The translations under genes and the position numbers were made by a program. A model generated the notes under the pieces. It was not told the DNA's origin. It did not search any database and worked only from the letters and a program-made list of their open reading frames with translations. A DNA stretch of 60,769 bases, filler included, from Hausera hauseri (Eukaryota), in NCBI GenBank assembly GCA_046269625.1. It is 12 parts of 12 records of this genome, joined end to end, with 100 filler letters (N's around TTAATTAATTAA, not from the genome) between each part and the next. Parts side by side here need not be neighbours in the genome. Positions count along the whole stretch, not along the records: positions 1 to 4,529 come from JBJURY010539898.1; 11 more parts are not named here. One strand, written 5' to 3'. This document shows, one piece after another, positions 1 to 60,769 of this stretch. Numbering within the stretch: the stretch's first letter is position 1; every line of letters begins with the position of its first letter.

Positions 1-451
1 CACACGTCATTTGTATCCGAATTGATCGGAGAGGTTTCTCAACCTGATCTAAGCGAAAATTCCAACAATGTTCGTGATGAAATTTCAACTGCACAGATTG
101 TGGAAATCACCGATCTCAATTCAGTCCTGCCAAACAAAAGCATTCACAGTGCATTTGTGGTTAATTCAACCCAAGATAATCTTTCGGAATCTCGTTTATC
201 TACTACGAATTCTCTCGATTCGCTTAAATCTCAAATCTTTTCGACTGTTCCATATCAACATACGAGTCGTCATGATAATCCAGTCGGACTGATAACGTTT
301 AACAACTTTCAGGCTAATTCAAATGTCGATTTTTTCAGATTGGACTCATATATCATTAAGCAGAATACCGATTTCAATTCTTCACTGGGTAAGACCATGA
401 ATAGATCTAATCACACCAGTCAGTAACTGCCCGACCGAATTCGGCGGCGAG

Positions 452-3400
452 TGCGGCCCTTCCTTCAAATTGCGGCCCCGTCCTCGGGATGCCGTGCACC
501 CGGTCTGTTTTCCCTTGTCAGGAGGAGAGCGGTTGGCCGTCTGCTCGTTCCGCATCACACTCCCAACTATAAGACACCCACTTTTTCCGTTTTCCTTCTT
601 CTAAACAATGAACTTGCCACAACATACGAAATAATACAACACACTTAAATAATCCGATTGTATAATCATGTCCGTACTAGGACAAACTTAAACGACTTTT
701 TCCTCAGTCATCATGGTCTCATCCTCTCCACTGTTGCCGATATCTTTTCTTCAACACAGTCTTCTTTCATTATTCACGTTAAACCCCGTGTCAGTGGTGG
801 CATGAATTCCTCCCCCACATTAGACACCACGGACAAAGCCAACAAACCACCGATCTCCATCACTTACTACCCAAACAAAGTGCTTCAAACACCCCGACAC
901 ATCACACATTCCCCACTCTTTCACCCTGCACAGAATACTTCCTCGACAGCCAAAATTCTACCCAAACATGGATAAAACTGCATCAATTCTAACTCCAATT
1001 ACAACCCTCGTCGACCCCTTATCCAAAGCCAACAACCTGTTTTTCCATTTACCTACTTCTATCAAAACCAAAATTACAAACATCATCGACATCCTTCACC
1101 ACACCGATCCATATGCCTACCTTGTTGTAACTACAACACACACAATAAAGCCAACACTATTAAACTCACGCAAAATAGTAGGCCAAACTCAACAACTATA
1201 AAAAAATCATTTCGCCGCTAGGACACACGGCACGTTCTAGTAAAGGCAACAATCTTCAAAAAACTGGCAGACACATTTCCTTTGCTGTATTCACGTTAGA
1301 AGCGGCAGTCGTCACTCCAACAAGGCAAAACATTAACTTTCTTATAGACACCGGCGCAGAAATCTCTTTACTACCACCAACACAGCACATCCAAAACGAT
1401 TTTGCTTCTAACAAGCAACTGTTCACTGCGTCCAGTAAATCTTTACAAATTTTTGGTCTTACTAAATTATATTTTACCCTACCAAATTTCCCAAACACAT
1501 TCACCTGGAAATTCGCAGCAGCCAATGTACGCAAACCTATATTGGGTTCAGACTTTCTGTCTCACTGAAATTTACTTGTGGACTGCAAACGATGTTCTTT
1601 AAAGAATGGAAATAATATTAATCAAATTAGCAGCATTTCGGTGGCTGCGCGGATGATCGCTGCCAGGAAGTCAATATTAAAAAAACGGCACCAATTTGAA
1701 TTATTTTTATACTCACTCGTTATATAGAAATTTTTATTACGGCGACAAATACGATATTGACAACTGCTCGGCACCCATTACTGATAGTACATCCGCCAAC
1801 ACTCTTCAACGCGAACATCCTGCACCTAATACCACCTTGTCACAACACCTCGTCTACACCTCATACTTCAACTGCATCCAGTCACGATGCATCGACACCA
1901 TCTGAAAACCTCTCATCGTTGCCCTTTGACTTACAGCAATACGTTTTGTCTTCCGGCACACGTCTGTTGCAAAAGGACAAATCATTCGTACCACCTAAAT
2001 CAACCTTCCATTACATAGTAACAGAACATAAACGACCAATTCGTCAAAAGGTTTGCCCCTATAACCTCGCCGCAGACAGGCAGTGGAGGATGAGTTTCTC
2101 GAACTGGAAAAATCAGGAATAATCAGAAGATCCAAATCCCCTTGGTCTTCACCACTGCATGTGGTTCCAAAAAAATATGGTACCTTTCGTTCATGCGGTG
2201 ATTACCTCCAACTCAACATTATAACCATAATGGATGCCTACCCGCTGCCATTAATTAACTATATCCTTCACAGGCTCCATGGTTCCGACATTTTTTCTTG
2301 CATTGATTTGCACAAAGCATATTACCAAATGCCGGTGGCCCCAGAAAACATTCATAAAACGGTTGTTACTACACCTTTCGGCCTTTTCGAATATCTTTTA
2401 ATGCGTTTTGGAATCCGTAGCACTTCACAGACCTTCCAAAGACATATTGATACAGTTCTCTCAGGTTTAGACTTTGCTTATCCCTATATAGATGATATCT
2501 TAATTGCATCATCTTCCTCAAAACAACACTCCGAACACTTACGTTTAATGTTCTAGCGTTTGCACCAAAACATTTTGCAAATTAATTTCTCCAAATTCTC
2601 CTTTTTTCAACATAAGGTCAACTTCCTAGGACATGTTTTTAGCTCCTCTGGACATTTACCCCACGCAGAGCGCATCACACAACTCAAAAACATACAGCTA
2701 CCACGCACATCAACAGAGATGCTTTCTTTCCTCAGAACCTTGCACTTTATTCACAAGTATATTCCACACTGCTCCACTCTAACCAATCCATTTGCGTCAC
2801 TAAGCTCCGGCAAGAAAAAGCAGCCTATCCAATGGACCTCCGAGCTAGTCAACGCTTTCGATTACCTCAAAGACAATCTAAAAACCGTGGAAATCTTGGC
2901 TTATCCCTACTCCCATGCAGAACTCTTCTTAACCATGAATGCATCCACAACAGCTGCAGGTGCTGTCCTCAATCAAGTCAAAAATGGATCCCATGAGCCA
3001 TTAGAATTCTTTTCTCGAAAATTCACGGTACAAGAACAAAGACACTCCACCTTTGATAGAGAGCTGCTTGCAATAGTCCTTGCTGTAAAACACTTTAAAC
3101 ATCTGCTAACCGCACAAACCTTCACAACACAAACGGACCACAAGCCCTTGCTTCAAATTCTTACCATGAAATCGCCTTCGCCACATCAATAGAGGCAAAT
3201 ATCGTATTTGTACACATTTAATTTTGAAATTAAGCACTTAAACGGAGTCGACAATTTAGTAGCTGACTTTTTGTCCCGATCGGTCAGCTCGATTGATTTT
3301 CCATCAATCCAAACTTCAACAAAACCAGCCACCTCCTGACATCCTTAAATCTTATAAATCGTGCAAAATTGTCGACGGTATGGCCTTTGATACCTCCAAA

Positions 3401-3780
3401 CCTACTAATCCTAAAATCATTTCTTTCGAATCGCTTCAAAAAGAATCATTCAACAACATCCATTCGTCGCATCATCCTGGGGCCAAGGCCACTTTTCAAC
3501 TCTTACAACGCCAAGTAGTATGGCTGTCGATGCGCTCTAACGTGCAGGCATGGGTTAGGCAGTGTTTGACATTTATACCCACCACTATACCATTTTCCCT
3601 GCACCTCTCGTTTTGAATCTGTTCACATTGAACTTGTAGGCTCACTACCCATAGACAACGGCCATCAGTTCATTTTCACGATGATGAACCGTGCCTCGCG
3701 ATGGCCAGAGGCTGTCCCACTTCGGAGCAACAACACAGAAACAATCGCAAACGTTTTCATCCGCACTTGGATCAGCACTG
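452..3780 (+). mobile_element. CsRn1-like Ty3/Gypsy retrotransposon copy A (decayed): putative short 5' LTR, Ubl-Gag (internally deleted), protease, RT, RNase H, truncated integrase
   Basis: TGCGG(452)...CCGCA(554) GC-rich unit. Protease FLIDTGA near 1340. RT: SPWSSPLHVVPKK, CGDY, DAYPLP, YIDD (2083-2556). RNase H: FFSRK, STFDRELLAI, TDHKPL. Integrase HHPG zinc region and the motif ending RWPEAVPL. Many stops and frameshifts. Confidence 0.92.
580..801 (+). pseudogene. Ubiquitin-like domain fused in frame to the Gag N-terminus (copy A)
   Basis: ORFs 451-648 and 658-975 share a frame: FSVFLLLNNELATTYEIIQHT*IIRLYNHVRTRTNLNDFFLSHHGLILSTVADIFSSTQSSFIIHVKPRVSGG|MNSSPTLDTT. About 73 aa with beta-grasp-like patterning and a C-terminal GG. 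Confidence 0.75.
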
Positions 3781-3789
3781 GCTCATTTC

Positions 3790-3871
3790 AACCAATAAGA
3801 ATTGTCCAATTTGAATGGACCAATCACAATTGCCCAATTTGAATGAACTTTAAGGTGAAGATGTATATAAA
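3790..3871 (+). promoter_or_regulatory. Pol II promoter-like array: four CCAAT boxes at a 14-bp period plus a TATA box
   Basis: CCAAT at 3792, 3806, 3820 and 3834. TATATAAA at 3864-3871, about 40 bp before the ATG at 3908. Confidence 0.65.
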
Positions 3872-3907
3872 TCATTACCTTGACAGTCATATTTCATTTT
3901 TACAAAA

Positions 3908-4390
3908 ATGTTTAGCAATATTAATTACACGGGCTTCACGGCAGCTTCGTTACATGAGCACCAATTCCGCTGTAAGCTTAAACAATGTGTTTTACGACAT
4001 ACAGGATACAAAATTATAATCTTTTCCACTGGAAAAAGTCGTACAATGGAATGCAAACAACCTATTGATCCATGCATTTTACCCTATAATATTTCCATTG
4101 TGAGTATACAGTCTATTAACATGACATGTGATTTTAATGAACCTATAGATCTCAATACATTGGCAAGGAATAATCCAAGTCGCTATGAACCAGAACTATT
4201 TTCTGCACTTAGATTAACTTGTTATAATCCTATATGTGTAAATGTTTTTTACACGAGGAAAATTGTTATAACAGGTTTGAAAGATTTAAACTACTGTAAT
4301 TTTGTTAGTTGTGTTTTAGACAATATATTGTCATCGACCTATGCTTTTTATGCAAAAAAACAAAAATGTATATATGCAATAACTTATTAA
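3908..4390 (+). CDS. Divergent, intronless TATA-binding-protein (TBP)-like protein
   Basis: Two TBP repeats: IIIFSTGK (TBP LIFSSGK), then IQSINMTCDFNEPIDLNTLA...RYEPELFSAL...VNVFYTRKIVITGLK (TBP IQNMVGSCDVKFPIRLEGL...SYEPELFPGL...LIFVSGKVVLTGAK). The first repeat is shortened. Confidence 0.8.
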   Translation: MFSNINYTGFTAASLHEHQFRCKLKQCVLRHTGYKIIIFSTGKSRTMECKQPIDPCILPYNISIVSIQSINMTCDFNEPIDLNTLARNNPSRYEPELFSALRLTCYNPICVNVFYTRKIVITGLKDLNYCNFVSCVLDNILSSTYAFYAKKQKCIYAITY

Positions 4391-4400
4391 CGCCTTATTG

Positions 4401-4455
4401 AATGACCCTATGCACCCTATTTAATGACCCTATGCACCCTACTTAATAACCCTGT
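4401..4455 (+). repeat. Short tandem repeat (22-bp unit, about 2.5 copies) downstream of the TBP-like ORF
   Basis: aatgaccctatgcaccctattt / aatgaccctatgcaccctactt / aataaccctgtg. Confidence 0.8.
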
Positions 4456-4529
4456 GAGGATATAATTGATAACAGAAGTTCTGAATTTAAATCAGATACA
4501 ATTTTAAATTTAAATTAAGATTATAATTT

Positions 4530-4629
4530 NNNNNNNNNNNNNNNNNNNNNNNNNNNNNNNNNNNNNNNNNNNNTTAATTAATTAANNNNNNNNNNNNNNN
4601 NNNNNNNNNNNNNNNNNNNNNNNNNNNNN
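4530..4629. other. Artificial contig spacer N44-TTAATTAATTAA-N44; also at 8858, 13259, 17899, 22259, 26536, 32976, 38511, 43422, 47744 and 53015
   Basis: The same 100-nt linker, with stops in all six frames, occurs 11 times. Confidence 0.98.
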
Positions 4630-6128
4630 CTTCCAGGGAAAAATCCTCTCTTCATGGAGGCTCTTGTTTTGACTTTCTGTAATTCGTACTTTTTTGTTTT
4701 TGTCTCCAAACGTTCCCTTTTTTATGAACCTCCATACCTTTTCCTCTGTTCTTTTCTTCATTTCTTCAGTACCTTTTCCATATCTTTGATTAGTTTTGGA
4801 GCCTTGGAGTTGTTTAATGTAATGCTGCGACTAGCTCCTCTTTTGTCGAGGCTCTGCCTTTTGGGGTTGTCGACTCTATGATGGATTCTTCATAGTCACC
4901 ATCAACATTTGCAACGTATGCGTGCCTGCTGTTTATCCTCTCTCTATATCTTTTCTGACTGTACCCCGCCCTTTTGTAATTGTCGGTATATAATTTTTTC
5001 CTCTTCTGATCTTGTCCAATTTTGTATAACATTCTTCTTCCCTGTGCCCTCTACTGTGACATCTATTGCATTTTATGTTTATGCAATTTCGCCGTATGTG
5101 TCCTTGCTGACCGCATCCGTAGCATATTATGGGTTTCCTTTCCGGGCAATTTCTGTTAATGCGCCCTTTTTTTCCGCAACCAAAACATCTTGGTGCTTGT
5201 TGGAGGTTTCATGTCCTGCTTGTATGCCCGTCCTTCTGGCATGATACGCATTTCATCCTATTCTTTGCCTGCGTATTTTGCAGTTTGAAATCCTTCCTTT
5301 CCTGTCTTGGTTTGTCAAGTTTCTGCATTGCCACATACCGATAACTCCGCCGACCCTCCCTAGTGTATTTTTGACTGTCTATCTCTTGCGTCTTCTTTTC
5401 CACTTCGTGAACTTTCTGTATTTTCTCTTTGATCTGTTCTAAGTTTTTTTCGTAACTACGGTAGATTTCTTTTCTCATCTCCGGATCGTCACAACAGTGG
5501 ATCATCAATTCCTCTGTTAGTGCTTCCGGTGTTACTTTGCGGCTAAAGATGCTCTTCGCCAGCTGTTCAATTTTGTTGAAGTAGGCGGCCGGTTCTGCCC
5601 CTTTATTCTGTAGTCCAAGGCCTCATGCAGATCTCCACACAGCGTTGTCGGTTTTGAGAAGGCTTTTCTCAACCGGTTTTGGTATTTTTTCACCTTCTGG
5701 CTCACCAGATTGTATTTCCCCTGTGCTTCTTCTGCCAAAAGGCACAGGACCGCGGTTTCCCGATCCATCTCCGACATCTTTATGAAGTCGAAGTATCTCT
5801 CGCATTTTCCAATAAAGGTTTTCACGTTGTCGCCTTTCTTGAATTCTCCCGGCATCAATTTCTTCTCGAAGAAGTCTCTTGAAGTGTTGATCGCCATGTG
5901 AGTAGATCGCATCTCTACCATCCCGACCTCAACATCACTTGATGATTGTAAGATTGATTTATCCATAAGGTATTTATTATAAAAGTTTATATAGCATTTA
6001 TCTATTTCACTCGGGAAATGAGTCTTATTTTCATTCTTTTTTGAATTTCCTGACTTTCTGTCGGCTGTTTACTGAATTACCTACGAAGTAAATTTAAACC
6101 TTAATATCCGTTTCATTTCTTCCTCATA
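4630..6128 (-). mobile_element. gag: Ty3/Gypsy family 2, copy 1: about 180-bp 5' LTR and gag with four CCHC knuckles (decayed)
   Basis: Gag KLMPGEFKKGDNVKTFIGKCERYF. Knuckles CVSCQKDGHTSRT*, CFGCGKKGRINRNC, CYGCGQQGHIRRNC, CNRCHSRGHREEEC. Closely similar to 13359-15098 and 16114-17898, and the similarity ends at the shared TG terminus. Confidence 0.85.
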
Positions 6129-7825
6129 GAAGATATGAAAAAACTGCAGGAATTACATGAGAATGGTTCAGGTGACTGTTCTGATTTGGAATCTACGGGA
6201 TCAGTAAATGAAGGGAATTGTACTAATTCAGATAGTTCAAGTTGAGAACTGTCTCATGATGACGAAGAGTTTACACCTTTTGGTAAAAGAATATCATTAC
6301 AACATCCGGCATTCGAAAACACTATTCATTTATTTCAAAGCAGTTGTGTTCATCTGGAATCGTCTGCTTCGTCCAATGCTGCGGACATATCTTCAGTTTT
6401 AAATGATCATGAAATCAGTAAATCTGATGTAAAATGGAAGAACATCACACATCTCATAACGTTTTCCGCGCAAAAAGTGGTCCAACTGATTTTGCCTGGT
6501 CAAACATAATAAATGAATCTAAAGCTAGTGCTCTTTGCTGCCTTATTGATGAACGCTGTATGAGAATGATCAAAGTTTATACTGAATCTGAAGCAAGACG
6601 TCAGCTGGGAGATCTCACTTCAAGAAATAGAGAAATTTATAGAACTGTGTTATATACGTGGAGGTACGGGATTACAGACCTTGCCATTAGACAGTCTATG
6701 GTCAAAAGAATGGGGGTTACCGATTTTTGTTCATTCCATGTCACGTGAAATTCATTAGGTTTGATTTGAAAACTACACAGTCTGAAAGATTACAACAGGA
6801 TAAGTTCGCCTTGATCTCTGAGATGTAGAATAAGTTTATAGATAACTGTAAGCTTTGTTATATGCCTTTAGAAGAGTTATCAGCATATGAACAGTTACTG
6901 CCCACAAAATGCCACTGTCCATTTAAGCAATTCATGCATAGCAAGCCGGATAAGTACGGCGTAAAGTTCTTCGTGCTTGCAGAGGTTGATTCAAAATATT
7001 TCTGCAATGGTTTTACTTATCTCGGAAAGCAAGATCCTACCTTGGACAGTAAGAATCTTGGAAGTCAAATAATACTTTGTTTGCTTCAACCATTTCTGAA
7101 TTTGGGATATAATGTGAATGCTGATAATTTCTTTACATCCTTGGATTTATGTGTCAGATTTCAGTTGAAAAACACAAGTTATGTTATAAGTTAAGATATA
7201 CAGCACAAAATCTGCTAGCAGACGGTGGCCTGTCGCGTTTTTTATAATATCCCAGACATTGTCGGTATTGACTCATGGATTTGGTTTAGAAAAGTGACAG
7301 ATGAAAACATTTCTCGTCGAAATTTTCTGTTGGGTTTAGGTAAGCAGTCAACAGGTTACCTATCTCCATTTCAACCACTGAATGATGAAATGAACGTTCA
7401 AATTGGCGATTGCGACGAGAACTCATCTAATCAAAAAACCTGCAAAGTCAAAGTGTGTCGTAATAAAAGTTCAGCATTCTGCAGCAGTTGCAAAGCTAGA
7501 GTTTGCGGAAAACACTCCGTAAAGACCGTTTCGTGCGATAAGTGTAACGTTCGTTAATAGTTGGACAAGCCCTTCTTCTGAACTGATCTTTAGGTGTTTT
7601 TGTGTAGTTTGTATAACTTGATGGAGCCTGTTCGTTTTATCATAGACTTTGTGTTGTTTGTTCTAGTCAATAAAATATGAGATTAACTTAATAGCATTTT
7701 ATTCAACTAAACGAAATAAGAGCCAAGCATAACTGTGTAAGTCTAAATAAATTAATGACAAATGCCGTCATTTTGACCGCATTGGGTTTTTAGGGATAGC
7801 CATTTTTCAGTAGTTCTAGTGTTAA
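6129..7825 (+). mobile_element. piggyBac (PGBD4-like) DNA transposon remnant with intact right end
   Basis: IRFDLK...DKFALISEM; EQLLPTKCHCPFKQFMHSKPDKYGVKF; ADNFFTSL; C-terminal cysteine-rich domain CKVKVCRNKSSAFCSSCKARVCGKHS. Right TIR GTAGTTCTAGTG followed by TTAA at 7822-7825. The left part is cut by the Ty3 LTR. Confidence 0.9.
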
Positions 7826-8957
7826 TAATATGAAAATTTTTTTGCAAACAAAGGTAAGGTTATGCAATGTGGGCTTCTAAATGTTAAATCATTCCGCATA
7901 CATCACTTAACATGTTTAAAGTGAGTTTTGGACAATTATTTTTATTTCATCGGTACTTCTTGCGCGAACCATTCCCCAGTTTGCAACCGAAAATACACAA
8001 GATTAGGCCCTCTAATTCAACAAACTAATAATAATAATTATACAACTAACTTTTCTGCGGTGACAAAAATAGAAATCTGTGATTTTTTCCACGAGCAGCG
8101 GAACCTATCTTTATAGACGTATTAGTAACATTGCTGCATTAGTAGCAATAGTAATAATCATATATATGTACGTTTGGGTGGGTGATATAATGCAAACCCA
8201 TAAAACAATAAGCCAGCATTCACCAAAGAATTTTAATGCAGTTAATTATAGTAGTAAAATCAAAGTGTGATGACAGAGACATACTTACAAATGCCATAAG
8301 GAAAGAAATTTTTTAAAACTATCCCAGGTTTACATTCAATGTTCTATTTATTCATTATTGTTCAATTTTATATTTTCACGAAAGAATAATGTTAGAAGTA
8401 TACTAAAGTGAAATGTACAGAATGAACAAACTAATATAGATGTCACTACTTACTGCTTGAGATAGTTTAGCTGGAATAGTACAGTCATGATATACAGTGT
8501 CGAGCAAAAGTATTTGATCAGGTGAACTTTACCGACATTAGTTGTTTGCATTAGCTGATAATCATATCTCTCGTTAATGACAGCAAGTGTACATTTATTT
8601 AATGTACCTGAGTCACATCTGTAGTAATTATTCACGTATATATGTTGTCTACGCATATATATTACAAAATGGCTTACTAATACTCTAATTTATCTCTTGT
8701 AAGTACATATTATTCTTTTAATGGTACATAAATTGAAACCGATATTAATCTGCTTTGCATTGGCGTTTTATACTGACGATAAAAAAGTAATACAGTGAAT
8801 TTGTAATTATCGTGCATGCATGGTGACAATAACTTATTTCCTTATTAGTATTAGTTCNNNNNNNNNNNNNNNNNNNNNNNNNNNNNNNNNNNNNNNNNNN
8901 NTTAATTAATTAANNNNNNNNNNNNNNNNNNNNNNNNNNNNNNNNNNNNNNNNNNNN

Positions 8958-11900
8958 ATTCATGAAATGGAAGAATTGTACGTGGAAAATAACGAATTAT
9001 GTCCAAACGAGGAGTTAAGGCAGTTGTCGGAAAACATAATATCCGACCCAAAAGTAAAAATAAACGGACACAAAATATCAGTGACCTAACATTTGAAAGT
9101 GGCATCAAACTGTTTTGGAACCGTGATCGAAGGAAGACCTTTCGCCAAAATCATTATTGAAGATTGAGAAGTTTATGCGCTAATTGATACGGGTTCCGAA
9201 ATGTCCTACATCAAAAATGATTTAATACCTCAAACGCTAAGAGGACAGTTATATTCGCCATCTACAAAAGATCCAGGCAGTACGGGAGATTTTGGCCAAA
9301 CGTCAAAACCAATGTTTAAATGGAACCCAGAAGTACAATTAGTTGGATGAACATTTCGGCATGAATTTGCAATCATTGAACAATTAACTAATGATGTCGT
9401 TCTAGGATGCGATTTATTGAAAAGGTTACCAAATATAGCAGTCGACTTGCAAACAGGAAGGCTAATTGAGATTAGACCGAAAAGGGGCGTGAAGAACGCT
9501 AAGGATAGAAAATTCGGGGAAGTGTGGTCACCAGTAGACGAGAACATTCCGCCGAGAACAGAGATAATAATTTACGCACAGATTCAGCAAGATGACGATC
9601 AGCCAGTATATTTTGAGCCAAAGGAAACGTTAAATCCTTATATAACACTCAGTAATGTACTAATGAGAGTACACTCCGGTCGTGTACCAATCAGAATAGC
9701 AAATAACGCGCAGACTTCTGTCAAGCTACATGCATATACTACTTTAGGAGACACGTATAGAGTATCGTCGATAACTGTTGAAGAGAAACCTTATAAATAT
9801 GTTGAATTTCCACCTCACGTCGAAACCAAGTTTTCACCTGAGTCTTACTGTCGGTTTTATGAACTATTGTGTCTATATAAATCGATTATTGCTAAGGACG
9901 AAGAAGATATAAGTAGAGCGAAAGCGTTAAAATTGACTATTCAGCTTAAGAAAAAGCCTGGTTCGAATGAAGAAATAGATCTGGAGGATCAGAAGATGCC
10001 AAAATGGTACCCTCCGCCACACTCGCTGAGGCCCAAAATAACGAAGGAAGTTGAACGAATGCTTAAGGCCGATATAATTAGTCCAAGTTACAGATCTTGG
10101 TACTCACCTATCCTTATGGTTAAAAAGAAAGGTACTACGAAGCATCGATTTTGCATCGACTACAGAGCCTTAAATAGTTTTATGATGAAAGATTCCTTTC
10201 CATTACCATCAGTGAAAGAGGCTTTAGACCAACTCTCAGGAGCAAAGTGGTTTACTATTCTGGACTTACAGTCCAGATATTGGCAAGTGGAGATAAAAGA
10301 CGAAGACTGCTATAAGGCAGCATTTAAAACACACGATGGAGTTTATGAATTTAATGTCATACCGTTCGATATTACTACTGGACCAGCCATATTTACGAGA
10401 ATGATGAATAAAATGCTAATGGGACCGGATCATGCTTTTGCGTACTTAGATAACGTAATGATAGCATCAAGAACAGAAGAGGAACATTTAAAGGATATTG
10501 AATATACGCTGATGTGGTTGGAACAAGCAGGATTAAAACTAAATTAGAAGAAATGCAAATGGGTTCAAAACGCAGTATTCTACCTGGGCTATATAGTTGG
10601 GGAAGGAGGATCGAAACCAGATAAATAGCTGCTGAACAAAATATCAGATTGTATGGAACCCCAAAACCAAAAAGAGCTAAGTCACTGGCTAGGATTATGC
10701 GGCTATTACGCAACCTATGTACCAGATAATTCAAAAATTAATGCACCTCTACACCGCCTATTAAAAAAGGGAATTAAATGGAAATGGACAGACGTCGAAC
10801 AGAAAGCCTTTGACGAAATGAAGAATATATTAACAAGTGAACTAGCTTTACGATACCCAGATTTTAACTTACCTTTCATAATCAAGACAGACGCCAGTAA
10901 AGAAGGTATTGGATATGGATTAGCGCAGAAAAGAGAAGGTGAAGAATTAGAGCACCCAGTTGCTTACGGAGGACGATCGCTGAAAAGGCCGAGAAAAACT
11001 ATTCTGTTACTGAATTAGAAATGCTAGCTGTGAAAGAAGCACTTAGACACTTCAATGTTTACGTATACGGGCAGAAGATTATAATTGGCACTGATCACAA
11101 AGCTGTCATAACCTTACATAGTCGAGCAAATAATCCGACATGCAGACTTAACAGATGGATTGAAGAAATCTGTAGATATAATATCGAATTCCAGTATAAG
11201 CCCGGAAACAAACCTTTTGATGCTTGTGCATTACCAAGATTGAAAACTAAGATAAGCACGATTACTATACTGAGAAAATCTCAATTTGAAGAATTAGTAG
11301 GCAAAAAGCAAGCCATAATGTTGGATAAAACAATTAGGATTTCAACCTAGCAGAAAAAGGATAGTGTTATCCAACAAATTATCGAATTCGCCGAAAAGAT
11401 ATTATGCCAAAAGGCCACCAATTACGAAAACATTTGTAGAGACATGGCCATAAATATTGTGTATCAGGTGACGAGGGTCATGAAAATATTTTGTATTACG
11501 AAGGCAATGGACGAAAATTGGTAGTTATTCCAAAAGGATTAAGAACAGACGTACTGATGTCCGAATACGATTCGCATCTTCTTGGACACGTCATGAAAAA
11601 AAACGTTAAAAATAATAATAAACAAGCATTATTGGCTTAGCATTTATATTGATGTAAAGAACTGTGTAAGCACTTGTGAAGTATGCAACATAAGCAACAT
11701 AGCTGAACTAAAAGCAATAAACGTACCATATAAGCCAATACAAGAGATTTCCATGGATATTGTAGGACCGTTACCTACCACTCATAAGAGTAATAAATAC
11801 ATCTTGACATTTCCTGCCCGTCAAACTCATTTTATAGAGCTAATAGCATTATTGATCAAAAAGCTGAAACTCTTGTAGAAGTCGTAGTAAGAAAGATGAT

Positions 11901-13258
11901 TTGCAGATATGGAACTCCCGAAGAGATTTTAACGGATCGAGCAAGATATTTTACAAGCGAACTACTTGACCAATCACCAAAATATTTGAGATTGAATAAT
12001 TAAGTACGACAGCATCTCACCCTTAATATATTGGAATGGTCGAACGAATGAATGCAACTGTTATACGAATCCTATCGACGGTAGTCGCAAAGGACCAGAA
12101 AGATTGGGATGAATTTTTAGAAGACACTCAATTTACTATTAACACGGCACAACATCCCGCAACAGGATTTGCACCTATTTTATGATGTACGGCAGAGAAG
12201 CTATATTAGCAACAGATTTAGGAATGACACCGTATACGATAAAACAAAATTTCGGTATTACAAATGAAATTACAAGTGTTGGAGAATACCAAGAACACTT
12301 TAAGAAGCAACATGACAAGAAAGCTAATCCACATAATTTAGAAAAAGGGAATTGGTTTTATTTATACTACTCAGCTGCTGAGAAAGGTACGACACTGAAA
12401 CTTAATCGTAAATGGAAGAAAACCATACGAAATTATCAGAACTACACGAACCACTGTATACATTAACAAATATGGTAAAGAAGTTGTGTCAGTACAGAGA
12501 GTTGTGAAAATGGAGAAAACACGAAATACCCAAGCCATGTTGCAAAATATCGATAGGTCACGAATTCAAATTACAACTTTCAAAATTCAAAAAACGATCC
12601 AACAAACCCAGTATTTACATAAAAGGCTATTAAGTATTTGGAACACAGCTATAAAATTGTGTTCTTCGTCGAGGAAAAATCAAATTGCGATATAAAAATT
12701 ATTTGCCGAGCGTTACATAAGAGTCAGATCGTAACACTACAAAAAGATAGCTATGCAATCGATTGTAAATTATTACGACCTTAATACGATTATGTCATAC
12801 AGGTCTTGGCAGAAAATAAAAGTTACAAAACCTTCACGCTACAGACGCTAAACGAAATTCATTCTAAACCGTACAGAGATACTAATACCGAAAAAATACG
12901 ATAAAAACTTCAATACAAAAACCACCGAGTTAATGGTTTTGCCGATTATCTTGATCATAGGACAAACAACGTTCCTCCTCTTAATAATGATTGCAACTTT
13001 TCATTTAGTTATCAGAAGCTGTCATTCTAAGCATCACAAAATGGAAAGAAAGGTATTAAAGGTAATGGAACCTCAAAAGGACACTTATGATAGAATAACC
13101 TGACAATTACAGATAAGGTTCTTATGATATCATCAGAAGTAGGGGGAAAATGGCGGTTTGGGCCCACCCCGGGGCGGGGGTTAATCGATAAATCGATTTT
13201 GCACATGTGCCGATCGATAGTGCACACTGTGCACTATCGATCCATAAAGTGCCTAGCA
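8958..13258 (+). mobile_element. pol: Ty3/Gypsy family 3 element (decayed pol, PPT, start of 3' LTR)
   Basis: Protease ALIDTGS near 9180. RT RFCIDYRALN and YLDN. RNase H TDASKEGIG and TDHKA. Integrase ISMDIVGPLP and LTDRA. PPT AGAAGTAGGGGGAAAA, then TG at 13151. Confidence 0.9.
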
Positions 13259-13358
13259 NNNNNNNNNNNNNNNNNNNNNNNNNNNNNNNNNNNNNNNNNN
13301 NNTTAATTAATTAANNNNNNNNNNNNNNNNNNNNNNNNNNNNNNNNNNNNNNNNNNNN

Positions 13359-15098
13359 AGTTCCACATTTACGGACAGTTCACCCATGCAGTCTAGGGGG
13401 CTACCATTTGCACAACGGAGCGTGATATCTGATTTATCCAGCTGAACATCTATCAATCTTTCAAAAATCTTTTTACTCATCACGTTCACCCGTGCCTCTG
13501 TGTCCAATGGGCAGTCTTCCCATCTACCTTGTATCTTTATTTTTACACCTGGCCGTCCTTGTAGTTTATCGTACTTGATCTGCTTTTACGACAGTCCTTC
13601 CATGGAAATAATTCCCTCTTCACGGAGGCCCTCGTTTTGACTTTCTGTAAATCGTACTTCTTTGTTTCTGTCCCCAAACATTCCCTTTTTTATGAACCTC
13701 CGTACCTTTTCCTCTGTTCTTTCCTTCTTTCTTCAATACCTTGTCCGTTCCTTTCAATATTTTGGGAGCCTTTGGAGTTGTTTAATATAATGCCCCAACT
13801 AGCTCCAGTTTTGTCGAGGCTCTGCCTTTTGGGGTTGTAGACTCTATGATGGATTCTTCATAGTCTTCATCAACATTTGCAACGTATGCGTGTCTGTTGT
13901 TTATTCTCTCTCCATATCTTTTCTGACTGTACCCCGCCCTTTGTAATTGTTGGTATACGTATTTTGTCCTCTTCTGCTTTTGTCCAATTTTGTATAACAT
14001 TTTTCTTCCCTGTGTCTTCTACTGTGACACCTATTGCATTTTATGTTTATGCAATTTCGCCTTATGTGTCCTTGCTGACCACACCCGTAGCATATTATGG
14101 GTTTCCTTTCCGGGCAATTTCTGTTAATGTGCCCTTCTTTTCCGCAACCAAAACATATTGCTGTTTGATGGAGGTTGCATGTCCTGCTTGTATGCCCGTC
14201 CTTCTAGAACGACCAGCATTTCATGCTATTCTTTGCCTGCGTATTTTGCAGTTTGAAATCCCTCCTTTCCTGTCTTGGTTTGTCAAGTTACTGCATTGCC
14301 ACCTCCCGGTAACTCCGTTGACCCTCTCTAGTATATTCTTTGACTGTGTTTATTTTTTGCGTCTTCTTTGCCACTTTGTCAACTTTCAGTATTTTTTCTT
14401 TGATTTGTTCTAAGTTTTTTCGTCGCTGCTGTAGATTTCTTTTCTCATCTCCGGATCGTCACAACAGTGGATCATCAATTCGTCTATTAGAGCTTTCAGT
14501 GTTACTTTGTGGCTAAAGATGCTTTTCGCCAGCTGTTCAATTTTGTTGAAGTAGGCGGCCGGTTCTGCCCCCCTCATTCTGTAGTCCAAGGCCTCCTGCA
14601 GATCTCCACACAACATTGTCGGTTTGGGAAGGCTTTTCTCAACCGGTTTTGGTATCTTTTCACCTTCTGGCTCACCAGATTGTACTTCTCCTGTGCTTCT
14701 TCTGCCAAAAGGTACAGGACCGTGGTTTCCCGGTCCGTCTCTAACATCTTTATGAAGTCGAAGTTTCTCTCGCATTTTCCAATAAAGGTTTCCACGTTGT
14801 CGTCTTTCTGGAATTCTCTCGGCATCAATTTCTTCTCAAAGAAGTCTCTTGAAGCGTTGATCGCCATGTGAGTAGATCGCGTCTCTACCATCCCGACCTC
14901 AACATCACTTGATGATTGTAAGATTGATTTATCCATAAGATATTTATTATAAAAGTTTATATAACATTTATCTCCTTCATTCGGGAAATGAGCCTTATTT
15001 TCCTTCTTTTTTGAATTTCCTGACTTTCTGTTGGCTGTTTACTGAATTACCTTTGAATTAAATTTAAACCTTAATATCCCTTTCAATTCCTTCTCACA
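13359..15098 (-). mobile_element. Ty3/Gypsy family 2, copy 2 (5' LTR, gag, protease)
   Basis: Starts TGTGAGA at 15098. The LTR appears to end at TCTTACA (about 14918) and contains TATA and AATAAA. Gag as in copy 1; protease LDTEARVNVM. Confidence 0.85.
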
Positions 15099-15105
15099 AT
15101 GGGAA

Positions 15106-15783
15106 ATGAAAAATGATTCGAATACTGATAGAAACGGATATACTTATGATATTTTTGCAGATGAGACTAAAATTGTTAAGGATGGAAATAAGTTTGAGAA
15201 AATTCTGACATTTACTTGGACAAATGAAAAGCAATTTACAAGTGACACTGACAATCCATTTCCAGTATTATATTCACCGATCCGTACAACAAATAATGAA
15301 AGCGACGACAATATTAAAAATAGTTTTAGAAGCACAGCTGAGTGTGATTTAACGAGCATTTTTAATGAAGACGGTTTAGAGAAATTTCGAAACAGTCTTT
15401 TGTCCAATAAGCGACTTTCATTTGATCATAACGATAATTTGTTTTGTGAACTTTTCGATCCTGTAAATCAGAGTTCAAACGAAATATCAGATTATTTCAG
15501 CGGTGTACTTCAAAAAGACGATTTGATGCGAGTATATATTTGTAAAGGCACATTTAATTACAATTGTTATTTTGTTATCATTTTACTTGTCGATGAAAAT
15601 CATATTATTTGTATACATGTTAAAATCTTTGCTTGTGTATTGAGCCAAAGGATGAACGGTGGACGTGGCCCCCCGGGGGAGGGTCATCACGAGAAAAAAG
15701 GCAACGTAAACATTTTATTTTCATTGTACCACGAATTGAAGAAAATTTTTGGTTACAAAATGACAACTTCACAGAAAAATTAA
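15106..15783 (+). CDS. Unidentified ORF or host exon fragment between two divergent LTRs
   Basis: 225-codon ORF. The first ~140 aa have protein-like composition, but no motif was recognised. Confidence 0.25.
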   Translation: MKNDSNTDRNGYTYDIFADETKIVKDGNKFEKILTFTWTNEKQFTSDTDNPFPVLYSPIRTTNNESDDNIKNSFRSTAECDLTSIFNEDGLEKFRNSLLSNKRLSFDHNDNLFCELFDPVNQSSNEISDYFSGVLQKDDLMRVYICKGTFNYNCYFVIILLVDENHIICIHVKIFACVLSQRMNGGRGPPGEGHHEKKGNVNILFSLYHELKKIFGYKMTTSQKN

Positions 15784-16113
15784 GACGGTTGAAGAAAAAT
15801 TATTCGATAAAACCAACGAATTCTATAAATCGAAGTTCATATATGGTATAACAGTTGACATCAATGCGTTTTATTTTGTAATTATTGTAGAAATATTTTC
15901 AACTTTCATGGACGTTAATAAACGTAAAATCAGATATCATTTTATTGGCCAAAGTTATAAACAACATCAATTATCTGAGATGTTACTAAAAAACAAAATG
16001 GACGATATTAGACAAAAAGTTATGTATTACGTAAACCCCCTCCTTTGGAACAATCTTCGGCACACCATTGTGCGTATCATATTCATGTTACGACGCGTGC
16101 AGTTATGAGAGTG

Positions 16114-17898
16114 TGTGAGGAGGAACTTAAACGAATATTAATGTTTAAATTCAATTCAATAAATAGCCAATATAAAGTCAAGAAATTCAAAAAAAGGATG
16201 AAAATAAGACTCATTTAATGAGTGAAGGAGATAATTGTTATACAAACTTTTATAATAAATTTCTAATGCATAATTCAATCTTACAATCATCGAATGACGT
16301 TGAGGTCGGAATGGTAGAAACGCAATCTACTAACATGGCGAACCACGCTTCAAGAGACTTCTTCGAGAAGTAATTGATGCCAAAAGAATTCCAGAAAGGT
16401 GACAACGTGGAAACCTTTATTGGAAAATGCGAGACATACTTCAACTTCATAAAGATGTCGAAGAACAGGAGAAATACCAACTGGTGAGCCAGATGGTGAA
16501 AGGTTACCAAAATCGGTTGAGAAAAGCCTTTGGAAAACCCACAACGCTATGCGGAGATCTGCGAGAAGCATTGGACTACAGAATGAATAGGGCCGAACCG
16601 GCTGCCTACTTTAACAAAATCGAACAGCTGGTGAAAGGAATTCTTAGCCACAAAATAACAGCGGAAACTCTAACAGAGGAATTGATGATCCACTGTTGTG
16701 ACGACCCGTGGATGAGAAAAGAAATATACTGCAGTGAAGAAAAAAGCGTAGAAAAATTAAAGCAAAAATACAGAAACTTCACGAAATGGCAACAAAGACG
16801 GAAGAAATACATGCAGTCAGAGAATACAATAAAGATGGTCGACGGAGTTATCGGAATGTGGTTGCGCACAAATTTGACAAACCAAGGCAAGAAAGGATGA
16901 ATTTTAAACTGCAAATACGCAGGCAAAGAGGATGATGAAATGCTAGTTGTGCCAGAAAGACGGGTATACAAGCCGGACATGCAACCTCCAACAAACACCA
17001 AGATGTTTTGTTTGCGGGAAAGAAGGAGACATTAACAGGAATTGCCCAGAAGGGAAACCCATAATACGCTATGGGTGCTGTCAGCAAGGACACAAGACGA
17101 AATTGCATAAACATAAAATGCAATAGAAGGTACAATAGAGGGCACAGAGAAGAAGCATGCTATACAAAATTGGACAGAAGCAGAAGAGGTCAATATAAGT
17201 ATACCGAAAATTACAAAAGGGCGGGGTATGGAGACAGAAACGAAGAAATACGAATTACAGAAAGTCAAAACGAGAGCCTCCATGAAGAGGGGATTTTTTC
17301 CCTGAAAGGACTGTCGAAAAAGCTGATCACGTACGATAAACTACAAGGACGGCCAGGTATAAAAATAAAGATACAAGGTAAAAGGGAAGACTGCCTATTG
17401 GACACACAGGCACGGGTGAACGTGATGAGTAGGAAGATTTTTGAATGATTGATAGATGTCCAGCTGGAGAAATCAGATATCACGCTCCGTTGTGCAAATG
17501 GTAGCCCCCTTGACGGCTTGGGTGAACTGTCCGTAAATGTGGAACTCAAGGGTGTACAGAAGCGCGTAACTTTCATAATAGTGACAGACATATAACCAGA
17601 AATAATTGGAGGAATGGAACTACAAAAGACTTTTGGAATCAAATTATGTTGGCGACAGAAAGATGGGGAAGAAGAAAAGTATAATATATGCAACTTAAAA
17701 GCAAATTTTGGTCGAAAAGTGACGTATGAAGAACGATTCAAAAGAGCAAAAGAGATTCTGCGGATAAACGAAAACTTAGCGGTATGGGACATAGTGCGGA
17801 AGAACCAAGAAGTCTTCATGGCTGACAAGTGGGATATCGGCTGTACAACATTGATCAAGCATAGAATAGACACAAAAGGCGCACCAATTAACATCAAA
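16114..17898 (+). mobile_element. Ty3/Gypsy family 2, copy 3 (5' LTR, gag, protease, start of RT)
   Basis: TGTGAGGAGG start homologous to copies 1 and 2. LLDTQARVNVM protease; DIGCTTLIKHRIDTKGAPINIK pre-RT motif. Confidence 0.85.
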
Positions 17899-17998
17899 NN
17901 NNNNNNNNNNNNNNNNNNNNNNNNNNNNNNNNNNNNNNNNNNTTAATTAATTAANNNNNNNNNNNNNNNNNNNNNNNNNNNNNNNNNNNNNNNNNNNN

Positions 17999-20900
17999 GG
18001 TTTTCGGTGTTTGCCTCTGTCACTAGTGCTTCTGCTGCAGTTTTTGGGCAACTGCCTCTGCTCTAAAGTTGCTTGATATTTTTCCATTTGCCATTGACAT
18101 TTGTTTCTGTTCTCCATTTTGTAATGCCAGCAGGATTCCTCCACCTCCATCTTTTATTGCATCTGTCGCTGATCCATCCGTGTAAGCGCGTGTCCATCAA
18201 CTGCTTGGGTATTGTTCCTCTATATATATTTAAATCTATTCTTTCCAGTTATTAAACCAACATTTGGTGATTTGTTTTTAGTTGTTATATTTCAATTAAT
18301 AACACTCCTAACTACGATGGATGATTTATCCGGAGCTACCGTTGCGGACCTACATCGATGCCTGCGGCCGGACCGTCTCTCGGTATCTCCCATTGATCCT
18401 AGCTCACCTCGCGCCTTCAAGAAGTGGAGCTTTATCTTTAGCCGTTACAAAGCCCGCATGCCTTGCCAGGATGATGATTATCTCTTAGGAGTTTTAGTTA
18501 ACTGTCTTTCCGACGAGAACTAAGAGTTAATTGAAAATTGTACTAGTTTCTCAGAGGCCTACGAGCTGCTACACTCTACTTTCCTGAAACCTTCTAGTGT
18601 GATTGTTGCCAGGCACAAGTTACTTACTCATCGACAAGAATCTTCTACTATCGATGAATTTTCTCGTCAATTGATGACCTTGGCGACCGACTGTAATATT
18701 AGATCTGTTACGGCGGCCCAATACAAAGAAGAGCTCATGAGGGACGCTTTTATTAACGGACTTAGCTCTAATTTTATACGCACTCGACTGCTTGAAAGTG
18801 ATACGCTATCCTATACTGAAGCAGTGTCAAGAGCTCGAGCCCTTGAATTAGCTCAGAGGGATTCTCTACAATATCGGCAACCTACAAATGTCCCTAAAAG
18901 AAATCATATTGTATCACCTATAATAGAAAATTCTGAAAATACTTATGATCACGAAAGTCTATATATGGAGTCTCCGATGCAGGATTACGAAGCATCCTGT
19001 ACCGCTCCGATATCACAGAGGAAGCCAGGTCTTGGTGGTTCTACCCCGACACGTTATCTTAGAAACAATGAGGCATGTTTTTATTGCGGTGGACGGCCCC
19101 ACCCTCGCCATACTTATCCGGCCCGAAAAATTAATTGCAGAAATTGTGGAAAGAAGAGGCATTACTCAAAGGTTTGCAAATCATCAAATGCTTCAGATTC
19201 TACTAACCGGCGGCGCACTGCAGCTCCTCTCAGATATCACCGCGATTCTATGGATGAAGAGGATCCAGTTCCTGTATTGGCTAGCTCCACGCACAATGAC
19301 TCCCCAAATCATCAGAGGGCATTGATCGACATTATTGTAAAAGGTCAAGCTGTACGTACCCTAGTGGACAGCGGTAGTGGTGAAAATTTTATATCCGCTG
19401 AGACCGTAGCTAGATTGTGCTTGCACCTTAAACCACATTGTGGTCACATCACTTTTGCTCAGAGGACATTGAGTAGTCCGATCTCTCAATCTTGGACTGG
19501 AGAAATTGCTATTAACGGAAGGAAATATCATAACGTGCGCCTCTTATTATTAGAAGATGCTTGTGCTGATATAATTTTAGGTTCACCCTTTTTGGATCTA
19601 CACCGTGAAGTTATTTTGAGGTATGGAGGATCTCTACCTCCTCTCACAATATGTGCCCTTGCATCAATGAAGATCCAGCCTCCTAGACCTTTTGAGAATC
19701 TCACTCCAAATTGCCATCCAGTAGCTGTTAAGTCGAGATGATACTCTGCCTCCGATCGTCAGTTTATCACATCAGAAGTGGACAGGATGATACGAGAAGG
19801 GATTATTGAGCCTAGCCGGTCTCCATGGCGAGCGCAGGTGGTCGTTGTTCGCGAAGGTAATAAAAATCGATTGGTAATCGATTACTCTCAAACAATAAAT
19901 CGTTTCACTTACCTTGATGCCTACCCTCTCCCTAGGATTGAAGATATAGTCAACAAAATCTCTCAGTATAAGTTTTACTCAAAATTGGACCTGAAGTCCG
20001 CATATCATCTTGTGCCTCTCCATTCGGAAGACCACCCTTATACCGCTTTTGAGGCTGGTGGGAGGCTTTATCAGTTTAAGAGACTCTCCTTCGGTCTCAC
20101 CAACGGGGTGAGTAGTTTCCAGAGGGTCATAGACAATTTTGTTTCGGAAAATAAACTGGAGGGCACCTTCGTCTACCTCGATGATGTCACTATCTGTGGA
20201 AAAACTAGGGAAGATCATAATCGCAATTTGAGAAAGTTCTTGTCTGCTGCCTCTCGTAGTAATTTAACTTTAAACCAAGAAAAATGTACCTTCGGAACTG
20301 ACTGCATTCACATCTTAGGGTACGAAATAAAATACAAGCAGCTACGTCCGGATCCAGAGAGATTGCGCCCCTTGATGGAGATGCCTATACCCGAGGACAA
20401 CAAATCTCTTTCTCGCCTGGTGGGGCTTTTCTCGTATTATGCACGATGGGTACCAAAATTCTCTGAAAAGCTGCTTTGCATATCCCGGTCTGGATTTCCT
20501 CTCTCTCAGGGTGCAAAGGTTGCTATCAAGACGATACAAAGTGATATAGATAATGCTGTTAAGGCCAGCATCGATGAGACTTTGGAATTTGTACTGGAAA
20601 CTGATGCCTCTGATTTTGCTATAGCATCCACCCTTAGTCAGGAGCGTCACCCCGTCGCCTTCTTTTCTAAAACTCTGAACCGTGCTGAGAGCAGATGGAG
20701 CTCCGTCGAGAAGGAAGCCTATGCAATCATTGAGTCAGTTAAGAAATGGCATCATTACCTATCCAGTCGGCATTTCAAACTTATCACTGACCAGAAGTCG
20801 GTCTCGTTTATATTTGACCTCAAGCATACAAGCAAGATTAAGAACAGCAAGGTGCTCCGCTGGAGAATGGAATTACTACCGTATTCGTTTACCGTAGCTT

Positions 20901-22258
20901 ATCGTCCCGGATCTCTGAATTCTGCTGCTGATGCTTTATCGAGAAATTGCTCTGCTGCGATTTCTTCTTCAAAACTAGCGTGGATACATGAGACCTTGTG
21001 CCATCCTGGTGTGACTCGCATGTTTCATTTTATTAAAATGAAGAACTTGCCTTACTCTGTAGATGATGTAAAACGAGTGGTATCCAGATGTGCGGTGTGC
21101 TGTCGTGTCAAGCCACAATTTGTCAGACCTCTGGCGTCTCCTCTGATTAGAGCCCTCAAACCTATGGATCGTATCAGTATAGATTTTAAGGGTCCTCTGC
21201 CTTCTTCGAGCCGAAATAAGTACTTATTGATTATCGTTGATGAGTTTTCACGATTCCCGATGGCTTATCCTTGCTCCGATATCTCGGCCTCTACGGTGAT
21301 TCGAAATCTTACCGACGTCTTTGCTCTATTTGGAACTCCTGGCTATGTACATTCCGATCGTGGTACTGCATTTATGTCGTCGGCTGTGAAGCAGTTCCTG
21401 CTTAAAAGAGGGGTTGCCAGCAGCCATTCTTCTCCTTACCATCCTACAGGGAATGCTCAATGTGAGAGGTTTGTCGGTATCGTTTGGAAGACTACAGCTG
21501 GCTTTGGCTACCCAGAAATCACCTATCCGCTTGGGAAACTGTTTTACCTGACGCCCTTCATAGCATTAGATCCCTACTGTGCACGTCTACCAATACCACG
21601 CCACATGAACGTATGTTCTCTTTTCCACGTAAATCGTCTGTAGGTTGCTGCATCCCTGGCTGGTTGTGTGAAGACTCTGTGGCCCTATTACGAAGAAGAT
21701 TCCGTTCCTCTGAAGATCCCCTTGTGGAGGAGGTGGAGCTGCTTGATGTCAATCCTTACCAAGCAAGGATTCGCTACCCTGGTGGACGTGAGGATACCGT
21801 TTCCATTTCGGGCCTATGTTTTGCTGGGGGAGAGCTCAGCTTCCTGAGGAGCCTCTTGTGGAGGTGAATACCCCAGAGACGTTCTCTGAAGTTCCTCCTG
21901 CTGTCTCTCCTCCTCCGCGTTCATCTGGGGTCGAGGTCTTTACTCCCTTACCCTGTGAGCCAGAACAGGAACCTCCTCCCGAAGTTCGAAGATCGTCACG
22001 TATGCGTCGTCCTGTTGACCGTTTGAGGTACGATCATTTTTGAGAGGGGGAGAGTTTGCTGAAACATCCAACTAACTGAGTAGGTTGGTTGTGTTGCTTG
22101 CCAGGCGATATTGATGTCGTTCTTTTCCTTAGTAGATGTGGTCAGTTGTGATACGACTACAGTTGGGAAAAGTGGTAAGTTTGCGCACTCTCTTACTTTC
22201 GTAGTACTTATAACTTGTAAATTTTAACTTGTATATATATTCTGTAATCTTGTAACTT
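17999..22258 (+). mobile_element. Near-full-length Ty3/Gypsy element, family 4, with single-frame gag-pro-pol
   Basis: 5' LTR ends ...CCAACA (18262), then TGGTGA. ATG at 18317. ORFs 18212, 18599 and 19778 are in one frame separated by two stops. Zinc knuckles CFYCGG..H and CRNCGKKRH; LVDSGS; YLDD; ETDAS; HETLCHPG; IDFKGPLP; HSDRG; ER. PPT GAGAGGGGGAGAG at 22042, 3' LTR from 22057. Confidence 0.95.
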
Positions 22259-22358
22259 NNNNNNNNNNNNNNNNNNNNNNNNNNNNNNNNNNNNNNNNNN
22301 NNTTAATTAATTAANNNNNNNNNNNNNNNNNNNNNNNNNNNNNNNNNNNNNNNNNNNN

Positions 22359-22715
22359 TATACCCTTTCTCAGGTTAGTTGCACTTTACATGCACAGACA
22401 TGCACACAAGCACACACACACTGATATATACCTAAGATATACCTTTTCTCAGGTTAGTTGCACTTTACATGCACATACATGCACATGCACACAGGCAGAC
22501 ACACACTGACATATACCTGAGATATACATTTTCTCAGGTTACTTGCAGTTTACATGCACAGACATGCACACAAGCACACGCCATATATCTTAATCATTTA
22601 TTTCTCAAGTTACTTACATTTTACATGCACAAGCATACTGACATATAACTGGGATATATATTTTCTCAGGTTACTTACATTTTACAAGCACAGATAAGCA
22701 CACACACACACACTA
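22359..22715. repeat. Minisatellite (about 60-85-bp unit, about 5 copies)
   Basis: Recurring tttctcaggttagttgcactttacatgcacagacatgcacacaagcacac core. Confidence 0.85.
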
Positions 22716-22907
22716 AAAAGTGTTTAGAGTTGTCAAAGTTATATTGTTACTAAATAAAGTGTTATGAAATTAGTTGGTCTTAACCTATATAGTAGTTACA
22801 TAGTTTTACTTGGCCTTTTCCTATATCCCACATTACTTGATCAAGAAGACAACACGATATTCCTATACAAAATTTATTAAACAATGAACAACAATGAATA
22901 ACAATAT

Positions 22908-25900
22908 TTACAATGCTACATGTCCATGTGTTAGTGTGTGTATTCCATCGCTCATGATCTGCCTCTTGTCATCCATCTAATCTAGGCTTTTCTTATGCAG
23001 TGTTACTGTATGGATGTTATGATTCCTACACGGGGTCCTTCGCATATCTGATATGATATGAGTCTGCTCCCGCAGACCTCTCATATAGTCATTGAAGCCA
23101 ATCTTCTTGCCCAATGTAGCTCTTTGAACGCCCTTGGCTCTCTTTTTGATTTGATCACATATATCTAGAGCATACATTTTGGACCTTAGAGCTAAAATTT
23201 AGAAATGATTGCTCCATTCACCTCGTCTTTGAATTTCCCTAGGTCCTTTTTGTTTGCAATTGAATAGTTTGGATGATCCTTCGGAAAGTCCGAGGTATTC
23301 ATATGCTCTGCTAACTGCGCAAAGTCCTCACAAATGTCCTCTGTATGGATATGATGGATGGAACTGTCAGTATCCATATACATCGGCTGCATGGACTTGA
23401 ACTTTGGGACCATTATATCGTAATGGAATCTCTACATTAGGATTTTTGATAGATCCAATATTGCCATACCCACATAAATTGGCTTGTTGAATACCAATGC
23501 TGTTTTTAGCATATGGATGCTGAACAAGTTCTCAGCATATATGGTGCTGCTGTGGAAGTTGGGCTTGACGATGAGCTGCATTGCCCGCTTCCACTCAGAA
23601 ATCAATTCGATGTTGATCCTGTTGCGGATATTCTCCATGGTCTTGCCAAAGACCGAGTTTTTGTAAAGTTTCAATTGATCCTTCTCAAAGTCGTTCTTGG
23701 CATTAGTCCGCAGCTTGGTATTGCAATCTATGTATGACTGCAACCACATGGACTAGCTGAACTGGAGGGCTCTATGGATCGTAGTAATACGAAGTCTATG
23801 TCTAACTGCCTGCTGGAGATTGATGTAGTGAACTACACATATCTTCGTATTAACTAGATGACAGAGCAGCTTTCTCTGCATTCTATGGGGCGGAGGCCTG
23901 CTCTCATGGAGGAAAGGCAGCTGTTGATGCCTTGCGTGAATGGAAGTGGATATTCCATATCCACTTCCAGTATGTATCCCGTATCTCCAGTGGGATTCAA
24001 GTCCAGTATAGGGATATTTTCAGGATTCCCGGCCCATTTAAAGTTAATATACGGTAATGGGGCGCTCATTGCAGATCCATACAAGTTGTTGGCATCCAGT
24101 TATGATATATATATGAGGATTCCTGGGATGAGTCGTATTCAACCATATACTTGCTGTTGGCCTCGCTAAACCGGTGAATGGCCTGGCATATTCCGTTTCT
24201 AATGCCTCTCTCGATCATAAGTGTCATATCGTAATCCTTGATGATCTACAGCCTTATGGCAGTATATCTCAGCATAGCTGCCCAGCTCATCCCTGGAGTC
24301 GTAAAGAAATGAGCCGGATCCAATGCATGGATTTTCATTGTGACATCCTTGAAGCTCTCAAAGACATCTGTCAGCAGCACATCCGTCTTGAGATATAAGT
24401 CGCTGTATTACCCTAATGTTCGGCATTGGAATGCATGACAGACATTCTGGGCATGGTGGTAGTCAGCATAACTGATATCGCAATCAGAGAGGATGCTTGT
24501 CCGGCAATGAGGTCTCATCAAGTGTTTCCCATGGAGTTATATATTCATAAGGAAACACGCCTTTCCTTTTCACTAAGTCAAATGAAGTGGGGAAGAATCG
24601 TTTCATCTTCTTAAGTTCTTTTGCATGGAGGTTCTTCATTATGCTATCCAGCGACGAACTCATGAAGCAGAAGCTGTCTATGAAGTGAAGTCGGATTTTA
24701 CCAACATGATTAGTGAAAGTGATATACTTCGCCTCACTGTTCGGGATTACATCAATGTTTCCTTCAATGCTTCCCAGTTCCCGAACAATGAAGCGTGAAT
24801 CATGGCCACTGAGATTACGCAACATCACAGGCACATATGTACATTTTTTCAGCGTAAATTGCAGTTGTTGCATGCTGCCCCTCGATATGCACCTGTAAAA
24901 TGGCAATAATCCCTGACTTTATAATTATCCTTACTGAATGATTTTGAGCACAAGTAACATGCTGTTGCCTTGCGCCATTCTTCTTCTTGATGCTTCGACA
25001 TGCTAATATTATCCTTGTGCTGCTGCTGCATATCGCCAATCCTATGAGCCATGTCTTCAAGTCGTTTCATAAAATGTGCTGCTGCACCTGGACCTCTGAA
25101 TAGAAATTATTTATTGCTCAGTCCTTTAGCATACATACAATACGATGAGAGTTCATGATATTTATATGCCTTTGTGCTGCTATGTTGAGGACTGAAAGTG
25201 CATGTCTGAACTGGCCTAAGAATAGCTTCAAAGTTGCAATAGACAACAATTGGGACCTTGAGCTTCTTCTCGAACTGCTTGAATTTAATGTAATGCTCCT
25301 TTGGGAAATTCTGGCCTGATACATTAATTGTTGTTGCAGTACATCTTGTGCTCTGCAAGATTGTCCACTGCTGCATCACCACTGAAATGGGAAAAGCATA
25401 GTTTGCATATTTCGATTCTTGTTATGTGTTTCGTAATTTTGGATCTGACTAGACGCTCAAAGTTCTTGATCCATACATAATGTTTCTTTTCTCCATCGTC
25501 TAGTGGGAGCAAATCCCTATGGTTTACCAATTCAGTATCATATATCTGCAGGGGATAGAATTTGTCCTTTTCATTCAATCAAATGATGTTGATGGATATA
25601 TTGTTGATTCGACTGAACTTCTTTACTTTATCTATGGTTGGTGGGAACTTAATACTTTGGAAGTCATAGTTGTGCTTCAGATCATTATATAACCAAACTC
25701 AATCTACTGCATGTTTTTGATCCCGCACGAGTTTACATAAAATGACATACATAAAACACATGTTGTCATTATTATGGACATTGACACATGCGTTTTTATT
25801 AGCGATCCATTCCGGAAGCTGAATATATGAACTATCCTGCATAGGAGAGTACTTGTGCACATACACAAGCAATTTTTTGATGGTTGCCAGAGTCCATCCA

Positions 25901-26380
25901 CTCTTGTTATCCTGACTTTCCTCAGCTTCACAGATCAGCTTTGCATGCTCTTCATGCAGCCATTCTACTATATTGGCGTTTCCCAATATTGGCCTATTTT
26001 TGGTGTTCTAGGCTCTATTGGATTCTTCGCCATTAACATTGATGCATGTGGCCTCCAGTTTCATGTTAACATTAAGGGCCTTGAGCTCAGCTGTTATCCT
26101 GGAGAATTCCCTCTGTTTCTTCTTTTGTATATTCCAGGAATTCCTTGATGGTTGTTTGGTCAATTGCATCAATAACATATCTGCGGAATTTTTTCTTTAA
26201 TGATGCCGCATCAACTGGCCACTGTCTTTGACTTTTTGTTGGAGCCGCTACGCCTGATGCACCTGATGTGCCTGATGCGCCTGATGCTGCTGCGCATGAT
26301 GCGGCTGCTCGTTTCAATTCTATAATATGCTTTGCAGCTGCTGCACCAGATTGTGCAACATAATCCGAGGCAGAATACAC
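22908..26380 (-). pseudogene. Polinton/adintovirus-type protein-primed DNA polymerase B with endonuclease-VII-like zinc insert (decayed)
   Basis: SGWTL; NACVNVHNNDNMCFMY; CYLC...VRDYCHFTGAYRGAACNNCNL; NLSGHDSRFI; KGVFPYEY; ANNLYGSAMSAPLP; KNSVFGKTMEN; KPIYVGMAILDLSK; YMDTDS; KRAKGV; DDKR. Multiple frameshifts. Confidence 0.92.
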
Positions 26381-26635
26381 TTTGTTTTAATGCATCATTT
26401 ACATGAACTTGTTTACATGATGCACTTGACTTGTCAAGGTTTTCATATATGGGAAATCTATTGAGTTCATCAGGTTCTTCGAATAACGTACACTTTATCG
26501 ATTTTTTAAGTTCGGATCGATTATTGTTCGATTTANNNNNNNNNNNNNNNNNNNNNNNNNNNNNNNNNNNNNNNNNNNNTTAATTAATTAANNNNNNNNN
26601 NNNNNNNNNNNNNNNNNNNNNNNNNNNNNNNNNNN

Positions 26636-26760
26636 GTTTTGTAGCTTTACTGGAGCGCCTTTAGCTGCGACCGCTCTGCTCGGCGTCCTCTTCACTACTG
26701 ATGGAATTACAGTGTTGATACCTCTCTATATAGGGTTTGAGTGATGACGTCACAGTGCCC
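26636..26760 (-). promoter_or_regulatory. CRE + TATA core promoter pointing into the gap
   Basis: The minus strand reads TGACGTCA, then TATATAG about 12 nt later, then a CpG-containing leader running to the contig end. Confidence 0.4.
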
Positions 26761-29453
26761 TTCCAGCATCCCGTTGTTCACCATTAAGCTTTCATACAGT
26801 GATAAATCAAACTATTTTTAATTGTTTAAAAGGATTGATTGATTGATGTTGGTGTTTCAGCATCAATTTACACAGAACAGAAACATACAAATACATTTAT
26901 TACAGGGAAGAAAGAAACAAGACTTTAAAGCAATATAATGCAAACATAAGATACAAATATCTGAAATTATATACACATATTAGAACAACAGTAAAGAATA
27001 AGTGTAATATGTTTGAAAATTGAGGGAAAGCTATTTTATTTGTATAGTTGATTTACATGAAGAAACATTATTGAAATAAAAAAAGAGCTCTCTCATCCTT
27101 CTAAGTAGGAGAACTTGCACAATCAGTGGCTGACTAAATGCTTTTTGGCCTCACTGTATATAATACAATTGTATACTGTATACAATGGATCCCTGCGAAA
27201 CTTTCTGCATAAAGAGAAACTGAGAATTAAATCACCATTTATCTCCAGTATTTTTAAACACAATCACTTTCAGATCCTCTGGTATTTATTTAAACATGAA
27301 TGTTTATTAAAACATGTCAATACATAAAATCGCACTGAATTTTTTACATTAACAAAATATGTATACAAACTAGACATACCTCAATTCCTATATTTTTGGT
27401 GCAGTTTGGTCTGAGGATGAAGAAAGATTGTTTGCAAGTGCTGGTGGATGCTGATCAGATCAGCAATGTGACCGTTGACACATCAGTCTGGTCAGAGGAA
27501 GATCTGCAGGCCTCTGCATGAATGGGCAGTGATGCAAGTTACAACGTCATCAGTATGAGTGAATTACTGGAGCAGCTGGAAGACATGTTGAAGAAACAGA
27601 CCATGGAGACCTGAGAACCACATCTTTGCAGAGAACCAGCCTGGATTCTTTTGAAGAACTTGAAGCCATGCTGGCAGGAACAGAGAAAGGTGGTAGTGGA
27701 GATGAACAGTTTCAGACAGGATAACCTCTTGGAAGTGAGTTCAAGAAGAGCAATGCAGAGTTCCTGCTGAGGTGGATGAGCTTGGCACAAGATAACACTG
27801 GGCACCAACACATTGGCTTCATGAATGCCTCTCTAAATTGGGTTTATTTAAACATCACTCTCCTTTTATCAAGAAATCTCATTTGTTTGCTTTGTTGGTT
27901 CATCACAAAACATAAATTACAAAATGTAAATAATATAATATAACAATGTAGTACACAGGTAAAAAGAGTCCATAAATGCGTAGAAAAACACACTCAGCTT
28001 TCTTGTTTCTCACAGCTCAACAGAATATCAGACAGAAATCAAATATTTAACACATCACCACGTACTTATATTAACTTAATTTAAACATGGGAACAAACAA
28101 AAGAAGGTAAAGCTGCTAAATTCTAAAATGGCTAATAAACCTCACAGAAAAGCCATTTCATAAAACCACATTTAGATATCAAGTTCAATTGTTAGAATAC
28201 AGTTGTGAAACACTAGTTAACTGGTTAGAACACCTCACATCTGCCACTTTACACTCAGAATCCCAATGCTGTCCATTTAACAGCTAATAAGCATTAACTC
28301 AATTCGCAGCTAAACTCCAGTGTACAAATACTGACTAATAAAGTGTTTTAACTCGTTTTAAATGATTTTGGTGCATTTTAGCACATAATTCAGCCGAAAA
28401 ACAGTATTTAAAGCCTTCACGAATCTTGATTGAAAATCAAAGCTTCAATAGTTAGTCAAGGTACAGACCGCGCTACACTGCCATCTATTGGCAGTACCAG
28501 AAACAACAGGCATTATTGCTTTAGGCATTGAATTGAAGTGCTTTAAAAGAATGTTAAAGAGCACAAATAAAAAAATAATCAAACAGAATTATTAACACAA
28601 ATGTGACCGCACTTGGTGGGTGTCACACTAACCTCTCATGCTGGGCATTGAGCTGTTCTCCAGGCTTTTCTCTTGGTGCCAAACCGCTGAAGGTACAGGT
28701 CCAGATCATCCAGCACCTTGTCCAGCTGATGGAGACATGGATGAAAACATCTTCTGAAAGTGAATTGATTTGAAAGACTAAAACATGGGCAAAAGTATGT
28801 GCACAGCAAGTCTTATTAGCTGGTTGAGTAATGTCAGGTGCACTTATTGCAGCAGAATGGGTCATACTAGGTACCTTGTTCAACCATCAATTTGACTCAA
28901 TAATGGGGACACATGTCGAGCTTCCCAATCTGCTCATTTTTTTTGCATTAATGCTACACTAAAGTGCCATTAATCTTATGTGCAAATGTATGGAAGCAAC
29001 AACAGCTGAGCCTTCGATCCACACAAGCTCATGAGGTCTCTGGGAAGACCATCAGCAAAAAAAAATGTTTTGATCAAATCTGAACATGTAAAGGTTACAC
29101 AGTTGCTCAAAGGTCTTAGAAACTAATTCCCAAAGTCAGCTGTCAATTGGCATGGGGTAAAGTACAGAACCACTGGAGAAGCAGAAACATTTTAGTGGTT
29201 TCTGATTTGCTGTCATCCATTGATATTGTAGAGTTTTTTTCCAACCGACCCACATGTTTTTTCACATGTTTCTTTGTTTGTTTTTATTATAAACTTCATA
29301 AAGCCTAAATGGATTAAAAAATTTTAAATATGTTTTAAATTATGTGAGCCACTTATCTGCTTTGGTTTGAAATATCCTGTTTTTGGAGTTTTATACATAC
29401 CCTATACATAATTAGTGCTTACACACACAACAAGTGGTTTGTGTAATCTGCAA

Positions 29454-29484
29454 GTGTCCACAAACTTTTGTTCATGTAATGTAC
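29454..29484 (+). mobile_element. Tc1/mariner terminal inverted repeat remnant (fish-type)
   Basis: gtgtccacaaacttttgttcatgtaatgta resembles the Tc1 end ...GTCCACAAACTTTTGGCCATGTAGTG-TA. Confidence 0.5.
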
Positions 29485-30817
29485 ATTATTGAATGTGAAA
29501 TACATTAAATGTATATTTAGTATAAATAATTTTTTGTGGAAACAATAATAATAATGTGGCACAATCATGTTGTGTGTATATTGTACATAGTTACATATTG
29601 TAGTTTATTTATTTATTTTAATATAAAAATGTATTTCTATTATTACGTTTATCTATTCTATAAACATGACATCATCGACATCAATTCTTTCTACATGTTT
29701 CCTGGTAGGGTTACAGTGGTTATGGTGCTGGAAAAAAACTGCTTTTGGTGCCACCCAATGAGAAGTAAGAATAAGATAGAGACAAACCACTCAGATCAAT
29801 TTATCCAAATATATATGAAAAATAAGAACAATTTTGATCATTTAATAAACACAGATCATTCATTTGGGAAATTGGATTCAAAGAATTTAGCTGGGTTGCC
29901 TTGTTCGATAAATCGTTATTATCATTTATGTTGCTCAAACTGAACTGATAATTAACATTGGGAAGTGACACAGTCTGACTCTAAAATCGTATTGTTTAAA
30001 TTTTAAAAACTCATCACTGGTACATTCAAGTGGTATATTAGATTCAGTTTCACTAGCATTTTTGGTAGTTTAGATACTGTCTCAAAAAGGAATCTAGGAT
30101 CATTTTCTCTATTAAGGAAGAATAATATAAAGCTTTAGCTTTCAGAAGTAATGGATATTGAAGTCTCCAACAATTAAGGTCCGTTCTATTGATAAGACTA
30201 ATCTATAAAGAAAATCATGTAGAAATTCTGAGGACCAAGTGGTCGATACATAGTAACTAGTTTAAACATACTTGTTTTAGCAAAAATGTTCTTGACCATG
30301 TTGGCTATAAGAACCTCAAACAAGTTAGCTGTAGAAGTTGATGACCATGACCGCTAAGATGTGGCTTGGCAATATGTAATATAGTTGAGTAGGATTCACA
30401 AAAGCCATATTGCTTTTTCTAAACAGCAGCCTAGTTGAAATGACTTCAAATATTCTACCAATTTGCATGCATCTTTTTAAGTAGATCCAGCCCATTATTT
30501 TAAGTGTAGAGTCACTTTTATGGTTAAACAAGTTTAAAAAGGATTTTGTTAATCCATTTGTAGACATGGTAGGTGCCATGCCTTGTGGAGAGGCCGCAAG
30601 AAGTAAAGTGCCCACTGTGGCAGACAACTGACGTCCAATGCAGGTTTATCAAGTCCCAGTGCCCACTTACCGTGCTCGTGACCATCCCAAATCTCATATT
30701 ACCGCCAACCAGAACCTTAGGTTGGGGTGGGCAAGAATTTGCTTTGGTCCTGTTAGCTGTAAGAATCTACAAGGGTGTCCAGCGAGTCCGGTTCAGTTTC
30801 CGCCATGCACGGTTACA

Positions 30818-31070
30818 TTTGAGGGTCTGGTTCAGTTTCTGCCGGTTTCGGTTCTGTCTGAGGGTCCGGTTTCAGTTTCACCAGTCTTAGTTCTGTCCAA
30901 CGGTCCCGTCCAGCACCTGCCGGCTTCGGCCTTGTTTGGGGCTTTGTTTCAGCTTCCGTTGACTACGGTTCTATTTGGGGGTTCAGTTAAGATTCTGTTG
31001 ACTCCTGTCTCATCTGAAGGTTTGCTCTAGGCTTTATCGACTCCAGTCCCATCTGAGGGTCTGATCTGGG
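30818..31070. repeat. Degenerate 39-bp tandem repeat (about 6.5 copies)
   Basis: Units begin tttgagggtc / tctgagggtc / tccaacggtc / tttggggctt / tttgggggtt / tctgaaggtt / tctgagggtc at a 39-bp period. Confidence 0.7.
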
Positions 31071-31790
31071 TTTCTTTCGAACACTAATTTTGAGTCTGAG
31101 GTATAATCTTTATTGTGTTCAATTTTCTGATTTCCTAAAGTAAACGTCTGTTTGTTATCCTGAGATATGGATCTTTTCTGAAATATGATTTTAGTCTTTT
31201 TGAGGTCGACTGTACTTCAGTAGCAGCTCCAGTTGATCCTTGGAGGACAGCAGGACATGATCATGTGAATGCTTGTCAATGCATGTCAATGCTTCATTGA
31301 TCCCCAAATAGAAATTATTATTAAAATGAGCATATTTCAGTTATAAGAATTATCACCAGAATATGACCACATGTAGTACATGAAATAACATGATTAATAC
31401 AGCAATGTAATGCCAAAATAAGAAGTAAAAATCTAAAATTATATTGAAAATATGAGAAAATAAAATATTAGACCTCTAACACATAAATGTTAATCACTGC
31501 CAAAAATAAAAATAGCTTCATTTGATTTTGATCACAGAGCAATTTAAAGTGCTTCACATTAGGACAATTTAAAATTAAAATTAAAATTTGGTTAGGCCTA
31601 CCCTCCATCTCCTGGGTGGATGCTGCTGCCCTGAATGATCCTCTTTCCCCCTTATTTATTTTAAAATGAGACCTAGTAATACCAATAATAAACTATCATA
31701 GAGTTAATCATATTTATTGTCAGCTTTATATTTCTTTCCTAGACAAGAAAAAAAAAATCTCCTTCAGTATAGGGTCACTATTATTGCAGT

Positions 31791-32180
31791 GGGCGGCACG
31801 GTGGCTCGGTGGGTAGCACTGTCGCTTCACAGCGAGAAGGTCCCGGGTTCGATCCCCGGGTGGGGCGATCTGGGTCCTTTCTGTGTGGAGTTTGCATGTT
31901 CTCCCCGTGTCCGCGTGGGTTTCCTCCGGGTACTCCGGTTTCCTCCCACAGTCCAAAGACATGCTACCAGGTTAATTGGAGACACTGAATTGCCCTGTAA
32001 TGAATGAATGGTTCCCTCCTAGGGGGAGGGGTGGAGAAAGCAATGGCAAACTACTCCACTATCCTGCCAAAATACTTCATGGATCACAACGAAACACTTT
32101 CAAATAGGAAGGTGTGGAGAACAATGATCCATAAAGTGACCGAGAGTCGGCTGCGACTGAACGGATAATCAAATCAAAAA
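31791..32180 (+). mobile_element. tRNA-derived V-SINE (HE1/DANA-like) followed by an RTE/Bov-A-like tail
   Basis: A box TGGCTCGGTGG; B box GGTTCGATCC; V-domain TCTGTGTGGAGTTTGCATGTTCTCCCCGTG...CTCCGGTTTCCTCCCACAGTCCAAAGACATG; (TGAA)n; then GGAGAAAGCAATGGCAAACTACTCCA...GAGTCGGCTGCGACTGAACG. Confidence 0.88.
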
Positions 32181-32897
32181 ATATACACGTTCATACCTGA
32201 GATATCCCCAAATCATATTTTGTAAACTGGTATCCATTATACATAATACGTTTTATTTGATGTAAACACTAACCCTTAGAGTTTAAATCTCAGTAGTGCT
32301 ACCACTCAGTTATGCATCTGCACATACATGATTGTCTGAGGTGGTGGTGGCCAAAACAGCCAGGCCATCAGGAGGTTCACTTGTCAGTGCACTCTCAGTG
32401 CTGATCCCAAGATAAAAAAAAAGATTTTTACAAAGGCCATACCATCAGATAAGCAAACACCAGCATATTGGAACAAGCAAAACAAGTAATATGTTCTAAA
32501 ATATATAACAAGCTGATTTATAAGGTGAAACAAATGTATCAACCAATCAACATTCTCTGTAACAGTCAGGGCCAGTAAGTCTAAAATACTTTTGTCTAAA
32601 AAATCTACAAAATTTCTTCTCAGAAATATGGCGTATGATTTACTATTAAAAATGATTCTGTACATTACTTTTTTAATGGTTCTCATTTAATTCGATTTTT
32701 ATTTTAACTGGATGTAAATTACAATTCTTCCGAATGTCGTTCCACAAATGTTACAGTTCACTTTTCAGTTACTTTCCGAAGTTCGATCGGGATAAAATTT
32801 TGAATGAATTTTACCATCCTTTCAAGACAAACCTACCGTGATTTTAATAGCACATAATGTCATGCTGGAAAAGAAACATTAATCCTAAACTATTAAA

Positions 32898-32931
32898 TAC
32901 TAGCTCAATTGTACCCGGCGTTGCCCAGGTT
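32898..32931 (+). mobile_element. Probable Helitron terminal motif
   Basis: TACTAG followed by the hairpin-like acccggcgttgcccagg, a motif common at non-autonomous Helitron ends. Confidence 0.45.
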
Positions 32932-33075
32932 AGGAAGAAATTGTTATAAATGAATATTAAGGAACATATGATAACNNNNNNNNNNNNNNNNNNNNNNNNN
33001 NNNNNNNNNNNNNNNNNNNTTAATTAATTAANNNNNNNNNNNNNNNNNNNNNNNNNNNNNNNNNNNNNNNNNNNN

Positions 33076-34072
33076 AATCTTCCAGCGTTTGCACCAAAAC
33101 AATTTGCAAATCAATTTCTACAAATTTTCCTTTTTTCAACATAAGGTAAACTTCATAGGACATGTTATTAGCTCCTCCGGACATGCACCTCAGCCAGAGT
33201 GCATTACACAGCTCAAAAACATATAAATACCACGTACATCAACAGAGATGCGTTCTTTCCTCGGAACCTTGCACTTTATTCATAAGTATATTCCACACTG
33301 CTCCACTCTAGCCGCTCCATTTCCCTCACCTCGCTCTGGTAAGAAAAAACAGCCTATTCAATGGTCCACTGAGCTAGTCAACGCTTTTGATAACCTCAAA
33401 GACAACTTAAAAACCGTGAAAATGTTGGCTTATCCCGACTCCCATGCAACACTCTTCTTAACCACGGACGCATCTGCAACAGCTACAGGTGCTGTCCTCC
33501 ATCAGTTGAAAAATAGATCCCATGAGCCATTAGAATTCTTTTCTCGTATATTAAAGGCACAAGAGCAAAGATATTCCACCTTTAATAGGGAGTTGCTTGC
33601 AATGGTCCTTGACGTAAAGCACTTTAAGCATATGCTAACCGCACTAGACATTACATTAGAAACGGAGCACAAGCTCTTGCTTCAAATTCTCACATGAAAT
33701 CGCCTTCTCCACGTCAGGAAAGTCAAATATTGTATTTCTCCAAATTTAATTTTGAAATTAAGCACTTAAACGGAGTCGACAATTTAGTAGTTGACTTTTT
33801 GTCCCTATCGGTCGACTCGATTGATTTTACACCAATTTTCTCCCAGTCCAAACTTCAGCAAAACTAGCTACCTCCTGACATTCTTAAATCTTATAAATCG
33901 TGCAAAACCATCGATGGTGTGGCCTTTGACACCACCAAACCTAATAATCCTAAAATTATTCTTTCCGAATCGCTTCAAAAAGAAGAATTCGGCAACATCC
34001 ATTCGTTGCATCATCCCGGTGCCAAGGCCACTTTTCGACTCTTACAACGCCAAGTAGTATGGCCGTCGATGC
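33076..34072 (+). mobile_element. pol: CsRn1-like Gypsy fragment G (RT end, RNase H, integrase zinc region)
   Basis: Aligns closely with 2555-3530. TTDASAT, EPLEFFS, HHPGAKAT. Cut after WPSM by a TGTGG end at 34073. Confidence 0.9.
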
Positions 34073-35325
34073 TGTGGAATAATATAGAAACACAAATAAT
34101 ATTCCAACGATAAATAGACGGCGAAAATATTAGCTAAAAATCAGAACTAAAATGGTAGAAAATATCGATTTATTTAAATTTAACTAAAGTGTCAATATTT
34201 TTTTCTATATTAATACCAGTTTTAACGACAGAAATCTGCACTGAAACGGACTGACGACAAACTCTCCTCAATAAATCACATGTCCACAAGAGATAAATAC
34301 AAAAATAAACGTTCGCAACTTTAAAATAAATGAAGACATATTAACAAAACGATTCAGAAATAAACTATGCAGCAAATTAATTATAGCGGATAAAACGTTA
34401 GAAGATCAAATGTTTACTGCTCTTGATAGAGAATTGTAACGTGATTACTGAACTAAATCGGGAGTGCACAGAGAGCGTCTCGAATGAACCCTAAAAGCCT
34501 GACAACAAAACCCAAAATGATAAATCGCCGAGTTTACAACGAAATACAAGATATAAATGTGTAAAATCGATTTCATTTGAAAAAATGTGAAATTGTTAGC
34601 GTGTATATTAAAACGTTGATCCCGAAGAATTGCTTGACCTTGAAAAAAGGGTATTTTGTAAATTTTTGGCAATTATATAACAAAAGAGGTTGGTTAAGTT
34701 CGTCGCACAAAACTTACAGCATTTGTATGATATAAATTTTAAAAGCGACTTTTAGATTTACATTTGTTCATTACTTATGTACAGTTAATTGGATATTTTA
34801 TTATTTATAAATTGTTGAAAGACTGTTGAATCCGTTTTTTCTGTATTTGGTTTATAAGTCTGTCTGGAATTTGAGCGATAGGCACAACGGATGAAGGAGT
34901 CTTGGATTTGTGGCAGACAGCTTGAACAAAGATAGTATACTTTGTATTAATGAATGCACTATAGGAAGTTTTGGGCTGAGTGAATGATTGTGAGTCCTTT
35001 GACAATTTGTCATTTGAGCGATTGATAAATTAGTTTGTGTTGAAACTGTATAGAAGTTGGATTTGAATTTAGTTAGACTGTCAATGGGCATTAGACAATT
35101 TTCTGGAGTCACAAGTAGAAAATACAAATATTTCAAGATCAAAGTTTTGACTCGGTGTAGTAGAAATTTGTTGATGGTTTCGGTGATTGGTGATTGATTA
35201 GTTTGACTGCTGGCAAACAAATTGGAGAGCAATGATCAAATCAAGTAACCTGCGCCGGTATATCGGCGTTTAACGATATTCATATATGTCGACATAAGGG
35301 TTGTGCCCTCAACCGCGGCACTACA
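34073..35325. repeat. 1.25-kb segment bounded by LTR-like ends TGTGGAA...GGCACTACA
   Basis: Both ends abut Gypsy coding sequence. Orientation is unresolved: it could be the 3' LTR of copy D or an independent insertion. Confidence 0.35.
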
Positions 35326-37579
35326 TAACACCCGTGGCAAAGTAAAAACTATAGAAAAACTGAGTGGAATAAAAACGCAAAAGGAAAAGCGTTTGATGTC
35401 TCCTCGGTTTTGATGTGTATAAGGCGTTTAATACGTTCTATGAATTTTCTCTGCTATAGGCACTGAATGTCACTCTGAGTACTTTGTTCGAACGCATAGT
35501 GTTTTATTGCGGAGCTGTAGTTTGGGGCTGAAGTTTTGTAAAATTTGGGTTCATCATCCAGTGTTGCTTGTGTTGAAGAAGTTGAAGCTGAGAAAGGAAA
35601 GAAATCAAGCAAAGGAGACGAAGTAAGAGATGGAAATGAAGTAGACGATGAAGGTGAAGAGAGCTATGGAGGCGTGTCAGGCAATAGGAGGAAAAAGAGC
35701 AAAGGAGGTGTAATAGGCGATGAAAGTGGAGCAGACGATGGAGAAAGTGAAGGTGATTGTCTGTGACACAAAGATTACTGCTGAAACGGAGCAAAATTAT
35801 CGAGAAAGTTAGAAGATGAATTGAAGGAAACAGGAGTAGAGGAAGAAGTAAGGAGTCCGGATTATCACTGACGAAGAAGGCAAGCTTGAGATCTGAGATG
35901 TGGACGTTATGAGATATGTCTTTGCGTAAGATGGTAGCTGTATGAGAACAAAGGTTGAGAAGTTGTATGGCCCAATGTACTGGGACGAAAACAGGAAGGC
36001 GACTGGTCTTTTAGTCATACAAACTCTGCGGAGTACTAATCCTCTGAAATATATGATTTGTTATTATTTATGAGGCGGTAAAATGGATCCGAAATGACCT
36101 CAATGAAGTCTGACTGTGCTGCAAAAATGAGTTCATTTATCGGGTTTCCGTCGAGGTCAGACAACTCAAATAGGGTCACTATTGGAGTTCTTAAAAGTGC
36201 CTCAGCTGGGGGTACAGCCCGTGGTAGTAGAAGACGTGTTGCATCAGCCTAAGGAACGAAAGGTAAGATGGAAATCCAACTGTGGTTTTCATGTGCTACG
36301 ATTTTCAAGGAGATTTTCATCGTACGGTGAAATATTTCGAGTATCCCGTTTGTTTTGGGATGGTACGGTGTTGCATGGAAATGATATCCCGAAGCATTTA
36401 CGAGTAATTTAAAAACTAGACTCGAATTGTGGACCTTAATCCGTTATGATATGACGTGGGGAGCCAAAACTGCTGAACCAGATTTTTATGAAGGCATCGG
36501 CTACTGAATCAGTACTAGTTGAACGCAGTGGTACGGCTTCAGGCCTGCAAGAAGCACGGTCCATCATAGTTAAGACATACTGATATCCATTATAGGATAG
36601 CAAAGGGCCAACGAGATCAAGGTAAACGGTATATAAGCGTGATGTATAAGAGAAATGGAATAGTGGTGGTTTAAGATGTTTGGAGATTTTGCACTTCTGA
36701 TAGGCTACCAATTGCTTAACTGAGTCCTGTACATCTATGCGCATTGATGGCATACAACGTGATACTGGAGCAAGCGAAACGTTACTTTCGAACCCGGATG
36801 ATGGAGTGAATGAGTGTGAAGGAAAGCTGGCTTTTGCGAAGAAGGAGCGAGAATGACTTTTTATTGCCGAAGATCGATGTATCATATGCAGTGCCATCAA
36901 TAATTTAAAAAGATTCAAAGGAATTAAGATTATTAATGTATGGCTTTTGATTTTAGGATTTCGGAAAAAATATCGGCTCAATCGTAACTGAGCTGACCGA
37001 TCGCGATAGAAAATCCGCGACCAAATTATCAATACCCGAAATATATTTTACAACAAAATTGAGTGTGGACAGGTACGATATCTGTCGTTGTTGCTTCGGT
37101 GATGGTTATTTTAACGACATGATGTGCAGGAGAGTCATGTAGTCAGTGTGAATAACAAACGGACGAGGGAGAAGGAGATGCTTGAAAATACTTTACTGCC
37201 AGAACTATGACTAGTAGTTCGCGGTCAAACGTTGAGTTTTTTTCCGATGGTTAGTTTTTATGAGTAGAATTCTAGAGGCTCATTGACATTGTTGGATATT
37301 TGGTGTAGTATCGCACCAATAGCTGTGGTGGAGATATTTGTGGTGAGTATGAGTTGTGTGTCAGGTTTTGGATAGGCTAGAATTTCAACGGTTTTTAAAT
37401 CTTCGCGTAAGTAATTGAATTTGTTAGCAATAGTTGTACTATGGCTGGATGCGGCCGGCCTATGCTGCCCACAGCGGCCGGCGCCCTCTTCCCCGTTTGG
37501 TTGGACACGGCCGGGCGTCCGTTGTCGCCGCGTCGGGTCCATAGGCGGGCCGCATTCTTCCTCATCTAAGGTTTCCGTA
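35326..37579 (-). mobile_element. pol: CsRn1-like Gypsy copy D: GC-rich terminal unit, deletion, RNase H, full integrase with GPY motif and Ser/Pro-rich tail
   Basis: LKTVEILAYPK, EPLEFYS, STFDRELL, VYLDLVGPL, RPEAVPL, FGSPRHIITD, YIGPY. Confidence 0.88.
37461..37579 (-). repeat. About 118-bp GC-rich LTR-like unit, homologous to 58401-58518
   Basis: Shared core ctatggaNccgacgcggcgaNaacggaNNNccggccgNgNccaaccaaa...ccggccgcNgtgggcaNcaNa. Confidence 0.8.
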
Positions 37580-39848
37580 GAACAATGCATAAACAAATAC
37601 ATTTTATTGGACGACCTGCAAAATATTCGATCATTCAAATGTTAAACCGCGAATTTTCTGAAACTAGTCACACATTTTGTTATCCGTATTTATAGTAAAC
37701 GACAGATGACTGTACGAAACTAAATCCAATCGAACGATAAACTTAGATTGAGGAAGAATTATGAGATCAAAAATGAGATTCCAATGCAAAAAAGATGGCT
37801 AATAACAATTTTAAAATTTAAAGTTCATAAAGTTGAAAATTTGTTTATTATTTTTTCTTTTTGGCACATTTAAACAAATTCAGTCGAAAAGTTCAAACAA
37901 TAAATATAACCATAAAATCGGCAGGCACAAACACTGAGACATGAATAAAACAGACATCTAAGAAAAAACTCATCCACGTTTTGATCAATGAAAACAGAAA
38001 CAGCAATGATAATGTAAATAGCATTAATGACGTTTGGCATTAACAAGTCAACCATTATTTCTTTTCGATAAGGATCACCGTCGATGCTGGCTGCCATGCA
38101 TTTTGTACGACAAATCGAATAATACATCTGAGGTGCGACGAATACGTTTGTGGTAACTTGGGGTGGTTGAGTCGACCCCTCAGCTGATTTGGCCTTTGGT
38201 GCACAGTCTGATTGGGATTCTTTGATAGATAGTTTGTTTTTGATTGACACCTTTAAAACTTTATCCTTATTTGGATGATTCAATTCTTCGACTTTCATGT
38301 TCTTGTTTAGCAAATATCTGAATAGCACGAAGGATCAGAACTGTACGGCACATAATCCCGCAAAGGAGGTTTTATACAGGAACATTTAGGATGTCTGGAT
38401 GGAGGCAGTGAATGAGTGATATATTCATTTTGTTGAATAAGAGAATGGATGATTTTTTTTTTCAAAATTTCATCCTGCAATCCACTAGAGGCAACAGACA
38501 CAGGATGAAANNNNNNNNNNNNNNNNNNNNNNNNNNNNNNNNNNNNNNNNNNNNTTAATTAATTAANNNNNNNNNNNNNNNNNNNNNNNNNNNNNNNNNN
38601 NNNNNNNNNNGAACCGGCATACCCTTTGTCGGGCCGCCAGAAGAGTTGTCCAAACATGTTATATATCGTTCGAATCGCGCTGCCATATCAAGACCAACTC
38701 TGCAGAGAAACCGACAATATTGGTTCTCTTTCAGACTCAATCCCCAGAAAACCTCAAAAGTGATCAAGTGCTCACTGCTCAATCGAAATGAGTCGGACGA
38801 CCGAGATCATTGCACCGTTCAATTTGCCTCCCAATCGTCGTTCCGGCGATATGCAGACCATTTCACTATCCATTACCGTTCCGGTGTTATGGTCATTTTC
38901 CCGGTTTATTCCTCTTTAAATCGCTTTAGCAAACAATTGATTTGTGCTCAAACTACTCATTGGACTGAATCCATTCGCATACCAGTCGATAGATCTAATC
39001 GAATACTACTCGACGGAATCGATGAAAACCCTGTGTGATGTGAGGATTTTGAGCAGTGCGCATTTCAAACTTACCTTTTTGATCAGTTTTCTGCTTCTAA
39101 CTCCGGCCCGTACAAACCAGTCACGTCACTTTGTGCTCCATCCGCCTCAGCTCATTGACACGAATCGAATGACACCAAAATGAACTCCGTGCGACTCCTA
39201 TGGGTTGAGATATTGACTTTCCGGTCATTTTTACCGAAAAACCGGAACTGTTCCAAAACCGTCATACCCTTTTACGGGCCATCCTGAAGAGCTATCTCTA
39301 CAATCCTCATACCATTCTCACCACTGTGATGTGCCTAGGTCAACCGTGAAGAGAAAATTGCAATATTTTTCTTCAGTCCCACGCAGTTTCCCAAAAACCA
39401 CTTTTCAGGTCAATTTCTCAGTGCCCTTACGCGATTTTTGCAATTTTTCAAAGCCGAGCACACGAGGACACCGCTGCTGCGCAACTTTTGCGTCATTTCC
39501 TGCCCGGAAATTGCACAACTTCCGGTAAAAATTGCGTAACATTGCGCAAATTTCACCGGATGTGACACAATTTGCAACGGAAGTGACGCAAAGTTATACC
39601 GGAAGTTACGCAATTTTCTAGGGTGGGGGTGTTCCAGAACCGGCATTTTTATACTACTTCCATGTGTCAACGACATCTGCCGGATACGTCATTACTTTTG
39701 TTCCTTCGACAATGCCACACCTCCATTTGCGCTTTATTATTAGGAAAGGCTATAAAACGGTTTCTATTGATTTTATCCCGTTATTTGCCTTTCACCATGG
39801 AAATGCAATTGCACACTTGAAGCAAAAGTCTTCTCTGACTGGATTCAC

Positions 39849-42800
39849 CGCAGGAGACCCGGTCACACCGGAGTTTCGAGCACATCAGTGTGACCAACTG
39901 CCCGGACGTCTGTCCTATATCTATGAGTTCTACGCAATGGCCCGTTACGTCACCACATCACCGACTAAAACCCACACCAAAACTCTTTTTTTTCTTTTTC
40001 CTAAATAATTCCCAATAATTTGGACACAGAATAACGTCTTTTATAGATGCAACCTACTTGCACAATTATGTACTTCATTTTGCTAATATCCCTGACTTTT
40101 ATCTCACTTACAACAACCTACCTGTAAATAATGTCAATTTTCGCAACCTTTCTGTTCATTATTCAAGTACACATTCGTATCCGTGGTGGCATGGATTCTT
40201 CGCCCACCATTGACACTACTGATAATACCAACTCTAAATCCACACCCTTCACTTTTCTCCAAAAGCCAACGACAGCCACCACACCATCTACTTTCACCAT
40301 TTATACACCTTCCATCTCGCCAGCCAAACACACTTCTTCTCAGTGCACAGAATACTTTATTGACCATGAAAAGTCCATCAAAACTTGGCTTAACTTTTAC
40401 AAACTTTGGTTTAAGTCCAACAACATTACTGATCCCTCTGCCAAAGCTCATAGTTTACTTTGCCTCTTACCAAACACAATAAAGACTTCACTTCACAATA
40501 TTTTAGACATTTTTCAACAATCCAACCCGTACACTTATCACTATAATGCAGTTTTAAAACTCACGGAATTGTCTATGGATTCCATAATTCATGGATTCTT
40601 CAATGATAACGCTATTGGTACCAAAAACCATCCGATTTTCTCAGAACCTCTCTCGCTCAACTGCAAACACGGCGTTACAAAACAAAATAATTCCGATCTT
40701 TTACGACGTTACTTTCTAAACGCATTACCGATTCAGATCAGGGCTCTGCTTACTGTCGTCGAGGAATCGACGGCGCTAGATAAGTTAGCCGAACTTGCAA
40801 ACAAAACGTACGAGATTTTACATCTAAACACAATCTATCATTTTTGCAGCGCTTACAGCAAACGACAACACATTAGAATATCAAATACAACAGTTGCGAG
40901 CCGAAAATGCAGCCCTACATAATACTATAAACCATGTCATCGATAGATTAAATGAAATCTCTATGACTCAACGAAATGGTTCCACCTCCGACCACACACT
41001 CGCTGTACCCAGAGGTCAATCACCTTCTCCCGCGCGATCGCTAATCTGTTTTTACCACGATAGGTTTGCTCATAAAGCACAAAAATGTCATCTCGGTGTC
41101 GCTTTTGCACCCAAAAGTATCACGTTAACAATGCTGTTTGCATTTACCACGTAAAGTTTAAGCATGATGCACATAGGTGTATTCCTTATTGTGCCTTTAG
41201 AAGCAACACTCAACATACGAAGGTCCGACGTTCTCTCTTACCTTCTAACAGCCGTCCATGTCCACCACTGCCAAAAAACTAATTCCGACGACAGAGCTTA
41301 CGGCAAGTCCTGGTGGAGGCCAGTATCCAGTTTCTACCAGCCGAAAACTTTCTCTCGCCGTATTTACAGTTAAAGCAGTAACTAAATCACCAAAATCTCG
41401 CCACATAGACTTCCTTGTCGATTCAAGTGCAGCGATTTCTTTCCTACCGCTCACCTTTCCAACTTAACACACTTTATCCAAATATAAACCTCTATTTACA
41501 GCTTCTGGATAACCGCTACATGTTTTCGGTACTCGTAGGCTTTCTTTTACCCTTCCGAAATTTACGCCAACGTTCCACTGGACGTTTACCGTTGCAAACG
41601 TCCAGACAGCCATTTTAGGTTCCGACTTTTTGCACCATAATCTCCTTGTCTATTGCAAACAACGTTGCTTAACAAGTGGTTAAAATAAGGAGCAAATCGA
41701 TCACACCGATACCATTTCGGTTGTCATGCGGATGAATGCAACTCGAAAACCGATATTAAAAAACCGTTGAACAAACCTTTTTTTACAATCATGGTATCTT
41801 TTTTATAAGTTGTTGAAGAACAATATTACTGACGATTGGATTTTGCACGGCGATGAGCATGATTCCACTACCAATTCCAAATCATTAAATAACACTACCA
41901 CCTACAATACCATTTTCAATACTACCATCCTGCATCGAATACCACTTCATTTTAGATCACCAAATAACGTCCAAATTGCAACAGTTACCGATAAAACCAT
42001 CTTGCTTCCAACAAACTTTTCACAATTACTTGAAAGTCTGCAGCAATTTAGTAATGTATCCTGTTCTAGAATAATTCAAAAAGACAGGTCTTTTACACCA
42101 ACCAATACCACTCTCATCACATTATGACACAACATCAAAGACCTTTCCGCCAAAACGTGCGTCCATTATCTCCTCGTCGTAGACAGGCCGTTGAAGCCAA
42201 ATTTCTAGAGCTCGAACGTTCCGGCATCGTATGTCGCTCCAAATCCCAATGGTCGTCGCCATTACATGTCCTGCAAAAGAAGGACGGAACTTTTAGACCA
42301 TGTGGTAATTATCGTCAGTTAAACCCTTTGACAATAATGGATGCATATCCGCTACCACTCATTAAGGATATCTTACACCGTCTTAATAACACCACAATTT
42401 ATTCTACCATTAATTTATTCAAAGCCTAGCACCAAATTCCGGTGGCACCTGAAGATATCGCAAAAACAGCCGTAACTACTCCTTTTGGCCTTTGCGAATA
42501 TCTGTACATGTCTTTCGGCCTACGAAACGCTGCGCAGACCTTTCAACGCCAAATTGATGCTATTCTTTCTCATTTTCCATATGCTCATCCATATATCGAT
42601 GACATATAAGTTGTTTCTTCTTCAACCCAACAACACGAGAAACACCTCAGATCACTCTTTCAACGTTTACACCAGAAGAACCTACAGATTAATTTCGCAA
42701 AATGTCGTTTTTTCCAGAAGCGTCTAAATTTTCTTGGTCACATTATTTCTTCTGAAGATCACTCTCCTCAACCCGATCGAGTTTGAATCCCTAAAAAATG

Positions 42801-43421
42801 TGCAAATACCTCGGACAACAACAGAAATTAGGAGTTTTTTGGGCACTTTGCACTTCGTTCACAAGTATGTGCTGTACTGCTCTGAACTTACCGTACCATT
42901 TGCTCATTTCAGTGGTGGATAAAAACACCATTCAATATTATGGACTTCCGAACTAGTAAATAAATTTGAAAAGCTAAGAGAAGGTTTGAAAACAGTCGAA
43001 ATATTAGCTTTCCCTAAGCTTGATGCACAGCTTATCCTTACTACAGACGCCTCTACTACCGCCATAGGCGCTGTACTACACCAGATTTACAAAGGCGAAA
43101 ATCAGCCGCTGGAGTTCTTTTCACGCAAACTAACACCTCCTGAAACCAGATACTCCACGTTCGACTGAGAACTACTAGCGATAATTCTTGCCTTAAAACA
43201 TTTTTCACATTTGCTCACCGGTTGACGTTTAACCATACAAACTGACCATAAACCACTAATAAACATTATGGAAATGAAACATCTTTCTACTCGACAGGAA
43301 CGGCAGATTTTGTACTTGTCGACATTTAATTTCGAAATAAAACATATAAACGGCGTTAACAACTTAGCCGCCGACTTTTTTATCTCGGTCAGTAAGCTCA
43401 ATTGCATTTAGGCATATTTTC
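39849..43421 (+). mobile_element. CsRn1-like Gypsy copy B: Ubl-Gag, tandem CHCC, slippery site, protease, RT, RNase H
   Basis: FFLNN...LHNYVLHFANIPDFYLTYNN...FIIQVHIRIRGG|MDSSPT. Gag LLRRYFLNALP, LDKLAELA. CFYHDRF..KC...C and CIYHVKF..RC...C. AAAAAAC at 41273. FLVDSSA; YIDD; TTDAS. Confidence 0.92.
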
Positions 43422-43551
43422 NNNNNNNNNNNNNNNNNNNNNNNNNNNNNNNNNNNNNNNNNNNNTTAATTAATTAANNNNNNNNNNNNNNNNNNNNNNN
43501 NNNNNNNNNNNNNNNNNNNNNCGGAAGCACAATCAAGTCCATATCAAACTT

Positions 43552-44028
43552 TTATTTTCTATTTATGTAGTACAACAAAACCCGAGTCAACAATAATGAT
43601 AAAGTAGGATCACCACCACATAAACCACACGCATTAATCAATTCAGTAGGCGAATGAACGAGTCCATCGGAATTAGTTACATTGCAATCTTGCTCGAAAC
43701 AAATCCGATAAGCTGTCTGACACGTTGGAATGTTGGAATCACGTTTGACAAAATCTTCCACAAACCGTATTTGGCAGTCATTGTCATCTAACGTCAATTT
43801 ATGACAAGTATGAAAAATCTGGCCGAATATCGTGTTCATGTTACCAACAACTTGCTTCATATGTCGCAGATAAGGTTCTCGTGCCCTCCAATTGTCCTCA
43901 TCACGCCGGAGTATCTCTTCAGGCGAACAGTATCGTGCATCATGTAAAGGTCGATGAAAATTGTAAAGGTGACTCCGCAGACCGTCGAAGAAGTGATATA
44001 AACGAATGAATTCTGTTAAATAGGACAT
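43552..44028 (-). CDS. Intact 158-aa Cys/His-containing ORF of unknown function next to pPolB (probable Polinton/viral accessory gene)
   Basis: Uninterrupted ORF, TATAAATA about 35 bp upstream, AATAAA overlapping the stop, divergent from polB. Confidence 0.55.
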   Translation of the reverse strand: MSYLTEFIRLYHFFDGLRSHLYNFHRPLHDARYCSPEEILRRDEDNWRAREPYLRHMKQVVGNMNTIFGQIFHTCHKLTLDDNDCQIRFVEDFVKRDSNIPTCQTAYRICFEQDCNVTNSDGLVHSPTELINACGLCGGDPTLSLLLTRVLLYYINRK

Positions 44029-44261
44029 GTCGTAATGTCATGCCGTAAAGAAGCACAGGTATTTATACTGAAATACAACAAATAAATTATATTTATTCAC
44101 GAAAACAAGCATAGCAAAATAATATATATGTGATTGAATAAGGTCAATCAACTTTTTCATTACAATACAAAGCGAAGCAGTAAATAAAAGTCCAATGAAG
44201 AAATTAATACGTCGTTGTCGTTTTCGTTTCATTTCATCCTCGATACGTTTTACGAAGAGAT

Positions 44262-47127
44262 TTGACTAGTAATTCATTCATACCGACACCTGAATCCTTG
44301 AAGCAGTCTCTGGCGGTAGTGAATGTACAAAATACTAACGACAAATACTGCTTTATTTACAGCATTCTGGCCATATTGAAATATGATCAAGTGTCCAGAC
44401 ATCATGCAAATTGTCCAATGCAGTACAGTAAGTATTTCTCAGAATTGGACTACGACGAGTGTTGGATGCCGATGAAACTCAAAACTATTCCGGCTTTTGA
44501 ACGGCGTAATCCGACACTGGCAATCAACGTGTTCCGGTTCAACACAATCGTATAGAAACCGGTGGATGAGGAAATTTACAAGAATACGCACGTGGACATC
44601 ATTTACCGCAGTCGAAATCCAATTGGTCGCCCAGTAAATGTGTTGCTGTTGGAGAAAGAAGAAAAGTTTCATTACACGGCCGTGACCAATTTCGACAAAT
44701 TGTTGAACATGGAACATGAACAGTTCATCAAAAAGCGTATGCGGTGCAGTGTCCCGTGTGTCTGCATGGATTCCGGTAAAATGAGACATGGGAAAAGCAT
44801 GTGACGATGTGCAAGCAAACTTCGTGAGGAACCACAATATCTGTTATGCCAGTCAAAATGGAGTTGAGATTCAGTGACTGGTGAAAAACAGGCAGTCCTG
44901 CATGTGGTGTATGCCGATATCATAGCAATTCTACCACGACACAATGTATACGATCAAAAGCACGTTCCAATTGCCGTCGGTATGTTGGTTGTCCCAATAA
45001 AAGCCGCCGGGCAACAGCAGTATTACGTTTTCCATGGTTGGAACTGTGATAATGATTTCCTGCAACAGTTGGAAACCATAGTGGAAACGGAAATCGCACC
45101 GTGGTATCGCAATAATTGCAATAAGCCATTGATTTGGGCAGACGAATATCTACCGTTGCTTTGAGCTATCACCGATGAATGCTATCTGTGCCACCAAATA
45201 ATACCGTTTGAAGCACAGGAACGGCATGTACCGGATCACGACCATTTCACCGGACGATACTTGGGAGCAGCATGCAATTCATGCAATTTAGCAAGACGAG
45301 TGCGACCATTCCTGCCGGTGGTCTTTCATAATTTCCGAGGTTATGACTGTCACCATATTCTCAAATGAGCCCTTAACGGTTTCCGCACTGGGAACTTTCT
45401 ATAATTCCGACTACTATGGAGAAATGCCTGTCACTGTCTGCTGGTATAAACCGGTTTCAGGTACGCTTCCTTGATTCATTGCAATTTCTCAATGAATCAT
45501 TGCTAAAGCTGGTAAATGCCTTGCCAGATGAGCCGATAGCACTGACGCAGTTCACTGCACATATTGCGCGCAGCAAAGACATATTTCCATGACTTTGCAA
45601 CATCATATGAGCGACTCTGGACAGCAGAGGAATTACCGCAGCGATGCACAGGTATCGCAGAAGATGAATATCGTAGAGCACCAGAATCTTGGACAGAACT
45701 GGGCTGTAAAATCATGTTGGAGTACATGCTCCAGTATCTTAAACTGGACGTGTACTTATAAGCCGACGTGTTCGAAGCATTTCGAATCAAAGCGCTGGCG
45801 GAACATAAGTTGGAGCCACTCAAATATTATTCCATACCGGGAATGGGTTTGGCGTTAGCTCTAATGTTACTGGATCGAGGCATTGAGCTGCTGCAAGACC
45901 CGGAAATATACCGGATGTTTGATGTTGGTATTTGCGGTAGCATGACATTTGTCAACACGCATCAGGTCCGTGCTACCGATACCACATCACTGCTGTATAT
46001 TGATATTAATAACCTGTACGATTGGGCGCTTTCACAACCTTTACCGTACGGTTCATTTGAATGGGTAGTCGACAGACAAGATCTGGACGATATAATGGTC
46101 AACCTGCCACGAGCAGATATGGCAGGCTCAGTCGGATGCCTGATGGAGGTCGATCTCGAGATACCAGACAAACTGCATGACGTTTTGGGCGATTTACCGG
46201 TCGCACCATTTAACCAATGTCTGCCAGGCTCAAAAGTGAAGAAACTACTCATGACGCATGAACCGAAGCTGAATTACGTGATCCATTGGAGTCTGCTACA
46301 GTTCTACATGCAGCTCGATGTACGCGTCACACAGCTGCATTGAGCAATCCGATTTGCTCAGGCTCCCATATTCATGATGTACATAGATCGAAATTCGGAG
46401 AAACGAGCCGCAGCTTGCACAAAGTTCGAAAAGGACTGCTAAAAGATAAATATGAATAAGCGGCTCAATGTGCGCCTATGTAACTCGGAAAAGCGGCTGG
46501 TTACGTATACCAGCAAGGCACAGCTTCGACGGTCAATGCACATTGCCGATGGATTGGTTGCCGTACTTTTAAACAGAAAAAGTCGTACTGGACCGGCCAA
46601 GTTATATAGGACAAGCGGTATTGGACCTGAGCAAGTTGCGGATGTATGAGCTGCACTATCGCAATTTGGCACGTTACAGGCAAATGTTCGGCGGAGCCGG
46701 TGACACAGATAGTTTTTTCTTGGAACTGGAAAACTTCAATCACGAAAAACTACTGCGGCAAATGATGGCAGACGGCAACGCCATCAAACAAAATCGACTG
46801 CTTCAAGGATGAAAGAGAAGGTCGGTTTCAATTTAGGGAATGAATATTTCTGCGGCCAAAATGTTATAGCCTTTTAACTGACTATGGCTGAAAATGCGCC
46901 CCAAAGGAGTTCAGTTGGCTCAGACGGAAATAAAGCACGGTGATTATCGCCGTGTCTATGAAAAAGGATAATCAAAGATTGTTGTGTCACAAACGATCAT
47001 CCGATCGATTGATAACCAGCTGTATACGGTGACCAATACAAAAGTCGCTTTATCATACAATGATAATAAGCGTAAATGGGTGGGGCGAAATAAGAGTTGG
47101 GCGTACGGACATTGGCGTTTGGAATAA
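44262..47127 (+). pseudogene. Second Polinton/adintovirus-type pPolB (decayed, divergent from the first)
   Basis: AVVNVQNTNDKYCFIYSILA; DHDHFTGRYLGAACNSCNL; VFHNFRGYDCH; RFLDSLQFL; YIDINNLYDWALSQPLP; LDLSKLRMYELHY; DTDSFF; KGV; DNKR; AYGHW. Confidence 0.92.
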
Positions 47128-47364
47128 AACACGCATGAATTCAATGCTGATGATACAGAGAGACCAAATTACTGTGCAAATTCATTGTGATCTGTTTGTT
47201 TTGTATAAATAATGTATATTGTTCGTTGTTTTTGCATTTTGTTTTATTATCATTTAATTTATCTATATACATTTATCTATTTAACTAAACATGATGAGAA
47301 ACAATATGAAAAACAAAACAAATAAAATTTATTATAAACATAAGCTAAAATCAAAAACAAAGTC

Positions 47365-47740
47365 AAATCAGCGTAAACTTTCCCAGCTTCCATTTTGGTG
47401 ATTTAACGCCGTGCAGATCCTTGTATCATTTCAACTTCAATGTTAGATGGCTTTTAGCCCCTTCCGGTGGCAAAACCAATTTTGCTTCTATCTCTCCGCC
47501 ATGTGAACTGACAATTTTCGCCATACTTCCTTTGAAAAAAATCGACGATGTGTCTCGGATATCGCTAGTCAACACCAAATCACTGTCAACTTTTCTAATT
47601 GTGTCTTCCATTGTATCCAAATCATCGTCGCTGATCGTTTTCACCAATAGACCATATTTCACTGACTTGATTTTGACCGTTTGTGTCAATGGCAATTGAA
47701 TAGCGTTGCGCAGATAATGTAAGTTGTATCCATTATACAA
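47365..47740 (-). pseudogene. Unknown small ORF convergent with pPolB (probable Polinton accessory gene)
   Basis: The reading frame continues past one stop (...LTLKLK*YKDLHGVKSPKWKLGKVYADL). An AT-rich terminator-like region separates it from polB. Confidence 0.35.
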
Positions 47741-47843
47741 CCGNNNNNNNNNNNNNNNNNNNNNNNNNNNNNNNNNNNNNNNNNNNNTTAATTAATTAAN
47801 NNNNNNNNNNNNNNNNNNNNNNNNNNNNNNNNNNNNNNNNNNN

Positions 47844-49440
47844 GTTAAAGAGGCTCTTAACGTAAAAACGGCATAAGTATGGCTATCAGGATGAGAAATT
47901 TTGCCTGTGTCAGAATGTGCCGAAACATCTGGAGGCTTTATGAGTTTTTTGGATGCACAGGATTTATGTTCCTGGATAGAGTAGGATGTGATGGATTAGA
48001 TCGATTAACAAAGGTACAACCTGTAACGCAGTTCTGTGTTTTAGAATTGAATTTATTATGGTATATTTAGATAATATCGGATCGTTTGAAATTGGGAGCA
48101 TAAAATCTGCAACCTAAGCAACATTTAGTGGAGTTGTATTTAAATTTAGTGTGGTAGTAGCACACCACTGATCGTGTAGGTAACCTCGCATGCCTTGAAT
48201 TTTGAGATGAAGTGAGGTTATGGTTTGCATCAATACAATTTCGTCTAGGCATAATCAAAGTTTCGATTTTTGACGTGAATGCAGAAATTGCTTGGTGTAT
48301 GTTGGCGTTTTCAGAACGTAAAGAATTTATCTTGGAGTTCAGATTAGATATGTCGTTAGCCTGTTGAGTTGTTGGTGCTTGTAGCGTAGCGGCTACTAGT
48401 GGGGCTGTATGTTTATGTAATATCTTGTTGCTTTTGTCAGCCAGTTGTGCTAGTTTGTGTAGTGACGATGTGTCCTCTACTATGGTCAACAGTGCACGTA
48501 TGTCTCTAGGTAAAGACTGCAGAAAATATCTGCGTAGTAAATCGGTGTTGTTTGCTTGATTAACGTCAAGAGTACTCAATTGAGTTAATGAGGTTTGAAG
48601 AAATTCTGAGGGTTTCAATGAGTCTATGGTGTTGTCGTTAAAATATTTGTGGATAATGTTATCCAGAGATGGATCCGTGATTTTTAAAATCGAGTTAAAA
48701 ATGTTTTGTATGGTTCACTGCTTTGGAAAATTTCCGACAAGTTGGGAAGCTGCGACTTAATGTTGGATGGCAAAAGTATAAGCAAGTTGTCGACAATATT
48801 ATTGGACTTCAACCAAGCCATATGAAGGTCCAACCACGTCCGGCTGGAATGTTGCTTGTCAACGAAGTATTCTACGCAAGGTAGGTTTACAGTAGACGAC
48901 GAAGGTAAAGGTAAATTTAGCGGTACGCTTATAGTAGGAATGTCGACAAAGTCTTGTTGGTCGTTAGATGAGGCTTTTGGATCGGATCCACCTAACAGAC
49001 GGTAGTGTACAGTCAGTATAGGTGTTGAAGATGAGTGGGTGTAACTTTTTATAATGTCGGATTGTCGGACAAAAGTCCATTAAAACTAAGGCGAAAATTA
49101 ACACGAGTTGTTTGTCGTTGTAACATGCCTGATAATTTTGAAATTGTTGCTGATTTGTGAATGTAGTAGGATTGTGTATGCTTATTTTCGAATAACAAGA
49201 CAAGTGGAACGAAACTGTCACATAAGTCGGCTGTGCAATGTGGCGCATAAGACACTGGCGCGCCAAAATCCCCGCAATGTGTCAGTCGATTTGCCCAACC
49301 GGGGTGGTAAACACTGGAAAAGACGTCCTGCTCCTCCAGCTCGGTTGACGTTTGACGTCGTCGAGTTCTTTAATGTCCCGCGCGCATTCATAATTCAGAA
49401 AAAAGTCATTCTAGCGTCTGTCACCTTTGTTCCTGACACG
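47844..49440 (-). mobile_element. gag: CsRn1-like Gypsy copy F: Ubl-Gag, tandem CHCC, slippery site
   Basis: LVLLFENKHTQSYYIHKSATISKLSGMLQRQTTRVNFRLSFNGLLSDNPTL, frameshift, SYTHSSSTPILTVHYRLLGG|SDPK...VEYFVDKQHSSRTWL. KPSEFL; LLRRYFLQSLP; CYYHTKF..KCCLGC. AAAAAAC at 47944-47950. Confidence 0.9.
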
Positions 49441-50289
49441 ATTACAGTAACTAAGATAGGACGACGTAGTCCAATTTTGACGACATGATCATTCATTATT
49501 TCGGAACCGCCAGCTAAATCAATGGCTCTCAATAATTTGCGAGTCTGTACCCTAATAATTATTGAAAAATCTCGTAGATTCTCACAATGTTGAAGAAGGG
49601 TTGTACTCAAATACTTAAAGTGCATTATGCATCGAAGAAAAGTTGAATCTGAAATTTGTGGACGGGTACTTTTAATAGCATTTATTATGAGATATTTCAG
49701 ATTATCACCTTGTGATATCACCTGGAACATGATATGTATTGGCATAATTTTACAAATTATAATAGAACACAAGTATAATAAATTCACCGACCTTTTTTGG
49801 TTCCTAGCAGGTGATATTCAGAAATGGCCAAATCTGCAACGGTTTTTTATTTGTCATTATTCCTAATTTCCGAAGTTCCAACTTATTTTCTGCTGCAGAG
49901 TTGTCAAGTAATGGTACGCTTACTATCAGGAATCGGTATTGTATTGATACCAGCACATTATCAATTATATGTTCGACTAGATCATGATAATCGTCGTTCA
50001 TCAATCGTCTATCTTTGAATACTTCCAAATGTTGCATTTCAATATTCTAGTATGTTATCGATCTATTTCTTACGCCATTCAATTGTTTCGATAAAAACAT
50101 AATTCAAATAACGTTGAGTAAAATAGACATGGATAATTCAGTCTTTCGAGGTCGCTACGTTTATATCCTTCAAATTCTGCTTGAATGTCTGGCAGAATAA
50201 ACAATCTTCATTCATTGTAAAAATAATATATCCGTACGTAGCATTAATTAAACATAATCCTGGACCATAAAATGTAACACCATACCGCT

Positions 50290-50639
50290 GTGAATAAAAC
50301 TGTGGACCGTCTGGTGTTTTGGATGAAATGTAAATATATCAGGATAAAATGCAATTTCTTTTATATCAATTCCAACAGACTTCATTAAAGAATATGGTTC
50401 TGGGTAGTTTGACAAAAATAAAATTTGGACTAAAATGGGTTTATCGGCAGGATTTTGCAATAAAATATTTATGTAGCTACTATTTCCGACTTGCGTAATA
50501 GGGAATATGACAAACTTATCAGATAAAATGCTCGGCCATATTAACTGCACCGTAATTGCATTTAGAAATCCTTTTATAGCGGAAGTATCCATTTGCAAAG
50601 TAACATTGAAAGTTTTACCGTACACAAGTTGTGTGAATA
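50290..50639 (-). pseudogene. TMEM131: TMEM131 (RW1)-like gene fragment truncated by an insertion
   Basis: VQLIWPSILSDKFVIFPITQVGNSSYINILLQNPADKPILVQILFLSNYP matches the TMEM131 pattern LSWPSIL...FPLT....EITLENPADVPVYVQFIPL as recalled. Confidence 0.75.
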
Positions 50640-50993
50640 TGTCGGTTCTGCCCCACCCCCCAAGGTGCCGCTAGGCACCGTTGCTATGCACATTTTTGCA
50701 CTTTTGACAAATCGATCGCTGAACAATGCAGTATTGATCGAATCGATCGGGACAAATTGCTAATCGATAGAGCACATCGAGGCGCATCGATTGGTGCACT
50801 TTCCAGGTGTGCAGCACATGTGCAGGTGTGCAAAAATCAATAATATTTGATTTCCGATAAATCTAAAATCGATGATTATCACTCGGCACCGGATGCTATG
50901 GGTAGCACACATGACGGGTTATGTGAATGTGCAGTTGTAATTTAAATCGATTGATTGGTTTTAGAATAATTTAAAAATGGGGCAGAACCGCCA
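50640..50993. repeat. 354-bp element with 16-bp terminal inverted repeats, likely an LTR related to the one at 13151
   Basis: TGTCGGTTCTGCCCCA...TGGGGCAGAACCGCCA (15/16 inverted). Its start and ATCGAT/TGCAC-rich composition resemble TGGCGGTTTGGGCCCACCCC at 13151. No TSD seen. Confidence 0.7.
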
Positions 50994-51349
50994 CAGGCCG
51001 TCCGCTATAAATTTTAAATCAATAATCTCAATGTGGCACATACTGGCGTATGCAGTAGACGATATACTTTCGACCAGTGCAAAACTCGAGTGTGGTGTGC
51101 ACTTAAATACGGATGCCAGGGCACTTTTTCACTTTTCACACTTTTGCAGTTGTGCAGCGTAGGATTAATGGAATTGATCGGAATCCATGCAGGTGGATAG
51201 AGCATATGGATTAGCACTCGGCATTGGGTGCATTCGAACACAAACACGGTGTAGTATATAAATGTGCAGTTAGAATTTAAATTTATCGATTAGTTATCGA
51301 TTAATATCGATTGAAAGTGCAAATTAGTTATATTTTCAACATGTTTTTA

Positions 51350-52850
51350 AGCCGTAGGAAGCAAAATTCGATCCAACATTGAACGGGACAGATAGGAAAT
51401 CGACTATGGCAAACTCGAATATCGGGTCGAAAGTTCGAAATTCGAAGATTTTGGAGCTCGAATATCGAAGTTCAAACTATTCGAAAAATCTAACAGCGGA
51501 AGTCGATTCCCCGTATTCGAAAACCCATATGTACATAAAAATTATTCCATGAAAATGTACTATATAGGCATAAAATCAATATTTCGAATTAAGCAAAATG
51601 TGCATTTGAAGCCCAGTGAAGCGGAAATCGATAAATCTAATAGCGGGACAAGATAGGAAGTCATGCATGCTGAATCGGAACATGATGTTATATATTCTAA
51701 TTCGAGCTCACAAGTCGAATACCTAGCTATTCGAACTCGAAACTCGGTCAAGCATGCATTATTCGAAGAATCTAATGACGCCATTCGATTCCCCATGGGC
51801 GAAAACTTACAGGCAATCAATATTAGTGCGGTGCAGTGCACCGCAATGTATTAAAACAAGGTTTAATTACAAGTAAAAAGTACATAAAAATACTAAGTAA
51901 TTAAACGGTGCTTATTTCGATTTCACAATTGACGGTGAAATTTGAGGTGAAGCACACTAAAATCGATAAATCCTTAAGTGCACATAGATAGAAAACCATA
52001 TATGGAGAATCTGAATCCGATGTCAGATATTTGAATACATTATTTTAAATCGAATATTTATCGATTCGAACTCGAAAACTATATCAATTGTGCATTATTC
52101 GATGAATCTGATGGTTTTAATCGATTCTCCATCTGTGAAAACCTTGTATAAAAAATAAAATGCACCACGTTCGATGAATCCTTACCGAGTAAATTAACAT
52201 TGAAAATTTCATAAGTACGTGTGTGTCTGTGTGCACGCGCGCTTTAATTACCTTGATTTTTAAGGTGAGGGGTGCAATAATCGATAAATCTTTAAGCGTA
52301 GATAGATAGGAAATCATGTATGAGGAGTTCGAATATGACGTCAGAACTTCGAATATCGGTTCACAAGTCGAATACTCGAAAAATCGATAAATTCCAGTGC
52401 GCCTATGTTGCTTCACTGTGAATTTCATATGATGATGATGAATCAAATTTGGCGGGTTTATTAATTTTATTCAATTGATGCATTAAAACAAAAATACAGT
52501 ATGTTAGCAATACAAATGCAATATCACGGCAATACATAATTACAGATTCATACATGTGTGATTTATCTTGTCTTTTGTTTGAATTAATCAAATTTCAAAA
52601 TGTGACAAGTTCATGCAATTGATGCATTAAAGCAAAAATGCATTATGTTGACAATGCAACGTGTTGAAAACAATATTCAGTGCCGAATTTACCCTACCAT
52701 TAAAAATTATTTACTTTCATCACATGCGTGTTTTAGTGCATCAATAATCAAATGGAGAATCCTGTTTACAAGTCGAAAACTTGAAAATCGATAAAGGGCG
52801 ACGTTTCACTGTGAATGTCAAGATGGTGAATCAAATTTAGCGGATAAATC
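51350..52850 (+). repeat. Diverged tandem array (about 260-340-bp period, at least 4 units), TCGA-rich
   Basis: The core aatcgataaatc...agatagRaa...tcgaata recurs near 51370 (degenerate), 51627, 51961 and 52279. Confidence 0.65.
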
Positions 52851-53114
52851 AATTTAATTGGTACATTAAAACAACACGTTGGTAGTACAAGTATAATATG
52901 TTGGCAGCAATAAGCGGTGCTTAGTTTACACTACCATTAGAGGGAACTAGTGAGAGAATACATCAGGATTGCAGGGAAGAAAGGAAATATACAAAAAAAT
53001 AAGGAATTATGAGGNNNNNNNNNNNNNNNNNNNNNNNNNNNNNNNNNNNNNNNNNNNNTTAATTAATTAANNNNNNNNNNNNNNNNNNNNNNNNNNNNNN
53101 NNNNNNNNNNNNNN

Positions 53115-55763
53115 GACCGAATAGCATAAACAAGTACTCGTAGAGGCCAAAAAGATTAGTGACGGCGGTCTTTTCTATGTTTTTGTGTGCGACTGGTATT
53201 TGATGTTATGCTTTGGCCAAATCAATGGTCGAATAAATTGTGGTTAAATTAAGGCGATGCAAGATATCCTTAATTAGTGGCAGGGGGTACGCATCCATAA
53301 TTGTCAAGTTGTTCAACTGGCGGTAATTACCGCATAGTCTAAAAGTTCCGTCCTTTTTGTACAACATGTAAAGGTGACGACCAAGGATATTTGGAACAGC
53401 GTACAATGCCGGAGCGTTCTAGTTCAAGAAATTTGGCTCCTACGGCCTGCCTATGACGAGGTAACAGTGGTCGTACCTTTTGGCGTATTGGTCGTTGATG
53501 CTGTTTAATTATGTGATATACATTGTTGTTTGCAGGCGTAAACGTGCGATCTCTTTTGAGTATTCGTGGACATGATGTGTTGACAAACTGCTGTAAATTT
53601 GTAGGCAACTGTGAGAGATTCGGTGATGATGGTGAAACTGCTTGAGTAGTAGCGGATGCAATTTGTGAATTGTTTGGTGATGTTCAGTCAAGTGGTATTT
53701 AATATAAGATAGTCGAATTGAAAATGGTGTTGGATGAAGTGATTTCGCCGAGTGAATTAACGTTGGTGACAGTACCACAATTAGCGACATCGAACCTCGT
53801 TTAAATATCAATATTATTATTTAAGAATTTACGAAATGAATTATTGTTACAAAAAATCCGATTATATTCTGATTTTCTCAAAAGTGATCTCCACGTCTCG
53901 ATCGACTGCACGGTAGTCGAAATGCTATTGACATGCTCAGCAATGCAGCCAGTGATGCCGCTCCTCAGACATCGTTGACTGTAGTCAACCAATAAATTCT
54001 AATGCGATAGAAAATCGGACCCTAGAATTGCCGTCTGGACGTTAGCAACTGTGAACGTCCAGTGGAAAGGTGAAGGAATTTTTGGTAAGATAAAAGATAG
54101 TTTAGCCATGCCATAAATGTGCAGCGGTCGACCTGAAGCGGTGTATAAGGGCTTAATTCTGAATGGTGAATTTTGTACAGGGAAAGTTTGTGGTAATAAG
54201 GAAATCGCTGCACCTGTATCAATGAGGAAGTCAACGGATTGCGTTGTAGGAGCGGTGATTGCAGCCTTTAGAGTAAAAACAGCAAAAGAGGCGTGTCGGC
54301 ATTCAGAAAGTGAAGTACTGCCTTTGCCAGAGTTTGCCGTGACTTCTGGCGGCAAATTTAGTTTTTTTGAGAAGGTAAACTAGGAAGACTATTAGAAGGA
54401 AAGGTAGTTCGTCCGTCGTTCGTGTCTGGTTTGAAGGTGCAGCCTGGAATGCATTTACGGGCTTGATTTTAGACTTTGCGTGGTAAATGCAAACAACGGT
54501 GTCTGAAGAAAAACTATTATTATAAAATTTGCACCCTAGGCAGCATTTTTTGGCATTTTTATTTATCTACTCTGATAGTAGCATATAGACGAACGCGCAG
54601 GCCATGGTGACCGGTTTCTAGATGCACGAGGGGCGCGGTCAGTAGCAAAATCCCTTCGCCGGGACAGGGAAAGCTCGTTTAATTTGTTGTTTATATTGTT
54701 AATTGTTGCGTGTAGTGCAATATTTTCAGCACGTAGCTGATTGAGTTGTTGTTCTATTGGTATGTTATTGGTTTGAATATCGTTAGGGGCAACTGCCGCC
54801 GAAACGACTGGTGGGGAATGTAAGTGTAGAACATCATGTGTTTTATCGGCTAATTCGGCCAATTTTTCAAGAACCGTGGAGTCCTTCACCACGGTAAGTA
54901 GGCCCCGGATTTGGATGGGTAACGCGTTAAGAAAGTAATGATGCAGTAATTCGGGGTTGTGTTCTTTAGTGACGCCGAGAGTGTGAAGATGTGCCAAAGA
55001 CATGCGTAAAAATTCTGATGGTCGTTGAGTGCCTATAGTATTGTCGTGGAAGAAGCGTTGTATGATCGTGTCCATTAAGGGTTCTGTGATTTTAAGAACA
55101 GCGTTGGAGAGCTGTGAGTATGGGTCAGGAAGTTCAAAGATTTCAAGGATGTTGTGAATTCGTAGTTTAATGTTGTTAGGGAGTAAGAAGAGGAGATTGT
55201 GTGCCTTGGTTAAAGGGTCGGTGATATTGTTTGCCTGTAGCCACAGTTGGTGGAATTGCAACCACGTTTTGCTGCAGCCTTGGTTGTCTATAAAGAATTC
55301 AGTGAAGTGAGGGAAAATAGTGGAAGAAGTAGTAGATGAAGGGTTATTAGCAGAAGTAGGAGTGAATTTTTGAAGCACTGTAACATATTTTGGTTTCGTG
55401 GTGGTTTTATCTGTGGTGTCTATGGTTGGCGATGAATTCATGCCACCACGGATGCGGAAGTGTATATGGAGTGGAAATAAGTTGAAGGAGGTTACAGGGT
55501 CCCAGCGATAGGTACTGTAGAGCCGTGGTTCGTGATGTAAAAGTCATATGAACGAAAAGTGGAGATGGCGTTGTAGATATCTGTAGTGTGTAAATGTTTG
55601 TTATTTAAAAAAGAATAGAGAAAATGACGTGGACGTATAGCCAGAGGCTTGTCGTGGGGCGTCATCGAACGGTGCCGTCCGACCCGATGGTGCAGGGTGG
55701 GTGGCCTGGACTTCAGCCACGCCGCGGCGAATCTCAAACTTCTGGGTGACCGAATTCCCCACA
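53115..55763 (-). mobile_element. CsRn1-like Gypsy copy C: about 111-bp LTR-like unit, Ubl-Gag, slippery site, protease, RT start
   Basis: TGTGGGG(55763)...CCCCACG(55653). MTPHDKPLAIRPRHFLYSFLNN...YDFYITNHG, frameshift, LFPLHIHFRIRGG|MNSSPT. 292-aa Gag ORF; FLIDTGA; CGNYRQLN. Confidence 0.92.
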
Positions 55764-56855
55764 GAAATGATAGATTCGGGACGCTTATTATCGGACATGT
55801 ATATTTGATGACTATTGGAATCACACGGTTTCACAGGTAAGGTATATTTTGTTTGCCCGTTTGTAAAACTCAAACATTCTCCCCCAGTGGAATATAAAAT
55901 AACGAGAATCCCGTTTCAACGACGAATAAAACTGACAACATGTCGGAATTTTTCTTTGATATCTGTCGATAAGTGTAACTTCACTTTGGCCGTATATTTT
56001 TGCTCTAAAAGTTGAGCACCAAGTATCAATGGCTGTGATATTAATGTTAACTTGGAGTACATATTGACTACTCGAAAGTTTTGCCTTTATAGATGATGTT
56101 GCTTATAAACGTATATTTTATAGGATATTTGAGTGCGATAAAGCAGCATTAACCATGAGTAGAAACCTAACAACTTGACTATGCACAATACTTTTGACTT
56201 TTTCGTCGAAAAATATTAAAGAAACTCTAGCAGACCCTGTTTTCTAGTCGCTGACTAACTGCGTATAACATTGAAGTTCTTGCTGCTCCACATTTCCAAT
56301 CAACACTGGTGTTGAATATTCTGACTCAGTCCACGTAATAAATTTTAGAACACCTTGTGTATCGCTATTTAAACCCGATTCATGTATTTACCATTCAAAT
56401 GATGAATCGTCCAACGTGGAGAACGTTAGCGAATTCATCGGAAACCCTGGCGATAAAAGCTTCTGGAGTTGCATGTAAATATAACTCCTGTGTTCGGGAT
56501 TCAACCGGTAGATGCGTAATGTCGTCAACTATGACGTTACAATTTACAATATGACCGGTAGCAGTGCTTTTGGTGTAACTTGTAGCTGTTGCACGATAAA
56601 TTAATTGCCAAACAGGAGTAGCAGCATCCTCATAGGAATATTTTGCATCCGAAATTAACAGTGATATTGTTGCCACTTCGATGGTGCTTGAAGACCATGC
56701 ATGACAAATGAAAGATGAGCCTCGTATCGTATAATTTATTGTGTAAAAGTACTTCTGGGTAAACGAATCTTTGAAACACTTAATTTAAATTCGATTCCTT
56801 TTGTTACGTGTACATATACGAAAAAACGTACCAATAAAATTTCAGTAGGGCTCAT
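55764..56855 (-). pseudogene. NUP210: Nucleoporin NUP210/gp210 N-terminal pseudogene fragment (no evident introns, many lesions)
   Basis: Signal-like MSPTEILLVRFF; KLSVSKIRLP; INYTIRGS..CHAWSSSTIEVATI; TGHIVNCNVIVDDITHLPVESRTQELYL; TFSTLDDSSFEW; LVSD*KTGSARV; QIYMSDNKR. Colinear with the gp210 N-terminus as recalled and ends exactly at the LTR TG. Confidence 0.85.
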
Positions 56856-57934
56856 GATAAAATTTATGAAATAAATGAAAATAGATCCTTTTGTCAAATT
56901 ATACAAAAATAAGAACATTACAGTGCTCCGGTCTACACGGTCCGTCTCTGTACGCTGTCGGCAAGTATCTATGATTGTTGCATCTGACTGCCGCAGAATA
57001 TTTGACTGTACTTTTTGACACCATTTATTGGATATTATGTTGATTGAACAAACGAAATCTGGACATTGGTTCGTTTTTCGACAATAGGCAAATCGAATGC
57101 GCATAACATATCTGTTATTAAACTTTCCGCAAGGAAAAATTTTCCTTTGATGTAAAATTCAGTGACTAAAAATATTGGGTCGAACTGAATTATATGGCCG
57201 AATGAATAATCAGAAATTCCCGTTATCGTGCAAATTGACATGCAAGAAGTATATTGAACACTTATAAATCCATTCATACAAACAGATTGAATATCAAAAG
57301 TCTGCAAATAGAAATTGAAAAAAAAAACAAATTGTTCACAATGGAAAACGCCATTCAAATTTTCATAAACAAGATTTTTATTTATTTACATTTTTTAAAC
57401 AAAATAATTACAAACAAGTCAACAAGTATTGGCAATTTCGGTAACCGTGCATTATCCTCACCTTGCAGCGTCAACTTCCATATTTATCCCTTTTGGAATG
57501 AGCATTTTCAAGGAATTATTGGGAAATCCATCAAACGCCCGTCAAACGACAAATGACCTTTTTCCAATCGACAATCCGAATGTATTTCCATCTTCAGACA
57601 GAATTGACATTTTAATATTCGGCGGACGATACAAACTAATCGTAGTTCTCTATAAATGTAAATAATACTTTGCATGTCCCGAATTAAAATTATTTGCACC
57701 AATTGGCGAATAATCAGTGGAAAAATTACGGTTTTGTGCTGTTCGATGAAACCGGAAGAACATTTCCGTTTGAAAATCATTTACAATCAAACCAATAACT
57801 TCAAATGTTTTTTTCGTAAAACATCATCGAGTTAAGTTGTAAATCCAGGAAAGACATATCTTATCCATGTAATTTGATTTGGAAGAATTCATTCGACATA
57901 AAAAATAGAATGAAACTCGTGATTGACAAAATCA

Positions 57935-58200
57935 TCACGATGAAAAACAATTTCAAAACTATGTTGCTTAGCATCATTCGAACGAATCTGAGTTAGATTG
58001 TCCGACACAAGTGAAACACAATCAAACTTAGCATCCTTGTATGTAAAACTTGGTTTGACTAAAATGGATGGTTTCTCATTTACTGCATATAATTTCTCTA
58101 ATCTTTTAATTTCGTTGTCCGTCAACGGTGGTGTAATTGGAGTAATTTTTAACTCCTGCTTGATTATCTGGCTCAGATTTTTGACTGATTTTCTTGGCAA
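57935..58200 (-). pseudogene. CCAR1: CCAR1/DBC1-like gene fragment
   Basis: LEKLYAVNEKPSILVKPSFTYKDAKFDCVSLVSDNLTQIRSNDAKQHSFEIVF resembles CCAR1 RYILPDEPAIIVHPNWAAKSGKFDCSIMSLSVLLDYRLEDNKEHSFEVSL as recalled. Confidence 0.62.
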
Positions 58201-58400
58201 GATTTAAAAGTATGCTTATTGTGCAGAAAAGATGTTTTTGTAAATGTAACAACCGCTCCAGGAAAATTTTACTGCACCAACTGTCAAAATTTGAGATGGG
58301 TAATGGATCACTTCTGCTTTCTCTGTATATTCATATAACAGTACCTGATTCTGTAGAAATGCTCTGTGTGTATTTAGAGACGATTTTGCCATAGAGAAAT

Positions 58401-60726
58401 TGTGAAATTTTCGAGGCGGAAGATCGGGCCAGACTATGGATCCGACGCGGCGATAACGGACATCCGGCCGCGCCCAACCAAAATGGGCCAAAGGGCACCG
58501 GCCGCGGTGGGCACCACACCACTGCTATCGAAAAACTGGCCATAATGACTGACAAATGCTTTGGGATTCTCCATACCAATAATTGGCTCCAAATTGTGGC
58601 TGAAACCACATGTGCTCCAACTACAGACATAACATTATTCATTCAACAATTTCAAATGATGCAGCAACAGTTTGACAAGTTACAGTAGTCAATTTCGGCC
58701 ACTACTACCCAACTAAACAATCTTAATGGGCCTCGACGAAGTGATATCAGACCTTCAAGGGAGCGAAGCACTTCGAGACACTCTACTCAATCCGTTTCAC
58801 CTGGCGAGCATATGACGTGATTCTATCACACGCAATCTCGACGGGATGCAAGGAAATGCCTCTTGGGTTGTCAATTCTACAGCGAACAATACGCTGCGGA
58901 CAACCCTATTTGCATCTACCACAACAAGTATTAGTCACAGGTCAGAACATGTATGCCTGGTTGCAAACACTACAAAAATAAATTTCCTCCTTTTTCTTCC
59001 CCTTCTTCCTTTTCTCCAAATTCTTCAAAAAACAAATAATGCCGCTAGATTTTACGGCACATTCTGGCGCAGGCAATACCGCTCAATCTTCTGGCCGTTT
59101 CAACACCGCCTCCGCAGTCTTCCTAATGAAAGCTGCACTGTTACGCAGAGATACCCCACATATCAACTTTCTAATAGGTTTAGGAGCTGCCTTTTCACTC
59201 CGTCCGTTGTCCTTCACTCCTACATCCACAATAATTTCCTGTACTCCGCTTTTCACTGCCAGTGGACAACCCTTGCATGTTGCAGGAACCACGAAACTGA
59301 CTTTACCTTTCGCCAACTTGCCAGATACGTTTGTCTGGAAGTTCCACGTGCCAATATTAAATCTCTCATAATAGGCTCAGATTTTCTTGCCGCACATGAT
59401 CTTATGGTTGATTGCAAATACGGCTGTCTTCTAAGCAGGAACTCGATCGCAATTCCAAACATGTGCCTCGCAGACAATATAGCGAACAATTCATTGCACT
59501 CATGTGTAAATATGTTTAACGCTTCATCATCTATAAAAAAACTTCAGATAAAGTAGGTATTCCTTCAATTATGAACGATAATCATAAGTCTATTCTAAAA
59601 CAAAAATCCAAATTAGGTGTCGACAGTAGCGATGCAAGTTGCTTTTCATCAATCACTGCAGCTATTCTTTCCAATGATATGCCTCAATCATTCTTAGGTC
59701 TAGACTCCTATCTTAAATTATACATCAGTGCCATGCTTTCGCATATTTAAAAGAGACATCAACTTTAAGCCTCCATCCACAACTTATCATCACATAGTAA
59801 CAGAGCATCAGAGGCCGATCAAAGAAAAGGTCAGACCTTTGTCGCCACACAGACGTAAAGCTGTGGAACAGGAATTCAATGAACTTCAAAAGTCTGGAAT
59901 CATTCGGGCTTCTCCTATTCATGTAATAATAAAGAAAGATGGTACCTATAGGCCATGTGGCGACTATCGACAATTAAATAATCTTACTATTATAGATGCC
60001 TATCCACTACCACCCATTAACGTCATTCTTTATAGACTCAATAACACCAATACCTATTCTACCATTGATCTGCACAAGGCCTACCATCAAATTCCTGTTG
60101 CCGCTGATGACAATCCAAAAACTGCTGTCATCACACCATTTGGTCTTTATGAATATATCTTCATGCCTTTCGCCCTACGTAGCGCATCTCAGACCTTTCA
60201 GCGCCATATTGACACCGTTCCCCCAGGTCTTGATTTTTCTCACTCATACACAGATGACATATTAGACTCTTCCAGCTCCATCTAACAACATCATGAGCAC
60301 CTTAGAATTATTTTCCATAGATTGCATCAGAGCAACCTGCAAACTAATTTCTCCAAATGCAGTTTCTTGCAGAAACGCGTGAATTTCTTAGGCCACATAA
60401 TTACTCCCGAAGGTCATTCGCCCCAGCCTGATCGCTTACAACAATGAAAAAATGTGACGTTACCAACTACTACTATCGATATGAGGAGTTTTCCAGGGAC
60501 ATTGCATTTCGTACACAAATACGTCCCATACTGCTCCGAACTAACGGCACCTTTCGCACACATTTCAACCGGGAAGAAAAGACAATTAATCCGTTGGACT
60601 CCTCATCTAGTAAATCAATTTGATCGCCTTTGTGAGGGCCTAAAAACCGTTGAAATCTTGGCTTTTCCAAAACCAAACGCGGAACTAATATTAACTACCG
60701 ATGCCTCAACCACAGCCACTGGTGCG
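58401..60726 (+). mobile_element. CsRn1-like Gypsy copy E: 118-bp TG..CA unit joined to mid-Gag, tandem CHCC, protease, RT, RNase H start
   Basis: TAIEKLAIMTDK begins immediately after CA (58518). AAAAAAC at 59027; RPCGDYRQLN; YTDD; LTTDAST. Interrupted at 60727 by TGTGGTGCCCAC. Confidence 0.9.
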
Positions 60727-60769
60727 TGTGGTGCCCACATTCACCCAATGGGTGAATTGACGAAAACAC

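Follow-up and report, generated by a model that had tools for sequence, protein, structure and literature searches.

A predicted ubiquitin-like domain ending in Gly-Gly precedes Gag in a lineage of Ty3/Gypsy retrotransposons

Copy A, a retrotransposon remnant of Hausera hauseri, was found to belong to a Ty3/Gypsy lineage in which a predicted ubiquitin-like domain (Ubl) ending in Gly-Gly (GG) stands directly before Gag in the same frame. As judged from sequence, this Ubl-Gag fusion is almost certainly real: a profile of outside relatives matched copy A and the fusion was unbroken in intact relatives, which bears out what the initial annotation of copy A had proposed. The window, i.e., the whole stretch of 60,769 nucleotides analyzed, consisted of 12 contigs joined by spacers, and copy A was on contig 1 (1–4529). 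The maturation of Gag in LTR elements is considered to rely on two things, the start codon and the protease encoded by the element itself. The lineage of copy A appears to possess an undescribed way of making Gag: a leader, the Ubl and Gag would be translated as one polypeptide, which a host deubiquitinase would cut at GG. We regard this mechanism, taken as a whole, as fairly likely.

Frame +1 of copy A read from position 580 as first described, with FLLLNN at 592–609, LYNHV at 658–672 and DFFLSHHG at 694–717, followed by IIHVKPRVSGG at 769–801 and MNSSPT at 802–819. The single internal stop of this frame within 580–830 was TAA 646–648. The initial annotation, right as to the fusion, had missed that the frame runs far upstream of the Ubl, and it is this extension that explains the Ubl. 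Over all six frames of the window, 583–801 was the top match of an HMM built from 27 outside proteins (E-values of 5–6e-5). Its score of 24.0 bits was reached by 0 of 2000 shuffles; with an HMM lacking the last strand and GG, 5 of 2000 shuffles reached the score of copy A. The intact relative P0001 aligned to 460–819 of copy A in one frame (29% over 127 amino acid residues). A Pfam scan of the Ubl frames of the window, including that of copy A, found no match to ubiquitin (PF00240), and the domain of copy A is predicted to be a diverged Ubl, not ubiquitin. Its assignment to the beta-grasp fold rests on models of P0001 and P0008, to which copy A is tied by the HMM and the P0001 alignment. Two residues before GG, copy A had V where its relatives had L, I or A.

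The order of gag followed by protease, reverse transcriptase, RNase H and integrase in copy A, as well as in the intact Pol of two relatives (L001 and L006), was that of Ty3/Gypsy elements (Table 1). Copy A is a dead, decayed member of this lineage. Its Gag changed frame twice in comparison with an intact relative, tblastn with P0001 gave no match in copy A to the C-terminal half or the zinc knuckles of the relative's Gag, and its pol contained stops and frameshifts. TAA 646–648 is most plausibly one of its many lesions. Selection at the protein level, also suggested by the initial annotation, would thus not apply to copy A at present, with its Gag frameshifted and half gone and its pol interrupted; for the family, the suggestion stood, as indicated by the dN/dS values of the Ubl and the constancy of GG in intact relatives given below. 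Sequence related to copy A was abundant in run X1, where, among the matches listed, four contigs lay on the Ubl and three of these crossed the GG junction. Directly after the truncated integrase, a TBP-like frame (Pfam TBP, E-value of 1.5e-11) was observed at 3884–4390 (+). This region was highly repeated in both read runs examined and therefore probably belongs to another mobile element.

Table 1. Features of copy A and of its sister copies, with positions in the window
Feature	Position	Strand	Basis
Leader frame of copy A, shared with Ubl and Gag, open from the first position of contig 1	1..423	+	Stop counts
In-frame TAA in leader, putative lesion	424..426	+	
GC-rich last part of leader, same frame	427..582	+	P0001 alignment from 460
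Predicted ubiquitin-like domain of copy A, ending R-V-S-G-G	583..801	+	Outside-relative HMM; relatives predicted to fold as beta-grasp
In-frame TAA within Ubl, close to helix start	646..648	+	Translation
Gly-Gly, predicted cleavage site	796..801	+	GG in 28/28 Ubl-bearing relatives; cleavage putative
Gag N-terminal part, frameshifted	802..1165	+	tblastn with P0001 and with sister Gags
Aspartic protease region, broken	1182..1589	+	Pfam gag-asp_proteas E 0.009; tblastn with intact Pol
Reverse transcriptase and RNase H, with stops	2056..3294	+	Pfam RVT_1 9e-15, RT_RNaseH_2 1e-26
Integrase, partial	3374..3875	+	Pfam Integrase_H2C2 5e-12
Copy B: Ubl (frameshifted) ending RIRGG, then Gag	39986..40190	+	HMM i-E 0.0016
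Copy C: Ubl (frameshifted, shortened) ending RIRGG	55442..55626	-	Weak HMM match, i-E 0.6
Gag of copy C	54474-55441	-	
NUP210-like host fragment, 5' of copy C Ubl, same strand	56398..56784	-	Pfam Ig_NUP210_1st E 2.6e-6
Possible primer-binding site of copy C	57011..57023	-	2 mismatches to relatives' 12-mer (~0.3 such matches expected by chance across four copies)
Copy D: Ubl (frameshifted) ending RLLGG	48987..49213	-	HMM i-E 0.08, 0.39 (two pieces)
Gag of copy D, with CHCC knuckle	48010-48986	-	
TMEM131-like host fragment, same strand, 1.3-1.7 kb 5' of copy D GG	50251..50670	-	Pfam Ig_TMEM131L_4 E 5.6e-12

The same layout recurred in divergent DNA on independent contigs, as had been noted at the outset. 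In three sister copies, R-x-x-GG stood directly 5' of a related Gag, with GG ending at 40190 (+), 55442 (−) and 48987 (−), and their Ubl DNA was 58–65% identical to that of copy A in gapped global alignment. The Ubl was broken in all four copies, of which B, C and D were each frameshifted upstream of GG. With the last 12 codons omitted, 4 of 6 pairs of copies aligned above dinucleotide shuffles (p of 0.003–0.047), namely copy A with each of its three sisters (p of 0.003, 0.047 and 0.003) and B with C (p of 0.023); B–D and C–D did not (p of 0.85 and 1.0). The best frame of copy A was its Gag frame in all three sister comparisons, and a matched 222-nt upstream control scored 24–30 in five pairs and 43 in one. 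The identities among the copies at the three codon positions, 66, 87 and 53 of 151, followed a coding pattern in an alignment that was itself protein-guided.

The upstream piece of copy C matched residues 42–143 of human NUP210 (E-value of 8e-7) and was located behind the possible primer-binding site (PBS), but it could alternatively be flanking host DNA. Similarly, the TMEM131-like piece of copy D may represent either cargo of the leader or host DNA that flanks the element. Both pieces suggest an animal-like host. A second GG-ending unit considered upstream of copy D reached only 1.2 bits and was rejected. With the copy D frame, a PDB sequence search gave no match and a protein atlas search no usable match. 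Word-indexed searches with the Gag of copy C and with the TMEM131 piece gave no match either, and a metagenome scan with the Gag of copy C yielded 506 candidates, none of which was confirmed.

Other mobile elements were also observed in the window. A fifth related element at 58518–60769 (+) lacked its 5' region including the Ubl and, of Gag, had just the C-terminal part, followed by pol; a stretch at its 5' junction recurred on contig 8. At 18173–21867 (+) was a Gypsy element of another kind, which was almost intact and had long frames for gag-PR and RT-RH-IN; the Ubl profile found no match before its Gag. Two opposed gag-like copies about 80% alike were at 13359–17898 on contig 4 and were also present on contig 2. 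Moreover, the broken frames at 22359–26535 and 43522–47743 were, from their motifs, presumably related to Polinton-type DNA polymerase B, and those at 6428–7557 (+) presumably to piggyBac-type transposase.

A profile of the Gag frames of the window matched 1546 proteins at an E-value of 0.001, of which 150 were examined. The Gag anchor of the family was present in 31 of the 150 listed matches. All 26 anchor-bearing proteins that reached far enough upstream had xxGG before Gag, and the other 5 started downstream. Although the Gag profile took in the last Ubl strand of the sister copies, many of the matches began at profile position 50 or beyond and hence were not found through GG. Moreover, a DNA scan with the Gag motif alone identified 21 loci, 17 of which had a Ubl match, three of these 17 being training proteins of the HMM and three pairs of loci being near-duplicates. 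The remaining 4 loci began in the last strand or inside Gag. Of 30 clusters examined, 29 were from ENA, JGI or Logan assemblies and one was from MetaClust.

PF00240 was matched above its curated cut-off in five relatives (P0089, L002, L004, L010, and L019). Seventeen diverged Ubls without a Pfam ubiquitin match of their own (E-value of 0.1; 0.05 for P0138) were combined into a profile, for which the best 60 of 297 PDB rows were solely ubiquitin or ubiquitin-like chains. The Ubl model of P0001 had a pLDDT of 84.8 and matched ubiquitin and SUMO at a TM of ~0.7 (probability of 1.0, E-value of ~0.01); P0008 was likewise modeled as a beta-grasp. Thus, the Ubl of the closest relative is predicted to have the beta-grasp fold. 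No capsid fold was among the Foldseek rows listed for the full model, which were dominated by the Ubl. The dN/dS ratios in intact relatives were 0.25–0.48 for the Ubl (estimable in 7 of 8 pairs), 0.04–0.14 for Gag and 0.40–1.13 for the poorly alignable leader; the Ubl range overlaps the two lowest leader values (0.40 and 0.48), and all such ratios come out lower when the alignment is protein-guided.

Most of the Ubls were only 18–40% identical to the near-ubiquitin ones. The near-canonical ubiquitins of L002, L004, L010, L019, and P0089 were 50–65% identical to each other. Close kin of their Gags carried Ubls that were only 18–40% alike, and L010 and L005 shared 72% in Gag and 21% in the Ubl. 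Either host ubiquitin was recaptured or the rates of change were very uneven. On the Gag tree, the near-ubiquitin versions required 3 changes, and a tree grouping them together was tolerated (AU p of 0.135). At least one CHCC knuckle (CX2HX9CX3C) was found in 26 of 28 Ubl-bearing relatives and in copy D, but it was absent from copy A. Two such knuckles in tandem were found in 25 of the 28 Ubl-bearing Gags vs. 8 of the 122 other matches, and these 8, where included, fell on the Ubl side of the tree. A quick Gag tree placed the Ubl group apart from 36 other CHCC Gags with an SH-aLRT of 92, which was not starred.

The relatives are units of about 5 kb, in which the order is LTR, PBS (TGGTGTCAGAAG), leader, Ubl, Gag and pol, the last with a −1 frame overlap. 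This PBS, which we take to match tRNA-Leu, was found in 11 of 21 loci between the 3' region of pol and the Ubl and was absent from contig 1. L002, L005, L012, and L017 were circularly permuted units of 4.9–5.5 kb, as expected if two LTRs collapse in assembly. No locus had both LTRs plus flanks, and the first position of contig 1 already lies within the leader. All 10 loci listed had an A-rich run immediately upstream of the gag stop, a feature that a −1 frameshift site would be expected to have.

Between PBS and Ubl, the Ubl-Gag frame contained 4 stops vs. 92 and 47 in the other two frames (844 codons of 9 loci, about 8 independent ones given that L007 and L014 are 90% identical). All 4 belonged to L019, the frame of which opens after the PBS. 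In the other 8 of the 9 loci, the frame opened 109–387 nt ahead of the PBS, and this part included an in-frame ATG. L004, L005, and L014 lacked any in-frame ATG from the PBS to the Ubl. The PBS occurred in all three phases relative to the frame. In L016, an in-frame ATG overlapping the first bases of the PBS was observed at 260–275. The periods of tandem duplications were multiples of 3 in 7 of 7 families inside the frame, for which chance would give (1/3)^7 or about 5e-4, and in 0 of 4 outside it. Thus, the stop counts and the period-3 duplications show that the frame of the leader was kept while its sequence was not. Similarly, copy A had 1 stop in the 193 codons upstream of its Ubl vs. 5 and 15 in the other frames, and one stop or fewer occurred in a fraction of 0.0005 of 20000 shuffles. 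Its leader at 1–423 had no Pfam match under an E-value of 0.03. In intact relatives, the frame opens within the LTR and remains open across PBS and leader, and the leader is very likely translated. Gene callers miss or garble such leader-Ubl-Gag ORFs, for instance P0018, which is the Gag of L001 called from the Met after GG.

In the mechanism that we favor, the first ORF of the copy A lineage would comprise leader, Ubl, GG and Gag, followed by pol in the overlapping −1 frame. Translation would begin within the LTR-derived part of the transcript, at an AUG, and the ribosome would read through the cis-acting 5' RNA, including PBS and leader. The protein sequence of the leader could drift freely and acquire duplications as well as pieces of host mRNAs. 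Host deubiquitinases would then cleave after GG and free Gag (and Gag-Pol), leaving Gag with a fixed and mostly small N-terminal residue. The Ubl would thus serve as a processing cassette that uncouples the N-terminus of Gag from the start codon and from the content of the leader.

Deubiquitinases recognize an L-x-G-G tail and cut poorly before proline. GG was invariant in all 28 Ubl-bearing proteins, preceded by L or I two residues back in 27 and by R or K three residues back in 22 of the 28. The residue after GG was M, G, A, S, T or V in 26 of 32 proteins (background of 35%, p of 1e-7) and never Pro (0 of 32, p of 0.04), in counts that include kin many times; the bias to small residues may be an inheritance that goes back to a single fusion event. 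Host enzymes are likely to cleave at GG, but recognition by a host deubiquitinase is not assured, as most of the Ubls are only 18–40% identical to the near-ubiquitin ones. It is unlikely that host enzymes do not remove the Ubl and that it is instead a matrix-like domain, a signal for turnover by ubiquitin-fusion degradation or for recruitment of ubiquitin-binding factors, or a part trimmed by the element's own aspartic protease. Such roles are consistent with Ubls mostly far from ubiquitin yet well predicted in fold, and the element does encode a protease. However, an uncut Ubl would need neither the invariant GG nor the lack of Pro after it, and the 100–850 unrelated residues that make up the leaders of relatives would hang on each Gag subunit.

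Pieces of host genes were found before the Ubl in P0002, P0006, P0014 (= L009), P0026, and P0174, including DIS3 with CNOT1, histone H2A, cohesin SA, 5'-nucleotidase and a weak phosphoesterase match. Those of P0002, P0006, and P0026 could be joins made by gene callers; L006 and L009 were the loci checked on DNA. L009 had a single open frame of 932 codons up to GG that contained the cohesin-SA-like piece, and its leader had no PDB sequence match. It is rather unlikely that the leader captures fragments of host mRNAs in frame which are made at Gag-level abundance and released with the Ubl as decoys or as an element-encoded modifier. Quite unlikely, too, is the related explanation that cleavage occurs and that its useful product is the leader-Ubl set free, which would act with its host fragments on host surveillance or degradation, either as a Ubl that can be conjugated or as a decoy. 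Cleavage would leave a free GG end on a Ubl that is under purifying selection, and leaders do hold DIS3/CNOT1, H2A, cohesin SA and NUP210 pieces. The cargo, however, was different in each element examined, many leaders had no Pfam match and leader dN/dS rose to 1.13. Moreover, the surface of the Ubl was not conserved, the two glycines being the sole invariant residues in alignment A3 of the Ubls.

Translation of the leader, on which the favored mechanism depends, may not be universal: L010 and P0156, with Met at the first Ubl strand, could start at the Ubl itself, and together with the interrupted leader of L019 they argue against such universality. That the leader is generally untranslated and that translation starts at or just before the Ubl, from its own AUG, a near-cognate codon or internal entry, giving a simple N-terminal fusion as in ribosomal-protein precursors, is very unlikely. 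Besides these three cases, the GC-rich stretch just 5' of the Ubl in the window copies would suit such a start. The stop counts and period-3 duplications show, however, that the leader frame was kept open, and the GC-rich stretches folded no better than shuffles in all 4 copies (z of −0.87 to +0.57; −0.34 for 427–582 of copy A, i.e., nothing unusual) and had no Rfam match. A ribozyme or IRES before the Ubl was rejected in the 4 copies on these grounds. Finally, the resemblance could be due to chance or be a relic: the Ubl would then belong to the 5' untranslated region, or would be a ubiquitin insertion that is dead, and Gag would start at the ATG that directly follows GG in copies A, B, and C. 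This reading has practically no chance of being right despite the broken Ubls of all four window copies and the missing Pfam ubiquitin match of copy A. Ser follows GG in copy D and Met does so in just 3 of 28 intact relatives, and at the family level the reading is contradicted by fusions without breaks, by dN/dS values of less than 0.5 and by the true ubiquitin of five relatives.

If the favored mechanism of leader translation and deubiquitinase cleavage is true, the first cut is handed to host deubiquitinases, which would be a new expression strategy of retrotransposons and would predict a point of host control. It would also explain how the coding constraint on the cis-acting 5' RNA is lifted and how pieces of host genes are carried without harm to the capsid. 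Moreover, the Ubls form a natural series from near-ubiquitin to about 20% identity, on which it can be asked how little a deubiquitinase needs. No report of a Ubl-Gag fusion in LTR retrotransposons was found in the literature searched, with subscription papers, supplements, Repbase and GyDB lying outside the search, and a database note on it may already exist. The accessible parts of two papers mention only proteases or other ubiquitin-related domains (PMC2836005, PMC6431247), the word "ubiquitin" does not occur in a third (PMC2774666), and it is also absent from the paper on the CsRn1 clade (PMC2582038).

Among known systems, GAG of yeast Ty1 starts inside the 5' LTR, and the PBS is within the coding frame. 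Different from the elements described here, Ty1 is copia-type, its short, fixed leader is part of Gag and it has no ubiquitin unit. In the precursors Ub-eL40, Ub-eS31/S27a and FUBI-eS30, a Ubl with GG stands ahead of a passenger and is removed by host proteases, and FUBI is a diverged Ubl that is still cut. In these precursors, however, the Ubl forms the N-terminal end of a host protein, whereas here a long and variable leader precedes it in a mobile element.

The CsRn1 clade (CsRn1, PwRn1, and AgCR) has the CHCC Gag signature CX2HX9CX3C and a tRNA-Trp PBS, according to the accessible parts of its description (PMC2582038). Similar to this clade, as far as those parts go, the Ubl-Gag family has a CHCC Gag, the PR-RT-RH-IN order and a −1 overlap of gag and pol. 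It also shares the DUF7041 Gag domain with arthropod clusters. Different from the clade as portrayed there, the family has Ubl-GG before Gag, a leader that is probably translated, a doubled CHCC knuckle and, with the PBS TGGTGTCAGAAG, apparently another primer than the tRNA-Trp given there (PMC2582038). Given the doubled knuckle and the apparently different primer, we place the family near, not in, the CsRn1 clade.

Ginger transposons carry OTU or Ulp1 proteases, as stated in the accessible parts of PMC2836005. They, too, link a mobile element with the ubiquitin system, but Ginger carries the protease, whereas the family described here carries a substrate; a scan of two Pol frames gave no OTU/Ulp1-type protease domain. 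LTR elements are also reported to capture fragments of host genes, sometimes of several genes, on the sense strand, and the retrocopies in the accessible parts of that report are flanked by discontinuous elements (Tan et al., PMC5131818). Different from those, the pieces found here share a frame with Gag, in elements whose gag and pol are intact, and would be insulated by the Ubl.

The nearest precedent, by analogy, would come from cytopathic pestiviruses (BVDV Osloss, CP1, and CP Rit) with their ubiquitin processing signal, in which, in the accessible parts of two reports, an inserted ubiquitin unit is cut by cellular hydrolases (PMC8310069, PMC13517609). Similar to what is proposed here, the captured unit, when cut, gives the next protein its authentic N-terminus, and the inserts are often mosaics with pieces of other host mRNAs in front. 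The pestivirus inserts described in those parts are sporadic, recent and near-identical to host genes. In contrast, the unit described here is fixed across a deep reverse-transcribing lineage, is mostly at 20–40% identity and stands before a capsid protein.

What the first reader, a model, noticed from the sequence alone, without database searches (positions are those of the whole stretch)
48987..49215. Ubiquitin-like domain fused to retrotransposon Gag through a di-glycine site (clearest copy)
Seen: upstream of the Gag capsid domain, and in frame after one frameshift correction, lies an approximately 75-aa domain: LVLLFENKHTQSYYIHKSATISKLSGMLQRQTTRVNFRLSFNG-LLSDNPTL.SYTHSSSTPILTVHYRLLGG. It aligns by eye along ubiquitin (TIENVKAKIQ...RLIFAGKQLEDGRTLSDY...STLHLVLRLRGG) and the SDE2 N-terminal Ubl (NFFVKCNGAL...PRLCGG). 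GG is followed by Ser, not Met, so Gag in this copy has no start codon of its own at the junction. Established: Ub/Ubl fusions (UBA52, FAU, SDE2, pestivirus ubiquitin insertions) are cleaved after GG by host deubiquitinases. Inference: this Gypsy family makes a Ubl-Gag precursor matured by host DUBs, which could set the Gag N-terminus or stability, aid folding, or release a decoy or conjugatable modifier. I do not know of this architecture in LTR retrotransposons.
Basis: partly seen in the sequence, partly recalled or inferred. Interest (0 to 1): 0.93.

Follow-up and report, generated by a model that had tools for sequence, protein, structure and literature searches.

The report
Ubiquitin-derived domain fused to retrotransposon Gag
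A dead copy of a Gypsy-type jumping gene carries a ubiquitin-derived domain ending in Gly-Gly directly in front of its capsid protein, and intact relatives in other genomes show this is a conserved, apparently undescribed design that probably lets host ubiquitin-cutting enzymes release the capsid protein.

Summary
On the minus strand, 49207-48987 encodes a 76-residue domain ending RLLGG, split by one frame break, followed by a 36-residue linker and a Gag with a coiled coil and a CX2HX9CX3C (CHCC) knuckle. This copy is dead: it has two frame breaks, an in-frame stop and no in-frame ATG ahead of the domain.

Intact relatives from public assemblies carry the same layout in one frame.
- GG is invariant in 31 of 31 domains. 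Arg72 is kept in 23 of 31 and Leu/Ile/Val73 in 30 of 31.
- Some relatives hold a near-canonical ubiquitin (Pfam 1e-24; aligns 1-76 to ubiquitin). Others are strongly diverged but linked by profile comparison (98.3% and 96.8%).
- The nearest intact relative folds as a beta-grasp (TM about 0.8 to ubiquitin).
- Related loci have Ty3/Gypsy Pol (RT, RNase H, integrase).
- All domain-bearing Gags sit in one well-supported half of the Gag tree.

Most likely mechanism (inferred, not shown): host deubiquitinases cut after GG and free Gag, as in ubiquitin-ribosomal fusions and cytopathogenic pestiviruses.

An extra finding: the frame stays open 94-268 codons upstream of the domain, across the primer-binding site, so the cut would also remove a leader peptide.

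I found no published description.

The parts
49052..49207 (-). Ubiquitin-like domain, first two thirds (strands 1-2, helix, strands 3-4). The open frame runs 49369-49052 and has no in-frame ATG ahead of the domain.
   Evidence: Translation. Matches family profile positions 14-52. tblastn with P0001 residues 96-145.
49052..49070 (-). First frame break, inside the ubiquitin-like domain. A TAA stop at 49051-49049 ends the first frame.
   Evidence: The tblastn segments change frame between 49070 and 49055. Stops listed.
48987..49046 (-). Ubiquitin-like domain, last third (strand 5 and the tail RLLGG). The Gly-Gly codons are 48992-48987.
   Evidence: Matches profile positions 56-81. Aligns through the GG to P0003 (7e-21), P0001 (4.5e-19) and P0004 (4e-12).
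48879..48986 (-). 36-residue Ser/Pro/Asp-rich linker between GG and the Gag core.
   Evidence: The matching stretch of P0001 (residues 172-207) is predicted disordered, pLDDT below 50.
48687..48878 (-). Gag N-terminal part (DUF7041-like, starting CVEYFVD...W), in the same frame as the GG.
   Evidence: phmmer against relatives. DUF7041 is found in 15 of 17 relatives.
48687..48714 (-). Second frame break, between the Gag N-terminal part and the rest of Gag.
   Evidence: The open pieces overlap here. tblastn changes frame at 48702.
48070..48702 (-). Gag core: helical capsid-like region, coiled coil (48366-48256) and first CHCC knuckle, CX2HX9CX3C (48162-48109).
   Evidence: Search of 1.84 billion representatives: 358 hits, best 7.5e-57. 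Coordinates. The Gag part of the P0001 model matches Arc capsid domains.
48067..48069 (-). In-frame TAA where relatives have the first Cys of the second CHCC knuckle.
   Evidence: Compared with relatives.
47941..48066 (-). Remainder of the second knuckle and the Gag C-terminus, ending ...PKNS like the family's ...KN ends.
   Evidence: tblastn with P0001 reaches residue 514.
47846..47995 (-). Open frame one base back from gag, overlapping the gag end. Possibly the start of pol, cut off by the edge of the piece.
   Evidence: An SKKLIxPP motif sits at the same place as in the Pol frames of related loci, but the match is not significant (E 0.13).

Best explanation
The window holds the 5' part of a degenerate copy of a Ty3/Gypsy LTR retrotransposon. 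Its Gag is of the CHCC, CsRn1-like type, and the copy lies beside exons of a TMEM131-like host gene. In this lineage the gag reading frame runs: a variable leader, a ubiquitin-derived beta-grasp domain ending R-L-x-G-G, a disordered linker of about 20-45 residues, then Gag (DUF7041-type N-terminal part, capsid-like helices, coiled coil, two CHCC knuckles). Pol follows in the -1 frame. Shown: the architecture, its conservation, the origin of the domain from ubiquitin, and the fold. Inferred: host deubiquitinases recognise the beta-grasp body and the RLxGG tail and cut after GG. That would free Gag (and Gag-Pol) with a defined N-terminus and discard the domain together with whatever leader peptide was translated from the LTR, primer-binding site and leader region. 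The domain may also help expression or folding, as it does for ubiquitin-ribosomal protein fusions. The window copy itself is inactive.
For: Family architecture: 24 of the 150 best Gag relatives carry the domain, including nearly all of the closest ones. GG is invariant in the alignments of 17 and 22 proteins, where only 10-12 columns are invariant in all. Tail conservation: R72 in 23/31, L/I/V73 in 30/31, GG in 31/31. Origin from ubiquitin: PF00240 hits at 3.7e-23 (P0028), 6.6e-24 (L006) and 1.4e-24 (L013). The L013 domain aligns 1-76 to ubiquitin 1-76 at about 2e-32. hhalign gives diverged domains vs true ubiquitin 98.3%, window subfamily vs diverged 96.8%, and window subfamily vs true ubiquitin 68.9%. 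Fold. The linker after GG is predicted disordered. Pol in related loci is RVT_1, RT_RNaseH_2, Integrase_H2C2 and rve. One well-supported half of the Gag tree (41 rows, support 99) holds all domain-bearing rows except P0139, and the window sits in a 5-row clade (support 99) in which every row has the domain. The frame is open 94-268 codons upstream of the domain in 9 loci, against 68 and 139 stops in the other two frames of the same DNA. It runs across a conserved motif that looks like a primer-binding site. Precedent for an internal ubiquitin acting as a host-operated processing signal: pestivirus CP Rit (PMC8310069). Deubiquitinases that process ubiquitin precursors: PMC4522658.
Against: No cleavage has been observed. 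The diverged domains keep little of ubiquitin beyond the fold pattern and the tail, so recognition by deubiquitinases is not assured. The residue after GG varies (S, N, G, M, A, T, D, K). Some of these would be destabilising N-terminal residues if exposed (N-end rule, from my own knowledge). The domain evolves much faster than the Gag core: dN/dS 0.31-0.44 against 0.04-0.09, and 33-57% against 69-84% amino-acid identity. Pfam finds no ubiquitin in the window's own pieces. All intact evidence comes from other genomes, not from the window's genome. The leader upstream may not be translated.
Confidence: 0.65

Rival explanations
1. The ubiquitin-like domain stays attached to Gag and works in cis as a built-in ubiquitin signal. 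It would recruit ubiquitin-binding host machinery (ESCRT, trafficking or proteasome-shuttle factors) to Gag or its particles.
For: Ubiquitin fused to retroviral Gag can stand in for late domains (title and abstract of PMC2958808, listed). Non-cleaved ubiquitin-like domains next to retroelement-derived domains exist: the Ddi1 and Ddi2 UBL domains are among the fold matches.
Against: Strict invariance of GG and conservation of R72 and L73 is the signature of cleaved or conjugated ubiquitin-like proteins. By my own knowledge, permanently attached UBL domains usually lack it. The body of the domain, which binding partners would read, is the least conserved part. A disordered linker directly follows GG.
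Confidence: 0.15
2. The released ubiquitin or ubiquitin-like protein is itself the useful product: extra ubiquitin for particles, or a decoy or conjugatable modifier that disturbs host ubiquitin pathways. Gag would merely be its co-expressed partner.
For: Some elements carry near-canonical ubiquitin. Close relatives hold either a true ubiquitin or a diverged domain, which looks like renewal by swapping or re-capture. Viruses such as baculoviruses encode their own ubiquitin (my own knowledge).
Against: Most lineages, including the window's, have domains too diverged for likely E1 activation. Selection on the body of the domain is weak. This reading does not exclude the cleavage model; it adds to it.
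Confidence: 0.1
3. Artefact: a chance open frame in the 5' untranslated region, or chimeric gene models that join a host ubiquitin gene to a transposon.
For: Several database proteins are obvious chimeras with host parts upstream: histone H2A in P0006 and cohesin HEAT repeats in P0012. The window copy is broken.
Against: The same junction (domain, GG, linker, FFLD...W motif) recurs in raw DNA of 12 or more separate metagenome contigs, in frame and independent of any gene model. Profile and fold evidence. dN/dS is below 1.
Confidence: 0.02

Closest known systems
Ubiquitin insertions in cytopathogenic pestiviruses (BVDV Osloss, CP1, CP Rit)
   Same: Host-derived ubiquitin coding sequence sits in frame directly upstream of the viral protein whose N-terminus must be freed. 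Cellular ubiquitin C-terminal hydrolases cut after GG. In CP Rit the ubiquitin is internal, is preceded by foreign residues and even lacks its first three residues (PMC8310069).
   Different: Those insertions are sporadic recombinants in an RNA virus, arising within individual animals. Here the module is a fixed, inherited feature of a whole clade of LTR retrotransposons, sits before Gag rather than a protease/helicase, and has diverged far from ubiquitin in most lineages. Cleavage has not been shown here.
Cellular ubiquitin and ubiquitin-like fusion precursors (UBA52, RPS27A, polyubiquitin; FAU/FUBI and SDE2 from my own knowledge)
   Same: A beta-grasp domain ending in GG is fused in frame to a cargo protein. 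These are processed by deubiquitinases such as UCHL3, USP9X, USP7, USP5 and OTULIN (PMC4522658). The ubiquitin part aids productive expression of the cargo (PMC6721733).
   Different: In those precursors the domain starts at Met1. Here only one element (L013) has Met at position 1, and most have an open leader upstream. The cargo is a retroelement capsid protein.
CsRn1 clade of Ty3/Gypsy retrotransposons (CsRn1, PwRn1, AgCR, Kabuki)
   Same: Gag carries the unusual CHCC signature CX2HX9CX3C. Gag is unusually well conserved. gag and pol overlap by -1 frameshifting in many members. Hosts are invertebrate animals (PMC2582038).
   Different: That paper mentions no ubiquitin-like domain (0 occurrences). 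The clade's tRNA-Trp primer-binding site was not found in the window or in the related loci. Membership by RT phylogeny was not tested.
Ddi1/Ddi2 (UBL domain plus retroviral-like protease)
   Same: A ubiquitin-like beta-grasp lies N-terminal to a retroelement-type domain. The Ddi1 and Ddi2 UBL structures are among the fold matches.
   Different: By my own knowledge, Ddi1's UBL is a permanent binding module without a processed GG. It is a host gene and the partner domain is a protease, not Gag.
Engineered ubiquitin-Gag fusions of retroviruses
   Same: Ubiquitin joined to Gag has functional consequences for particle release (PMC2958808, PMC3751857, listed).
   Different: Those are laboratory constructs, mostly C-terminal and made non-cleavable. 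None is a natural genome feature.

Membership tests
Ubiquitin-like (beta-grasp) proteins with a processed C-terminal Gly-Gly | Beta-grasp fold (strand-strand-helix-strand-strand-strand) | tested here: met
   Tested on the nearest intact relative, P0001. Strands 100-105 and 109-114, helix 121-132, strands 137-141, 144-146 and 162-168, pLDDT 72-89. PDB matches are ubiquitin, SUMO, NEDD8 and ISG15 at target TM 0.75-0.82 and rmsd about 2 A. A control without Pfam-significant ubiquitin rows gave the same topology and the same kind of matches. The window's own broken domain could not be folded by reference.
Ubiquitin-like (beta-grasp) proteins with a processed C-terminal Gly-Gly | Sequence match to Pfam ubiquitin (PF00240) above the curated cut-off | tested here: not met
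   The window's two pieces give no hit up to E 10, and P0001 gives none. The feature is met in relatives P0028, P0139, L006 and L013. The read-through with X could not be given to Pfam because it has no reference.
Ubiquitin-like (beta-grasp) proteins with a processed C-terminal Gly-Gly | Homology to ubiquitin by profile comparison | tested here: met
   hhalign: diverged domains vs true-ubiquitin domains 98.3% (1.2e-14). Window subfamily vs diverged 96.8% (2.5e-10). The direct comparison of window subfamily vs true ubiquitin reaches only 68.9% (4.5e-5).
Ubiquitin-like (beta-grasp) proteins with a processed C-terminal Gly-Gly | C-terminal tail R-L-x-G-G | tested here: met
   The window has RLLGG. 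In the family GG is 31/31, R72 23/31 and L/I/V73 30/31.
Ubiquitin-like (beta-grasp) proteins with a processed C-terminal Gly-Gly | Actual cleavage after GG by a deubiquitinase | not testable with these tools
   Needs expression and biochemistry.
Ty3/Gypsy (Metaviridae) LTR retrotransposons | Pol with reverse transcriptase, RNase H and integrase in that order | not testable with these tools
   The piece ends at 47844, just past gag. In related loci L005 and L009 the order is RVT_1, RT_RNaseH_2, Integrase_H2C2, rve.
Ty3/Gypsy (Metaviridae) LTR retrotransposons | Capsid-like helical Gag with a zinc knuckle | tested here: met
   Helical region and knuckles in the P0001 model, with Arc capsid matches at target TM 0.5-0.61. 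The knuckle in the window is at 48162-48109.
Ty3/Gypsy (Metaviridae) LTR retrotransposons | Flanking long terminal repeats | not testable with these tools
   Only the 5' side of the element is in the piece, and no repeat pair was found.
CsRn1 clade | CHCC Gag signature CX2HX9CX3C | tested here: met
   C-YY-H-(9 residues)-C-CLG-C at 48162-48109. Definition taken from PMC2582038.
CsRn1 clade | tRNA-Trp primer-binding site | tested here: not met
   No match with up to 3 mismatches in the window and none in the 18 loci. The pattern was typed from my memory of the tRNA-Trp 3' end. The loci carry a different motif, TGGTGTCAGAAG.
CsRn1 clade | Grouping with CsRn1 in RT or Gag phylogeny, and a 4-bp target duplication | not tested
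   No CsRn1 reference sequence was available from a tool, and the insertion ends are not both in the piece.
Natural ubiquitin-fusion precursors (UBA52/RPS27A type) | The ubiquitin part begins the protein at Met1 | tested here: not met
   Only L013 has Met at position 1. Others have F or I there and an open leader of 94-268 codons. The window has no in-frame ATG ahead of the domain.

The most novel reading that the evidence does not exclude
A whole clade of animal Ty3/Gypsy retrotransposons has turned a captured host ubiquitin into a heritable processing module operated by host deubiquitinases. gag translation starts in the LTR, primer-binding-site and leader region. The ubiquitin-like domain then lets host enzymes cut off both the leader peptide and itself, giving Gag and Gag-Pol a clean N-terminus without using the element's own protease. 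The module is interchangeable and is renewed by swapping or re-capture, since close relatives carry either near-canonical ubiquitin or a strongly diverged version.
Probability: 0.4. Interest if true: 0.85.

Novelty: new variant of a known kind. Interest (0 to 1): 0.75.

Why it matters
Retroviruses and LTR retrotransposons are thought to mature their Gag proteins with their own aspartic protease. A clade that routinely hands one maturation cut to the host ubiquitin system would be a new strategy for retroelements. It would be a fixed, natural counterpart of the sporadic ubiquitin insertions of pestiviruses.

It would also give a direct, testable link between Gag and ubiquitin biology. It offers a series of natural ubiquitin variants, from about 78% identical (59 of 76 residues, my count from the alignment) down to unrecognisable by sequence, that all keep the RLxGG tail. 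That series could help define what deubiquitinases minimally need. Finally, it gives genome annotators an explanation for 'ubiquitin-like domain proteins' that are really transposon Gags.

Tried and rejected
- **Pfam on the window's three open pieces:** no ubiquitin and no retrotransposon Gag family.
- **Word-indexed protein searches with pieces B and A:** nothing, partly because of the length filter. The same search with P0001 gave only two unnamed relatives.
- **Cluster look-up:** no names or organisms for ten relatives.
- **Metagenome scans:** The scan with P0153 found nothing. The second scan, with the P0014 subfamily, gave 18 loci.
- **tRNA-Trp primer-binding site:** absent. No convincing primer-binding site or LTR boundary could be set in the window.
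- **Sequence search of P0001 against PDB:** no hit.
- **Pol start in the window:** the similarity is not significant.
- **Literature:** ten searches found no natural ubiquitin-Gag retrotransposon and no paper on DUF7041.
- the read-through of the broken domain with X at the break was used only inside scripts. It has no reference, so it was not given to Pfam, the structure predictor or the big searches.

Full report
**What is in the window**

The finding lies on the minus strand. Three open pieces follow each other:
- Piece A: 49369-49052.
- Piece B: 49079-48687.
- Piece C: 48714-48070.
- A fourth stretch, 48066-47941, follows an in-frame TAA.

Piece B starts with its last third, ending RLLGG (Gly codons 48992-48987). 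A 36-residue Ser/Pro/Asp-rich linker follows, then a Gag N-terminal part. Piece C carries helices, a coiled coil (48366-48256) and a knuckle with the spacing CX2HX9CX3C (48162-48109).

The copy has two frame changes, near 49070-49055 and near 48702. It has an in-frame stop at 48069-48067, where relatives have the first Cys of a second knuckle. There is no in-frame ATG between the stop at 49372-49370 and the domain. It is therefore a dead copy.

Base composition changes at about 49250-49300. Upstream on the same strand, 50625-50248 encodes a TMEM131L-type Ig-like domain (4.3e-12), so the element sits inside or next to a host gene of an animal.

**Is the domain real or chance?**

Pfam sees nothing in the separate pieces, and the word-indexed searches of pieces A and B were empty. 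Searching piece C against 1.84 billion representative proteins gave 358 relatives, the best at 7.5e-57.

The closest relatives read straight through from an N-terminal domain of about 76 residues ending in GG into Gag. Piece B aligns through the GG to P0003 (7e-21), P0001 (4.5e-19) and P0004 (4e-12).

A profile built from 31 such domains, none from the window, scores the window's read-through (X at the break, scripts only) at 29.2 bits, E 6.8e-9. It ranks pieces B and A first and second among all 152 open pieces of the region, matching the profile in the right order. tblastn with P0001 maps its residues 96-514 in order onto 49216-47968 in three frames.

**Is it ubiquitin-like?**

Some relatives carry an unmistakable ubiquitin in exactly this position:
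- P0028: PF00240 at 3.7e-23.
- L006 and L013: 6.6e-24 and 1.4e-24.
- P0139: above the Pfam cut-off.
- The L013 domain aligns residue 1-76 to ubiquitin 1-76 at about 2e-32, and Gag follows directly after GG.

Five others give sub-threshold ubiquitin hits at the same place.

Profile-profile comparison links the groups:
- Diverged domains vs true ubiquitin: 98.3%, 1.2e-14.
- The window's subfamily vs the diverged domains: 96.8%, 2.5e-10.
- The window's subfamily directly vs true ubiquitin: 68.9%.

AlphaFold2 on P0001, the nearest intact relative (47-51% identical in Gag), gives the ubiquitin order of strands and helix at pLDDT 72-89. A disordered stretch follows, then a helical Gag. Its best PDB matches are ubiquitin, SUMO, NEDD8 and ISG15, at target-normalised TM 0.75-0.82, rmsd about 2 A and 72-79 aligned columns.

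A control alignment without any row that passes Pfam's ubiquitin cut-off (three rows keep weak hits) gave the same topology. Its best matches were again ubiquitin and UBL structures, plus Arc capsid domains for the Gag part.

**Conservation**

In alignments of 17 and 22 full proteins only 10-12 columns are invariant, and the two Gly are among them. Across 31 domains GG is 31/31, Arg at ubiquitin position 72 is 23/31, and Leu/Ile/Val at position 73 is 30/31.

The body of the domain changes fast. Amino-acid identity is 33-57% where the Gag core is 69-84%. dN/dS is 0.44 for L001/L002 and 0.31 for L006/L013, against 0.09 and 0.04 for the Gag core. With 76 codons these ratios are rough, and the more divergent pairs are saturated.

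**What kind of element?**

One metagenome scan returned 18 loci of a related subfamily. Each has a Gag frame overlapped in the -1 frame by a frame of about 1100 residues with RVT_1, RT_RNaseH_2, Integrase_H2C2 and rve. This is the Ty3/Gypsy order.

Contigs run Pol, a short non-coding stretch, Gag, Pol. This is expected when an assembler passes through one LTR.

The CHCC knuckle is the hallmark that PMC2582038 gives for the CsRn1 clade. The clade's tRNA-Trp primer-binding site was not found. I therefore call the element CsRn1-like and do not file it as a member.

**Distribution on the Gag tree**

The tree has 66 rows and was built on the Gag core only, with the window row carrying X at its break. 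It splits into two halves, each with support 99:
- One half of 25 rows has no domain, apart from P0139.
- The other half of 41 rows holds all the other domain-bearing rows.

The window sits with P0151, P0001, P0153 and P0007 (support 99), and all of these have the domain. This fits one old acquisition.

Within one small group the true-ubiquitin element L016 is sister (support 98) to L008 and L011. Those two carry the diverged type seen in more distant cousins. So the module has been swapped or re-captured among close relatives. This suggests that a canonical ubiquitin and a diverged copy serve the same purpose.

The domain is rarely the start of the protein. Only L013 has Met at ubiquitin position 1; others have Phe or Ile there.

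In nine loci the frame stays open for 94-268 codons upstream of the domain, in DNA of 20-32% G+C. The other two frames of the same DNA hold 68 and 139 stops. Six of the nine loci have an in-frame Met about 120-135 codons upstream.

This open stretch runs across a motif conserved in 13 loci, TGGTGTCAGAAG, often extended to TGGGATTCGAA. From memory this is the complement of a tRNA-Leu 3' end, which would make it a primer-binding site. That identification is a lead and was not tested.

If translation really starts upstream, a cut after GG would remove a leader peptide of arbitrary sequence along with the domain.

**Mechanism**

Shown: the architecture, the origin from ubiquitin, the fold, the invariance of the tail, and the disordered linker.

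Inferred: host deubiquitinases cut after GG. The precedents are as follows.
- Ubiquitin precursors are processed by UCHL3, USP9X, USP7, USP5 and OTULIN (PMC4522658).
- Ubiquitin is needed for productive expression of eL40 (PMC6721733).
- The closest parallel is the cytopathogenic pestiviruses. There an inserted host ubiquitin, internal and N-terminally extended in strain CP Rit, is cut by cellular hydrolases to create the NS3 N-terminus (PMC8310069).

Against the inference:
- Cleavage is untested.
- Recognition of the diverged domains is uncertain.
- The residue after GG is sometimes one that would be destabilising at an N-terminus.

The rivals are a permanently attached ubiquitin signal, or the released domain as the payload. 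They fit the invariant GG and the weakly constrained body less well. Artefact is excluded by the raw-DNA evidence from many contigs.

**Novelty**

Ten full-text searches found no description of a natural ubiquitin or ubiquitin-like domain fused to the Gag of an LTR retrotransposon, and nothing on DUF7041. The CsRn1 paper has no mention of ubiquitin.

Repbase, Dfam, GyDB and InterPro could not be consulted, and proteins with this layout already sit unnamed in public databases. I therefore rate it a new variant of known kinds (Gypsy Gag; ubiquitin-fusion processing), with moderate certainty about priority.

**Limits**

- All intact evidence comes from other genomes; the closest is about 50% identical in Gag.
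- The source organism is unknown beyond being an animal.
- The read-through with X was not given to Pfam or the structure tool, because it has no reference.
- None of the contigs looked human.

Noticed in passing
window 50248-50625 (-): An open frame encoding a TMEM131L-type fourth Ig-like domain (Pfam PF24499, 4.3e-12). It is a host-gene exon on the same strand, upstream of the element. The open frames at 49804-50037 and 49395-49787 (-) gave no family hit and may or may not be further exons.
   Followed up: partly
window 50650-52900: Degenerate direct repeats with a period of about 335 bases (families at 50874/51209, 51601/51936/52254 and 51478/51760/52096), rich in TCGAAT-like words. Copies are 60-80% alike, so Tandem Repeats Finder misses them.
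   Followed up: no
L001-L016, upstream of the ubiquitin-like domain (e.g. L001:2489-2953, L010:1211-2014): The gag frame is open for 94-268 codons ahead of the domain in very AT-rich DNA: 0 stops against 68 and 139 in the other two frames. Six of nine loci have an in-frame Met about 120-135 codons upstream. This suggests a translated leader encoded by the LTR, primer-binding site and leader region.
   Followed up: partly
L001:2759, L004:1979, L006:1274, L010:1598, L016:4058 and eight more loci: A conserved motif, TGGTGTCAGAAG (extended to TGGGATTCGAA in L004 and L007), lies inside the open frame and reads as the peptide KWCQK. It looks like a primer-binding site for a tRNA that I recall as tRNA-Leu. 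It is not the tRNA-Trp site of the CsRn1 clade.
   Followed up: partly
L016 versus L008 and L011; also P0028, L006, L013: Elements with closely related Gag cores carry either a near-canonical ubiquitin or a strongly diverged ubiquitin-like domain. This implies swapping or re-capture of the module.
   Followed up: partly
P0139 (786 aa): A RING finger, a ubiquitin domain (above the Pfam cut-off) and a strong DUF7041 Gag (1.4e-28) in one protein. It falls in the half of the Gag tree that otherwise lacks the domain. It could be an independent capture, a domesticated gene or a chimeric gene model.
   Followed up: no
P0006, P0012, P0151 and one other member of alignment A4: Database proteins that join host parts (histone H2A, cohesin SA HEAT repeats, an Rrp44 cold-shock domain, a CNOT1 domain) to the domain-Gag frame. 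These are probably gene-prediction chimeras at insertion sites.
   Followed up: no
window 47846-47995 (-): A frame one base back from gag overlaps the gag end and has SKKLIxPP where the Pol frames of related loci have SKKLIsPP. This would fit a gag-pol -1 overlap, but the match is not significant (E 0.13).
   Followed up: yes
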